This document shows positions 1-64,000 of a stretch of 64,000 bases of DNA, one piece after another; position 1 is the first letter of the stretch, and each line of letters begins with the position of its first letter. Source of the stretch: Chara braunii. Taxonomy: Eukaryota; Plantae; Charophyceae. Both the position numbers and the translations under genes were made by a program. Below the pieces are notes generated by a model, which worked only from the letters and a program-made list of their open reading frames with translations, was not told the origin of the DNA and did no database searches. The stretch is from positions 4,603,630-4,667,629 of the forward strand of contig BFEA01000027.1 in NCBI GenBank assembly GCA_003427395.1, read 5' to 3'.

Positions 1-299
1 CCCCAGTTCGTAAAACACAGTAACCAGAGCGTTATTAGTTGCTTTTATTATTACATTTAGGTTTTGTGGCGTTTTGAAAAACCTAAAACATGGATGGATC
101 ATGGATTAGTAATTTAGTACTAGCGTTATGTCCAACATGTCTGATTTCTGGAAAACAGAAACACTTGGTTTCCATATTATCCATAAGCTTCACTTTATTT
201 AAAGCACCGCTACCTCCAACGTCGAAAATTCCAGTTTACCGGCCATGCAGACCAAGTTTTACGAGGGGTCGGTGACTGCCTGGTGCAGGCAGGTCCACT

Positions 300-787
300 C
301 CTGGAATTATCAAGTTTGCGCTCACAAGAATGGACAACAAAAACTGAAACTTCTGAGATCTGGTGGATTAGATTGTGATCGTTCCCAGAAAAATATCAGA
401 AAATTTGAGAAAAATGAAAAAAAAAAGACCATGAAATAAATCCTGTGCCGATTCGTCGAATTTCCCATTTTTGCCACTCTATGACGTTTGGGCCAACAAT
501 TCCAAATACCCAACTTCCGTAATCTTTTGCGCTCAGAAGAATGCCCAAAAAAAATCTGAAAATTGGAGAGTGTAGATTTGGTCGTGATCTGTCCAAGGAA
601 AACATTGGAAAAAAAAAAATAAAAAATTTAGACCGTGAAATAAATGCCGCGCCTATTTGTCTCATTTTCCATTTTTGCCACTCTACCACGTGTGGGCCAA
701 CGGGAAAAGTACCCAAACTTCAGTGAATCTGGAAATTGGAGGGTTCGTAGATTTGATCGTAAATTCGTAATCTTTCCAGGAAAAGTA
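300..787. repeat. Degenerate ~205-bp tandem repeat; family also seen near 1620-1650 and 40430-41100
   Basis: Recurrent tttgcgctca.aagaatg, gacc.tgaaataaat and ccatttttgccactct blocks. Confidence 0.65.
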
Positions 788-791
788 TTAA

Positions 792-1566
792 AACCACTAG
801 TACCTCCGCCAGTTTTGGGAAATTATGATGTTTTGCCAGTTCCCGAAGTTATCGGGGGTGGGACACAGGGTCGGCACTGTCCCATAAATCAGATTTTTAT
901 ATTGCCCGCGAGTGAAAGAAAAACAAAAAAAAGAAAATACTATCTCTACTGCAATGATGTGGGGCAGGGTAGTCTTGGGGGCCGTGCTCAGAGTCTTCCT
1001 CCACAGAATGCACCTTACCGGTAAGGCGGCCACATTCTGGATGTTGCCGTTTTTTTTTTTTGTTTTTTTTTTTTTTACTCGTGTTTCTTATAAGTCCCCT
1101 GCCAATGAGGAGGCAGGGGGGAATCCGTGAATTGCTCAAGCCGTCCGTGATCTGCTCAAGCTGTGTTTTGTCAGAGGATTGTAACACTCATCACACTGAT
1201 ACTAAGTGGAATGTATCAAGCCATTTTCACGGCCGGATCCGTGTGCCCGTTTCTTCCGCCTTCTTTTCTCTTTCTCGAATCTGACAACCTGGCCACGGGG
1301 ACGAGATGCCCTCGCTGACGGCACACTCACACTACCACTTCCAAGAATGTATACAACTGCAGTCACGACCAAAAGCTTTGTTTCGTTTTTTTTTGTTTTT
1401 TTTTTTTCCTGAGATCACGGCCGCAACTTTTCTTCTTCTTCTTTTTTTCTTTTTTGTTCTTTCCGTGAGAGTACCAGGAAGAAAACGGAGTGGTACCCAG
1501 GCTCGGCAAACTCGGAGCGCAGTGAAATTCAGGGTCGGCAAAAACAGGCTCGGAGGTACTAGCGGT
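792..1566. mobile_element. Non-autonomous TIR DNA transposon (MITE-like) flanked by TTAA
   Basis: TTAA-aaccactagtacctccg ... cggaggtactagcggt-TTAA; no coding capacity; interrupts a ~205-bp repeat family. Confidence 0.6.
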
Positions 1567-2110
1567 TTAAGATAATTGAAAAACTTGTTTCAACCGCAGA
1601 ATAAGTCGTGGTGGCAATTCAACGCATTTTCCATTTTTGCCACTCTGCCGGTTCTTCCCACTGTGCTACAGGTAGCCCTCATGAACCTGTGCTACCGGTC
1701 TGAATTTAGGATGGCGGGGGTAGTGAAGGTTATAATTTTAGACAAAGAATTCCCTCTTCAAGGAAGCCTCACGCCGTTTGGTCAAATCGCCACAAAACCA
1801 TTGACGCCAGCACGTCGTAAGTATGATTTTTTTTTGGCCGACAACCAGCGAAGGTGTTTTTATTTGAGCGATTACACGACATCCGGATAAACCAAATCAT
1901 ATTTGACCTTTGGAAAATCCATATGCGCTTCAAATTCACAAATCCCATTGATTGAAAAAAATTGCAGATAAAAAAATTGCAGATAAAAAAATTGCAGATC
2001 TGTCCATCTTTGTTATGTCTGGATATGGCGAGTTTCTACCAAACCGGAGCAGGACGGGGAAAAGAATGACAGATGCACTAGACAGGGGAAATCGTGTTGG
2101 AGAGGCAAAC

Positions 2111-2212
2111 CTTCTCTTCTGCGAGCTCCTTCTCCAGGCTTGAAGCTATAGCTTCGGCCTGCAGACGGTGTCCCTCCGTAGCTCGCTGCTCCTCATCCAT
2201 CCTGACCATAAC
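2111..2212 (-). CDS. TBC gene exon 16 ([34 protein letters not shown])
   Basis: gacag| ... |gtttgc; resembles the family V..R.E.EQ..TE..R..AE motif; no stop reached. Confidence 0.87.
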
Positions 2213-2666
2213 CTGTCCGTTTTCATCCCAAACAGCCACAACAAGCACCAATACCTTCAATAAAACAGCCCCCAGGAATTATCATCGGAATTGACTATCA
2301 ATTAAGGATCGCTTGAGAACGAACAAGTCTTCGAGCATCAATCACACTTCCACATGAGCGAACAAAGGGATTTCACGATGTCCTCATTCGGAAATCAGGC
2401 TCCCGCTAAGAAGAACTTCCACCTTTACTGCCTATGACAGACAAGGGAACATTTGAGGACAAAATAGCAATTTGGACTTGGGAGAGTTCAAAGGAATACG
2501 AAGCCCATTCTACAGGCCAAACACAGACTGGTAATGGAAATAGGCCTAAATATGCATATCGAGGGAGAAAGAAGGTGGAGAGCGAGAGAGAGAGGGAGAG
2601 AGAGAGAGAGNNNNNNNNNNNNNNNNNNNNNNNNNNNNNNNNNNNNNNNNNNNNNNNNNNNNNNNN

Positions 2667-2716
<50 letters not shown>

Positions 2717-5700
2717 ACGACCAATGCAGGGACACGGAGACTCCGTCAGCCGGATTCTAGGGACAGCTCCATAGAGATGAGAGCTAGCGGAGATTCATCC
2801 AAACTGCAGGAGACCAACAACTGCACCTTTCTCACCTCCGTCAGAGCCTTTGTATGGTCCTCCTTCTCCCTCAACAACTCCTTGGTGTCCTTAAGTTCAA
2901 TGTGCATGAGCTCAACCTGGTACACAATGACATAAACAGCAGCGCAAGCAGTTCAAATTCATTGCTGAGTATTTTACTTCACACTCCTCACAGGGCTCGA
3001 CATAATTGCAGTCCAAAGAGATGACGCATCAATAACAACATTAATATCCTATTCATTGATACAAATTTGAAAATTAGTTAAGCATTTTATTCAACAATGA
3101 TAGAGAGATTAGCAAATATAATTCATAAAACATTTTTTTTTTTTCTATTTGTTTTACTGATTTTATTCTTTTGTTTTCATTTGGTAAACATACAAAATAG
3201 AATCGTCCACAAATAGAAACGAACCATGCGTCTAGTCTTAAAAAAACGATAATTTTAATTAGTTTATTGATAAAATATTTACGATCATTGCAGACATCCT
3301 GCTTCGAATCGTTCCATCAAGTCAACAAGAAAGCGAAGCTTTTATTCCTAACAGAAATGGTGCAATTTCAGAAAATTTTATTTTTGTTATTCAAAATATA
3401 CGAGTTCGCATCTTATCAAGATATATTCATCTTATTAATAATGAGATACCATGCCCATGTTCATTCCTACGACATTTATAAACTGAGGTGAAGTCGTAAC
3501 AACAAGGTGGCTGTTGGCTGACCTGTGGCTGCATTAACTTCTTTCCAGCTGATTGCTCTTTCTTCAATGGGAAAATGGAAACGAGCACCATTCAAAGAGA
3601 GGAGCACAGCATAACTTTGCCCCCAACACACTACCATCATCTTCCCTTTAAAAAGTAGGAAAAAAAAAGAACAAGAATATTGCACGTAGCTCTCTCAAAA
3701 ATGCTATGCTGGTACAAATGATTGCGATCATTGTTCTTCTTCAACACAAGGGATTTCTTAGAGAACCTATGGCAGTATAAAAGATTGCAATCTTTGCCCT
3801 TCTCCTCCTCCTCCTCCTCGTCCTCCTCCTCCTTCCTCTTCTTCTTTGTGGGCATCGGACGGTTCTAGTCGCCATCACATGGCGAACAAGCATACCTGCT
3901 CTTTCAATGCTGCTCTCTCTTCATTCAACACTCGTTGTTGATCCCGCATGGCATTGAACTCCCGTAACCTGCGGAGAGTTATCTGGGAACGAATTAGAAA
4001 ATGCTGCTCCGATCTCGGAATAAGAAATCAATATTTGAGACAGAATTGCTTTTGCAAATGGCAGCCATCTACATTACGAATTCCGCACACACTGTCCAAG
4101 CGGGACCGTGCTCTGGCCTTCGGCCCTTTGTTTTGTGTGTCAAATTCGATACATGTACGAGTTCACCTTACTGAAATGTAATTGGCATAATCCGCAGGAA
4201 ACCAACATATGTCTGCGTAGGATCCTCAGAGACTATATGTGAAACAAATGGCAGTTGACCTCATGAATTTAGGACTCTTCGTGGCGATTCCATCCCACTA
4301 AAAACAAATATAAAGACGAAATAACTGCGTCTGTCCTTCCTTCATTCCCAACTTCGAAAAGAAGCTTCGAGCGTCCGGAAGTGGAACACATTACCTTTCC
4401 CCAAGGTGATGGCTTGGATCCTCCTCACAGTGCCAACACTTCCACATCATTCGCCTCAGGACCCTCACACATCTTATCGGGAGCCTAAATTTCCCTTCTC
4501 TTTTCCTCTCCCCCCTTTCAGGTATTTCATTCATCTACTTCCATCTGGATTCGAACGCAGGTCTGTGTTTCAACAGTTCATCGGCATACCAACTTGGATT
4601 GACACATTCTATCACAACCGTGAGAGATCCACGTCGATCACAAGCCTACTGCTTTCGGCTTAAGCCACAGCCCTCTACTCGGTCCCTCCTTTCAGAATGG
4701 TGGATCTCAGAGTATCCATAGTATCCATAGTACATTACCATGGTCGATCACAAGCCTACTGCTTTCGGCTTAAGCCACAGCCCTCTAACTCTAATGGAAT
4801 AAAACTTCAATAAATAAAACTTAGATAATAGATTATTAATATCTCCGCTCTGTCAGCAACAACAAGATGAGAAATATCTTGGTAAATACAGATGCAAGCA
4901 TATCGCACCAACAAATACTAGCATGAAAATGGCATTTGGGAAATCCGATCACCATAGTAGCATAAACAACCACTAATAATTGAAATGGGAGAAAGCAGGT
5001 GGTGGAAAGGAGTAGATAATCAGGGTCACAGTGAGACACAAGAATAGAAATCCCTAAGTACAATCGGGAAGTTTGGTTCTTTCTGCACGCTGGAACGTCC
5101 ACAGGGATTGCCGAGTGAGTGAGGCGTAAAACCAGGGAAGAACACAGTCCATATCACAGGCTTCTTCACCATGCCATCAAGATGCGAGTCGTACGATCAC
5201 CTGCTGATGACCTATAAGTTTTCATGTTTAGTACTATGGGATTCCTTCATTCGCATTCCCCGACGAGACATACCTCATTGATAATAACTGTTCAGCCTCC
5301 AATGCTCTAGCCAACTCTCCCTTTAGCCATTTCACCTACCACAAAAAAAGCATCAAAAGACCAGCATCATCCATGCCATGAGCAGAAAGATAGACGATAA
5401 TACTTCAACGTTAACTGACCGAGCAAAGAAAACTGCAAACTATAAGAACTTGCAATTCCATTATTCAAAAGCAGCTGCTGGCTGTATCCAAGACGGAAAA
5501 AAAGGATCACCCTTAAGCATCACATGACTGCCAATAGAACAGCAGGGGAAGCGATTCCATCTCTCTGCCAGGCAGCAGACAAAAAAGCGAAAACAAAAAT
5601 AGAGGACAATCATGACAAATCCAAGCCCAACAATCGTTCTAATTGCAGCGAGAGGAATAAGCCCGGAATCCATGCTGACGGTCCATGGCCGATGGCCATC

Positions 5701-8700
5701 AATCTGTTCTAAATAACTGACCAAATGTTAAGATTCTTCAGCAACAAAATGTCGATACTCGTCAGTAACTAAATGTTTATAACTTTATATTCTTCACCAA
5801 AGGGAAATACATGGAGTCCAACACCTTTACAACTGCCATCTCTTCTCAAACTCACAGAAGCACAATCATACGTCGTCATCAGGTTAGACCAAAGCACACA
5901 AGTGCAAACACACATGTGGGCAGGAGGGAGAAGAAATAGGACACTGGCAATGAGCCATCCACAAGAGTACACAGTGGAACTTTTCAAAATTATCTTCTTT
6001 TTCAGACAATGAGTAGGCAACACTTCCTGAACCCAGCAAGGAGTACCTGGGTGATAAGCTCAGTCACATCAAAAGATTCATCATCAGACCATGTGATCCT
6101 CTCCTCCTTTTTTCGGCCATCGTGCTCGACGGGCATCTTGTCTTCAATCAGAGGACTGCTCTTTGTGGAATCTTGCTGATGCCGATCGTCCTCACTCTCA
6201 GGCTCATAGTCAAATCTTCTACTCGTTGGTTCTGATTTATCATTGCGCTTCTCATCCGAGGTAGTTCTCCACCGTGAAAGTTCAATCGTCCTTGCCTCCA
6301 CACTCTCAAGCACAGATGGTCTGTACTCTTCGCGAACACTGCACAGGAGCTCCTCTGTAACATCCGCATAACCCATGCTTGCGATCAAAACAAGTTGGCT
6401 GCTATCAAATGTAGAACTTGCCATATTCTGCAGCACGCTGACCGCATCACCTACATCCTTGGTTGCCAATATCGCTTGGGCTGCAGATGAACAGACCAAA
6501 ACACAACAGAGCAACAAGAGGTTTAACGTATGGACGTACATAGCCGAGCTAGAACATATAGAAGGGCAATGCTGCCACAACAATCACTGCAACTACACCC
6601 AAATCCAGCCTAGCCAGACAAATAATTTGACTCTGAGTTGCACTTTTCAAAAGACATTTAGGAGCTCTTCGTAGTCAAGGAGATGACGAATTGCTTCCGA
6701 ATACGACAAGCTGACGACGCACACATACAGACAGCTGACTAGAGCGTACAGAAGACGAGAGATAACCAGTATGTTTCCAGCCTACCCTAGACTAACAGAA
6801 GAAAGTGAAACTGATCGAGTCAGGAGCTGAAGGGCAGGGTCTTGCAGAAATATGACTTTTGAGTCTTAACAAACAAACAAAAAAAGAATGAAAACCATTT
6901 CTCGATTTCTGTGTGTAATACTGTGTATTTTTATTATGCGGTGGTGCCTGTGCTGAAACGTGCAGTGGTGCCTGTGCTGAAACGTGCAGGTTTTTTATTT
7001 TTATTATTATTATTTTATGTTTTTTTGGGAGGGGGGACGGGGGGGGCGTATGACAGGAAGATAGGGATATAGCGAGGAGAGGGGGATATGGAGAGGTGGA
7101 GGAGGATGTGGACAAGGACGACGACGAGGATAGTGAGGACGACAAGGAGTCGTCGTCGAGATGGGGGATGAGAAGAGATGGATGGAGGGAAAAGAGGAAG
7201 GGCAGGAGGAGGAGGACGAGTGGGAGGAGGAGGAGACATGGACGGCGAGGAAGGGGAGGACACGAGGAAGGGCAGGAGACAAGGAGGCATGGAAGATGAG
7301 GACGTACGAGGATGAGGAAGGGCAGGAGGAGGACGAGTCGGAGGAGACGAAGAGGACAAGAGAGGAGGACACGAAGGATGAGGACGGGGAGGAGGAGCAA
7401 GGTGAGGCAGCACTCCTGTAAAAAAAAAAATCATCCCGATTATATTTTTGGTGGGGGGCCTCAAACGCACCGTTTTGACCCCCGGCCTTCTTGTTTTTTT
7501 TTCTGAGGGGGGTGACGGGTCGTTCCCCGCGCACGTCGTGCGCTGCACGGGATCGGTTGGGCGTGTGCGCCGCACGTAGGGAACCTTCCGCACAGCCTGC
7601 GCTTGCAAGTATGTTCCAATTGTAATAGATGTCCTGAAGCACATATATAGGACTCTCTCTTGGCAGCAAATTTTGTGACCTTTTGTTGAACATTTCCAGT
7701 ACACCCAAACAGGGTCCGCGCACTGCTTTTGGCAGCAAATTTTGTGCCCTTTTGTCGTACATTCCCAGTACACTGAAACAGGATGAGCCTGGACCTTGTC
7801 TTCTAATGGGAAAGTCGCGAAGTTGAAGAGCATCCTCNNNNNNNNNNNNNNNNNNNNNNNNNNNNNNNNNNNNNNNNNNNNNNNNNNNNNNNNNNNNNNN
7901 NNNNNNNNNNNNNNNNNNNNNNNNNNNNNNNNNNNNNNNNNNNNNNNNNNNNNNNNNNNNNNNNNNNNNNNNNNNNNNNNNNNNNNNNNNNNNNNNNNNN
8001 NNNNNNNNNNNNNNNNNNNNNNNNNNNNNNNNNNNNNNNNNNNNNNNNNNNNNNNNNNNNNNNNNNNNNNNNNNNNNNNNNNNNNNNNNNNNNNNNNNNN
8101 NNNNNNNNNNNNNNNNNNNNNNNNNNNNNNNNNNNNNNNNNNNNNNNNNNNNNNNNNNNNNNNNNNNNNNNNNNNNNNNNNNNNNNNNNNNNNNNNNNNN
8201 NNNNNNNNNNNNNNNNNNNNNNNNNNNNNNNNNNNNNNNNNNNNNNNNNNNNNNNNNNNNNNNNNNNNNNNNNNNNNNNNNNNNNNNNNNNNNNNNNNNN
8301 NNNNNNNNNNNNNNNNNNNNNNNNNNNNNNNNNNNNNNNNNNNNNNNNNNNNNNNNNNNNNNNNNNNNNNNNNNNNNNNNNNNNNNNNNNNNNNNNNNNN
8401 NNNNNNNNNNNNNNNNNNNNNNNNNNNNNNNNNNNNNNNNNNNNNNNNNNNNNNNNNNNNNNNNNNNNNNNNNNNNNNNNNNNNNNNNNNNNNNNNNNNN
8501 NNNNNNNNNNNNNNNNNNNNNNNNNNNNNNNNNNNNNNNNNNNNNNNNNNNNNNNNNNNNNNNNNNNNNNNNNNNNNNNNNNNNNNNNNNNNNNNNNNNN
8601 NNNNNNNNNNNNNNNNNNNNNNNNNNNNNNNNNNNNNNNNNNNNNNNNNNNNNNNNNNNNNNNNNNNNNNNNNNNNNNNNNNNNNNNNNNNNNNNNNNNN

Positions 8701-8717
8701 NNNNNNNNNNNNNNNNN

Positions 8718-8784
<67 letters not shown>

Positions 8785-11700
8785 CTAAACCATTTTAGGA
8801 AAGTGAGTGGAGGCAATGCTGCCAGGCAAGTCAAGGAAGCCGAATGATCATTGAAAAACTCCGTGGTGGCGTAAGCAGTACTGAGCACTCCCAATGAAGC
8901 AAATGAAGTGAGAAAGACATAATAGAAAGGGAAACAGATGAATGAAGGTCAAAAGTCAAAGACAGAGTGGAAACAATATCCATCGAGGCAATCCACCAAG
9001 ATGTCTAAGCATCAGGAAAGAGTGGAAGAAGTCGAGGCTTGTCGATCAGAAGCACTTTTTTCCAATGCGCTGTGCTGCCCAACCTTGAAAAAAAAAAACA
9101 CAAAAGTGGGTGCGAAATTGCCAGGCCCATCCAGCCTTTTCCGCGCAGCAGGCCAGATCTGTGATGTTGTGCCTGGTCGACTGCCCCAGGAACGAGATAG
9201 CTGGGAAATGTACAAGTGTTTTAAGACAAATTTTAGCTTCTTCTGTTCATTAACGTCACAAAATTGCACACGATTGTGAAACCCTGGTTCATGTTTCTGA
9301 ATGTGGTTGACTCAGCACAAACAATAAGGAGCCACGAGAAGGGATCAAGAGCCATTGGAATGCCAAACAATCCACACTCTATGGTGATGGTGCGCAATCA
9401 AACCCAGGCAGAATACTATTGAGACATCTTCACAGCAAGGCCAACGGTTATGATGTCAACAGTTGGAGGAAAAACCGAGAATGTAAATCTCTCTCCACAT
9501 TTTCAGCCATTAACACCTTCGATACTTTCTGGGCTGCCTAGGATGGCACCATCCACCTATCGATTTAGTCACCATAAGCCAACAGAGCACAAACTTCCAC
9601 TAGAGTACATCGTTTTCGCCATCAGAGGTCATGAGCCAACTAGAGTACATTGTTTTCGCATGACCTTGTCAGGACTAGACTATCTGCGGAAACCCCATAN
9701 NNNNNNNNNNNNNNNNNNNNNNNNNNNNNNNNNNNNNNNNNNNNNNNNNNNNNNNNNNNNNNNNNNNNNNNNNNNNNNNNNNNNNNNNNNNNNNNNNNNN
9801 NNNNNNNNNNNNNNNNNNNNNNNNNNNNNNNNNNNNNNNNNNNNNNNNNNNNNNNNNNNNNNNNNNNNNNNNNNNNNNNNNNNNNNNNNNNNNNNNNNNN
9901 NNNNNNNNNNNNNNNNNNNNNNNNNNNNNNNNNNNNNNNNNNNNNNNNNNNNNNNNNNNNNNNNNNNNNNNNNNNNNNNNNNNNNNNNNNNNNNNNNNNN
10001 NNNNNNNNNNNNNNNNNNNNNNNNCGCAAACTTCCACTAGAGGATTTCCGCAGATAGTCTAGTCCTGACAAGGTCATGCGGAGATACTACCCCTACAGAA
10101 CTACGCCTCAGAACCGAAGTACATCGCTTTCGCCATCAATCTGTTCAGATCAGTGGTTACAAGAAACTGAAATCAATTCGCATGGGCACAGTTGTGTGCA
10201 TTCTGCAAGAGAGGTCAACATATGTTCATTCCTACAAATTTCACGAAGGCCCCACTTTGTTCAACATGCTGCGATGACAATGATAGGGAAGCCTTAACCA
10301 TGTCAGCCATCATGAACCGGTTCCCTGAGCACCCCTTCCACATCCGAGCCTCTTCTCGCAGAGCCGGCTTTCCCCTGCGCACCAAGCTTTTCCAAACCAC
10401 CAGCACAGCGCTTTCTTTTTTCCTTTGGCTGGCGCCGCAAGCCATTTTCATCCTGCAGCCCCAAGCCTCGGAAATTCTGAAGCTCGCCTACGCGACGTAC
10501 TGGAGGTTTACCAACGTAAATCCCACCACTCCTCTTTGTCACCCTCCACCTCGTCGTCCTCCTCTGCCTATGTTCAACAAACTACTTTGATATTATGATC
10601 GGCACCAAGCAGTGCAAATTGTGGGAACATGGGGTGAGTAGTGGAGCACAACAGAGAGTATAAAAGGCCACCAATATCACCATCACCAGAACTATAGGAA
10701 ATCAGTCTGCTTTTCCTTACTAGCTCTTTCCTTCCCTCTCCCTGACCACCTGGAGATGCAACATTCATTGCCAGGGAAACAAATGGATCATCATCACCAG
10801 CACCACCACTCGCTTATGACAACTTGTCCTTGACATCCACGTTAATGAATCCCTTGGCCCCCAACCGAACGAGATCCATACCAGCCATCAGAATGGACTC
10901 TGCTAGAGAGGCAGTCCTAGGAAAAAGATTTGGGAAAAGACATAATCAGCATGTCTTCGATCCTTGACAGCTTAACAAAGATGCACTCTATTCTGGGCTC
11001 CAACACAAAGCCAAGCAAGTTTCTGAGTTCAAGGCAAAAAAACACAAAAGCCACACATAGAGAGATGAGGTAAAGCAAGTACACAAGGATAAATGTCAGC
11101 AGCCACCAACAGCATCAAGATACCTTCAGGGTCACGAGCGGTTGCCTTACCTTGCATATCTATGAGAGCTAGAGCAGTTCTAAATAGCATGCTTCGATTC
11201 CCTTCATACAAAAGTGCATCCCAAACTCGCAGAACTGCAAGAGAAGCCAAAACTGAATGTCAATATTGTACATCACGTGAACTGCAGAGGATCCAGAAAT
11301 TATTCACGCAAGCGGCAAGTCACCCACCCGCTGCATGAGTAGAGAATGTCGACAGTGATCATTAAACCCTCTGCTTCGTTCAAAATCTAGAGACTCAAAT
11401 GGTCGCCAACAATTACCTACCTGGGAAATTTGCCCTCTAAGTTTGCAGGAAGTTCGCGCCCAAGCTTGATAACCAGAGACACAGTGTTTCACCTTCAAGG
11501 ATGACGTTTTTCCAAGAACCAACTTTCCAAGAAGTCAAACTGTCCCCGATAAACTTCCCATAGTCAAAATTGAAAGACTGGGGGGAGAAGGTAACACAGC
11601 AGTAACAGCACCCATCAGTCCTCTTCAAAATTGAGCAATACAACGCAAGCAGGCACAGAAAATCATTTGAATTGCTTTCACTTTGACAAAAGGAACGAAA

Positions 11701-13556
11701 AGAACCACAGAAACCATATCCAATTGTCCTTTCCACTGAAAGAATGTTTCGAAAGGTACGGAGTGCCAGAAGTCGTTACACAACCCACCTGATTCCCATG
11801 GCAATACATTGACAAATACCGAAAGGAACCAAGGCCCGCTTATCCAAGCCACCTGCACTCCTAGTGAATCAAGATGAGAAACTGCACATTTGGCACCAAA
11901 ACCCACAAAACCGTAAACGAAATCTCTTAAGTATACACACAGTGTCACAGACCCATATTTGCAAAACTGTAAATGATACATATTTGACCATGTCAACGAG
12001 TACTACACACATCTACAGTGAGCGTAAACTCTAAGGAATAACGTGGTTAACAGGGACCCCCACTTTTTAGCCCATAGATTACTCCCCCAAGCACTGAAAA
12101 CAGCATTGAGAATTTTTTTTTTTTTCAGGTCTTTTTTTCGCCCTGTTTTCTTTTCAGTCAAGATTTCCACGTGTCAAGTTTGGTGTTTGTTGGAGCCTTG
12201 GAGATGATTGTTTTGGCTGGACCTCCCCCTGCCAATCACCAGGTAAGCGTCCGCCAACCTTCCACACGGCCTTCCTCACCGCCAGAGGACAACCCCTGCT
12301 CCAAGCAACCCCTACTGTACAAGGCACCCTTGTCAGCTTGGCACCTGCCTTCTTCACAAGCACCCACTGCTATGGCCCTGTGCCTGAAAGGTGTCTCTAC
12401 TTCATACAGCCAAGTGTTGACTTGATGATGCTGCACCATAACGATTACCTTCATCCAATTTTTTTTTCAACTGTGCCGTCCTCTCGACTTATATACAGAG
12501 GCGCGGACCCTTTTTCAGTAAGGAGGTCCTGCCGACCAAAAAGTTCCAAAGTCGAATCTACCAGGCCAAATCTGAATGGTTCGTCAACTGGGCCTCCTGG
12601 GCCTTGTTCCCTCAAACCCAGGACACAGGGCCTAACAGCCCTATACTACCTGCTGCAACCTCCAGGGGGCTCGCATAAGTGATTTAGAGGGGCAACTTTT
12701 GACTGGAGCACTACCCCAACATCATATTCTTCCGATGTAAATACACAAAAACGTGTCTTTAACTTTTTTTCTTCCTTTTTCCTTTTTTCCTTTGCTTCTG
12801 TTTTTCTTGTACTTTCTTGTACACGAGGTCCTGATTCCTCTTCTCCACACTATGTCACCTGGGTCCCTTGGCTGGGCATGCCAGGCCAGACAGCTGTGGA
12901 CCTGGACAGGCCAAAAGAAGGGGAAGAAATTGAAAGAAAAACTCTCTTCAGGCCAGATCTGTGGCCATGACCATTCAGAATCTGGCTTTATCTTTGAATG
13001 CCATCATGCTTCACCTACATGGCGCTTGGGGATGGTTTGAAATAGGTTAAAAAAAAAGGGGATAGGGCCTTTAGTCTTTAGGCTCTTTAGAAGGGTGTAC
13101 CTTAATTTAATTTCTCCTTCGCTTTCTTTTTTTTTCCCAACCAACAGTGCAAGGCTTGCCGATGCATCTGGAAGCTTTGGATGAGCAATGCACTGTGCAC
13201 CTCAATAGCTGGCGGCACCAGGCAAAAAGGAAAGAACAACGACTCACCAAATTGTGTTTTTTTGGTGTGCAGGGGAAACTCACCTCGCAGAAAAGACGCT
13301 TGGAGGTACTGGTGGTTTGAAAACAAATTTCTCTTAATTGCTGGAAAATGTGTCCAGGGTCCCTTGTAAATTTTACTCGCCAACAATTCCCAGCATGAGG
13401 GACCCTAAGTCGGAGGCATTGGCTGCTTCCTGAGACACAAGGACTATCTGTCCTCCATCCCTGTTCCTCGTGTTCTGCTAACTGTCCTTAGGACACACAT
13501 TCCAAGAGCCCCTGTGGGTTGCTCCTCAGCCCGGTCTGGCTGCCTGATTGTTATGT

Positions 13557-13590
<34 letters not shown>

Positions 13591-16500
13591 NNNNNNNNNN
13601 NNNNNNNNNNNNNNNNNNNNNNNNNNNNNNNNNNNNNNNNNNNNNNNNNNNNNNNNNNNNNNNNNNNNNNNNNNNTCTGCACTGCAGTGGAGGACAACAG
13701 GTAAACTTGGACGATAATGCCCTGGGGTGCACCATACAAATGGTCCAAATGATTAGGCCTCCAGGGCTTTTGTGCACATGTCCTCCTCCAAGGCCCTTTC
13801 GTCAGTTTAATACTCCAGAATCAGCCAATTCCACATACTCTTTCGTCAGATTGGTCTCCTGCTTCCCCATGCGTGTGTTGTCCACTCCAGACCACTCGCT
13901 TAACAAACCAACACAGTTGCACATCTCATAGAGAAAGAAGCCAATGCATTGTCTTGACCACACCATCAACAACTAAAATACAAGAAATGCAAACGCAAGT
14001 ACACGAACTCCATATGCATGAATAAACAAACCAAGCAACACCGGTGCGAACAGAAAGGATGCACACGCAAACATTTTGATCTAAGCCTCCAACACCAGTC
14101 AGAAGCCACAGGATCACAACTCCCTTAGTCTGCCACAGAACGAAGACCTTTGTCACCAAGTCATGATTACACCCCGTAAGTTTGAAAGGAGAGAGTGAGA
14201 GGACTGCAAGCCCAAAAGAACCCAATTACACGTTCGTTTTTTGAAAGGCATGCAACACAGGGTAGAGTCTCGGTTGAATTGTTTCCCAAGCATCACGAAG
14301 GAGACCCTCCAAAGGTAATCCTTCTGAGTTACCACCCAGCAAAGGGCCTCACTGCTACACTAGGTGTGAGACAGGGTCAGGCATGCAATCAACTCACCGA
14401 CTCTGGGAAAATATTTCCGGACAAGATTATCGAGAACGAGTTGATCCACCTGGAAAGGAAGCCAACGATGAGTAGTGTCAACTCCAGCAGCAAATTGAGA
14501 AGGGCCACTGCTAAACCTGCCAGACTCGAAATATCTAAAGGCCTCAACTGGTAAAACAGCAAGAACAAGCTCTCAGATGAAGTGCATGGACACAGAGCGG
14601 ACTGAAATTTATACCCTCACCACAAACAGCCCCGTGAACTGAACTGATCACTCGTCAAGATGAGCACACGCCACACACCTGTGCTGCACCATGCCTTGAT
14701 TCATTATACTCAAACACCCATGGACAGGTTTCAATAAGTGCCAGGCAGACATGCCTTAGGCTAGTCTTCTTTTTTTCTTCTTTTTTTTTGCTTTTTTTTT
14801 GCTTTTTTTTTTTAACTAATCTATATTCTTCGCTCATATACCTCACTCTACCTGCCTACCTCCATATACGTCCACTTTTTTTCCAGGGGATGCTCAAGGT
14901 GATAGGTTGAGTTTCCAGCCTTCCCAGTCTATCCTGCTCTGGCGGGGAGCAGTACCCCGGATCCTAACACCTGGCATGAGCTGAAAAGCCACCAACTTGC
15001 ACAACCAGCCAGGAGGCCCAAGCCAAACATCTCCGCCGGTGAACCCAAAGCGCATAGGCTAGCCTCATTCCTGACAGGCACTGAATGGTGAGGGAAACCA
15101 CAAATTCTCAAGCAACCATCTACGTTCAGACCCAAAGGTTACCCATGTACCCCAGAAAAAGTCCAGTGGATGTGAACCTGCACACCGTGACACCACCCTG
15201 TGACCAATCAGATCATGGTCACAAGTATGATAACTTTACGCGTGTGAGAACGTTTTTCTTAACCCTGTGGGTTTAATCATGGGTTTTAAAATTCAGATTT
15301 TTGTTTTTTCTCACTTTTTTTTAATAGAACGCCCCTTCGAATATAACACCCGGGTGTTATATTCAAATAGAACGCCCGGGCATTATATTCGAATGTCGCA
15401 TGGGCAGAGTGCCTTGTAGAGGGAGATTACATGGGTTTTAAAGGGCGGAAAGGGGCGTATACATGGGGTTGAAAGGGGTTTTGACTTCCAACGGGTATGT
15501 TTTGGTTTGTTTTTTTGTTTTCTTTTTTTTATTTCCGAATTTATAAGGATTTCTGAAGTGACCCTCAGCCAAAAGTTGGTGGCATTGCAGTTCTAGACAA
15601 CATATTTTTTTTAACAGAATTTTTGGATTTGTTTTTTTTTTTGTCCGAATTTTGGGGCTCCACCGAAGTTGCCACCAATTTACTGAATACAACGCCCGCT
15701 GGGTGCCATATTCATATACAATGCCCGGGCATTATTCAGGTGAAGACGGTAGTTATCAGTACCATGTCAACATCACGGCTCTTGATGACACCTCGTTTCT
15801 CTCCAATTGTGTTCATTCGAAATCACATGGTCATGCATGCACAGCCTCGCACCAAGGCTTAACACGTCAGGACCTCACCCCCAATGAATCCAGGCAGGTC
15901 AAACATAGTAGAGCTCATTTACAAACATTGATTTCATCTCAGCCAAGCACCTCCACATTCCCATCCTTATACTTGCAGCCTTGTTGATATCGTTAGCAGA
16001 AGCAGCACCGTTGCCACCCCCGTCTCTGTCATCAGTATTGTCGTCACCATTCTTCATCATCACTCTTTATCGCTATCATCATCATCATAATCATGACCCA
16101 GCCCCACAGGGAAAGAATCTGCAATACATGATCTGGACAACTTTCCAAAGATCTGCCTCCCCTTCATCCTTAAAACTGTGAACCAATTGCTATGCAACTC
16201 ACCTGTGCTTCGACCATCTTTTCCGTATAGTAGCCTTCAAAGTAGTCATCAATTATCGCAACGAGACACCTGGAAAAAGGGAACACCACAATTTCAGCAT
16301 ATCGCAGAAGGGACCTACAGAGCCTTCGTGCAGACAACTCAGCAGAGCCCACGCATGTCACCACTTCTGGCATCAAACAGAACATTGTTTGCCACACCTA
16401 CTGTATGGTTGGTATTCATCTGCTCCTCACCCTCCTCTTCCTCCTACCTCTGAAGCGAGGGTTTATAGCTCTATGCCAGAGGTTTGTAGCCTCGTCCTCC

Positions 16501-17077
16501 ATTAAAATTGCCCAACCATGCACGGTTCGATGTTCTACTTAGCTGAGATTTGGCTGCAAGACATGGTGCTGTCCTTACGCTTCAACAACCTCAACTCCCT
16601 TCTGACTGCACATTATCATCTCGCCCCCGTGATGCACATCCTCCTCTCCCTCGTGATTGCACACCACCGTTTTCAACATCACCACAATCAGCATCACAAT
16701 TGCACCACCCAACCAGAGTGAAGAGACAGCAGAAGAAGACAAACAACCATACAGCCATTGTAATTTCCAATGCAAAGAGTTGTGATTGGAAGCACTAGCT
16801 GTGAAGTGAATCGTATGGCAAAGAAGTTTTCAGAATGGCTTTCAAATGCTATCTGAATGTCAATCATTCCACATACCAGAAGGCAGCCTCCTCCGGCATC
16901 AAGAGTAGCAAAAGCGCCGCAAGAAAGTTCATTCCCTGAAGCATAAACCGTACAAGCAAGAGTGCATTCAGTTCAGAGGACCCGTTGCAGCTTCGCGAGC
17001 AAAAAAACGAACCCCTAGGAAAACATATGCTTCACCTTGTTTTCCACTTTTTATAAATGATGTGATGTGCACTTGCA

Positions 17078-17139
<62 letters not shown>

Positions 17140-19552
17140 NNNNNNNNNNNNNNNNNNNNNNNNNNNNNNNNNNNNNNNNNNNNNNNNNAGGACTGTCCCT
17201 CTCCCCCACACATCCCTGCATTGCTCCTCTGAGTGCTTCTGCCCTCCTCTCGACTCCCCAATCATAGCAGCTTCTCCCCCTCCTGCTTCTCCATCTCCCT
17301 TCCACTACTCTAGTCATACCCTTCCTCTCGCACCTCCTGAACCTGACTCTTCCCTAACCTCTTCCCCTACGTCTGACACTCCCCCTTCCCAAGCCCTTTC
17401 CCCTTCCTCTTCTCCCTCAACCCTGCCCCCTTATTGTCTCCCTTCATACCGTTCCACCACCTCACCCCCTAACTTTCTTCTCCCATGGAACCTGCGCCAT
17501 TACCACCCCCTTCCTCCTCAATGTCCTCTTCTTCCCCCAACTCTGTCCTTGCAATCTCAATTACCACACCTTGTCCTCTTCTTGTCCCCTACCCTACATT
17601 GTTACAACCTCATTCCTCCCCATGTCCTCCTCTTCTTCCCCCCCACCTTTCCCATCGCAATCTAAACTCCCCAACCTCCTCCTTCCTGTCTACAAATTTT
17701 CCCTGCCGTTAGAATCAAGTCTTCGGCAGCCCGTCCCTTTCTCCTCTTCCGAGATGTCATGTTGTCTTCCCATCCTTTTCCTATCCTCTCCCCCCATCCT
17801 TGACATTGTGTGATGCTCATCTCCTCCTTCTCTGTCTACTCCCCCACATTGCACAACGCTCCTTCCACTCCCCCCTTCCCCGACATTGCACCATGCTGTA
17901 TCCCCTCTTCCACATTCCCCAACATTGTGCCACGCTCCTCCATTCCCTCTTCCCCCATCGATTACATGCAGCCATACTCCTTCCCTTCTTCCACTCTGAT
18001 ATTCCACTATCACCCCCCCCCCCCCTCTTTCCTTCCTGTGAAGTTGTGCCATGCTCTCACTCCTCTGCCTCCAACTCTATCCATAACTCTTTGGTCCCCT
18101 CACTGTCCTAGTGCATCTTCTGCTCCCCTTCTCTCCCCGCCTTTTCCCCACTTCTCATGTGCCCCTCTTCATTCCCCTTCTCCCCCCAGTCTATTTGAAT
18201 GCATCTCCTCCCCCGCCTTTCCACTGATCCCAACTTCTCCACAATGGCTGTACTTGTCCCCCTTTGCCCCAATTTCAAATCCCCAACAACAGTCACACCC
18301 ATCTTCCTTTTCCCTGATGACGACTTCCCCACCTCCTCTCCCTCCCCTCTGGATTCCAATCCAGAGTCCTCCACATCCTCCTCTCCCTCCCTATTACCTT
18401 TTCCTCCTCTTTCACCCGGTTCATCCAGAGCCCGATCCCATTTTCACGTCCCCTCTTTCCCTCTCTGCTTCTTCCTTATGCTGCCCTCCCTCTTCCCCCT
18501 AATCACTGAGCCTCCTCCTTCTCCCCCCTCATGGCTGTACCCCATGTACAGCAGTTTCAAGGTATAGACCAGTGACAGTGAAGGAAGAGAGAGAAGGAGA
18601 GAGAGAGAGAGAGCGCAGGTAAGCAACATCCGGGGGATCTCTCAACAGCAGTGAGCAGATGCAAGGTCCACAGAGAGACAGAGAGAGCCATGTTGGGATG
18701 TCGTGTTGAAATGTGTGGTGGCACATCGTGTTCCATCAAAATATATGGTGACATGTCATGTAAAGAGAGGGAGAAAGGGGGGGACGGAGAGCCATGGTAC
18801 CGAATCGCATCGAGGTGCACGGTCATACATCACAGCACTTCGAAATCAGTCCCGGTACACACCTCATCCATTTTAGGCCATTGGGGTATCCAGCTGACGG
18901 ACTGGAGCCCACAGTACGGCCGTATGGAAAATCTCTGTTGTGCACCAGTTGAAAGGCACTCTAAAATGTCTGATCGGCTAAAGATACCAGCTGTCGACCA
19001 GCACATAGTCTAGATCCTTCAAGAATTATGTTTTGGAGTATCTATGGTGGTGGGCATGTGATAGGAAAAGGAGGGGAGAACAGCAGAGGTCTTCAGGACG
19101 TTCAATTTCCACTCCACCATTGAAAGAAGAAAAGGTGAGAACTAAAGCTCCATACGATCCTGACTTCAAAAATTCTGGAAGCCACACAATTATGTCTGCG
19201 AGCTAAAGCATTCAGGTAAATTTTCCGTAACAATAAAGACTGGCAACATGTGGCAAGAGTTTAAACCACTCCACTGGGAACAAAAGACACACCTGGCAGT
19301 AGCCAACAGAGGGATTATGACGAGCATAGGCCGTAAGCAAACGCCTCAGTGCATTCCTTCCATTCTGATCCAGAGCTGGATGGCCAGGAAATGTCCTTGG
19401 CAGATCCTGCATGACACATGAGCAATAAAAAGCAACATCAGCATCAACATACACACGAGTTCCACGTCAAAACCAAACTGGTAAACTACAGCATAAGGAC
19501 AGACTACTAGGCACAAAGGTTTCATTGGAGGGCCCATAGGCAACACCATAAT

Positions 19553-19600
<48 letters not shown>

Positions 19601-19601
19601 N

Positions 19602-19676
<75 letters not shown>

Positions 19677-20201
19677 TTTTCTTTTCTTTTTTTTGTGTGT
19701 GTGTGTGTGATTGTGTGCCGTCATGTTTGCTATTCACAACTCCACAAAAAAGTGTGTTTTTGACTGTCACCACTACAACCCTTGTCAACCCAGATCGGTA
19801 GTTCCAAAATCACAACAGTTTCACCTCACACATCTAGCAACTAAAAGAGTGCAGTTTGGGAAACAACTAAAGAAGTAGCAGACAACATGAAGCACACTGA
19901 AAACGTTGTTTGACTTTTTCTGTACAGTAGTTTCTTCTCTTTCCTTGCTTCAGCTTTTTTCGTGGTTTATCATTTAGTTCTTTTAGCTCCTAAATAGCTC
20001 CCCCTTAACTGTGCTTCTCACATACAAGGCTCGCCACATCGATGCAGTCGAGCGTGAGCTGCCCACATCCCCATGTGCCATAACGGCCCACTTGCATGCT
20101 ATGAGGAGGCAGAGTAATGGGGGAGGGTGGAATGTGCACACTCCTGTTTACTTCTCAGCATGCCTTCACCTTATTTTTTTTTTTTTCTCTTAACATGTGA
20201 G

Positions 20202-20252
<51 letters not shown>

Positions 20253-23200
20253 CGGATGCTGGGGCTACCCACACCGTGCCATCAGGCCTGACATTTTTCC
20301 AGGCAGTCCCTTGGCCGCCTAGGCGTCTCCAAGGCCTTTTAGCAACGCTCGTTTTATCCTGGTCTAGGTCTCATTTTCAGAAATGTGTCCGAACATGCAC
20401 AGGTTGGTCCTGTTCAGACCCCTCTGGCAGATACCTTTTCAAGTTTTGCTCCAGCTTGTCTGTTTATGGCTGGGCTTGTGTCCATATTCTTATGCCAGGC
20501 TCGGTTTTCTTTCCAGGCCTAATGCCAAGACAGCAGGGGAGGGCCTGGACTCGGGTAGGGACCCAGGGCACACGTTTTCAGTCTTGGGCCGGTGTTTGGT
20601 CACACGGCCTCCCAGCTGGGCTGCCAAATCCTTGGCCAGTCATATGGCCCCGATGAGAGGCCGGGTTGGATGTTGGCAGGCCCAGTAATATACAGGAGAG
20701 GCCACCCCAGTAGGAGGCAGGTAAACCTTCACTCGTGAATTTCGTGTGCTAATTCATTCTTGAGCTTCCACAAAGTTCATGCCGTCGACGAAAGTGCAAT
20801 AGCAGAAAGAAGATTTTTTGTGAACAGGAGAGGCCAGCCCAGTAGTAGGCAGGTAAACCTTAATTCACTCGTGAATTTCGTGTGCTAATTCATTCTTGAG
20901 CTTCCACAAAGTTCACATCTGTGCCATCGACGAAAGTGCAATAGCAGAAAGAAGATTTTGCGAAGTTTCTCAAGGTCATATGGCTCACTTGAAAGCAAAC
21001 ACAAAGCCAGTTGTCATGATGAAGTTTCAATATTCGATGGCACGCCTCAAAAGCAGAAGTGAAGTCTCTTGCCCCAATGATGTTTCCTTCCCTTGCTCGA
21101 GACAGGCAAGACATAGACCCCGGTGACTTGACATCGAAACATAAACCACAAAGCCACACATGCACTGTGAAACAAATACACAAGAAAACAACGGATACAC
21201 CACATGGGGAACCAAACTGTCCAACACAAAGTATTGAGCTCTGGCAAACCCTGGCCAGCATGTGCTGTGCGGAACAGCAATCACACGCACTGCAATACCA
21301 ACCTTTTCAATTTGGCTGGTCCACTTCTCAAGAATACCATTCTCTGTCTTCTGATAGTTGGCAGCAGACCTGCTCTCCGTATTCAAACCTCCTGTTCCAT
21401 CACCATCGCCGCCTCCATCTGCAAGCAAGACTAATAGCGCATTGTAATGTCCAGGTATCTTCCGCCATTTTGCACCTGAAAATAGCTGCCATAACTGATC
21501 CCCAGGGAACAAAGTTCAAAAAACAGATAAAAGATTGTCAAGCGAGCACCGTGACTCTGAAGTTCTGGAGGCAAGCTGTCATGCACCATCGAACATACAG
21601 CTCGGATCCCAAGTTCTGTTGACTAGTGTTGGTAAGCAACGATGAACTTTAGGGGTAACTATTATTGACCCCCAACAGGTGGAAAGCATCAGGCTATTGG
21701 AAACAATGGGGTGGCTTCAGATAGGGAGAAGAGGACAAAAGACAAGGGCCTGTGACAAACTGTTTATGCATGACGGTATATAGATATATATTTGATGAGT
21801 CGGTGAAACTCCGACGAAACAGTTTGTCACAGCCTCTCATTTGTTGTCCTCTTCTCCCTCTCTGCCTACGGCTTACCAGGCAGCTCTGTTTGACGACATA
21901 TATAGTATATATCGTCAAATAGAACTGCCCGGTAAACCGTAGGCAGAGAGGGAGAAGAGGACAACAAACGAGGGGCTGTGACAAACTGTTTCGTCGGAGT
22001 TTCAGTATATATATCGTCGAACAGAGAATATATATTGTCACACTGTGAATCAGAGCGTGAAGGCGAAAAAAAGCAAAACAAGGAAAGGAAAAGAAGCAAG
22101 GAAGGAAAGCCCCACCTGTTCATCACCTCTTACGTACAAGGTCAGCCACGAGGATGACAGGTTGAGCGCTGGCTGCCCCCATCCCCGTGTGTCACAAGGA
22201 CCCACTTGCACGCAGCCAAAAGGCAAAGAGGTGAAGAAAAGGAGGAGGAAACCAGACCTTACAGAGGCAAGAGAAAGAGAAAGGTCAAAGAAAAGACACA
22301 GAAAGAAAGCAAATGACACATCCCACAGATAAACCAATTGCCACTGTCACTACAAAGTTCAACATATTTCTTTTTTCTTTTTTCTTTTTTCTTTTTTCTT
22401 TTCTCCAGAAATTGTACTTTTTGTCTTTCTTTCTTTTATCTGTTCTACAATTAGTGTTGCTCCTGATCGCTTAATTCTATTGACCAGTCAGGAAGAGGAG
22501 CCCCCACCCCGGCAGATGGGCCAGGCACGCTGAGGATGACGTGGATGTCCACAACGATACCCAAGGAGAGCTACTTCAGCACAGCATTCAGCAGGGCAGC
22601 TAACACGGACCATCCCATCAAAACAGTCCTGACAAAGGGCATGCTGTCCACATGTCAAGAAAACAGCAGGACGTTCATCACAGTGCGGCATCATGCAGTC
22701 CTGGTAGTGTCCTTGAGAACAAAAGGGACAGCGAATATCTGGGTGATAGGGATGTGTACAATGAGGAAATGTTGGACACCCTTCAGCACAGACGGCGGCG
22801 GCTGCAATAGATTGATAATGTTGATGGCATAGCTGATGAATTCCGCAGCCAAGACGCACCGCGTCCCTGTCCCGACAGGTGTCACACGAGACTCGATCAA
22901 TAATCCAGAATAAAGTATGATTCCGTAATGCACACAGAAATTCGTTTATGTCAAAAATAGCCTGAATCATTGTCCCACCATCCCACAGTTCCCACTGGGC
23001 AGCTGCACGAATGAGTGCCATATAATGCCCAGGTCTGTGCAAATTACAGGCAGAAATATGAGGATGGTCATTAAGGTCATCGCCTGGCGTCGCATGATGC
23101 ATAAGAAGGTGGCGACCGTGGAAAGCTAGCTGTAAAAAATTTACAGTAAAGCCTCCTGAGGTAGTATAATTACTACCTTCAGGCGGTGGACCAGTATGGT

Positions 23201-23657
23201 CATACAACAACTGATTTTCAACAGCGTCAAGCTGATAAGCAATTGTAACAAAATGGGAAGCAGTATAACATTGACGCTGATAAGCCCGTAGGCAGACATT
23301 TGTGGCTGTCAACCCACAAGCATTTGGTAGATCTACCCGCAGATCCGATTCGGTCACCACTGGAAAGCTAGGCCTGATCTGGCGGGTTCGGCGCATGAAT
23401 GACGAACGCCGTCAACGTGGCAGAGAAGGCTGTCGGTAAGACAAAGAACCCCGCAGATTAGCATCAACACAACGTCGAGAGGAAGGGGGACTGGGAGGAG
23501 GAGAGAATGAACAAACCTGCCAACGTCCCAATATAGACAGCGAAGACAAAGGAGGGGCCGATCTCAGCCGGCGTGGGGGGGCAAATGATGACGAAGAAGA
23601 AGAAGAAGAAGAAGAAGAAGAAGAAGAAGAAGAAGAAGAGACAAAGACACGGATGAT

Positions 23658-23713
<56 letters not shown>

Positions 23714-24618
23714 AGAAGAAGAAGAAGAAGAAGAAGAAGAAGAAGAAGAAGAAGAAGAAGAAGAAGAAGAAGAAGAAGAAGAGGACGCTGGCAAAGAGGA
23801 AGGAGAAGGAGAGGGAGGGGGAGAGGGAGAGGGAGAGGAAGGCGGAGGGGAAGTGGAAGGTGAAGGAGAAGGAGGAGGGGGAGGGGGAGAAGAAGGGGGG
23901 AGTATATATATCAGCTGTCGTAAGGAAGGGCGAAAGAAAAAAATTAAGCCAGTTACCCACAGCTTCCAGAGCACACCAGTGAATATCTGCATAATACAGG
24001 TCAATGCTAGGTTATTGCAAAAGAGAGAACCAACACAAGTTGACCAATACCACCTCCTCATTGATGACAAGCCACCTTACGCCGAGATGATTGGTAAGCA
24101 TGAGGGAGGATGGTTTATGAGGTTGAAAACTAACAAAGAACCGAATAGCAGCTGCAAACCAGGAACCATTTCAAAGACAAACCGAGGCCGCAACAAGGAG
24201 TTGGCAAATACGTAGAGATGTCATTCGGAGTTCGCACAGAAGACGAAAGAAAAGAGGCAAATGAGGACAAGGAAAAGGACGAGCAGATACAGCTTGGGAG
24301 TCAAAGAACATAGAGAAAGGAAAAGGAACATAAAGACAGCGAACTGAAGAACACAATAACACGAGCAACAGCAGCAGGAAAAGAAAAGGCCAGTCAACAT
24401 CACTAATAATCACCTCTCCTCTCATTGCCATTGGAACTCCTCCGCGGACAAGCGATCGTAGCTCATCATGCCAGGTGCAAACAACAGGTGCATCTTCCTT
24501 GTCATCCGTGTGTCCATTAGTCTCCTCGTCATTATCTCCCACCTTCACTTTCACATCCCTAGTCGGCTTTTCTAATTTATTTTCCTGGCGCTTCTCATCC
24601 CAACCGTTAGATAACAAT

Positions 24619-24654
<36 letters not shown>

Positions 24655-27600
24655 ACTCCTCCCTGCAAGTCTTCCCCCATCCCAGTGGGGGAGGTTCCCT
24701 CGTCCTCGCTCTCTCCTCCATCATTGAAGGGGCCCAATGGCACATCCTCAAGCTCTTCTCGGTCGCTTCCATCATGAGACCTGCACACAACGGTTGAAGT
24801 TACCCAACGCACCTTTGCAATTAAGTTTCTGAGTAAACTTTCCGGGAGAACAAGAACTTGCTAATTCACCTTAATTGTACACTCAGAAGTGGATAAAAAA
24901 CAAAGCAACTTAAAAATGCCAGTACGCCACCCCAGCCTTGCTGAAAATGCAACTCGCAGCCTACAAAAGTTTCAGCCTGCCGGACCACAATGGCTGGCGG
25001 CACCAGTCAAAAAAGAAAGAAAGTGCGCCGATGGCGGTTCGAAAAACCTTGCCGCGCAGTAAAGGCGCCTCCAGGCCCGGGTGTACTGGTGATTTAAAGA
25101 GGGAAATTCAAACTGCGACTGAGAAGTTAAGATTTGTGGACTTTTTGTATCAAATGGGAGAACAGGAAACATGTCGCTGAATGGTACACCCGCACAACAG
25201 ATCATGAATGCAAACCCTGATGGAATGAGATAAAACACTTGCAGTTACACAACACACCTTTGCAGTTAAGCTTCTGAGTACATGGAGGGCGAGAACTACT
25301 AATTATTCACTTCATCATGTCAAGCAAGAACGAATCAACCATGCTAGAAGCAGGCAAAAAAAACGCAGAAATCTCAGTTGGAAAATTCTACCACGTTGCA
25401 ACTCAGAAGTAAGGATTCGTTGGGTTCACTGCATGAAGTGGGAAAACGGGAAACATGTGGCTGAATGATACACACATGTAACAGATCATGAGTTTAAACC
25501 CCAATGGAAGGAGATAAATACAACATTGTTAGAGGCTACCCACTAGAAAAGAAGAGAGTGAGAGAAGGGGAAACAAGCGATTAGGAAGAGATGAAGATGG
25601 AGAATCAAACAGCAAACAGCTGGGGGGAAACAGTCACTGACGCCCAACATTGAACCTGGTCCCCCTAGCGGTTAGCCTAGCACCGTGTTGCAGCATCGCG
25701 GCCGATCCGATTCCCACTTTAAGATTTCCGTCGCTAGCATACTTGCTAGCCTATCAGCATTGTACACGACCCAAAAACAACTATTCCACCCCTCGCTCAA
25801 ACACAGCTGAACCAAAAGCTGACCTATTCCTCAGTCCATAGATTGTGGCAAATAGATGATATTGTAGCCCAGAAAGAGGCCCCTAAAGTGCCAGATGAGG
25901 TGAAAATATTAAAGGAGGAACCCAAGGGAGTCGTGGGTGAAGAGGTCGGGGTACTGCCAGTGGCTATGATCCAAGGCTCCCTTACAGAGGGGTCAGATAC
26001 CATGACTGCTGACCAGGAAGGAGTGTCTAGGCACACAGCTCAGAAACGGAGAAAGGTGTGACAAGTGTGTGTATAAAAAAGACATGCACATTGCAAAAGG
26101 TCAAACGTGCAGGATGCACACAATAGATGAAGCTATACCATTGATCGACATGAATCATATGTGAAACCATAAAGCTTTTGTCAAAGAAAGCATGGGTGGC
26201 AGGCGACGTGGAGAAGAAGAAAGATGTGTACTCGAACGGGAACAAACAGTGGAGCAGCGGGCTGATGGTAGAACAAAAAACTACGCCGATAGTATTCAAC
26301 ACAGCGATAATGGAACAAACAATGACCAGTGTCAGACAAACAGCAGAAGATCGGATGAGTCTGTTCAGGTAATGAAACCCGGAGAATTTGCCTAACTCAG
26401 GAAACCACAGGCACTCGTCTGGCTGACGGCACAGGAGGGGCCAAGAGTGGATGGCCATGAGTGTGAAAGATGAATTGGATGCAAGATAGTCCTTCAAAGC
26501 GAGTGTCAAAATAATAGAGTAAGACGAATTACATGGGTAGACGGAGCATGGACATAGCAGGACGAGCCCCTCACAAGCGTTAACCGGCAATGCCCACAAT
26601 AAAGGATGAGCAAGGCCACAGTTTTGAAGACAGCCCAACTGCTGCAAAAACGTGTTCAAACTTCAAATCTGATAAACTGTCAAAGTGAACAAGCCTGGTG
26701 CTTGATTGGGGGGTTGGGGGGGTGGGGGGGGGTGGGGAATGTTGGAGGTGGAGCTGTAATAATACTTAACAGAGAAACCGTAACCAGCTGCTTTGTCAAA
26801 GATAGTCATATAATATAAGCCACCAGCACGAAGTCGAAGTACAGGAAACATTCTGCTTTGTCAAAGATTGGTCATGTAATGCAAGCCATCGGCACGAAGT
26901 TGAAGTACAGGAAATATCCAATGCTGCTGTTTCATTTGATTGACGCCCATCGTCCTGCTGTGGTTTTCTTCAATTCAAGGCCATAGTCTTCTCACAGCGG
27001 TGACAGTTAACCCCATGAAGGAGCTAATGACATAATCATCATACGACAACCTTGTAACTAGTGAAACTGCTTGGGGACACAATCATTTGACAAAATCACC
27101 GCTGTGGTACGCAGCGTTGCTCTAGAATTGCTGTGGACACAATACAATCATTTATGGCTAGCAACATGGCTGCTCGATGCGCTGCTGCCTGGGGTGCCAC
27201 GTTGATAGTTAAAAAAAAAAAAAAAAAAANNNNNNNNNNNNNNNNNNNNNNNNNNNNNNNNNNNNNNNNNNNNNNNNNNNNNNNNNNNNNNNNNNNNNNN
27301 NNNNNNNNNNNNNNNNNNNNNNNNNNNNNNNNNNNNNNNNNNNNNNNNNNNNNNNNNNNNNNNNNNNNNNNNNNNNNNNNNNNNNNNNNNNNNNNNNNNN
27401 NNNNNNNNNNNNNNNNNNNNNNNNNNNNNNNNNNNNNNNNNNNNNNNNNNNNNNNNNNNNNNNNNNNNNNNNNNNNNNNNNNNNNNGTAGTCTCGGAGCC
27501 AGGCTCATGAATTTGTACTCTGACACTGCACACATTACGGACGTTATTTTGGACACCGGACATTAGAGAAGCATACTGATCTCTCCTTCTGGGCTGTTCA

Positions 27601-30600
27601 ATTCATGGCTCACTTTCTGGTTTCAAGGAGCACTATTCTGATACCATCATGAATGTGTGACAAAGTGTGACAAGTTGAATTAGTAACCGATAATGTTGGT
27701 TCCGGTTTTGTACGCAAGCATGGTCAAGAGAGAGTGGACACAATTAGGTGAAAATTCAGTCCGTTCCAGCGAAACATAGCCAAGTAGGGTCCTAATAATA
27801 CATAGACAGGATAGAGACCGATAGACAGCTTATAAGGTACCTTGTCTTGATCTCTTGTTCAGCGGGCGGTTCAACACCACCCGACTCCCTCTCGGTATCA
27901 TACTTGACGACCTTCGCCTCCACTTTCTCCCATGGCTCTTTGGGACACCCAACTGTGCCGTCCGAGGTAACATGTTCACCGCCCTTTTCTGCTACTTCTG
28001 CACATTCACCATCACTCTCTTCACAATCCTCAAACCTCTCACTTCCCTCACTGGTTTCGCCAGAAGTGACATCTTTGCAGATGGCCTTGGACACTGCTTC
28101 CCATGCATTTTTATTTACAGAAGCAGAACTGTCATCCGGAGCCTCAGCAACATCGACCGAGGCCAGTGATTTGACATACTCGTCAGAAGCAGAACGGTCC
28201 TTCAACAACTCTCGTTTTACAATCGCAGCATCACCCTCCAGCTGCACGGCACCGGACTTCTCATCCTTATCAGTTGCCACAGCATTCAGCAGCTCTTCTG
28301 AGGCTGCGGAGGTCTCTTGCAGCCTTGGCAGCTGCTGCCCAAGCCCAGCATTATCACCAGTGTCAACAGCAATAACTAGCTTAGTCTCTGAAGAAGGGAC
28401 CCTTTTGAGCGGTGGCAATGACACTGTTCGTAGCAGTCCAAACTGCATACTTTCTCCACCGTTTACGCAGGATACAGAGCGATCATACACATGCATCCCA
28501 TGACGTGTCCCTGCCCGATTGTCTTGTTGTCTGAATGCCGTTTGCAGATCGTCCACCAAAACGGCGTCCAGAGGAAGGACGGTCCCGGACTTGCGCCTCA
28601 TTATTGTGAGAAGACCCGCATCACTTGTTGTAGGCTTCCTGTGCCTTTTCTTCTTCGTCTCTTCATGTTCGGTAGCCGTAGTAGTCGGCGTGACGCATGC
28701 CTCATTATCGTCAGCACGACCAGCGTCCTCCGTCGACTCAGACGAAACACTTGCATGCACATTAGCGAATCCATGCTTTCGCGCCTGAAGCCTCAGTGCT
28801 TGCTCTACTGCCCAAAGTGAGCGCCGGCACATTGACCACGACCGAACAGGCTCTCCTCCATTTCCCACTGCTGAGGGAGACTGCAAGGCAGTTGCGTCAC
28901 TTTCAGAACGTGTTGCCGGGCTGGGAAGAGAGTCTGCTGAGCTCTCTCTAGCCTTGTCAGACTCAATTCTCCCATTTGCCTCAAGCTCACGTGGAAGAGA
29001 GTGGGTCGCAAGCGTGTTTCTTTCCGCATTGGCAGGAGAAGCTTCACATCCTGGCTCAACGTACGACGTCAAGAAGTGATCCCACCGTTCTGCACGCTCT
29101 GTCTCTTCTTCCTATTGAAACAGACAGCCACCAAGGAACAATTGATGCAATGAGCCACATCAGACAGCAAAACACATACCGTAAAAATCACAAACACACA
29201 CGTAATAAAAAACTGACATGTTTGCCTTTTCTATCATTACATATGTGATGTTAAGGCCCCTCCGGGCCACAACCAAAAGACTTCAAGCGGAGTTGCAGAA
29301 ACGAGAGAGAGATAAAGACATGGTAAACCTCGAGAGAGGCAGAGAGAAAGAGAAAGGACATCAAGATAGCAAGAGTCGCAAGAAAGAGTGGCCATAGAGA
29401 GAGAGGGGGGGGAAGAAAACGAGCGACGGAGAGACAAAAGTGAGAAAAAGAGCGAGAGAGAAAAAGAAAAAGACGGGGGGGAGGGGGGAGAGAGAGATCA
29501 GGAGGGAGATGTGACATGGGAAAGAGCAAGAAACCCAATGGACGATCATAAAATGTCGGAAAGGGGCACGACACAGAGAGAGAAAGGGGAAAGAGAAGAC
29601 TAGCCGGAGAGCGCCACAAAGCGATTGACGTTGAGAGGCAAAGACAAAAGGAAAGAGAATGAAAGAGGGAGGAAGAGAGAGCCAGGGAGACAGGGGTGTG
29701 GCAACAGATAAACAGAACGGGACAGAGAGGCAGGGAAAGGAAGAAGGGACAAAGTGTCAGGGTGGGAGAGAAACTGAGACAGACACGAATGAACGGATAG
29801 GAAGAATGAANNNNNNNNNNNNNNNNNNNNNNNNNNNNNNNNNNNNNNNNNNNNNNNNNNNNNNNNNNNNNNNNNNNNNNNNNNNNNNNGGAGGGTGGCG
29901 GTGGGGTGGCGGTGGGGTGTAGTGTGCATGGGGTGGGGCAGTGGGGTGGGCGGTTGGGGGCGGGGTGGGCTACGGGGTTACAGTGTGAGGATAGGGGTGG
30001 GATGCGCGGTAGCAGTGTGAGGGTGGGATAGGGGTGTGGGCGTGGGTGGCGTGGAATGCAGCAGGTTGGCTGCGCTTCATGACCTCTATGGCTGACATCA
30101 TCAGTTAATGGCGTGCTCAATACACGCTGCCACTATTTTATTCCAACTCCTAAGTAAACAGAATCGACAGCAGTCTCCAGCCGCCAGATCATAGCACCGT
30201 TGATACCGTTGGATCCAAGTTCTGTCCATCAAACTCTGCACGAAAACACGTTACAAAAATAAGAATTTGCCACGCAGTTTGGGATTTGATGCCATATGAG
30301 GGGAACAAATATGAGGGGAGCAAATATGAGGGGAACAAATATGAGGTGACGGATGGAGAGAGTAATACTCTGATTGAGGGCATAGAAAGACGCGAGAATG
30401 GCCGACAGGAGACAAAGCACACGAGCGAGATCGAGGATTTTATGCCAATTAGATCCGCGATTGAGCTATACCTGGTAGATCCGCGAGTACTCCTTGTACC
30501 GAGCCACGTGCTGTGGACGCACAGCGAAGCCATACATATCTCTGCACGTCAACACCAACCACAAACCGAGCACGACGTACAATCTTTGTAAGAGGGAGAT

Positions 30601-32603
30601 CAGAAGACAGAAAACCACAAAAACCACACGGGTGACAAAAGCCATAGGCAAATGCCACACGGGTCACAAAAAGACGAAGAGGAGATCAGAAGGCTGAATT
30701 GTCAAATGTTCGTAAAGGGAGATCATGAGTTCAATTCCCTGAGGGATAACTGCCATGACATTACTGAAAAGAAAAAAAAAAAGCGAGAAAAGACGAGATC
30801 CTTCCTTATGAGGGAGGATCCAAGAAGAGTCAATCCAATCTCAGTCGGACTCGATGTGAATCGTAGTCCAGATTTTGTTGGTTTAGTGAGGGCGACCGTG
30901 CAAGTCACCGAGTGAATTGCCCACTTTGGGGCTTTAGCACAGCATTTCTCGAATACCACACGTCATGGTGCAATCTGCACAGCATGCTTTCTCCTCCTCC
31001 TTCCTTGCATCCTCCAAATTCATTACTTCATCTAGAGAATAGCATGTTATCATTCACGCTATCCACTGGAACGATTTGAAACGAGTCTGGTCCAAAATTC
31101 AGTCAAGTGCATCCTTAGGAACCAGTTTATCGTGTCTTCATTATGACTCCACTTCGAACCACTTTCACTGCACTGCCTCGTACAAAATTCCCCTCCCCTC
31201 CACCGACGGGCCTAGCTCCGTTGGTAAACCGACGGACAGTTGAAATGCACACCTGTGGTCGAATCCGGATGCAACAAGTTGAAAGAAATTTTGAAGTATC
31301 ACATGGCTGGTCGCTGATATGACATGGCAGTTGAATTTCTTTAAAAAAAAAAAAAAAAAAAAAAAATCAGTCCACTCCATATTCGGTGAGGGTAGTTGCT
31401 GTCGAGAAGGGTGTGAATGGACATTTGACAGTGCAGAACGGTGAGAAGACAACTGAAGACGACGAGGAATGAAAGAGCAAGACCAGTGGTGGTGAAAGTG
31501 GAAATAGATAATGATGACGGAGAGGGAATAGAGCTGAAGATGATGAGCATTCAGAAAAGAAAAATCAGGAAAAGATGAGCGATGGAGGAGGAGGAGGAGG
31601 AGGAGGAGGAGGAGGAGGAGGAGGAAATCGAATAGCATCAACAATAGACGAGAAAGGGACAGGTTCAATCCTAGAGTGCTCATACCAGTCCCAGGACAGT
31701 TCCTTGTCTTTGATTCAGAAAGGAAGAGGAGGGGGGGGGGAGGAAGACGAGAAACGGAGGAGATGATCAGCCGATAGGGAAGAGAGATGTCACAAAGAGG
31801 AACAGATGATTGAGGGAAAAAGGTATTACCCAGAGAATAGAGATGAAGATCAAGAGGAGAGCCATCCACTCCATATAACTGTAGAGATAGTAGAGAGGCT
31901 GGCTAGGCAGCGGCAAGATAACCCACCAGCCCCTCCATTCCGCTAATATACAGTAATTAGCGGAATGCTGATAGTTAGACAAACCGTGAAGACGAAATTC
32001 CACGGACGTACTATCTTCTTCCCCCGAATACAACGTACGGTCATTATAGCTGTATTTGACGCATCTCTCAGTCTAGATACAGCTAGAATGACCGTACGTT
32101 GTATTCGGGGGAAGAAGGTAATGACGAAATGTCTATATGAGTGTCATGCATTCGACAAAGAACGCAGAAAATGCATTCAACAGATTCCTATGACGTGCAT
32201 AATGACAACTCGTGTTCCCTTTCATGACATTTTCTGTCGAATGCATTTTCTGCATTAATTTGGGGTATCAGCAGGAGCGTGTTCCCTTTTCGCACACGTT
32301 CGTGCAGCGTGTTCCTCGCTTCCCGCCTTTCTGATTCTGACCATGTTAATGGAATCCGCCCGCTAAGCTCCTGCTGATAACCCAAATTTCATGGATGCAC
32401 ACCTCCATCACGCACAGCCCACTACATATGGGCTCAATCTGTTCACCTACCTAAACATCTACCTGCCACAGACACGCCGAAATGCTCACGGGCATCTATG
32501 CAATCCATCGAACATCCGAGCAGTTTTATTTCTCCCTAACCCTACGTATCCCTGTTTTGTTTCGTCCACGACGATTATGAGCACAACGGCTTCAAAATAT
32601 CGA

Positions 32604-32646
<43 letters not shown>

Positions 32647-33066
32647 NNNNNNNNNNNNNNNNNNNNNNNNNNNNNNNNNNNNNNNNNNNNNNNNNNNNNN
32701 NNNNNNNNNNNNNNNNNNNNNNNNNNNNNNNNNNNNNNNNNNNNNNNNNNNNNNNNNNNNNNNNNNNNNNNNNNNNNNNNNNNNNNNNNNNNNNNNNNNN
32801 NNNNNNNNNNNNNNNNNNNNNNNNNNNNNNNNNNNNNNNNNNNNNNNNNNNNNNNNNNNNNNNNNNNNNNNNNNNNNNNNNNNNNNNNNNNNNNNNNNNN
32901 NNNNNNNNNNNNNNNNNNNNNNNNNNNNNNNNNNNNNNNNNNNNNNNNNNNNNNNNNNNNNNNNNNNNNNNNNNNNNNNNNNNNNNNNNNNNNNNNNNNN
33001 NNNNNNNNNNNNNNNNNNNNNNNNNNNNNNNNNNNNNNNNNNNNNNNNNNNNNNNNNNNNNNNNNN

Positions 33067-33100
<34 letters not shown>

Positions 33101-33516
33101 CACACACACACACACACACACCCATTCGTGCGCACTCGCGAGCGTCCCCCTTTTGTCTAGTACTCTCTTCCTCACGCACACACAAATCTCACCCACACAC
33201 AAGCGCGCGTATTAAGTAATTCATTCCGGACTCACTGATGGAAGAAACATCTAGATAGGCAGTAGGTGAACCGGTCAGGACAGCCAGATGTGCCTTATAC
33301 GTCAACAATCAGAACTTCTGCAAATGACGTGGCATGATAATACGGTACGTCGGACGGACAGGTGGCGACACGATCGAGAGGGCGCTGGAAACACGTCATC
33401 CATTTCTGCAAGCACTTCCGCCACGTGCCTAGTCAAACCAGATTCGCGGATTACCCAACCCACTTCCATCCGATCTTTCCATAAAACCTTCCACATCATC
33501 CATCCCGACCAAAAAG

Positions 33517-33605
<89 letters not shown>

Positions 33606-36077
33606 CGGCGTTATACCACCCCCTAAACGTCATGATCATCGTCATCGTCGTCGTCATCATTATCATCGTTCTTCTCACGATCAAATCATGCCCATGATCA
33701 AATCGTCATCGTCGTCGTCATTCTCATTATCAAATCATGCCCATGATCAAAAGCCCCGCATCGATAAAAAAAAAAGTTCTTCAATTTCAATGGGACTACG
33801 TTTGTTCTTCGGCCGGCCAAAACGCGTTTTGCACGTCAGAACACGATGACAGCAACGATTACTGTCCCTCCAGTTAAAACGCGATGACAACAACGATTAT
33901 TGTCCGTCCAGTCAAGACACGTTTTACACGTAGTTAAGGCACGCCGTGCAAGGGACATAAGGTGTCTCAAGAAGAGTTCTGCACGCAGAAAAGCCACGAC
34001 GGGCAAGGGACAGAAGATGTGCATACCGGATTAACATACGTATTCCATACGTTTTTCCATGCCTCTCGTAGAGAGAAGGATTAAAAAGGAAGACCGGCAA
34101 CTAGCTACGATATCTCCTGGGGAGATGATTACATAGTAATAAGCCGCATAGTAGTAAGCTGCATAAGCTATGATATCTCCTGGAGAGGAGAACATTTTTA
34201 CGACTCCTCTAGATAGACAATATGATGGCTGGCACCCAAGAAGACTTCAGGGTAGGTAGGTGGGTAGGTAGGTAATGTGTTTAGTACGAGCAGAGCAGAG
34301 AAAGAATCATGTACGCGTAAATGACCGCGCACGGCGTAGCGCTTTCAGAAGGAAGACATGGCTCTGAGATCAAGCCACGTATGGGGGAGAGGTAAGTAAT
34401 GGGCTAGCGGGAGGACCGTCAATCAAGGGTTCGCACGGGCAATTGGTTAATGTACGGGCCAAGAAAAAGAAAAAGTGCCCGATCGTACGGCTAAATCGTG
34501 ACAAGTATTGATTGATGGGACGAATAGCTGTTCAACATCTGTCTCCAATATCACCCCCCCTCTATTGCAATAACCACCCCTTAGCCAGATTTCACATCTG
34601 TTCGTCATCAGAGGCAGTGGTACTCCCTTCATGATGGAGAGGGAGGCGCCGCCGCCTTACTACACTCCTATCAAAGAGGAGGCTTTTTCAAGGATGCCCT
34701 TTACATGCGCGAACTATTTCACTACTCCCGCCGAAGTGTTCATGTGTACAACAAACGCACAGCACATGCCAAGCTACTCTCAAACACTTGTAAGACCACC
34801 GGAGATTGGGCCCAATCTCCGTGGGCGCAAAGGGTGAAGAATATCCCACTCTGGACGATCGATAAACGAAAAAAAAAAGCGGACCGAAATCTAATGAGAA
34901 AAAACAGTCATCATCAAGGACAAACAAATTACAGTAATCAGCGTATGCCCACTCTGTTACGGCGAAAGAACAGAAGAACAGAGGGGAATAGACCCTTTGA
35001 CACATATAGAGGGAGAGAAAGGGGAGATAGGGAGAGAGAGGGGAGGAGAGAAAAGACGAACGGAAAGAAGGGAGAGGAAGGAGGGCCCCGGGGGAGGCGG
35101 GGAGGGGAAGGGGAGAAGAGGGAGAGAGAGAGAGAGAGGCAAAACGGAGAGGTGGTCAAGCATCGCGGGGATAGATGAAGACAGGGAGGCCATAAGGCAG
35201 GGCTTCGAGGCAACGGTCCGTCAGTGCACAATGTAAGGGAATGAGCTCAAGACTTCAGATTGAACAGAAAAACGATGCCTTTATCGCGCTTGGCGACCTT
35301 TACAATTCAGCGGGTACGGCACTCACGTCGTGATTCAACACGATTTGCACTCTGTACTTAGTGACCATGAGTTCTCTGCACGACATGAACTCTTGATGCG
35401 ATCTGCCATGTCATCTAGTTCCAGCGCGATGAGAACTCTTGATGTAAGATGACAGAGTTGACAGTCCCCTGATTAAAGGGAGCGGAGCAGGGCTGGAATA
35501 GGAAAGGCTATTTTTTCGGCTCCACAGGCCTGACAGATGGCAGGACAGGGACTGAGAACTGGAGACGGGAAGGAGGACGGACGGAAAGGAAAGGAAAGGA
35601 AAGGAAAGGAAAGGAAAGGAAAGGAAAGGAAAGGAAAGAGAAGAGAGGAGAGGAGGACAGGACAGACGGGACAAGAAGGGGGAAGAGAGGAAAGAAAAGA
35701 AAAGAACTGAAAAGTGAAGGAAAGGAGAGTTGAGGAAAGAGAAGGAAAAGGAACGCGGGGGAAGGGGAGGGATGAGAAGGGGGGAGGGGGGGAGGGAGGG
35801 AGGGACGGAGGGAGGGAGGGAGGGAGGGAGGAGGTAGAGGAAGAGAGGGGAGGAAAAGGGGGGGACGGGAATAAAAGGGAAAGGGAATGGGAAGGAGAGG
35901 CGAGGAAGAGGATGACCTGCTTGTGTCTACATTGGTCACCGCTTGATCATCAATCGATGCCCGAACAACGTCAGGCCTCTTCCTGCCTTTCCTAACCTTC
36001 TGCCGCACGATCGCGGCCATGGAAAACACAGGACTGGACGCCACGAGCCCGGTCGCAGGCGCGTATTGTCGATTCAT
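2111..36077 (-). CDS. Multi-exon plant-type TBC/Rab-GAP (Ypt/Rab-GAP gyp1p superfamily) protein with C-terminal coiled coil; 16 exons in window, 3' end probably outside window
   Basis: Spliced translation gives family motifs [88 protein letters not shown]. All introns are GT-AG and phases are consistent. Both the R-finger (IxxDxxR) and Q-finger (YxQ) are intact. Confidence 0.93.
2836..2916 (-). CDS. TBC gene exon 15 ([27 protein letters not shown])
   Basis: accag| ... |gtgaga; coiled-coil heptads. Confidence 0.82.
3896..3968 (-). CDS. TBC gene exon 14 ([24 protein letters not shown])
   Basis: ccgcag| ... |gtatgc; phase matches neighbouring exons. Confidence 0.8.
4541..4606 (-). mobile_element. 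Possible tRNA-derived SINE head
   Basis: Minus strand has A-box-like atccaagttggta and B-box gttcgaatcc at tRNA-like spacing. Confidence 0.3.
5274..5335 (-). CDS. TBC gene exon 13 ([21 protein letters not shown])
   Basis: ggtag| ... |gtatgt; coiled-coil, V.WLK.EL motif. Confidence 0.88.
6047..6480 (-). CDS. TBC gene exon 12 ([14 protein letters not shown]...TFDSSQLVL...LITQ)
   Basis: tgcag| ... |gtactc; conserved TKD.GDAV..LQ....[14 protein letters not shown]. Confidence 0.93.
11151..11234 (-). CDS. TBC gene exon 11 ([28 protein letters not shown])
   Basis: tgcag| ... |gtaagg. Confidence 0.95.
11789..11881 (-). CDS. TBC gene exon 10 ([30 protein letters not shown])
   Basis: tgcag| ... |gtgggt. 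Confidence 0.95.
14398..14449 (-). CDS. TBC gene exon 9 ([17 protein letters not shown])
   Basis: tccag| ... |gtgagt. Confidence 0.92.
16203..16269 (-). CDS. TBC gene exon 8 ([22 protein letters not shown])
   Basis: tccag| ... |gtgagt. Confidence 0.94.
16877..16935 (-). CDS. TBC gene exon 7 ([20 protein letters not shown])
   Basis: ttcag| ... |gtatgt; not in the ORF track, read directly from sequence. Confidence 0.94.
19293..19406 (-). CDS. TBC gene exon 6 ([13 protein letters not shown]...VGYCQ)
   Basis: tgcag| ... |gtgtgt; carries the catalytic R and Q fingers. Confidence 0.96.
20692..20960. repeat. Tandem duplication of ~130 bp
   Basis: acaggagaggcca...gcagaaagaagatttt occurs twice with small indels. 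Confidence 0.9.
21303..21494 (-). CDS. TBC gene exon 5 (LWQLFSG...EKWTSQIEK)
   Basis: atcag| ... |gttggt; TBC motif. Confidence 0.93.
21804..22004. repeat. ~200-bp near-perfect foldback palindrome, with a partial third arm at 21723-21763
   Basis: tgaaactccgacgaaacagtttgtcacagcc... mirrored by ...ggctgtgacaaactgtttcgtcggagtttca around an AT-rich centre. Confidence 0.9.
22488..23396 (-). CDS. Intronless nested ORF (302 aa): Josephin/ataxin-3-like cysteine protease domain plus two tandem RING-like Zn fingers
   Basis: Uninterrupted ORF inside TBC intron 4. Candidate triad C27-H124-D139, ataxin-3-like blocks [18 protein letters not shown] and CNL...HYMAL...QWELWD, and two Cys/His repeats from residue 171 onward. 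Confidence 0.7.
   Translation of the reverse strand: MRRTRQIRPSFPVVTESDLRVDLPNACGLTATNVCLRAYQRQCYTASHFVTIAYQLDAVENQLLYDHTGPPPEGSNYTTSGGFTVNFLQLAFHGRHLLMHHATPGDDLNDHPHISACNLHRPGHYMALIRAAAQWELWDGGTMIQAIFDINEFLCALRNHTLFWIIDRVSCDTCRDRDAVRLGCGIHQLCHQHYQSIAAAAVCAEGCPTFPHCTHPYHPDIRCPFCSQGHYQDCMMPHCDERPAVFLTCGQHALCQDCFDGMVRVSCPAECCAEVALLGYRCGHPRHPQRAWPICRGGGSSS
23594..23782. repeat. Compound (GAA)n / (CAG)n / (AAG)n microsatellite
   Basis: Directly visible. Confidence 0.95.
23783..23911 (-). promoter_or_regulatory. Putative TATA element plus pyrimidine patch upstream of the nested ORF
   Basis: Minus strand reads gatatatatact and then a long C/T tract, about 500 bp upstream of ATG 23396. Confidence 0.35.
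24414..24780 (-). CDS. TBC gene exon 4 (polyQ; ...[20 protein letters not shown])
   Basis: tgcag| ... |gtgatt; start of TBC domain. Confidence 0.92.
27841..29111 (-). CDS. TBC gene exon 3 (large, low-complexity; [14 protein letters not shown]...)
   Basis: aatag| ... |gtacct; 1271-bp open frame containing the conserved [18 protein letters not shown] block. Confidence 0.88.
30472..30541 (-). CDS. TBC gene exon 2 ([24 protein letters not shown])
   Basis: tgcag| ... |gtatag; conserved N-terminal motif of plant TBC proteins. Confidence 0.92.
35917..36077 (-). CDS. TBC gene probable exon 1 (MNRQYAP...NVDTS-R)
   Basis: ATG at 36077 (alternative ATG at 36020). Ends AG|gtcatc in phase 2, joining exon 2 as DTSR-DMYGF, and is followed by a CT-rich intron start. 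The donor is weak. Confidence 0.55.
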
Positions 36078-36637
36078 TTCGACGACCGGTCGCCCAGACT
36101 CTTCAAATCACATCACATGATATGCCACACACACCGGTCGCCCACACAGAGCTGCGGTCGCCGCTACCGTCGTCCGCTGTACCCGCCGTCACCGCGCAGA
36201 ATACCGATCTGTTCCCTCGCACAAGTCTCAAGCACCTTCTCGGTGCCAAGGCGGCCAAGAAAGATACCGATCTTCCAACACGTCCCCGCGGCCGCCTGCG
36301 CCAGTCTACTGCGCCTGCCGCTCACGATCTCAATACGCTGCGTCGCACACGGCGCCCAAGTCACTGATTCGATGCCGCAACTGCTGCCGCTCACTATACC
36401 AACCCTCCTTGGCGCTGGGCTTTCCGCCGAGAGAAATGCAATCATCTTCCCAATATCCCCCGTTCACCCTGTTTCAACGAGAAGAAGCAGATTATCGATG
36501 GAAAACAAACAGACACGTGCAGCTTCACCGGTGCCTAAATTTTGCGTCGACCGACCACTTCACCACCCCTCCATGTCCATTCCGGGAGCGATATCTTCTG
36601 GCACTAGCAATTTTCACAGGGCGCACACTCCTCTCTC

Positions 36638-36709
<72 letters not shown>

Positions 36710-36710
36710 N

Positions 36711-36790
<80 letters not shown>

Positions 36791-38813
36791 TGTGTGTGTG
36801 TGTGTATAAATGTTTATGTCTGCGTATGTCTACGTACAGCCTCACTTCACCTTGCGAGCGCAGTGCCCGCCGCAGTCAAAAAGATCCGTCGATTTCCCTC
36901 CCAGCAAAGTTCTCGTGCCACCGAATGGAAGATGAGTATGACCACCACGAGTTGTGTTAGGGACGTGGTGTCCAGCAAAGAGATGAACCCTATTAAGAAG
37001 GCAAGCGGTCTATTTTGTACAGTTCAAGTATTTTGACCGAGCATAGCCAACAAGGCGATGTCAACGAGAGAAATCGACGGTGACCAAAATGCTCTAATCG
37101 GAAGAGGATACCTCCTCCACTGCGCCTACCCCGTAGACAACTCCATATCTCGGGAACGCAGTAAGGAGAACGGAGGCAAATACGATGTCTACATCAGTCT
37201 CTTTCCCTCCCGCGCACGAATCCAATCAACACAGGGTACACAAGAGAGAGATAGAGACAGAGAGAGAGGGGGGGGAGAGAGAGCCAGGGGAGCGACGGCG
37301 CGACCGAGACGACCGCGGACCAAGGACCAGAAGAACCAATTGACGAAATTGAGAACGGGAGCCCGTCAGACCAGGATGCTGGAGGGCGCGCGCGCACATA
37401 CCGCGCCGCCCCCCACGTTCACCATCCTCATCGTCCCCATCCTGTTCACTGTCGACTTGGCGGGACAGCGACTGGCAACAATTCCCACCCCCTCCTCTCC
37501 CCAACCTCTTCCTCCTCCTCCCCCTCCTCCTCCTCCTACTCCTACTCCTACTCCTACTCCCGCCCCTCTTCCTCCTCCACTACCCGGCTCGTCAGCGTCT
37601 GGAATGAAGCGCCCTTGAAGAACACCCATCGCACGTACCTGGGCCTACCGGTACGCCATCGTCGGTTCGGGCAAGCCGACCGCGTGTGGACCACGCTTGT
37701 CACCCCACAACCGCAGTTCTGCGCCAGGAAGGGCTCCCGACCCAGAATCCGAAACGGAGAGCATACGCTCGTCGCCGTTCGTAGTTCTCCCGCCTCGGGC
37801 AGGCCTGACGGAATATTCACATTCACACAACAGATGTCTGGGGCTAGAATCACGTCCAAGAGCGTGATTCCACATGCGGAAAAAGGCCCGCGGGACCGAT
37901 TACAATCGCAAGCGGGAAACCGAAAAGTGGGCCTTCGTCCTCTGGGATACAGAAGATTAGCATGGCCCCTGCACTAAAAACGAAAACAAAAAGGTGGGCC
38001 TTCCCGCCACCCTCGTCCCAAACGGCCGCGGCTAGCCCACCCTGCCACGGGCATACGATTACTGGATTTGAATTCGTAGACTGGTCCTTGCACGGACAAT
38101 GAAAAAGGCCTGAAAGGCCGTCCTGTCCAGATTTTTTTATTTTTATTTTTTGATCCACAGAGTTCGACACCCCTGCACACCAACGATCTGGACGATCAGC
38201 AGGTCTGGGTCTGTCCAGCGTTCCGCCACCTGGCAGAAGTGAGCAAACACGCCAGGCATCCGCTTGGTGCCTGACCGGAGAAGATCGAATTTGAAGGGAA
38301 AAAACGAAAACAAAGTGTGGACTTTCCTCACGACCACGTACATCCCGAGAACGGTGAGGGCAATGCGAGCTTAGCACCACCACCGCTACCAGCTCGGACA
38401 TAGCGTCGAAGCAGACGTGCCATAATTCTACGCCAGAAGGCAAGCTCTACCCTGCCATATACGACCAGTGATGTAGGACGAGCGGTTGCGGGACCACTGA
38501 GTTTGAGGAATGCCCCTTTTGGCAAGTGGACATTCAAGGGACAGGTGTGTTGTTAGCTTCCAAGGCTTCACGGTTAGGTGGATTCTCATGAACTTTAGCC
38601 GTGGTGCAGATAGGGTTCTCACCCTGACAACATGCGCTGGAACCCTTTTCTTTGTTTTGTTTTTGTCTGATGTCCTGAAACGTGCGGGCTATTCATCCTC
38701 AAGGGCATGATACACTGCCCTTTGTGACAGTAGATTTGACAGATCAACGGTCCAAAAAAACCAATCCCTGCAGATGGAACCGTGCCCCGCGTCTCCTGGG
38801 TAGTCAATGAGTT

Positions 38814-39025
38814 CAGCCAACCTATGGAGGATATTGGTGAAGTGAAGAAGCAACTCAGCTACCCTGTCGCTTTTGGCCGGGGCGGAAAAGAACTAATAGA
38901 CACGTAGGGCGCGGTAGCGCAGCCAACCTATGGACGACATTGGTGAAGTGAAAAAGCTACCCTGTCGCTTTTGGCCGGGGCGGAAAAGAACTAATAGATG
39001 CATAGGGCGCGGTAGCGCAGCCAAG
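38814..39025. repeat. Tandem duplication of ~105 bp
   Basis: cagccaacctatgga...agggcgcggtagcg occurs twice. Confidence 0.9.
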
Positions 39026-40042
39026 GGGGGGGAGGGATGCCCGCATGGGCAGAGGGCAGTTGTATTTAGCACGAAGCCGGAGTCGGGCGGTATCAAAAAT
39101 ACCGTTCTTCCGGGGTCAGTTTTCAGTCTTTTGGGCAGAATGCACGCAATGTCTCAGATGCGTTATAGGGGATAGACCCATAACTTGTTTTCATCAGTCG
39201 TGTGTTTCGTCAAAATACATTTTAATGCGTGCTTGGCAGCAAAAAATTGCTTGAAAGAAATTTATTCCAGAACAGGAAACATGATGTCAGGACCGCTGGT
39301 ACAAACCGGAGATCTTGTGTCCTTGACTTGCAGTTTCCTTCCCCCAAGCTATCTTTTTGATCGGTCTCAGACCTGACAAAGATCGGAACTATTTATCGAT
39401 CGTTTGGAAAACCAGATATGATAGTACATCGCTCCTGTCATATTCCACGGTAATCCTGTTTTCGTAAGGAGACAAAAGAGCTGATGCAGCTTCACGGCGA
39501 AGCATAATTGAGGAAGTTGTATTTTCAAAGAAAGGTGGAGATTGGTATGGTAATAGTTGTCTGGTTGTAAAATTGGAGATGCATTAATGTATTGTATATC
39601 TTGAATAAAAGTGACGAAAGGAATCAGGCGTGAAATAGAGGTTGAGCATGAACAAAATTGATGTCGGAAATCATGCAGATAACTGATGGGCGGCGAGATC
39701 GTTAGAATGTTAATGCAAAACGTAGCGCACCAAACCCGGTTTTGAGCAGCCGCTGATTCTTAACAATAGACATAGTTGGGTAAATAGAGGATGAAAGCAA
39801 GGAAAAAGACCGACAAAGGAAGGGAAGAAAGAGAGAAGACGGCAGAAAGAAGGAAAAGCAGAGGACAAGAAACGCAAGAGCAAGCATGACGGAGAAAAAA
39901 AGGATGAACGAAGATGTGGAACACAAAAAGATGAAAAAGACATCAGTGTAGTTGTCGAAGCGGCAATGCAAATTTTTCTTTCATTATGGTTGGCGCCACC
40001 AGTCACTTTGGTCCGGTGGCACCGGGCTCTGAAGAATACGGT

Positions 40043-40180
40043 ATTCGCAGCCCTAAGGTTGCGATATAGTTCGCATCCCTAAGGTTGCACTATAGTTTGC
40101 AGCCCTAACGGTTGCAGTATGGTGCGATCCGTCATCAGTGTTCACAACCCTAAGGGTTGTTGTATGGTGCGGTCCGGCGT
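40043..40180. repeat. Short tandem repeat (ttcgcagccctaaggttgc); related motif near 42110-42190; probable TE subterminal repeats
   Basis: About 4 degenerate copies visible. Confidence 0.6.
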
Positions 40181-41125
40181 ATGTGTCAAGGAGCCCGAAT
40201 TTTGGCGGTGGACGACCACTGCAAAATAGGGCATGAAGGGGTCGAAAATCCCGGTACGACCGGTCCTTCTAGTGCTTGCGGACGACCAACAGGCCCTAGG
40301 GAGGCCCTACCGGTAGGTAAGCATTTCAAGGGACTGGTCTCATGTACGCACTCCTAGTGGCACTCGGAGGGACAGTCCCACAATTTGCAAGAGGTAACTT
40401 TGGCATTTTTTTGTGTTCATAAGAATTTAAAGAACGATCTGAAAAATTGAAAATCCGTAGATTAGGGGCCTCGCCACACCAACTCTCAAATTCCGCCTAT
40501 CGAAGAAAACTCTGGAGCTGCCATAAAGTTTATGAGAGCACTCCCAAATTCTTCTCTTGCAGGCAGGCACATTCGAGAGACCTCTGGGAGGCGGTCGAAT
40601 TCCCTCTAAATTCCAAGAGCATGGCACGGTAGACAAGGCCTCTAATTGTCATAATATTGGTGCGAAGCGACTCACTAGACACCGAATTTGAGAAATGGTC
40701 ATTTGGGGGTGTTGTGTCGCCATGAGTACTCCTGATGCCCCTTTCTTGATCCCTAGAGCTTGAGAGTACTCCTTAAAAATATTCCGGATTCGGGAGTGGT
40801 GTGGCAAGGCCCTGGATCGTTATTTTTTTATTAAAAATAAAATAAAAAAATCACCATAAAATAATCATAATGCCGATTCGGTGCATTTTTTATTTTTGTC
40901 CCTCAACCATGTGTGATTCAACACAAAAAGTACTCCAACTTCAGTGATTTTTTATGTTAAGAGGAATGCGAGAAAAAATCTAAAAATTTGAGTACTCATA
41001 AATTTTATTGTGATATGTTAAGAAAAAAAATAAATTAATTAAAACAAATCATCTTAACCTCAAAATAGATGGTGGCGGCAATGTGACCCATTTTTTATTT
41101 TTGTCATTCAACCTCTCTCTCTCTC

Positions 41126-41156
<31 letters not shown>

Positions 41157-41433
41157 NCTCTAAGCCGAACGGATTGAATCATGATGATGGGGACTCTAAG
41201 CCGAACGGATTGAATCATGATGATGGGGATCGCCATCTTTGTGTGTGGTGTGCGTGCGTGCCTTTTTTTTGTGTGTGTGTGTGTGCGCGTGTGTGCGTGT
41301 GTGTGTGAGTGGCTCTTTCTGTCCCTGTCTTTGCCTGTATGCTCGCTGCAGACTCGCTTTGACCATCTGCAGGACGATCGGTCTGAGAAATTGGCCACAA
41401 AAGAACTGAACTGTCCTTTCGCGTACTTGGCCA

Positions 41434-41508
<75 letters not shown>

Positions 41509-42010
41509 CAAAAGCAGCAGCAATTTAGCGTAACTCCATCAGGACGGTCGGGATGAACTATCGTTGAGTGATATCGAGCTGAACCCTGGATACAAATGAT
41601 AACTTCCCACGACTTCGCGTTTGCACGATCTATCTGAACTCTGCGTGAATCTGACTCTGATGTCATTTTGCTTTCGACAGCGATCGGCGTATTTATTTTT
41701 CCCCCTCTTGATCGTTGCATCGACTACAACTTGCCCTTGCACATCGGAGGTCGAACATATTGATCGTAGTGACCGGGCCACTACTGGAGCGGAAATGAAC
41801 CGCCAGTACCTCCCCTTCGGCGGAAGCCGCGGCCACATGCGAGCCGCCACTACTGGAGCGCCCACATTCATCCTCCGGAAGTCGAAACGCTTCCACTCTA
41901 TATTTTCCTGCGCCCGATCTATACTCGGGAAAGGTGCTGGTGGCTTAACTCGGGCGGCTGATGTCGAAATAGTGTGCCAGTATTGGAAGTCATTTGATTC
42001 ATACTGAGGG

Positions 42011-42043
42011 CTGTCTCTTATACACATCTAGATGTGTATAAGA

Positions 42044-42048
<5 letters not shown>
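42011..42048. other. Nextera mate-pair junction adapter (back-to-back Tn5 mosaic ends), a library artefact
   Basis: Exact CTGTCTCTTATACACATCT + AGATGTGTATAAGAGACAG. Confidence 0.98.
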
Positions 42049-42092
<44 letters not shown>

Positions 42093-45000
42093 TACAAAAC
42101 AAGAAACATAATCCCTTAAGGTTGCGTTCCCCATGTCCTGCGGTAGGCAAAAGGTTATTCGCAGCCCTAGGGCTGAAGTATGGCTGGTTGCTACATTTGC
42201 GTTAAAGGCGCAAAATTTTGCAGCGGGGCAACCACTCGAAATGAGGTATAATAAAGGTGAAAGTAGTACGGCGAGTGGTTCCTCGCATTTTATCAAAAGA
42301 CCGACAGTTATTTGGTTGCCCTACCGGTACCTTTGAAACACATAGGAATGGTCTTGCTTCATAGCGTGAGACCCAAAAAGAGGTCCAAAATCTTCCAATA
42401 ACGGGTTTTTTAAGACCGCAGTCACTAATGGGTTTGGCCACATGTGCTCAACAACTTGTTCAGCGTTTACTTTGACGATTGTTTATAATCAGAATAATGA
42501 TTGAAAAATATGAGAAAATCAAGAAAAATAGATTGAGCAATAATATTTTTTAAATAAAAATTAACAAAAAAAATAAAAAAATCATTAACCTTAGTTCAGT
42601 TCGAAGGTCCTTGAATTGTTGAAATGGAGACCCGAATTTGAACTCCACTGGAAGCAGACGGGTGGTGTACTATGATTCTAAATTACCTAGGGCTGGTCAC
42701 TTCAATGATTATATCTCAAAATCGTCGCTTTTGTTTTTTGCTTTTCTTTTTTAAATGTTACTCGTGTCAGGATTGGGGTTGGGGGCCATCTGACACTCAA
42801 CCATTGAGAGTATCCCAGTCAGGGAACGGAGTTTTAGAGACTTTCCTAGGGCGGAAGACTCCTAGTGGTACCCAGTCCCGAGCTATCGACATTTATAGCT
42901 TATCCTCCTGACGGCAACCACCATTGATGGTAATCGTATCTCCTATTCCTAACCAATGTCAATACCTTCGATCTTTAGTCTCTCGATGAATCAACAATCA
43001 AACGCATGTTGGGCCAAATATTCAAGTTTTTATTTCCTTATCTACTTACTTATTAGCTACCATAGTTGTACTCATAGAGATCCTATTATTGTTTTGTTCA
43101 TAGTTATACATTTAGATCCTTATCCCCTCATTTACATTTTTACCCATTAGCTACCCCTTATGATGCCTATTGTGTACCCTTGCTCCTAGTGAAGGTTATT
43201 ATATTAGATTTTCGTTCTCAATGAAACTGCAAAATATAACCCGGTCTTTCCCACAATCCCTATCGATGTTTTTATTATTCATTCCAACCCCCGACCACAT
43301 TTCATCTACCAGTACACGCATGATGTGAGTCGTCAAGGTCTATTCGTGACCATTGAGGATACTTATATCCAGATGGGCCCCTTTATGTAGTAAGGTGCCC
43401 CTACTCTTGCGCAACCCCGCATACCTCCCCCTAACAGTGCAAACACAACTCTCCTTGTGTGTTGCTACCAGCACAAGGACTACGACGATCCTAACCAAGC
43501 AATGTTATCACCCGACCCCATAGAAGGTGTTGCCAAAACTGATGCTAACCACCTATAAGTTTATACCTTCCTTCTTCAACCGCCAAAAGAGGTGTGCGAA
43601 TGGTACTAAGTCTCGTTGTCGGAGCAGAAACCCTTACAAGGGTACTTGTTCGGGATTTTAAATGTCCGACTATTTATTGAGAATTCCTTGAATTCAATGA
43701 CTTGATGAGATTTAAATACCCGTCCAATATTATTCCAACCGAACCTATGACTAATAGGTCAAAAATTCTTTAAACTTGAATGTGTGGACATCAAAAAAAT
43801 AATAGTTACCGTTGATGCCGCACTAGACTGACAAGAGGTCGGGATCATTTTAGGATATCGTGAGTTGCTTAAGTGAACTAGGTGAAATGAATGTAATTTC
43901 GACGTAGACAAATCTCATAAAAGCTAGGTGTAGCGACACTATAGTCAGGATATGAATTTTGTGATGAATGTTGTGTATGCGACCTCCTTGTGTGCCAAAG
44001 CAGCGACGTAATGTACAAGTGTGGGTTGTTGCGTCATCAAGCACTGTTGAGCGCATCAACTCCCGCCTTTTCTCGCAAAAGGCGAGAGCCCTTCCGGCTA
44101 TGTCACGCAGGAGTCAAACAAAACAAAATAAGAAACAGCTCAACAACGACGCAGAGAAAAAAAAAATCCCACAAACCACTGAAACGGGCGTGGTCACATC
44201 GTCCCTTCGCCGCTCTACTTGGGTGCGCCAACTGTACTTTATGAGGTCCCCTACGACAATATAGGCTTCCGTGGTGTCAGTGTGAATATCCTTACAATGG
44301 TATCCACCCTGATTTTCGCACACGATAGAAGATGAGTTGATTCCAAGACTTGAGTACGTAGCGTGAGCCACCGTTGTGTTTTTGTTTACGCTGACTAAGT
44401 GGTTGACTAGAAATAAAAGGTGTATGGGCGAGCAATTTTGAGGTGCGCGTGATGTTTTTCATTGATATTGTAGAGCCTGCATTTTCGCAGGCTGATTTTT
44501 TATTTTTGATTAAAACTATGAGAGACTTCCCTTTCTGTTAAAATGACCATGGTGCACGTTGCACTCGTGCGAAAGACGACGGCGACGGTGATACGGTTTT
44601 TTATAATGAGTGGAGTAAATGTAAGGATAAGAGTGCGAAAACGGGCGGTCACACGGTAGGTACGGGGCTTGATACCCGTGGGATTGGCCAGTAGGCTGAG
44701 AGGGTGACCTTGGAGCATTTAGCTAACCCGCATGTGTAGCAATACCCGTTTATATGCCTTACCGCTAATACTAAAACCATCCTTGGGCCGAACACTATTG
44801 GCTATGGTGGCGGCCACAGAGGTTCAGAGATCGAGGCGAGCGGGTGACGACACAGGAGTATTGGAGTGGCGAAAAGAAACTAGGGGGTTGAGGGCCCAGT
44901 GAGGCTATCATGGTTTTGCTGGCCGCGGGGTCGATCGGCAGGGCCAAGGCAGTATTATCAGCCCCTTTTCCCTCCCCTCACTTTTCGTCTTCGTCGTCAG

Positions 45001-45469
45001 TTTCGTAGTTATTATTTTACTGTTATTTTTATTTTTGTTTGCCCTCCTCGAGTTGGGTGCGACACCGCACTTAGTAATCATTGACGGGACCGCTGGCTTA
45101 GCTTAATTGGTGGGGCCCCTGACTCTGGGCTATGAGACGAGGTGTGAACGGCAGTCGAGGACCTTGAGCACGCGCCTCTTTTGGCGGGCCCGTCAAGATT
45201 TCTGCGTGTTCGGGATATTAACGATATTTGTCTATCTTACTTGTTTTGAGACGCGAACCGCGGAGTCAACGTGCATGTGATTGGCGGGCAGTTAGCCCAC
45301 GAGGTGGAAAAATCTCGAGTGGCGGGGACCCTTGGCAGGTGCGTCGCTCGCCTACCGTGGTTTGTTGTGAGAGACTCCAGTGTGAGCATATCTGTTGGGA
45401 ACCAAAAGAGGCGAGTAGTGTCTGGGCGGAGCGGCCCAAGGCACTGTGGGGAGGCCCACAACGGTGTTG

Positions 45470-45820
45470 CGGCAAGCTACGGACCACATGGAACCCCGCT
45501 CCACTTCGGTCTTCCAAGGTCTCCTTTGAATATTTGCTACTACAACCAAGATCTGCACTGGGACCAGCCCCCCCAGGCTATTTCTACATGTTCCGCAGCA
45601 GGCCCTCGCCCTCCTAATCAATGGGTCGGGAGTCGTCATGACAACCGAGTAGTGGGTCGCCGCCTGCTCCAACTTTATCGTTGTCGGGGCTAACTGATTT
45701 GGCGAGTGAGTTGTTACATACTCCTTAGCGGAATTTCAACTTTCCATGTCCGCAGTCCTGCTGCCTGTAGCAACCTGCACTTTTTGTGGTGTTAGGGTTA
45801 GCGCTCAACTTAGCACAGTG
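45470..45820 (-). pseudogene. Diverged fragment of cytosolic LSU (25S/28S) rRNA covering the GTPase-associated centre to the LR7 primer region
   Basis: Minus strand has cgctaaggagtatgtaacaactcac, gtgcagatcttggttgtagtagcaaatattcaaa and ggttccatgtg, colinear with plant LSU but with many substitutions. Confidence 0.85.
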
Positions 45821-47986
45821 AAGAATGAAGGTGGGGACGAAGCACAAGGCCGGAGACGAAGTGAGACCGTAAAAGCAAAGAAAGGGAGGAATAGATCTGG
45901 CAAGATTTGGCGCCATATACATTCAGTAGAGGAGATGACGAAGAAAACGAGCATGAGCGCAACGAAGAGTAGTCAACCTACACGATACTGGATGACTGGT
46001 CGAATGAAAGATGGAGATCGGGGGTTAAGGTCTGGGCGAGTACGAATCTGATGTTAGTTTTAGCAGTAAGTCAGTGAATTAGGAGGTAGTGGAGGAAGGG
46101 AGTGCGTGGAGTCGGAGAAGGTAGAGAAGGAGTAAAAGTTGTCAACCATGGTCGTTCCTCGACCTTTCTCAAGAGGCGGAGATGCTATTTGGGGGTTTCA
46201 GGGGTGGGCGAATCCGTAGTAAAGTCACATGAAGGTTTTAGTGGTTAGACTCGAGGCTATGAGGTTGCGAATTGCACATGAGGAGAGGAAAACCAAAGTG
46301 GGATGTATCTACACGTATTATAGCAGAAGGTTCGTTTTGAGTTCTTATTTTTTCTTCTCTTTGTTTCTTTTTCTTATCCCATCGGTAGGAATAGTCTTTC
46401 TCTCCCTCTCTGGTGTGCTCGCGAATAGGCTCGTTAGAAGCAGAAGAGGAAACTCATTGTAAAAGGTGCAGTCTGTCCGCATTTTGGCGGAAGATTCATT
46501 ACCACTTTTTGCCAGGTTGAGGAAGTGGTAAGGTCGGACCTGTGCTCGTGCTGACGACGACTCATGTTATGGTTCATGCCTCGTCCATCGGTGTTATTCC
46601 AGTTGTAATCGCCATCCTGCCGATCATTGCGCATTCGAACCTCGTCCCGTCCCTCTTGTGATCGTCCTCCTACGTACTTCGAACGGACCTGGCCAGGCTA
46701 ATGAGCAAATGCATGTTTGAACTAGGAGCCGGGACGTAACAAGAGCAAAGAGAGTTGTTACCGACCGTTTCTAGGCGGATCGGCCAATGGAACAGTCGGA
46801 GGTGGGATTTTAGCCATTGAAAGTGTGGTGACGATGTTGGTCCTCACGATGAACTAACAGTTAGGCAGATACGAAGCAAACGGGCGATGTATCTACCCAT
46901 CTCCTAGAGGAAGACTCATTGGCACCCAGACGCTAGGAGTACAAGCAACCTCACGATCTTGTAGCAAAGTGCAAGCTGGGCTGTTCGCAGCAGCTGCGGC
47001 GGGTTGTGTTGAACTATGTGGACCACTTGTATCTGCCATTGGAACTGGTCACATGAAAATGAGTTGACTGTGCCCCCGCAGGGTATTGTTGCTTAGGGAT
47101 GTGAACCCGCTGCATTTCCTTTGCATACACTGTGCCCTCGTTGTGTCTCATTGTGTCTTGCTATTGGGCACTGCGCCTTTGTCCTTCCCTGGGCGGTTGT
47201 TGGGCATTGCTGTTAGGCTCGTTGCTGCGCAGAGACTGAGCACGCTGCGTATTTGTTGAGTTTGGTTGCCTTTTACATTCAACTCGAGTAGAGCACGGGG
47301 ATGCGATCCATTTGAATGAGGCTTTTCCATGCTACGGAGCAGCAGGTTTAGCAAGAGGGTGAGTCACTGTGACTCGAGGGAGTGATTTGATCCTGTAAGG
47401 AGAGTTCCTGCTGCAGTTTGGAGGTCTGTCAGAAGGCTGTTACATGGCCTTTGGCGGTGTCTTGATTACCCTACTGCGTTTTCTGCCCACCATTGCGGGG
47501 CCTTCAGATGGCCTAAGGTTTCAAGACCTTCTCACGCGAGTCTAAGCACACCGCTCGAGTATCTAAGTGACTTAATGATTCTCCTTTTGTCCTTCTTACT
47601 CCCAGTCTAGTCCTTTAGTTTGGAGAGGAAGGCAGCAGGCGGGATTGAAATACGTAATCCGTGCCGATGCCTATGTGGGAGGTTCCGCCCCACTAATTGC
47701 GGGAGCTCTGCCGAAACCTAGGTGAGGTTCTGGAAGCAGAAAACTGTCAGGTATACCTTCTTCTACCTGTGTGAACCTACTATACCCTTATGACTACATC
47801 TTTCTAGTTTGATTGAAAGGTGTGCATGTGTTCCCTTATGAATTGTATTTTATTTTCATAACTTAATCATACTAATTGGAAGGAACGCATGTGTAAATCT
47901 CAAGTTTCTTTTTATTTTCACTGAAAGCAGACTGGGACAAGATGGGAGAAATGTGGTTTTGCATGCGTTTGACCGGGTCAACCAAA

Positions 47987-48738
47987 GGTTGGACGTTGTT
48001 TCTAAGATGAATGGTCTAGTGCTATGTTTATTGATTGTTTTATGAAGGACCAGACTTTGGTTCTAAGCTGAACTATTTGGTCGCTATGTTTAATTATGAG
48101 GGTTTGTCAGACTGATCTACGCGATCAAGCATCGTTTCTAAGTTGAATGACTTTGTCTAACTGTTTTTTTTGGGGTTTCTGACTGAAGTTGGGTTGAAAG
48201 GCCCAACTTCATACTTTGAGCGACTTATGATGGACTTAATATTGTTTATAAGCTGAATGGTTCAGTCTCTTGTTCATTTTGGAAGAGGATTTTGGTGGAA
48301 GGCTAAACATTATTTTTAAGCTAAATGATTTAGTCGGAAACCATTCATAAAGTGTAAGCAAAATATAATTGGAAATACTTTATTTATATTTGCATGTCAA
48401 CAGGCGACTGAATATTGTTTCTAAGCTTAATGCTTCAACCAGAAGCCATATCACTAAGAACAGAAAGAAAAATGAAAAGTAAAAATAAAAGTAACTTGGG
48501 CACGTTGAACAGTGTTTCTAAGTTGAATGACTCTGTCCCCTGCCCATATTTCTTTTTTTTTTTAAAGACAAATTAGAAGTTATTAACTTTGGATATTAAA
48601 CAGTTCAGCGCGACTAGACATTATTTATAATTTGAATGACCTAATCACACGCTCGAAGAAGAGAAAGGTAGTTGTGCAACCTTTTCATGTATAATATAAG
48701 GCATGATAGGCATTGTTTCTCATGTGAATAGTCTAACG
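47987..48738 (+). repeat. Array of nine 35-bp imperfect palindromic repeats separated by 26-75-bp mostly unique spacers
   Basis: Consensus ~gactRaacatt-gtttctaagYtg-aatgacttagtc; copies start at 47987, 48048, 48123, 48233, 48301, 48406, 48503, 48612, 48704. Confidence 0.8.
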
Positions 48739-48879
48739 TCATGCCATATGTAAAATGTGTATAAGGGATAAATCATCTGAGAGTTTAATGAACTATCTTA
48801 TATGGAATGATTAAGGGTTTAGACGCTTGGCATGATGCTCAAACGATCGCCATGTACTAGAGCTATAACTAAAGATTGG

Positions 48880-51800
48880 TCTAACCTCGGGTATGGGTAA
48901 AGGCTGAAGTAACCCATAAGGAAGGTGGTTTGCACAATTCATCTCATGGCAGGTAGGACACTCCTTGATGTAGGCTTTGACGAAATCCTTGGACTTCGAC
49001 CAGACGTATAGGGGGCAAACACGAGCCAACGTCTTAGGGAAGCCCATATGGACAACAACTGTTTGGTCATGAAACTCTGCTACAGCTTGGACACGGAGCT
49101 GTCCAGTGGAGGGAACGCAGATACGTGGTTCTAGCTGACCAGATATGCCATGCCAGTACACGAGACCGTTCTCACCGAGTGAGTATGAGGGAACGGTCTT
49201 ACCACTCCGCAATGTCGCATGGATGGCGCGATAATATGGGCAGTGGCGGTACTGAGTGCGATATGCGTCGACCACCGACTGATCAACAGTGGTGATGGAG
49301 ATGGCAGCAAGATGGATGGGTTCCTGATTGTGATCAGGACAGCGGTAGAAGGCATCGACGACGCGGTTCGTTTCACCTTTGATGGACTGAGTGGTGAAAC
49401 TGAACTCAGATAAGTCACGCCACCAACGTGCCTGTCGAGAAGAAAGCTTGGACTTCGTGAGGAAAGCCTGGACAACTGAGTTGTCCGTGCGCACGGTGAA
49501 GGGCACCTCGTGCAGGTAGTAACGTCAATGCCGGGTAACATAAACTACTCCGAGAACCTCACATTCATCGACAGTGTAGTTTATCTCGGCAGGCAGTAGC
49601 TGACGGGAGTAGAAGGCGATCGGACAATCCCCAGCACGAGTCTTGACAGTCTCATCCTCCGCGATGGTCGGGGAGTAAGTAACGGGAGGACTGTCAGTGG
49701 AGGGAAGTGGTGGGACGGTAGGCGTCAGTCGAAAAGCAGTGTCAGCAGGAGGGGGGGGGAAAGGATGAACATGGTGATAAGATGAATCCGCAGGAGATTG
49801 AGATAGGACAACTCTTACTGCAAAATTTGACGCATCGATGGTGACGATAAAGGGGCGATCAAAATCGGGGAGGCGAAGAACCGGCCACAAGTCCGCAGGA
49901 GATTGAGATAGGACAACTCTTACTGCAAAATCTGACGCATTGATGGTGACGATAAAGGGGCGATCAAAATCGAGGAGGCGAAGAACCGGCCACAAGTCAC
50001 CGCCTTCTTGAGGGCGTGAAAGGCGTCCTCGTACAGGGGTGTCAAAAACCACGACGGGTTCTTCCGGAGGAGGGTGGAGGTAAGGATGTAAGAATACCTA
50101 GCGTATTCCCAGATGAAATTACTATAGTAAGTAGTGAGGCCTAGAAAACTACGAAGCTTCTTGGCAAATGTGGGGACGAGTCACTCTGCAATAGCAGTGA
50201 TCTTCCATCGTCCATGTGGAGACCCTGGTCAGACACATGGTGTCCTAGGAAGGCCACTTTGGTCTGGGCAAAGCAGCACTTGCTAAGCCTTACATAGGAA
50301 CCATGCTTGCGTAAGCGCTATAGGACATTGCGAAGGTGTTTGAGAAGGTATTCTAAGGTATGACTGTAGACCAGGATGTCGTCCAGGTATACGAGAGCGT
50401 ATTCTTCGAGGATGTCCCTAAAGATGTCGTTCATCGCCGTCTGGAAGGTGGCGGGTGCATTGGTGAGGCAGAATGGCATCACCGTGAACTCGTAGTGGCT
50501 GAAGCGTGACCGAAAGACGGTCTTCGACTGATCCTCTGTGGCTACGCGGATCTAGTGGTAACTGCTACGAAGATCGATCTTCGTAAAGAAGCGGTTGCCT
50601 GCCAAACGGCCAAACAGCTCATCCGCGTGTGGCATGGGATAGATCGTGGTAGTCGATGCAGAGGCGGAGAGTTTCGTCCGCTTAGCAAGCAAAGAGGACG
50701 GGTGCACCCCAAGGAGAGTTACTGGGTTTAATGAAACCTAGTCGAAAGAGCTCCTCAAGTTGACGCTTGAGTTTCGTTGCCTCTGGGATCGAGAGTCGGT
50801 AGGGTGCCTGATGGTGGACACGATAGTCAGACACGAGTTGGATAGAATGCTCAACACCCCACATGAGAGGGATTCCGCTATATGAGAAATACAGGGGGAA
50901 AACGTCGCGAACAGCGGGTTCTAAGTCAGCCGTAAACCGTATGAGTTTCTCAACGGCTGCGTCGACACGAGATGTATGGGTGGACTCAGTAGTGACCGAC
51001 GAAGGGACCTGGGATGTCGAGAGGGTATCCGCAGGCTGACGGGTGGATATGGAGATGAGAGCCGCGAAGATGGAGGAAGGGTCAGGGGGATCGGGCTCCA
51101 GTGAGATGAGCTCAACCTCTGGACANAGTGGATCGTAGCGAAGAAGATCCATGACGTTCACTGAGTAGAACATGACGTCCTCCTGTCGTATGAAGTGAGC
51201 AAACTGACGAGGAGAAGTGAAGGAGATGCCTAGGTGGGAGAGGGTCCTAGGGAGGGGGGTCTGGAGGGGTGTCGCTCGTGGTTCCAATGAAGGGGACTCG
51301 ATGGGTTTGACCACACTTCGTTTTGAGAACGAGTGTCTCAGTCGCCCATTCAGTCTCTGTGCTACGGAACCGGCGAGACCAGGGAGTGCCAACGACAAAG
51401 TCGTACCCAGTCTCCAACACGTCGAAGGATGCGGAGGAATGGTAGCGTCAAGGCGCCTGGGTACTATCCGATGGCTGGAGGGTAAGGGAGAAGTGGAGAT
51501 CAGGGACCATCTTATCGAAGAAGCGCTGCGTCTTGTTATCTTCGAGGGTAACGAAGATAGAAGAGCGAGACCCGGAAGTAGCTAGGCGAGCTTCCTCAAC
51601 CACTCGAGGGTGAACGAAATCTCCCTGCGAGGCAGAGTCCCATAAAGTGTGGTACACCCTTGTAGCTGTCCCTAGGCGAATAGGGATGATGGAGAGAGTG
51701 CGATTAGGGTCAGAGAGCAGAGCGAGAAGACGACGCAGGATGTTTACGTGTCTCGTGAGTGGCTCGCCAGCGTGTCTCGTGAGTCGCTCCTGGTGAGCCT

Positions 51801-54200
51801 GAAGGATGCTTAAATCCAGGAGAGATGACACATCGTCATCGCGAGTCGCTAGCTCGGCACTACAACGAGCTTTGCAAATGGCGCGACACGTCGGAAGTCT
51901 CAGAGGGGAAGGACTAGATGTTGCGGTCTGTTGTGGGGCAGACGGTACCTCGACAAACGACGGGGCATAGGGAACTGCGTCTGTCGTGTCTTGAGGATCC
52001 TCTGGTGGGGTAGCCAAAGGGGCAAATCGCGACTTGGTGGTTGGGAAACCAGTTACGTGCGAGGCCTCAGCGATACACTGCACCGTGGCTAACTGAGTGG
52101 GGCTGGCCGGGCGGGGCCGGGGGTGGACTGAGATTGGTGCTGACGAGAAATGTCATCGTAGTGCCGATCGAGGGTGGCATGGTATGGACACTGTGAGGAG
52201 GTGTGTCCATCTTGGCGGCAACGAAGGCAGCCGCGACGGGCCTCGAGGGCGGCGCGCTCCTCAGGAGATAGAGCTCCGTGAGGAGGAACAAAACCCTGCG
52301 GGAGGTCGATCTGAGGAACCGTGATCGTGCAGGCGCCAGCCTGTACAACCCAAGTGCGTGCACGACCCATGGCGGACATGACCATTTGCAGGCGCTCGGC
52401 CACCGGAATATTATCATCATCCAAGTGATACTGGATGACGTCTCGGAGCTCGATGTCCTCGAGGGCGTCCCCAAGGGTAGGGTCAAGCTCGGCCGAGGCG
52501 TCCTCGCCGTACTCTAGAGAACTGTAGCACCGAGAGAATGGCGCTCCAGGTCGAGCTGGTCGGCGAAAGCGGCCGGCGAAGGAGGATCGACCACTCGTGG
52601 TGCTGCGTGACTGGGTGACGTTGGCAATGAATTGTGAAGAAGATGGGGTGACGGAGAAACGACTTCGCGTTTTCTGGTACTGTCGAGCAACCTCGTAGGC
52701 CTGCTCGGAGGAGGCGAACCTCTGTCACCAGAGCTCGATGCGGTAGTCAGTCAGGAGATTGACTACGAACCTGTTGGTAAAAAAACATTCAGGTAGGAGT
52801 GTCTCAGCGCCAATGAGGCGGGCGTCCTGAAACACTCTAATGTGACGCTCAAAATTAGCTCGTGTGGAGGACCTGCGCCACTTCGTCTGGGTGACCCGAT
52901 CTAAGGCGTCAGTCGCATCGTGGAGAGTGCCGTAGCGGTCATGGAGGAACGCGGTGAAATCCACGATAGTGGGATCCTCACCTGAGCGGGTACGATGAGA
53001 ATAATAGTTCTCCCGTGCGGAGAAAGCGCTGCCTCGCAATTTTGTTGCGAGCGCGGAGCACCACAACTCCTGACGAGTGTCAATTAGTGTCAGCGCTAGT
53101 ATGGCAGCCTGCAACCAGTGCGACACATGCATAGTACCATCGAAGTCGGGTATGTTCGACAGACGCACAAGGGTGGGACCGCTGTGCTGGCGGCAAGGGG
53201 AGAGAGGTCGAGGGGCCTGCACTGCGGCAGCAATTGTCGAGGCCGGTGCAGACGTGGAAGTGGTAGCAGGCTGAGAGTCGGGGCTGCTAGTGGACGGTCC
53301 AACAGACATGGAGGCAACAACCGCAGTCAACTGTGGCGAAGAAGTGAGGTAGTAGGGTAAAGGGAGGGGAGCCGGTCAAGGGAAACGGTGGCCTGTAGGG
53401 TAGCCGCTCGCTGGATGCGCGGGGTCGGAGGTGGAGGAGGCGGAGAGAGTACCCTAGTGGGAGGAGGAAGAACTCCGGACTATAGTGTCGCGACCAGTGC
53501 AGGAAGCTGGGAAGCAGCACCGGGGTGGGTAGAGGAAACTGCCTGGCCAGATACCGGTATCTGGGCGATAGTACCTGCGGCAGTGACCGAAGCGGCAGGG
53601 GCGGCGGGGGCCAATAGATGTGCCGCAACAAACGGTATGGTCTGAGCGGCAGCAACACTCACCACTGCGGAGGGGGAGTGCTGGACCTGGCCCGTGAAGG
53701 AGGACGAACCGCCACGTCTCCGTCCCTGGAGTGGTGGAGAGTCGGACTCCGAGCCGGTAGGGGATGGGGTCTGAGAGCGGTGGGGAGAGCGATGAGGAAA
53801 TCCCTTGAGGCGGTGAACTTCAAGGGCGAGCGCATTGACTTGCCTCTCCAAGGGTGCAAGCGCATCGAGTCACTCTTGCAGAGGTGCAAGGAGAGATGCA
53901 AAAACAGCGCGAAGGTCCGTGGGGTCCACAACGTGCTGACCCTGGACCGTAGGGTGGGTGGACACCTGAGAGGTGGATGGCGCCGCGACAATCTTCTCAG
54001 TTGTAACCCTGTCCATGGGCGGTGGAGGAAGAGAGGTCGACATGGTGGGAGGTGGGGGGAGAGATGGGTTGTGGTATGGATGTAGGGGACCACCGGTGAG
54101 AGGGAGGGGACCGCGAAAATGGAGTGGGTAGTCGTGTGTCGGCTCGCCCCGTGACCAGTGGGTCGCCCGTGAGACGGTGGCACGAATCCGATCAAGGGGA
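48880..54200 (-). mobile_element. Degenerate Ty3/Gypsy LTR retrotransposon internal region (gag-CCHC-PR-RT-RNaseH-IN Zn finger), 3'-truncated; no LTRs found
   Basis: gag (IPDFDG...W) 52725-53330; knuckle CLRCRQDGHTSSQC ~52190-52230; protease LWDSAS ~51630; [37 protein letters not shown] 50230-50900; RNaseH DASNFAV, IAFYSRQL; H2C2 FHD...HMG...CPTC. In-frame stops and frameshifts are present. Confidence 0.95.
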
Positions 54201-54263
54201 GAGGAGTCGTTCGGGTGCAGGGTGCCCGACAGGAGGAGGCGGGGGAGTAGGGGGGGTTAGGAG

Positions 54264-54300
54264 AACCCTAAACCCTAGAGAAACCCTAAGAAAACCCTAA
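54264..54300. repeat. Cluster of telomere-like / telo-box (A)AACCCTA motifs
   Basis: aaccctaaaccctagagaaaccctaagaaaaccctaa. Confidence 0.6.
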
Positions 54301-55175
54301 CCGGGGTTCGGGTGGTTAGGGGAGGGTAGCGGTGACCTAATCAAAAAAAATGTGCAAGGAGGAAGGAGAGATTAAGAGAAACACACTAAGTTTTACAATG
54401 CCGCAAATGATAATTTCAGAAAAATAAATAACTAAATAAGTATAGAAAATAAATAAATAAATAAATAAGTATAGAGCGGGGTGAAGAGAAACTAAGTGTT
54501 GATTTTTTTCAAAACTTTTGGCAGCATTTCGTTACCCCCATGGGTTCGAAGTGTGGCGTCAAGAAGAAAGACTAAGTGAAATTATAAAAATTTTGCCAGC
54601 ACTTCGCTACCCCCAAGGGGTCAAAATGTGCTGAAAGACTAAGTAAAAGAAAAAACAGAAAATTTCGACAGCACTTCGTTACTCCCACGGGGTCAAAATG
54701 TGTGCCGAAAGCAAGAATAACTAATCTCCTAATCAGATTTGAGGGTGCCGCAAAGAAATTCAAATTTTCAAAAAAAATAGAAAAATAAAATGAAATAAAT
54801 CAGAAAATGAGAAAAGAAGATGGGAAATAAGATAATTCGAAGTTTTGGAAAAATGAGGAAATATAAATCAAAAGAAAGATAAAAAGAAGAAAAACAGAAA
54901 ATTTTCGAAGTTGGTGGGGAGGGGGGATGAAAAAGTAAAAAGAAAAGAGAGAAATAGGTGGGAAAGAGAAAAAAAGTGAAGGGGGGAGATAGGGGAAATG
55001 AGGGGGAAGAGGGAGAGGAGGGTGGTAGAATGAGAGAGGAGGATACAGAAAAGGTGGAGAGAAGTATATGAGATTGGTAAAATATGGTGAGTGGGGAGGA
55101 GAGGAGAGAAAAAGGTTGTGGAAGATGAGTGAAGAGGGAGGTAGGAGGAGAGAGTAGTGGTAGGGTTAAAAAATA

Positions 55176-58038
55176 CGATTAGATGATGGGGGGGGAAGAA
55201 AAAAGAGGTTGGGGAAGAGTGGGTTAGTGGTAGGATGGTGATACCAAGCTCTTGCGTGACCAAGAGCAGAGCACTACCAGGATCCCCAGGATCTTGGCCT
55301 TCAAGCTATTGCTGGCCTGATGCCACTGCAATAAAAAAATCTGGGGTGGGCTGAGATCTTGATCAGCCACCCAGACGTCACTGCAGTGCAGCCCCCTAGC
55401 CAGGGAGGTCTTCAAGATCCACAACAAGCTGCCACGTGGCACTGCAGAGAGGCAGCATGTACGCAGGCGGCAGCACCCACCACCCGCTGCCGGGGGGGGG
55501 GCAAATAGTTGTCTTCCCGCACGGTGCTCACCGCTCACCGACGGGGGGGGAGGAGGGGGGGGATGGGCAAATAGCTGTTGTGCCAACTCTTCAACAACAA
55601 CAAGCCACAATATCAACTCATGCTGTGGCTTTGGCCAGTGTGTTAAGGCATTGGCCATGCACGCACATGAGCAGCAGCTGCCTAAGTTCAAACCCTGGCA
55701 GCTGCAGCAGCCCGGATCTTGATAATAATAATCCGGGAGCGGGCCGGGGCGGCGCAACGGGGCAGCGTGGGCGCGTGGCGTGCGCGCGCGTGCGGTGGCC
55801 TTGGCCTGGAAAATCCTGCCATCGAGATTACACCGATTTCTCCCTATTACGGGAGGGTGGGCGGGTTGGAGCGGGGACTGTTGCTGGACCCGCCGGGATG
55901 GCGGTCCGTCAAGATGGAGAAAAAGGGTTGACGAAGGAGGAGGTAGAGATGGAGCTGGAAGGGATAGCACAGCTCCGTCGTAGACTCAACACGCACATAC
56001 TCCAAGATGTGCAAAAGTGAATGAAGAATAATGAAAAACAGACTGCAGTTGGGGTATACCCCCTGCGGACTGACTGAACTGGACTGAAACAGTACACGGC
56101 TTGTGGTGTCAGAAAATATGATTAGATAATGCGGGGGGAAGAGAAAAGAGGTTGGGGGAGAGTGGGTTAGTGGTAGGATGGTGATACCAAGCTCTTGCGT
56201 GACCAAGAGCAGAGCACTACCAAGATCCCCAGNNNNNNNNNNNNNNNNNNNNNNNNNNNNNNNNNNNNNNNNNNNNNNNNNNNNNNNNNNNNNNNNNNNN
56301 NNNNNNNNNNNNNNNNNNNNNNNNNNNNNNNNNNNNNNNNNNNNNNNNNNNNNNNNNNNNNNNNNNNNNNNNNNNNNNNNNNNNNNNNNNNNNNNNNNNN
56401 NNNNNNNNNNNNNNNNNNNNNNNNNNNNNNNNNNNNNNNNNNNNNNNNNNNNNNNNNNNNNNNNNNNNNNNNNNNNNNNNNNNNNNNNNNNNNNNNNNNN
56501 NNNNNNNNNNNNNNNNNNNNNNNNNNNNNNNNNNNNNNNNNNNNNNNNNNNNNNNNNNNNNNNNNNNNNNNNNNNNNNNNNNNNNNNNNNNNNNNNNNNN
56601 NNNNNNNNNNNNNNNNNNNNNNNNNNNNNNNNNNNNNNNNNNNNNNNNNNNNNNNNNNNNNNNNNNNNNNNNNNNNNNNNNNNNNNNNNNNNNNNNNNNN
56701 NNNNNNNNNNNNNNNNNNNNNNNNNNNNNNNNNNNNNNNNNNNNNNNNNNNNNNNNNNNNNNNNNNNNNNNNNNNNNNNNNNNNNNNNNNNNNNNNNNNN
56801 NNNNNNNNNNNNNNNNNNNNNNNNNNNNNNNNNNNNNNNNNNNNNNNNNNNNNNNNNNNNNNNNNNNNNNNNNNNNNNNNNNNNNNNNNNNNNNNNNNNN
56901 NNNNNNNNNNNNNNNNNNNNNNNNNNNNNNNNNNNNNNNNNNNNNNNNNNNNNNNNNNNNNNNNNNNNNNNNNNNNNNNNNNNNNNNNNNNNNNNNNNNN
57001 NNNNNNNNNNNNNNNNNNNNNNNNNNNNNNNNNNNNNNNNNNNNNNNNNNNNNNNNNNNNNNNNNNNNNNNNNNNNNNNNNNNNNNNNNNNNNNNNNNNN
57101 NNNNNNNNNNNNNNNNNNNNNNNNNNNNNNNNNNNNNNNNNNNNNNNTGGGGGAGAGTGGGTTAGTGGTAGGATGGTGATACCAAGCTCTTGCGTGACCA
57201 AGAGCAGAGCACTACCAAGATCCCCAGGATCTTGGCCTTCAATCTATTGTTGGCCTGATGCCACTGCAATAAAAAAATCAGGGGTGGGCTGGGATCTTGA
57301 TCAGCCACCCAGACGTCACTGTAGTGCAGCCCCCTAGCCATGGGGGTCTTCGAGATCCACAGCAAGCTGCCACGTGGCACTGCGGAGAGGCAGCACGTGC
57401 GCAGGCGGCAGCACCCACCACCCGCTGCCGGGGGGGGGGCAAATAGTTGTCTTCCCGCACGCTGCTCGCCGCTCACCGACGGGGGGGAAGGAGGGGGGGG
57501 ACGGGCAAATAGCTGTTGTGCCAACTCTTCAACAACAACGAGCCACAGTATNAACTCATACTGTGGCATTGGCCATGCACGCACATGAGCAGCAGCTGCC
57601 CAAGTTCAAACCTTGCCAGCTGCAGCTTCCTGGATCTTGATAATAATAATCCGGGAGCGGGTCGGGGCGGGGCAGCGGGGTAGCGTGGGCGCGTGGCGCG
57701 CGTGCGCGTGCGGCGGCCTTGGCCTGGAAAATCCCGCCATCGGGATTACCCCGATTTCTCCCTGTTACAGGAGGGTGGGCGGGTTGGAGCGGGGACCGTC
57801 GCTGGACCCGCCGGGATGGTGGCCGGTCAAGATGGAGAAGAAGGGTTGACGAAGGAGGAGGTAGAGATGGAGCTGGAAGGGACAGCGCAACTCCGACGCA
57901 GACTCAACACGCACGTACTCCAAGATGTGCAAAAGTGAATGAAAAATAATGAAAAACAGACTGCAGTTGGGGTATACCCCCAGCGGACTAACTGGACTGG
58001 ACTGGACTGGACTGAACAGTACACGGCCTGTGGTGTCA
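55176..58038. repeat. ~943-bp GC-rich tandem repeat; 2 sequenced copies plus the start of a middle copy that runs into the gap
   Basis: gagtgggttagtggtaggatggtgataccaagctcttgcg recurs near 55217, 56160 and 57155; copies are similar but not identical. Confidence 0.9.
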
Positions 58039-58990
58039 GGCCACGGCCTGGTCCCACAGGCCGAACTGGCAAATACTAGCCCAATAGGCCCTGGCTGTAG
58101 GCCAGGGCAGATAAAGGCCCGCTGTAACTGGTGTTTTTTTCGAGATTAAAGAAAAAGGAAAATTATGGGTGTGGTTAAAGAAAGAGGGAAGGGAGCTACC
58201 TTGGGGGCAGCTTCGGGTGAAGGAGGTTGGTAATCAGTTGGTCTAAGCGATAAGTTGGTGGATTTCGCTCTTAGGAATGTTTTTTTTCGAAGCATGAGGG
58301 GAGATCCTTGAACAAAACAAGGGCATCCCTATGGGGGGTCAAGCAATCCCAGCGCTCTCTTGCCTTGCGTACATGACAATCGTTTCCTGGCGAGCTTGGG
58401 AAATGATGCTTGTTTGGAAAACGTTTTGTGGATAATTTGCTGCTAATTGGCTTTTTCAAGCAAGAGGAGAAAAAAGCTGAAGAAGTAATGGTGTGTGCAA
58501 CATGGGAGCCCTCCCTAACTGTCCGTCTTGGGGGTTGGATATAAACAAAAAGAAGAGAAGACTGGTGTGTGCAACAGGGGAGCCACCAAAAGATGGGAAA
58601 AGTGCAAGCACTTGGGCCATCGTGGACTGTGCCAGGAGTCTGGGCTATTGTTTGACGAAAAGGCCTCGATGTTTAGGCCCTGTCCTGTGTTGGCTCTACA
58701 CCTGTTTTGACCTCTTAGCTGCAGCGGAGTCATTTATAGTCCTCGATCTCATCGAAACTATTACTGTAGTAGAAGATGCCGGGCCAGAGGCCAAGAATAA
58801 GAGGGTAAGAGAGAGAAAGAGAGAGAATTAGCGATGTTCTCTTTTTTGCCCCCTCCGCTTTCAAAAGGGCGGCGTTTAAGACTCCTAACGTTTGTTAGGA
58901 ACAGACATTCATTTACATTACTCTGAAGCGAGCAGTGGAAGACAAGACAACGTCAAACCTCGTCAACGATGAGCGCACGGCTAGGAGTTC

Positions 58991-58992
<2 letters not shown>

Positions 58993-59042
<50 letters not shown>

Positions 59043-59082
59043 AAGAATTAACCAAGTCTCCCGAACACGTCTCGAACATAAG

Positions 59083-59118
<36 letters not shown>

Positions 59119-59159
59119 AAGAATTAACCAAGTCTCCCGAACACGTCTCGAACATAAGC

Positions 59160-59220
<61 letters not shown>

Positions 59221-59375
59221 AAGAATTAACCAAGTCTCCCGAACACGTCTCGAACATAAGCGTAGAAGCTTTTGAGAGAGAGAGCAAGAATTAATTGTAA
59301 GAACATAAGCGTAGAAGCTTTTGAGAGAGAGAGCAAGAATTAATTGTAAGAACATAAGCGTAGAAGCTTTTGAGA
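58993..59375. repeat. Composite minisatellite: ~45-bp unit separated by variable (GA)n
   Basis: gcaagaattaaccaagtctcccgaacacgtctcgaacataagcg x3, followed by 2 shortened variant units. Confidence 0.9.
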
Positions 59376-59665
59376 TATCATCGTGGAACCGACCGGCCCC
59401 AGTAATTTACAATCATTTGATTTCATTCAGCTACGGTAGTTCCATGTGGTTTTGAACTCAGCCTGTGTGGTTTCGAACTCAGGTGGGCATTTCAACAGTT
59501 TGTGGGTGTGCCAATTGAGGGAGGCCCGTTGTTGAACCAGCCATATTCCGTGCTCTGCCTCTCGGCTTTCGCGAATGCGCGGGATCCATCTTCCTCTTGC
59601 CGATGCTATAGAGCCGACGACGGTTCAACATGCCATACACGGACGCAAGGGAGTGCACGCCCGCG

Positions 59666-59761
<96 letters not shown>

Positions 59762-60552
59762 AAAAGGGGAAACGAGCACACAGCCCCAGTGGTGATTCGA
59801 ACTCTCCGATGTGATCACACGGCATCGCGGTTTTTTTGAATTCTTGACGTCCGATGGATGGAGGGATAGCGTTGACGTGTGAAGGTAAGAGGCAACCCCG
59901 GATCGAACCTAGATGGCTCTGTATGGAGTTCGAATTGTTAATATAATTGTTAATGTACTGATCGTGAGTTCGAATGTTGAGGGAAGCAGGTCTGATGGAT
60001 ACACTGAAACAAAGGCCCACCTCTTTTGCGAAAAGAAAAAACGACAGGGGCTACAACCTTTTTGACAAGAACAATGAAAGAATGAAAGAATGAAAGAAGT
60101 GAAATAACAGCTCGTAATCCGGTGCCGACGCAACGTCCTCCGTGCATGGCCTACGGTCCGCTCCAGTCCCTTTTTTTTTTTTTTTTTTTTTTCGGTGTTC
60201 CTTTTTCTTTTTTTTTCCCCGAGTGTTCTTTTTTCTCCTTTGTTCTTTTTCTCTTTTCTTTTGAAATTTTGATGCCGGGTGCTTCTCGCGGATCCTGCAG
60301 GGCATCCAAGGGGGTTAGCCTTTCGCTTCCAATCCCAGTCCCGACTGCCGGACGACGCATTATCAGGGGGGTTGGGATAACAACGTCCCTCTCCCAGCGG
60401 TGGATGATGATGGCGTTAGCTCGAACGTCGGTGAAAATGAAGGTCGGGCAAAGACATGGATATGCAGGCCACTGTCGACGGATGAAGTACCATCATCATC
60501 ATCACCATGTCTGCCTGTCCCTCTCCCAGCGGATGAAGCACGATCACCATCA

Positions 60553-60610
<58 letters not shown>

Positions 60611-61049
60611 GCCACGCACATGCTGTGATCTGGACGAACGCTGCTTGGCAAACAGGCATTAGGGTGGGAATGTCTCTCCGGTGTTAACATGGACTGACGC
60701 GGGCTGGACAGGCCATTGTGAACTCTGCTTGGCCAACAGGCATTAGGGTGGGAATGTCCCTCCGGTTTTACATAGGATTTTTCGTTCTTAACAGGAGAAT
60801 CATATTGATCATGTAAAATAAAGACCGTAAAATAAAGACCAGCACGAAGTGTGGCAGGAGGGGAAATGGTCAGTAATCTTGCCGAACTGATGGAGAGCCG
60901 TGTGCTTGGAAATTTGCACGCACGGTTCAGAGAAAAGCTTAGTCAGATTACACGCACTGCTTACCCGATCAGCATAACTTTTCCACTCGCACGATGGAAT
61001 CGACCGCTCACTGCGTGCTCTTTACGACGAACTCTGTGTCGATATGATC

Positions 61050-61114
<65 letters not shown>

Positions 61115-62111
61115 NNNNNNNNNNNNNNNNNNNNNNNNNNNNNNNNNNNNNNNNNNNNNNNNNNNNNNNNNNNNNNNNNNNNNNNNNNNNNNNNNNNNNN
61201 NNNNNNNNNNNNNNNNNNNNNNNNNNNNNNNNNNNNNNNNNNNNNNNNNNNNNNNNNNNNNNNNNNNNNNNNNNNNNNNNNNNNNNNNNNNNNNNNNNNN
61301 NNNNNNNNNNNNNNNNNNNNNNNNNNNNNNNNNNNNNNNNNNNNNNNNNNNNNNNNNNNNNNNNNNNNNNNNNNNNNNNNNNNNNNNNNNNNNNNNNNNN
61401 NNNNNNNNNNNNNNNNNNNNNNNNNNNNNNNNNNNNNNNNNNNNNNNNNNNNNNNNNNNNNNNNNNNNNNNNNNNNNNNNNNNNNNNNNNNNNNNNNNNN
61501 NNNNNNNNNNNNNNNNNNNNNNNNNNNNNNNNNNNNNNNNNNNNNNNNNNNNNNNNNNNNNNNNNNNNNNNNNNNNNNNNNNNNNNNNNNNNNNNNNNNN
61601 NNNNNNNNNNNNNNNNNNNNNNNNNNNNNNNNNNNNNNNNNNNNNNNNNNNNNNNNNNNNNNNNNNNNNNNNNNNNNNNNNNNNNNNNNNNNNNNNNNNN
61701 NNNNNNNNNNNNNNNNNNNNNNNNNNNNNNNNNNNNNNNNNNNNNNNNNNNNNNNNNNNNNNNNNNNNNNNNNNNNNNNNNNNNNNNNNNNNNNNNNNNN
61801 NNNNNNNNNNNNNNNNNNNNNNNNNNNNNNNNNNNNNNNNNNNNNNNNNNNNNNNNNNNNNNNNNNNNNNNNNNNNNNNNNNNNNNNNNNNNNNNNNNNN
61901 NNNNNNNNNNNNNNNNNNNNNNNNNNNNNNNNNNNNNNNNNNNNNNNNNNNNNNNNNNNNNNNNNNNNNNNNNNNNNNNNNNNNNNNNNNNNNNNNNNNN
62001 NNNNNNNNNNNNNNNNNNNNNNNNNNNNNNNNNNNNNNNNNNNNNNNNNNNNNNNNNNNNNNNNNNNNNNNNNNNNNNNNNNNNNNNNNNNNNNNNNNNN
62101 NNNNNNNNNNN

Positions 62112-62198
<87 letters not shown>

Positions 62199-63100
62199 AT
62201 TACTAGCTGGTGGGGTAGTCGCGTAATTATTTAACCCTTTTAGTTCCATTTACTGCAACTCACGACGTCCTCTTGAATGCTGCCGGCGCCCCCCTCCCTC
62301 CCTTCTGAAGTTCAGACCGGCCGTTGGGTCCTAATGCCAAACACGAGTGTCAGTTTCCCTTTTAGTTCCTTCCTCACATCGGCTTCACGTGCACGGAATT
62401 TCTTGAGTTCATGGAGCATGTATGTTTTACTATGGTTATTGATTGATGACATGCTCGGAAGTAACCTGTCCATTGCTTGTCACTATCCTTGACACGAGTG
62501 TGCCCTCACATCAGCTTCAGTTCTAAGTCCCGCTTCGCTCCCATTCGGCTTCAGTTCCTTACCCGAGTGTGCCCTTTTTGTATATGGCGCAGAAATGCAG
62601 CCAGATGCTTTGGTGACGGGACCCAACTTTGAGGACTGAGCCCCTCTTCTCCAGACGGGCGGCGAGGGTTTATCCTTCTGACACGATCTTATAGTTTGGC
62701 TGAACAGTACCCCGAGCACAATGCACCCTCATCATGACTGTATGGGGATAGTGTAGTGGCAGAGAATGAAGCGGGCTGTTACGTCAGGATAAACCCTCGG
62801 CTACCGTCTTCCCCCGAACACAAGACACCCTGATCATGACTCTGTCGGATTTGAAAGATAGCTTGTTTACATTTATGATGACGGTGCGTTGTATTGGGGC
62901 GAAGACGGTGGTGCGGTGAGCGCGAAAGTGCCATCTGACGGATATTATCAAACGGTCGACTGTCTGTTTGAGCCATTTTAAAGAGCATTAACGGTGTATG
63001 TTGGGGTAATCTCCACTCCTCAGCATCCCACTTCAGCACGACGGGAGGAACTCATGATGATGATCCAGAAGTGGGTAGTGATGATGATGATGATGATGAT

Positions 63101-63131
<31 letters not shown>

Positions 63132-64000
63132 AGAAGAGTGATGATGATTATGATGGATTATGATTATGATGATTATGATTATGGTTTGATTGGGAATTCC
63201 GGTTTCCGCTGAAATATTGGGTATTCAATTTTTTTTTTCTTTTTTTCTTTTTTTTTTTCTTGTTTTGGGTGTTCAATTTTGGCTGGGCTGTTTTGAGAAG
63301 ATTCTGCAGGTGATCGGATTTGTATTCTTGAAAGCCCGTCTTCACCTTTTTTCTATAACGCCCAGTCATTATCAAAACGGTAGGGTAGTGGTTCTTCACC
63401 CTTTTCTGCTAAGGCTGAACCCGAAGAGTAGAATCAGTGAGGCCTGACCTTGACCCTAATACTGCATTTACCGTACGCCCGAGTGCGATCAGCACTTGGT
63501 CACCCTGATGAGGATGAGGATGATGATGATGATGAGCAGTAGGATGAGGAGGGGGGGATCTCTTTTCTCTCTTCTCTATCTCTGTGATAGTCCCACACGG
63601 ATGAGAGGCATCAGCACTTAAATCTTTGTGCGATAACGAGGATAATAATGGGGATAACAATAACGAGGATGGTAATCATGGTGATGATGAGGATGATAAC
63701 GAGGAGAATCTCCATGGTGCGTGTGTGCGTGTGTGTGTGCTAATGAGGGACTCTCCTGCACTTGTCAGAACTTAACCTGATGCGAACCGAGCTCACGTCT
63801 TGTTAGGTGATAACTGAGCGCACATGTTGTGGCGAATGACAGCATTTCACATATGAGAGGATTTTCCTAGACGAATGTATTTGAGAGCAGTTTAAACGAA
63901 TGTATTTGAGAGCAGTCTACAAATCCCTCCATAGTGTGAGCATGTCCTGAGATGGCTTATAAGGACCTCGCGGCCAAGTGGGATGGCGGCTGCGCTCACG

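Follow-up and report, generated by a model that had tools for sequence, protein, structure and literature searches.

A Josephin-like domain and tandem RING-like modules in a probable 3′ remnant of a Penelope-like retrotransposon of Chara braunii

The locus and its repetitive surroundings

The window, meaning the whole 64,000-nucleotide stretch of Chara braunii DNA analysed here (contig BFEA01000027.1), contains on its minus strand an intact 909-bp open reading frame (ORF) of 302 amino acids, as had been stated in a preliminary description made from the DNA letters. The ORF and the features surrounding it are listed below.

26566–27018, minus: decayed reverse-transcriptase (RT) thumb remnant of a related element, with several stops and a frameshift
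23641–23960, no strand: CTG/CTT and CT-rich microsatellite block, with the probable 5′ truncation junction inside
23397–23640, minus: polyprotein linker remnant in frame with the ORF; stop at 23412–23414, (TCT)n poly-Ser run at about 23593–23639
22488–23396, minus: intact ORF, 302 codons from ATG to TGA, read as a polyprotein C-terminal tail with a Josephin domain and two RING-like modules
22893–23354, minus: Josephin-like papain-fold domain, residues ~15–168, from Pfam, predicted model, structural matches and conserved triad columns
22719–22886, minus: RING-like module 1, residues 171–226, C-x2-C-x9-C-x2-H-x2-C-x2-H...C-x2-C with an inserted C203/C213/H215/H218 cluster
22512–22697, minus: RING-like module 2, residues 234–295, seventh ligand lost (W292, codon 22521–22523; Cys in the family)
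22035–22487, minus: 3′ UTR of the element, ending in GTGACAA (22035–22041), from an alignment of eight Chara 3′ ends
22126–22213, minus: 3′UTR motif of ~88 nt, conserved across subfamilies, with a predicted stem and two compensatory pairs
22005–22034, minus: (TA)n target microsatellite (22028–22034), then a ~23-nt 3′ fragment of a hammerhead-bearing unit, from the 3′ end alignment
21906–22004, minus: 99-nt 5′-truncated copy of the very abundant hammerhead-type unit, with only the CGAAAC half present
21791–21902, plus: inverted, tail-to-tail copy of the hammerhead unit
21718–21765, minus: third, partial copy of the hammerhead unit, from repeat comparison

The start codon of the ORF is not conserved: its ATG is a leucine codon in copy L001 (72% identical), and an in-frame stop lies five codons upstream, within a frame that is still homologous to that copy. 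Homology of this linker frame continues up to the poly-Ser run of L001, with one stop per copy, differently placed. As judged by sequence comparison, the window copy is 5′-truncated within the linker. Its 5′ extent is similar to that of L001, both reaching to the poly-Ser run; truncations that arose at random and independently would not be expected to coincide in this way.

No RT-like sequence was found directly upstream of the microsatellite block in a homology search with Chara RT pieces and loci. The more distant RT remnant was detected by tblastn with an RT piece from locus L005 (E 7e-6 and 6e-5), and was the sole match when window positions 23900–27200 were compared by BLAST with ~215 kb of Chara loci. 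Given its several stops and frameshift, the remnant probably dates from an earlier, separate insertion; the very different decay of remnant and ORF argues against reading the two as one element. Pfam gave no match for the neighbouring ORFs 24171–24812 and 27792–29072, and a by-eye guess of a host-gene exon encoding a TBC domain in the former likewise had no Pfam support.

At the 3′ side, a GTGACAA terminus followed by (TA)n is common to the window, L004, L005 and L006 in the eight-locus alignment, and element termini elsewhere abut (TA)n or (CA)n. The ~88-nt motif is kept between subfamilies whose ORFs are only ~45% identical.

Beside the element, insertions lie in tandem and inverted at the (TA)n tract. 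They derive from a hammerhead unit with a DNA word depth of 1.3 million, full copies of which begin with a type III hammerhead ribozyme. The loose ends of reads at this unit are CCGACTCATCAGGAGG, and the reverse complement contains CTGATGAG. In the inverted copy the core reads TTGATGAG, compared with CTGATGAG in full copies, and the Rfam Hammerhead_3 model scores 26.9 bits against a cutoff of 48.5. The inverted repeat formed between copies (I1) is 99 nt long and 93% complementary; it explains the microRNA matches at 21837–21989, all of which fall below cutoff. Rfam detected no hammerhead at E<=0.01 at the L006 3′ end, where CTGATGAG and GAAAC boxes are readable.

The Josephin-like domain and the RING-like modules

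The resemblance to ataxin-3-type Josephin domains noted in the preliminary description has been borne out by profile and fold comparisons. Pfam PF02099 matches the ORF at E 7.3e-5 (23.1 bits, just under the gathering cutoff of 26), residues 27–135 aligning to profile positions 6–121 with C27 at position 6. Among relatives, P0005 exceeds the Pfam Josephin threshold at 29.2 bits and the others score 17–22 bits. The AlphaFold model has a pLDDT of 70–91 over residues ~20–168. Searched with this predicted model, Foldseek, one of the checks proposed at the outset together with Pfam and AlphaFold, returned Josephin domains for all six top matches (E 7e-6 to 1e-4). The top structural matches of residues 1–~168 in VIA-align are ATXN3L, JOSD2 and ataxin-3 at Z 12.9–13.8 (3o65, 13.8; 6pgv, 13.4; 1yzb, 12.9), followed by bacterial Josephins at Z ~10 and other papain-like folds at <=9.9 (about 9.5). 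On the strength of the predicted model, the first ~168 residues are a Josephin variant of the papain-like fold. phmmer found no match to the ORF among PDB sequences.

The proposed catalytic triad C27/H124/D139 occupies exactly those positions: in the model, C27 opens helix 26–38, and H124 and D139 lie on adjacent strands. In relatives the three columns hold C, H and D/N in most cases, with S in P0005, and the Asn at –2 from the catalytic-position Cys is conserved. The oxyanion position, five residues before the Cys, had been read as Asp instead of Gln; this is Asp22 in the window copy, and the position varies (I, P) in relatives. The likeness to the cellular deubiquitinases ataxin-3, ATXN3L and JOSD1/2 (PF02099, MEROPS C86) thus comprises the same fold over 127–151 aligned residues (rmsd 3.0–3.6), a Cys at a helix start, His and Asp/Asn on successive strands, and a His-to-Asp spacing of 15 residues that matches ataxin-3, a comparison already drawn in the preliminary description. 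In contrast to these enzymes, to which identity is only 15–21%, the window ORF has Asp in place of the oxyanion Gln and lacks UIMs, and in its family the domain forms part of an RT polyprotein that also includes zinc fingers.

The remainder of the ORF contains the two internal Cys/His repeats previously reported; residues 171–226 and 234–295 align to each other. Eight RING-spaced ligands are present in module 1 (C171, C174, C184, H187, C190, H193, C223 and C226), and the corresponding set in module 2 is C234, C239, C249, H252, C255, C258, position 292 and C295. The WPICR that ends module 2 is indeed one base from CPICR: relatives have CPxCR, and reads from other copies show TGT (Cys) at 22521–22523 where the window has TGG. 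Cys292Trp is private to the window copy, at a conserved zinc-ligand position that is otherwise Cys in the family. A 29–33 residue insert between ligands 6 and 7 contains four further conserved Cys/His, which in each module probably form a third zinc site.

As in RING E3s of the RING-HC and RING-H2 types, the spacing is C-x2-C-x9-C-x2-H-x2-C-x2-(H/C)...C-x2-C and the predicted core is beta-beta-alpha; the modules differ from them in the 29–33 residue insert with its four Cys/His and in scoring below family thresholds. Pfam zf-RING_5 matches the window ORF at E 0.027 (14.9 bits, cutoff 27.9), the best Pfam RING score among 11 modules is E 4.7e-4, with no family threshold reached, and in a profile comparison with the PDB the arenavirus Z RING matches module 2 at E 0.008. 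The zinc part of the full-length model is of low confidence (pLDDT 40–58); folded alone, module 1 has a mean pLDDT of 66.7 and adopts the beta-beta-alpha core. With this module-1 model Foldseek returned four matches only, all TRIM RINGs and weak (E 3.8–8), and an exhaustive VIA search retrieved 35 of 48,161 chains at Z>=2, with Z only 2.1–2.8. The matches listed (34 of the 35) are all RING, U-box or related E3 zinc domains, at low Z. The reading of the Cys/His modules as RING fingers, drawn from spacing and predicted fold, is thus weak but consistent. The initial proposal of a Josephin-like protease joined to tandem RING-like fingers stands for the Josephin part, by Pfam and by fold, and is plausible for the RING part.

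Relatives, reverse-transcriptase linkage and copy number

Homologs of the ORF were found in Chara braunii (GCA_003427395.1) and in contigs of ENA ERZ27272674 and Logan SRR10607546. A word-indexed protein search gave one close homolog and an exhaustive search seven, none of which is a long RT-bearing protein. Within Chara loci, the order is RT, low-complexity linker, Josephin, two to four RING modules, 3′UTR motif, GTGACAA and microsatellite; four RING-like modules are present in other Chara copies. On one strand of L005, RT lies at 8558–9537, Josephin at 10400–10723 and RING at 11506–11844, and on one strand of L007, RT lies at 23620–26322, RING at 30039–30996 and the 3′UTR motif at 31494. L005 also holds two copies with 88–91% DNA identity to the window. 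Their 3′ end is common and their 5′ ends differ: copy A begins at residue 43, copy B near residue 187, and other repeat sequence directly precedes each.

The upstream ORFs of L005 and L007 read as RT through the motifs DFTTMYTNLPH, IGIPMGTN, RLIDDVL and FLGARL. One RT piece matches P0008 at E 3.6e-28, and the nearest atlas clusters of P0008 by language model are RVT_1 (0.95). Pfam gave no match for these ORFs, so the RT identity rests on the motifs, one homolog and the language-model lead; phmmer of one piece against the PDB gave a chance nanobody match only (E 1.1), and a two-sequence RT profile gave no match. RT-linked tails were seen only in distant subfamilies (28–46% protein identity to the window), and none was seen attached to the window's own subfamily, the 88–91% identity class, in the ~215 kb of Chara DNA. 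With regard to the CxC motif of Chlamys-type elements, the L007 ORF just upstream of RT reads ...PGNCPCQK.... No GIY-YIG was found by Pfam in the L007 ORFs; the corresponding part of L005 is an assembly gap.

DNA reads identify a high-copy family, with a very high summed word depth that rises toward the 3′ end. Many copies and selection had been anticipated as properties to be checked. The copies are there, and selection appears in comparisons with more distant copies (dN/dS 0.18–0.23) and is relaxed toward the nearest ones (0.5–0.6). This split is the usual pattern of a selected master lineage accompanied by neutrally decaying copies. Of 21 differences between window and family in the ORF, 11 are synonymous, above the prediction of pure neutral decay, and subfamily and private differences are mixed in this count. 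RNA evidence, also proposed as a check, went against expression of the window copy: only a few oligo-dT RNA reads cover the ORF, and at nearly all diagnostic positions they show the letters of other copies.

The source element and competing readings

Chlamys-1_cBra of Chara braunii is a Penelope-like element of the Chlamys clade with an N-terminal GIY-YIG and a C-terminal extension containing weak Josephin homology and an unknown motif with well-conserved Cys and His (Craig et al., 2021, Mol Biol Evol 38:5005, PMC8557442). The ORF is very probably the 3′ portion of a 5′-truncated, dead copy of a Chlamys-type retrotransposon of this kind. Both come from the same genome and combine a Josephin-like domain with a conserved Cys/His tail, by comparison with the published description; high copy number, frequent 5′ truncation, tandem or inverted insertions and microsatellite targets are further likenesses (PMC8557442). 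The window copy differs in being tail only, ~1.6 kb compared with an ORF of ~1,800 aa in Chlamys-1_cBra. The second motif, called unknown there, can be read in the window copy as a pair of RING-like modules that each include a third Cys/His cluster. A full element would encode a single long polyprotein in which RT is followed by a linker of low complexity, a cysteine protease with the Josephin fold and between two and four RING-like modules. The element RNA would end in the conserved 3′UTR motif and GTGACAA, a terminus that lands in microsatellites of the (TA)n or (CA)n type. Starting at the 3′ end, reverse transcription would frequently stop early, so that the genome fills with 3′ fragments. 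The window frame would still be open because the copy has diverged from its family by a few per cent, and not because the host maintains it.

Retention of the window copy as a domesticated host gene, a cellular deubiquitinase or E3 expressed from a host intron, is very improbable. An intact 302-codon frame next to a badly decayed RT remnant, purifying selection in comparisons with relatives and the presence of Cys, His and Asp of the candidate triad would suit such a gene. However, the ATG is not conserved and is preceded by a stop five codons upstream in a still homologous frame, a conserved zinc ligand has been lost in this copy only, almost all diagnostic positions in the sparse oligo-dT reads match copies other than this one, and the sequence belongs to a high-copy repeat, of which by our own estimate about one-third of copies would keep an open frame at ~3% divergence. 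Improbable too is a non-autonomous tail-only element of linker, Josephin, RING modules and 3′UTR, which the RT of full elements would copy in trans through recognition of the common 3′ end. It would account for the absence of adjoining RT in four of four copies of the window subfamily (window, L001, L005 A and L005 B), for the start of the window copy and L001 near the same poly-Ser tract, and for a 3′UTR motif and terminus common to RT-bearing subfamilies. Yet the starts of L005 A and B, at residues 43 and ~187, fit variable 5′ truncation and not a unit of constant extent, the 1-kb contig L001 merely runs out in microsatellite, a passenger with no need of its protein would not readily show a dN/dS of ~0.2, and the sample is ~215 kb of Chara DNA. 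With truncation of a longer polyprotein as the preferred reading, the initial view of a compact, possibly mobile module is retained for mobility and not for a compact, self-contained gene, given the 5′-truncated tail, the unconserved ATG and the damaged zinc ligand.

For the protein of active master copies, we infer that the Josephin domain is a deubiquitinase or ubiquitin-like protease, possibly also one that processes its own polyprotein. Many viral papain-like proteases cut their own polyprotein. A purely element-serving role, in which the protease would cut at the linker and the Cys/His modules would serve as zinc fingers that bind nucleic acid or protein, and not as E3 ligases, is rather unlikely. 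The position of the domain after a long low-complexity linker, the absence of the Josephin oxyanion Gln at a position that is not conserved, and the weakness of the RING evidence (Pfam below cutoff, fold Z 2.1–2.8) speak for it. Against it, Josephin domains lie 3–4 Z units above other papain-like folds, P0005 passes the Pfam Josephin threshold (29.2 bits), and each of the 34 matches listed for the zinc-module structure is a RING, U-box or related E3 domain; moreover, processing and ubiquitin roles are not exclusive. Tentatively, tandem RING-type E3 modules with a third zinc site and a competent Josephin domain may make up, in active master copies, a ubiquitin-editing unit (deubiquitinase and ligase) needed for retrotransposition. 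Binding of an E2 or of a ubiquitinated partner would fall to the RING-like modules. Acting with the Josephin domain, they would protect the protein or RNP of the element from destruction through the ubiquitin pathway, or would divert host ubiquitination.

Dualen/RandI elements are non-LTR retrotransposons with two endonucleases and belong to a different retroelement class. These green-algal elements carry an accessory Josephin-like cysteine protease, for which interference with protein degradation has been suggested (Kojima and Fujiwara, 2005, cited in PMC8557442); the likeness to the window family is by description, and they differ in that no RING-like modules are reported for them. A20/TNFAIP3 also combines a deubiquitinase fold and a ligase-type zinc module on one chain, by analogy only: it is a cellular regulator with an OTU domain and A20-type zinc fingers and has no homology to the window ORF.

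The architecture had been thought undescribed, but a Josephin-bearing Penelope-like tail was published in 2021 (PMC8557442); what is added here is support for the Josephin fold and the RING reading of the Cys/His motif. The family is an unusual case in which purifying selection (dN/dS ~0.2) preserves, within a retrotransposon, a protease of the ubiquitin system together with RING-like fingers. If the ubiquitin-editing proposal is true, it would be the first ubiquitin writer–eraser pair in a retroelement polyprotein, and the window copy would still be a dead relic. The use of host ubiquitin signalling by a retroelement is now testable with a small recombinant module, and the interest lies there and not in the locus. 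For annotation, the window ORF should be masked as a repeat and not called a gene.

Tail fragments are also present in the annotated Chara proteins GBG77352.1 and GBG64487.1, in one case fused to an amino-acid transporter model.

Josephin-like and RING-like parts of the ORF

The open reading frame (ORF) that the preliminary description reported as intact was recovered in the ORF listing as a single frame of 302 amino acids, from ATG to TGA. C27, H124 and D139, named there as a candidate triad, are all present, and both Cys/His repeats were found.

Window 22488-23396, minus strand: ORF
Residues 27-135: Josephin match (PF02099, profile positions 6-121)
Residues 171-226: Cys/His repeat 1
Residues 230-271: zf-RING_5 match
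Residues 234-295: Cys/His repeat 2

At the sequence level, Pfam matched Josephin (E 7.3e-5) with 23.1 bits, slightly below the gathering score of 26, and zf-RING_5 with E 0.027, and phmmer found no match to the ORF among PDB sequences. An AlphaFold2 model built from a 16-row alignment of relatives has a pLDDT of 70-91 over residues ~20-168 and below 60 thereafter. The top six Foldseek matches in the PDB are all Josephin structures (E 7e-6 to 1e-4), including ataxin-3 (1yzb, 2dos), ATXN3L (3o65) and JOSD2 (6pgv). VIA-align likewise placed ATXN3L 3o65 (Z 13.8, 150 residues, rmsd 3.0), JOSD2 6pgv (Z 13.4) and ataxin-3 1yzb (Z 12.9) ahead of bacterial Josephins (~10) and of C39 peptidases, staphopains and others (<=9.9). 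In the model, C27 starts a helix (26-38), with H124 and D139 on consecutive strands, a predicted papain-like arrangement whose Cys, His and Asp/Asn columns are retained in most relatives. Where ataxin-3 has its oxyanion-hole Gln, the ORF has Asp22, as previously noted, a position that varies among relatives; in place of this Gln, an Asn two residues N-terminal to the catalytic-position Cys is conserved.

The two repeats align to one another and to those of relatives, and near-invariant columns define twelve ligands in each. Of these, eight are spaced as in a RING (C-x2-C-x9-C-x2-H-x2-C-x2-H/C ... C-x2-C); the other four (C203, C213, H215 and H218 in repeat 1) lie within the long loop that separates ligands 6 and 7 and are suggestive of a third zinc site. 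A profile of the 16-row alignment matches the arenavirus Z RING finger (E 0.008), and two of 11 modules contain a zf-RING_5 match (best E 4.7e-4). Repeat 1, modelled with a pLDDT of 66.7 as a beta-hairpin followed by a helix, had four Foldseek matches only, all TRIM RINGs and weak (E 3.8-8). Of 48,161 chains compared exhaustively by VIA-align, 35 reached Z>=2; the matches listed (34 of the 35) are without exception RING, U-box or related E3 zinc domains, at low Z (2.1-2.8). The earlier domain reading is largely right: Josephin holds by fold, and for the tandem RINGs the evidence is weak but points one way.

The probable tail of a Chlamys-type retrotransposon

An exhaustive protein search with the ORF returned only seven relatives. 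Assembly GCA_003427395.1, an accession used in Chara braunii papers, encodes P0003 and P0004; P0006 (GBG77352.1) and P0007 (GBG64487.1) are annotated C. braunii proteins; P0001 and P0002 originate from ENA sample ERZ27272674, and Logan run SRR10607546 is the source of P0005. Two Chara loci, L005 and L007, place related tails within a retroelement polyprotein.

L005 8558-9537: reverse transcriptase (RT)-like ORFs (motifs DFTTMYTNLPH, IGIPMGTN, RLIDDVL, FLGARL)
L005 10400-10723: Josephin, downstream of a repeat-rich linker
L005 11506-11844: zinc modules
L005 13040-13712: copy A of the window's subfamily (window 23271-22599), 88% DNA identity
L005 15636-14669: copy B, inverted (window 22841-21898), 91% DNA identity
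L007 23620-26322: RT, then a Pro/Thr/Ser-rich linker
L007 30039-30996: RING modules
L007 31494: 3'UTR motif

A more distant L005 copy has the complete order RT, linker, Josephin and zinc modules on one strand, and locus L006 carries a near-intact Josephin followed by four zinc modules. Pfam did not recognise the RT pieces of L005 and L007; their identity is assigned from the motifs, a homolog (P0008, E 3.6e-28, with GIPMGTNASPNIANL) and language-model neighbours in RVT_1 clusters (0.89 and 0.95).

Three kinds of Chlamys Penelope-like elements are known from C. braunii; one, Chlamys-1_cBra, has a C-terminal extension with weak Josephin homology and a second motif of well-conserved C and H. Such elements show very high copy number, 5' truncation, insertion in tandem or inverted and a preference for microsatellites as targets (Craig et al., 2021, PMC8557442). 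Compared by description, the published C. braunii architecture is the one found here. The ORF, which the preliminary description did not recognise as described, is most probably a dead fragment of an already published retrotransposon family. What is new is a small increment: model-based structural support for the Josephin assignment, and the interpretation of the 'unknown' Cys/His motif as RING.

For the role of the tail the 2021 paper offered an analogy only, to the Josephin-like proteases of Dualen elements (Craig et al., 2021, PMC8557442). The Josephin domain could strip off ubiquitin or a ubiquitin-like modifier, with cleavage of the polyprotein a possible second role, and the RING-like modules might engage the ubiquitination machinery; the element protein or RNP would be protected, or host factors manipulated.

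The gene models of GBG64487.1 (locus L007) and GBG77352.1 (locus L006) include fragments of the retrotransposon tail and are probably annotation chimeras; in one, which spans 75 kb, the tail is joined to a transporter of amino acids (Aa_trans, residues 120-340). P0005 lies on a GC-rich contig (L002, Logan SRR10607546) with a Josephin above the Pfam threshold (29.2 bits) and one RING-like module, so the module is present beyond the Chara copies seen; upstream there is a C2H2-like motif, CPRC...H...H, and the frame, rich in Pro, is open to the contig start.

Decay of the window copy

The window ATG is Leu in L001, a 72%-identical copy, and the same frame is homologous between the two upstream of it as far as a (TCT)n poly-Ser run; the ORF is thus part of a longer frame. 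A stop lies five codons 5' of the window ATG, and that of L001 at another place. Upstream of the poly-Ser run the window holds only microsatellites, with no RT found, and the copy appears 5'-truncated within the linker. The L005 copies have unlike 5' ends (A from residue 43, right after other repeat sequence; B at about residue 187) and share their 3' parts with the window; 5' truncation and target microsatellites are evident in the family. Residue 292 is Trp in the window and Cys in all relatives (TGG versus TGT in reads from other copies), bearing out the remark that WPICR is one base from CPICR; a conserved zinc ligand has been lost.

A DNA run from the same organism gave thousands of short contigs over the stretch, with summed word depth of ~3e2-2e5 over the ORF. 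RNA depth over the ORF was 0-49 in two oligo-dT RNA-seq runs, with first mates mostly on the plus strand, that is, ORF-sense RNA given usual stranded libraries. The reads are unanimous for a non-window letter at almost all diagnostic sites (e.g. 22892, 20/20; 22142, 82/82; 23471, 15/15). This shows that the family is transcribed; at these sites the reads give no sign of the window copy.

Purifying selection has acted on the tail, dN/dS (Nei-Gojobori) being 0.18 to L001, 0.21-0.23 to copy A and 0.5-0.6 to copy B, the nearest, the pattern that a master lineage under selection would give if its daughters decay neutrally. The ORF differs from the family majority at 21 or more of its 909 bases; by estimate an open frame survives such divergence about one time in three, so its intactness requires no selection.

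At L001 978-983 (ENA ERZ27272674 contig), corresponding to window residue 234, the first Cys of module 2 is TGA and the conserved frame resumes (MMPLCEERPAVFLACGQH...). A nonsense mutation in a dead copy is the simplest explanation; since animal Naiad elements encode selenocysteine (Craig et al., 2021, PMC8557442), the occurrence of UGA at a Cys ligand nevertheless deserves attention. A decayed remnant of an RT thumb, from a related Penelope-like element and interrupted by several stops and a frameshift, lies 3.2 kb 5' of the ORF on the same strand (window 26566-27018, minus). Assembly gaps (N runs) occur at window 27200-27500 and 29700-29900, and also in the fetched Chara loci.

The 3' end and a hammerhead-bearing unit

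A motif of ~88 nt retains 76-79% identity across subfamilies whose proteins are only 28-47% identical (ORFs about 45% or less). It is predicted to form a stem(-loop) with two compensatory pairs and is a candidate cis element for recognition by the element's RT. Eight aligned 3' ends place the terminus at GTGACAA, followed by (TA)n, or by (CA)n in another subfamily. Past this terminus, a separate and far commoner unit is present in the window as three 5'-truncated copies plus an inverted one.

Window 22126-22213, minus strand: 3'UTR motif
L003 943-1029; L004 11245-11330; L006 15184-15268, 56673-56761; L007 31494-31579, 54131-54215: 3'UTR motif
Window 22035-22041: terminus
Window 22005-22027, 21906-22004, 21718-21765; inverted 21791-21902: unit
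L005 14386-14810, 7419-7896; L006 56915-57035; L007 49015-49097, 60401-60465: unit

Among the Josephin-type 3' ends examined, only about half are followed by the unit, which is therefore taken as a different element; it would be a hammerhead-bearing Chara element that shares the same (TA)n targets, perhaps the published Chlamys-2_cBra. Full copies start with a type III hammerhead ribozyme (best at L005 14755-14810, E 1.9e-7, 39.8 bits, lower than the Rfam cutoff of 48.5); the window match is weaker (26.9 bits; core TTGATGAG). Loose read ends at 22004 read CCGACTCATCAGGAGG, with a reverse complement that includes CTGATGAG, and those at 21906/21916 are (TA)n. Units are ~100-120 nt long, end in TTGACGA(TA)n and are arrayed, in tandem and inverted, at (TA)n tracts. 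They are the most abundant sequence of the stretch, with a summed DNA word depth of 1.3e6 (1.3 million) over 21900-22011 and an RNA depth of 1,400-3,800 per base.
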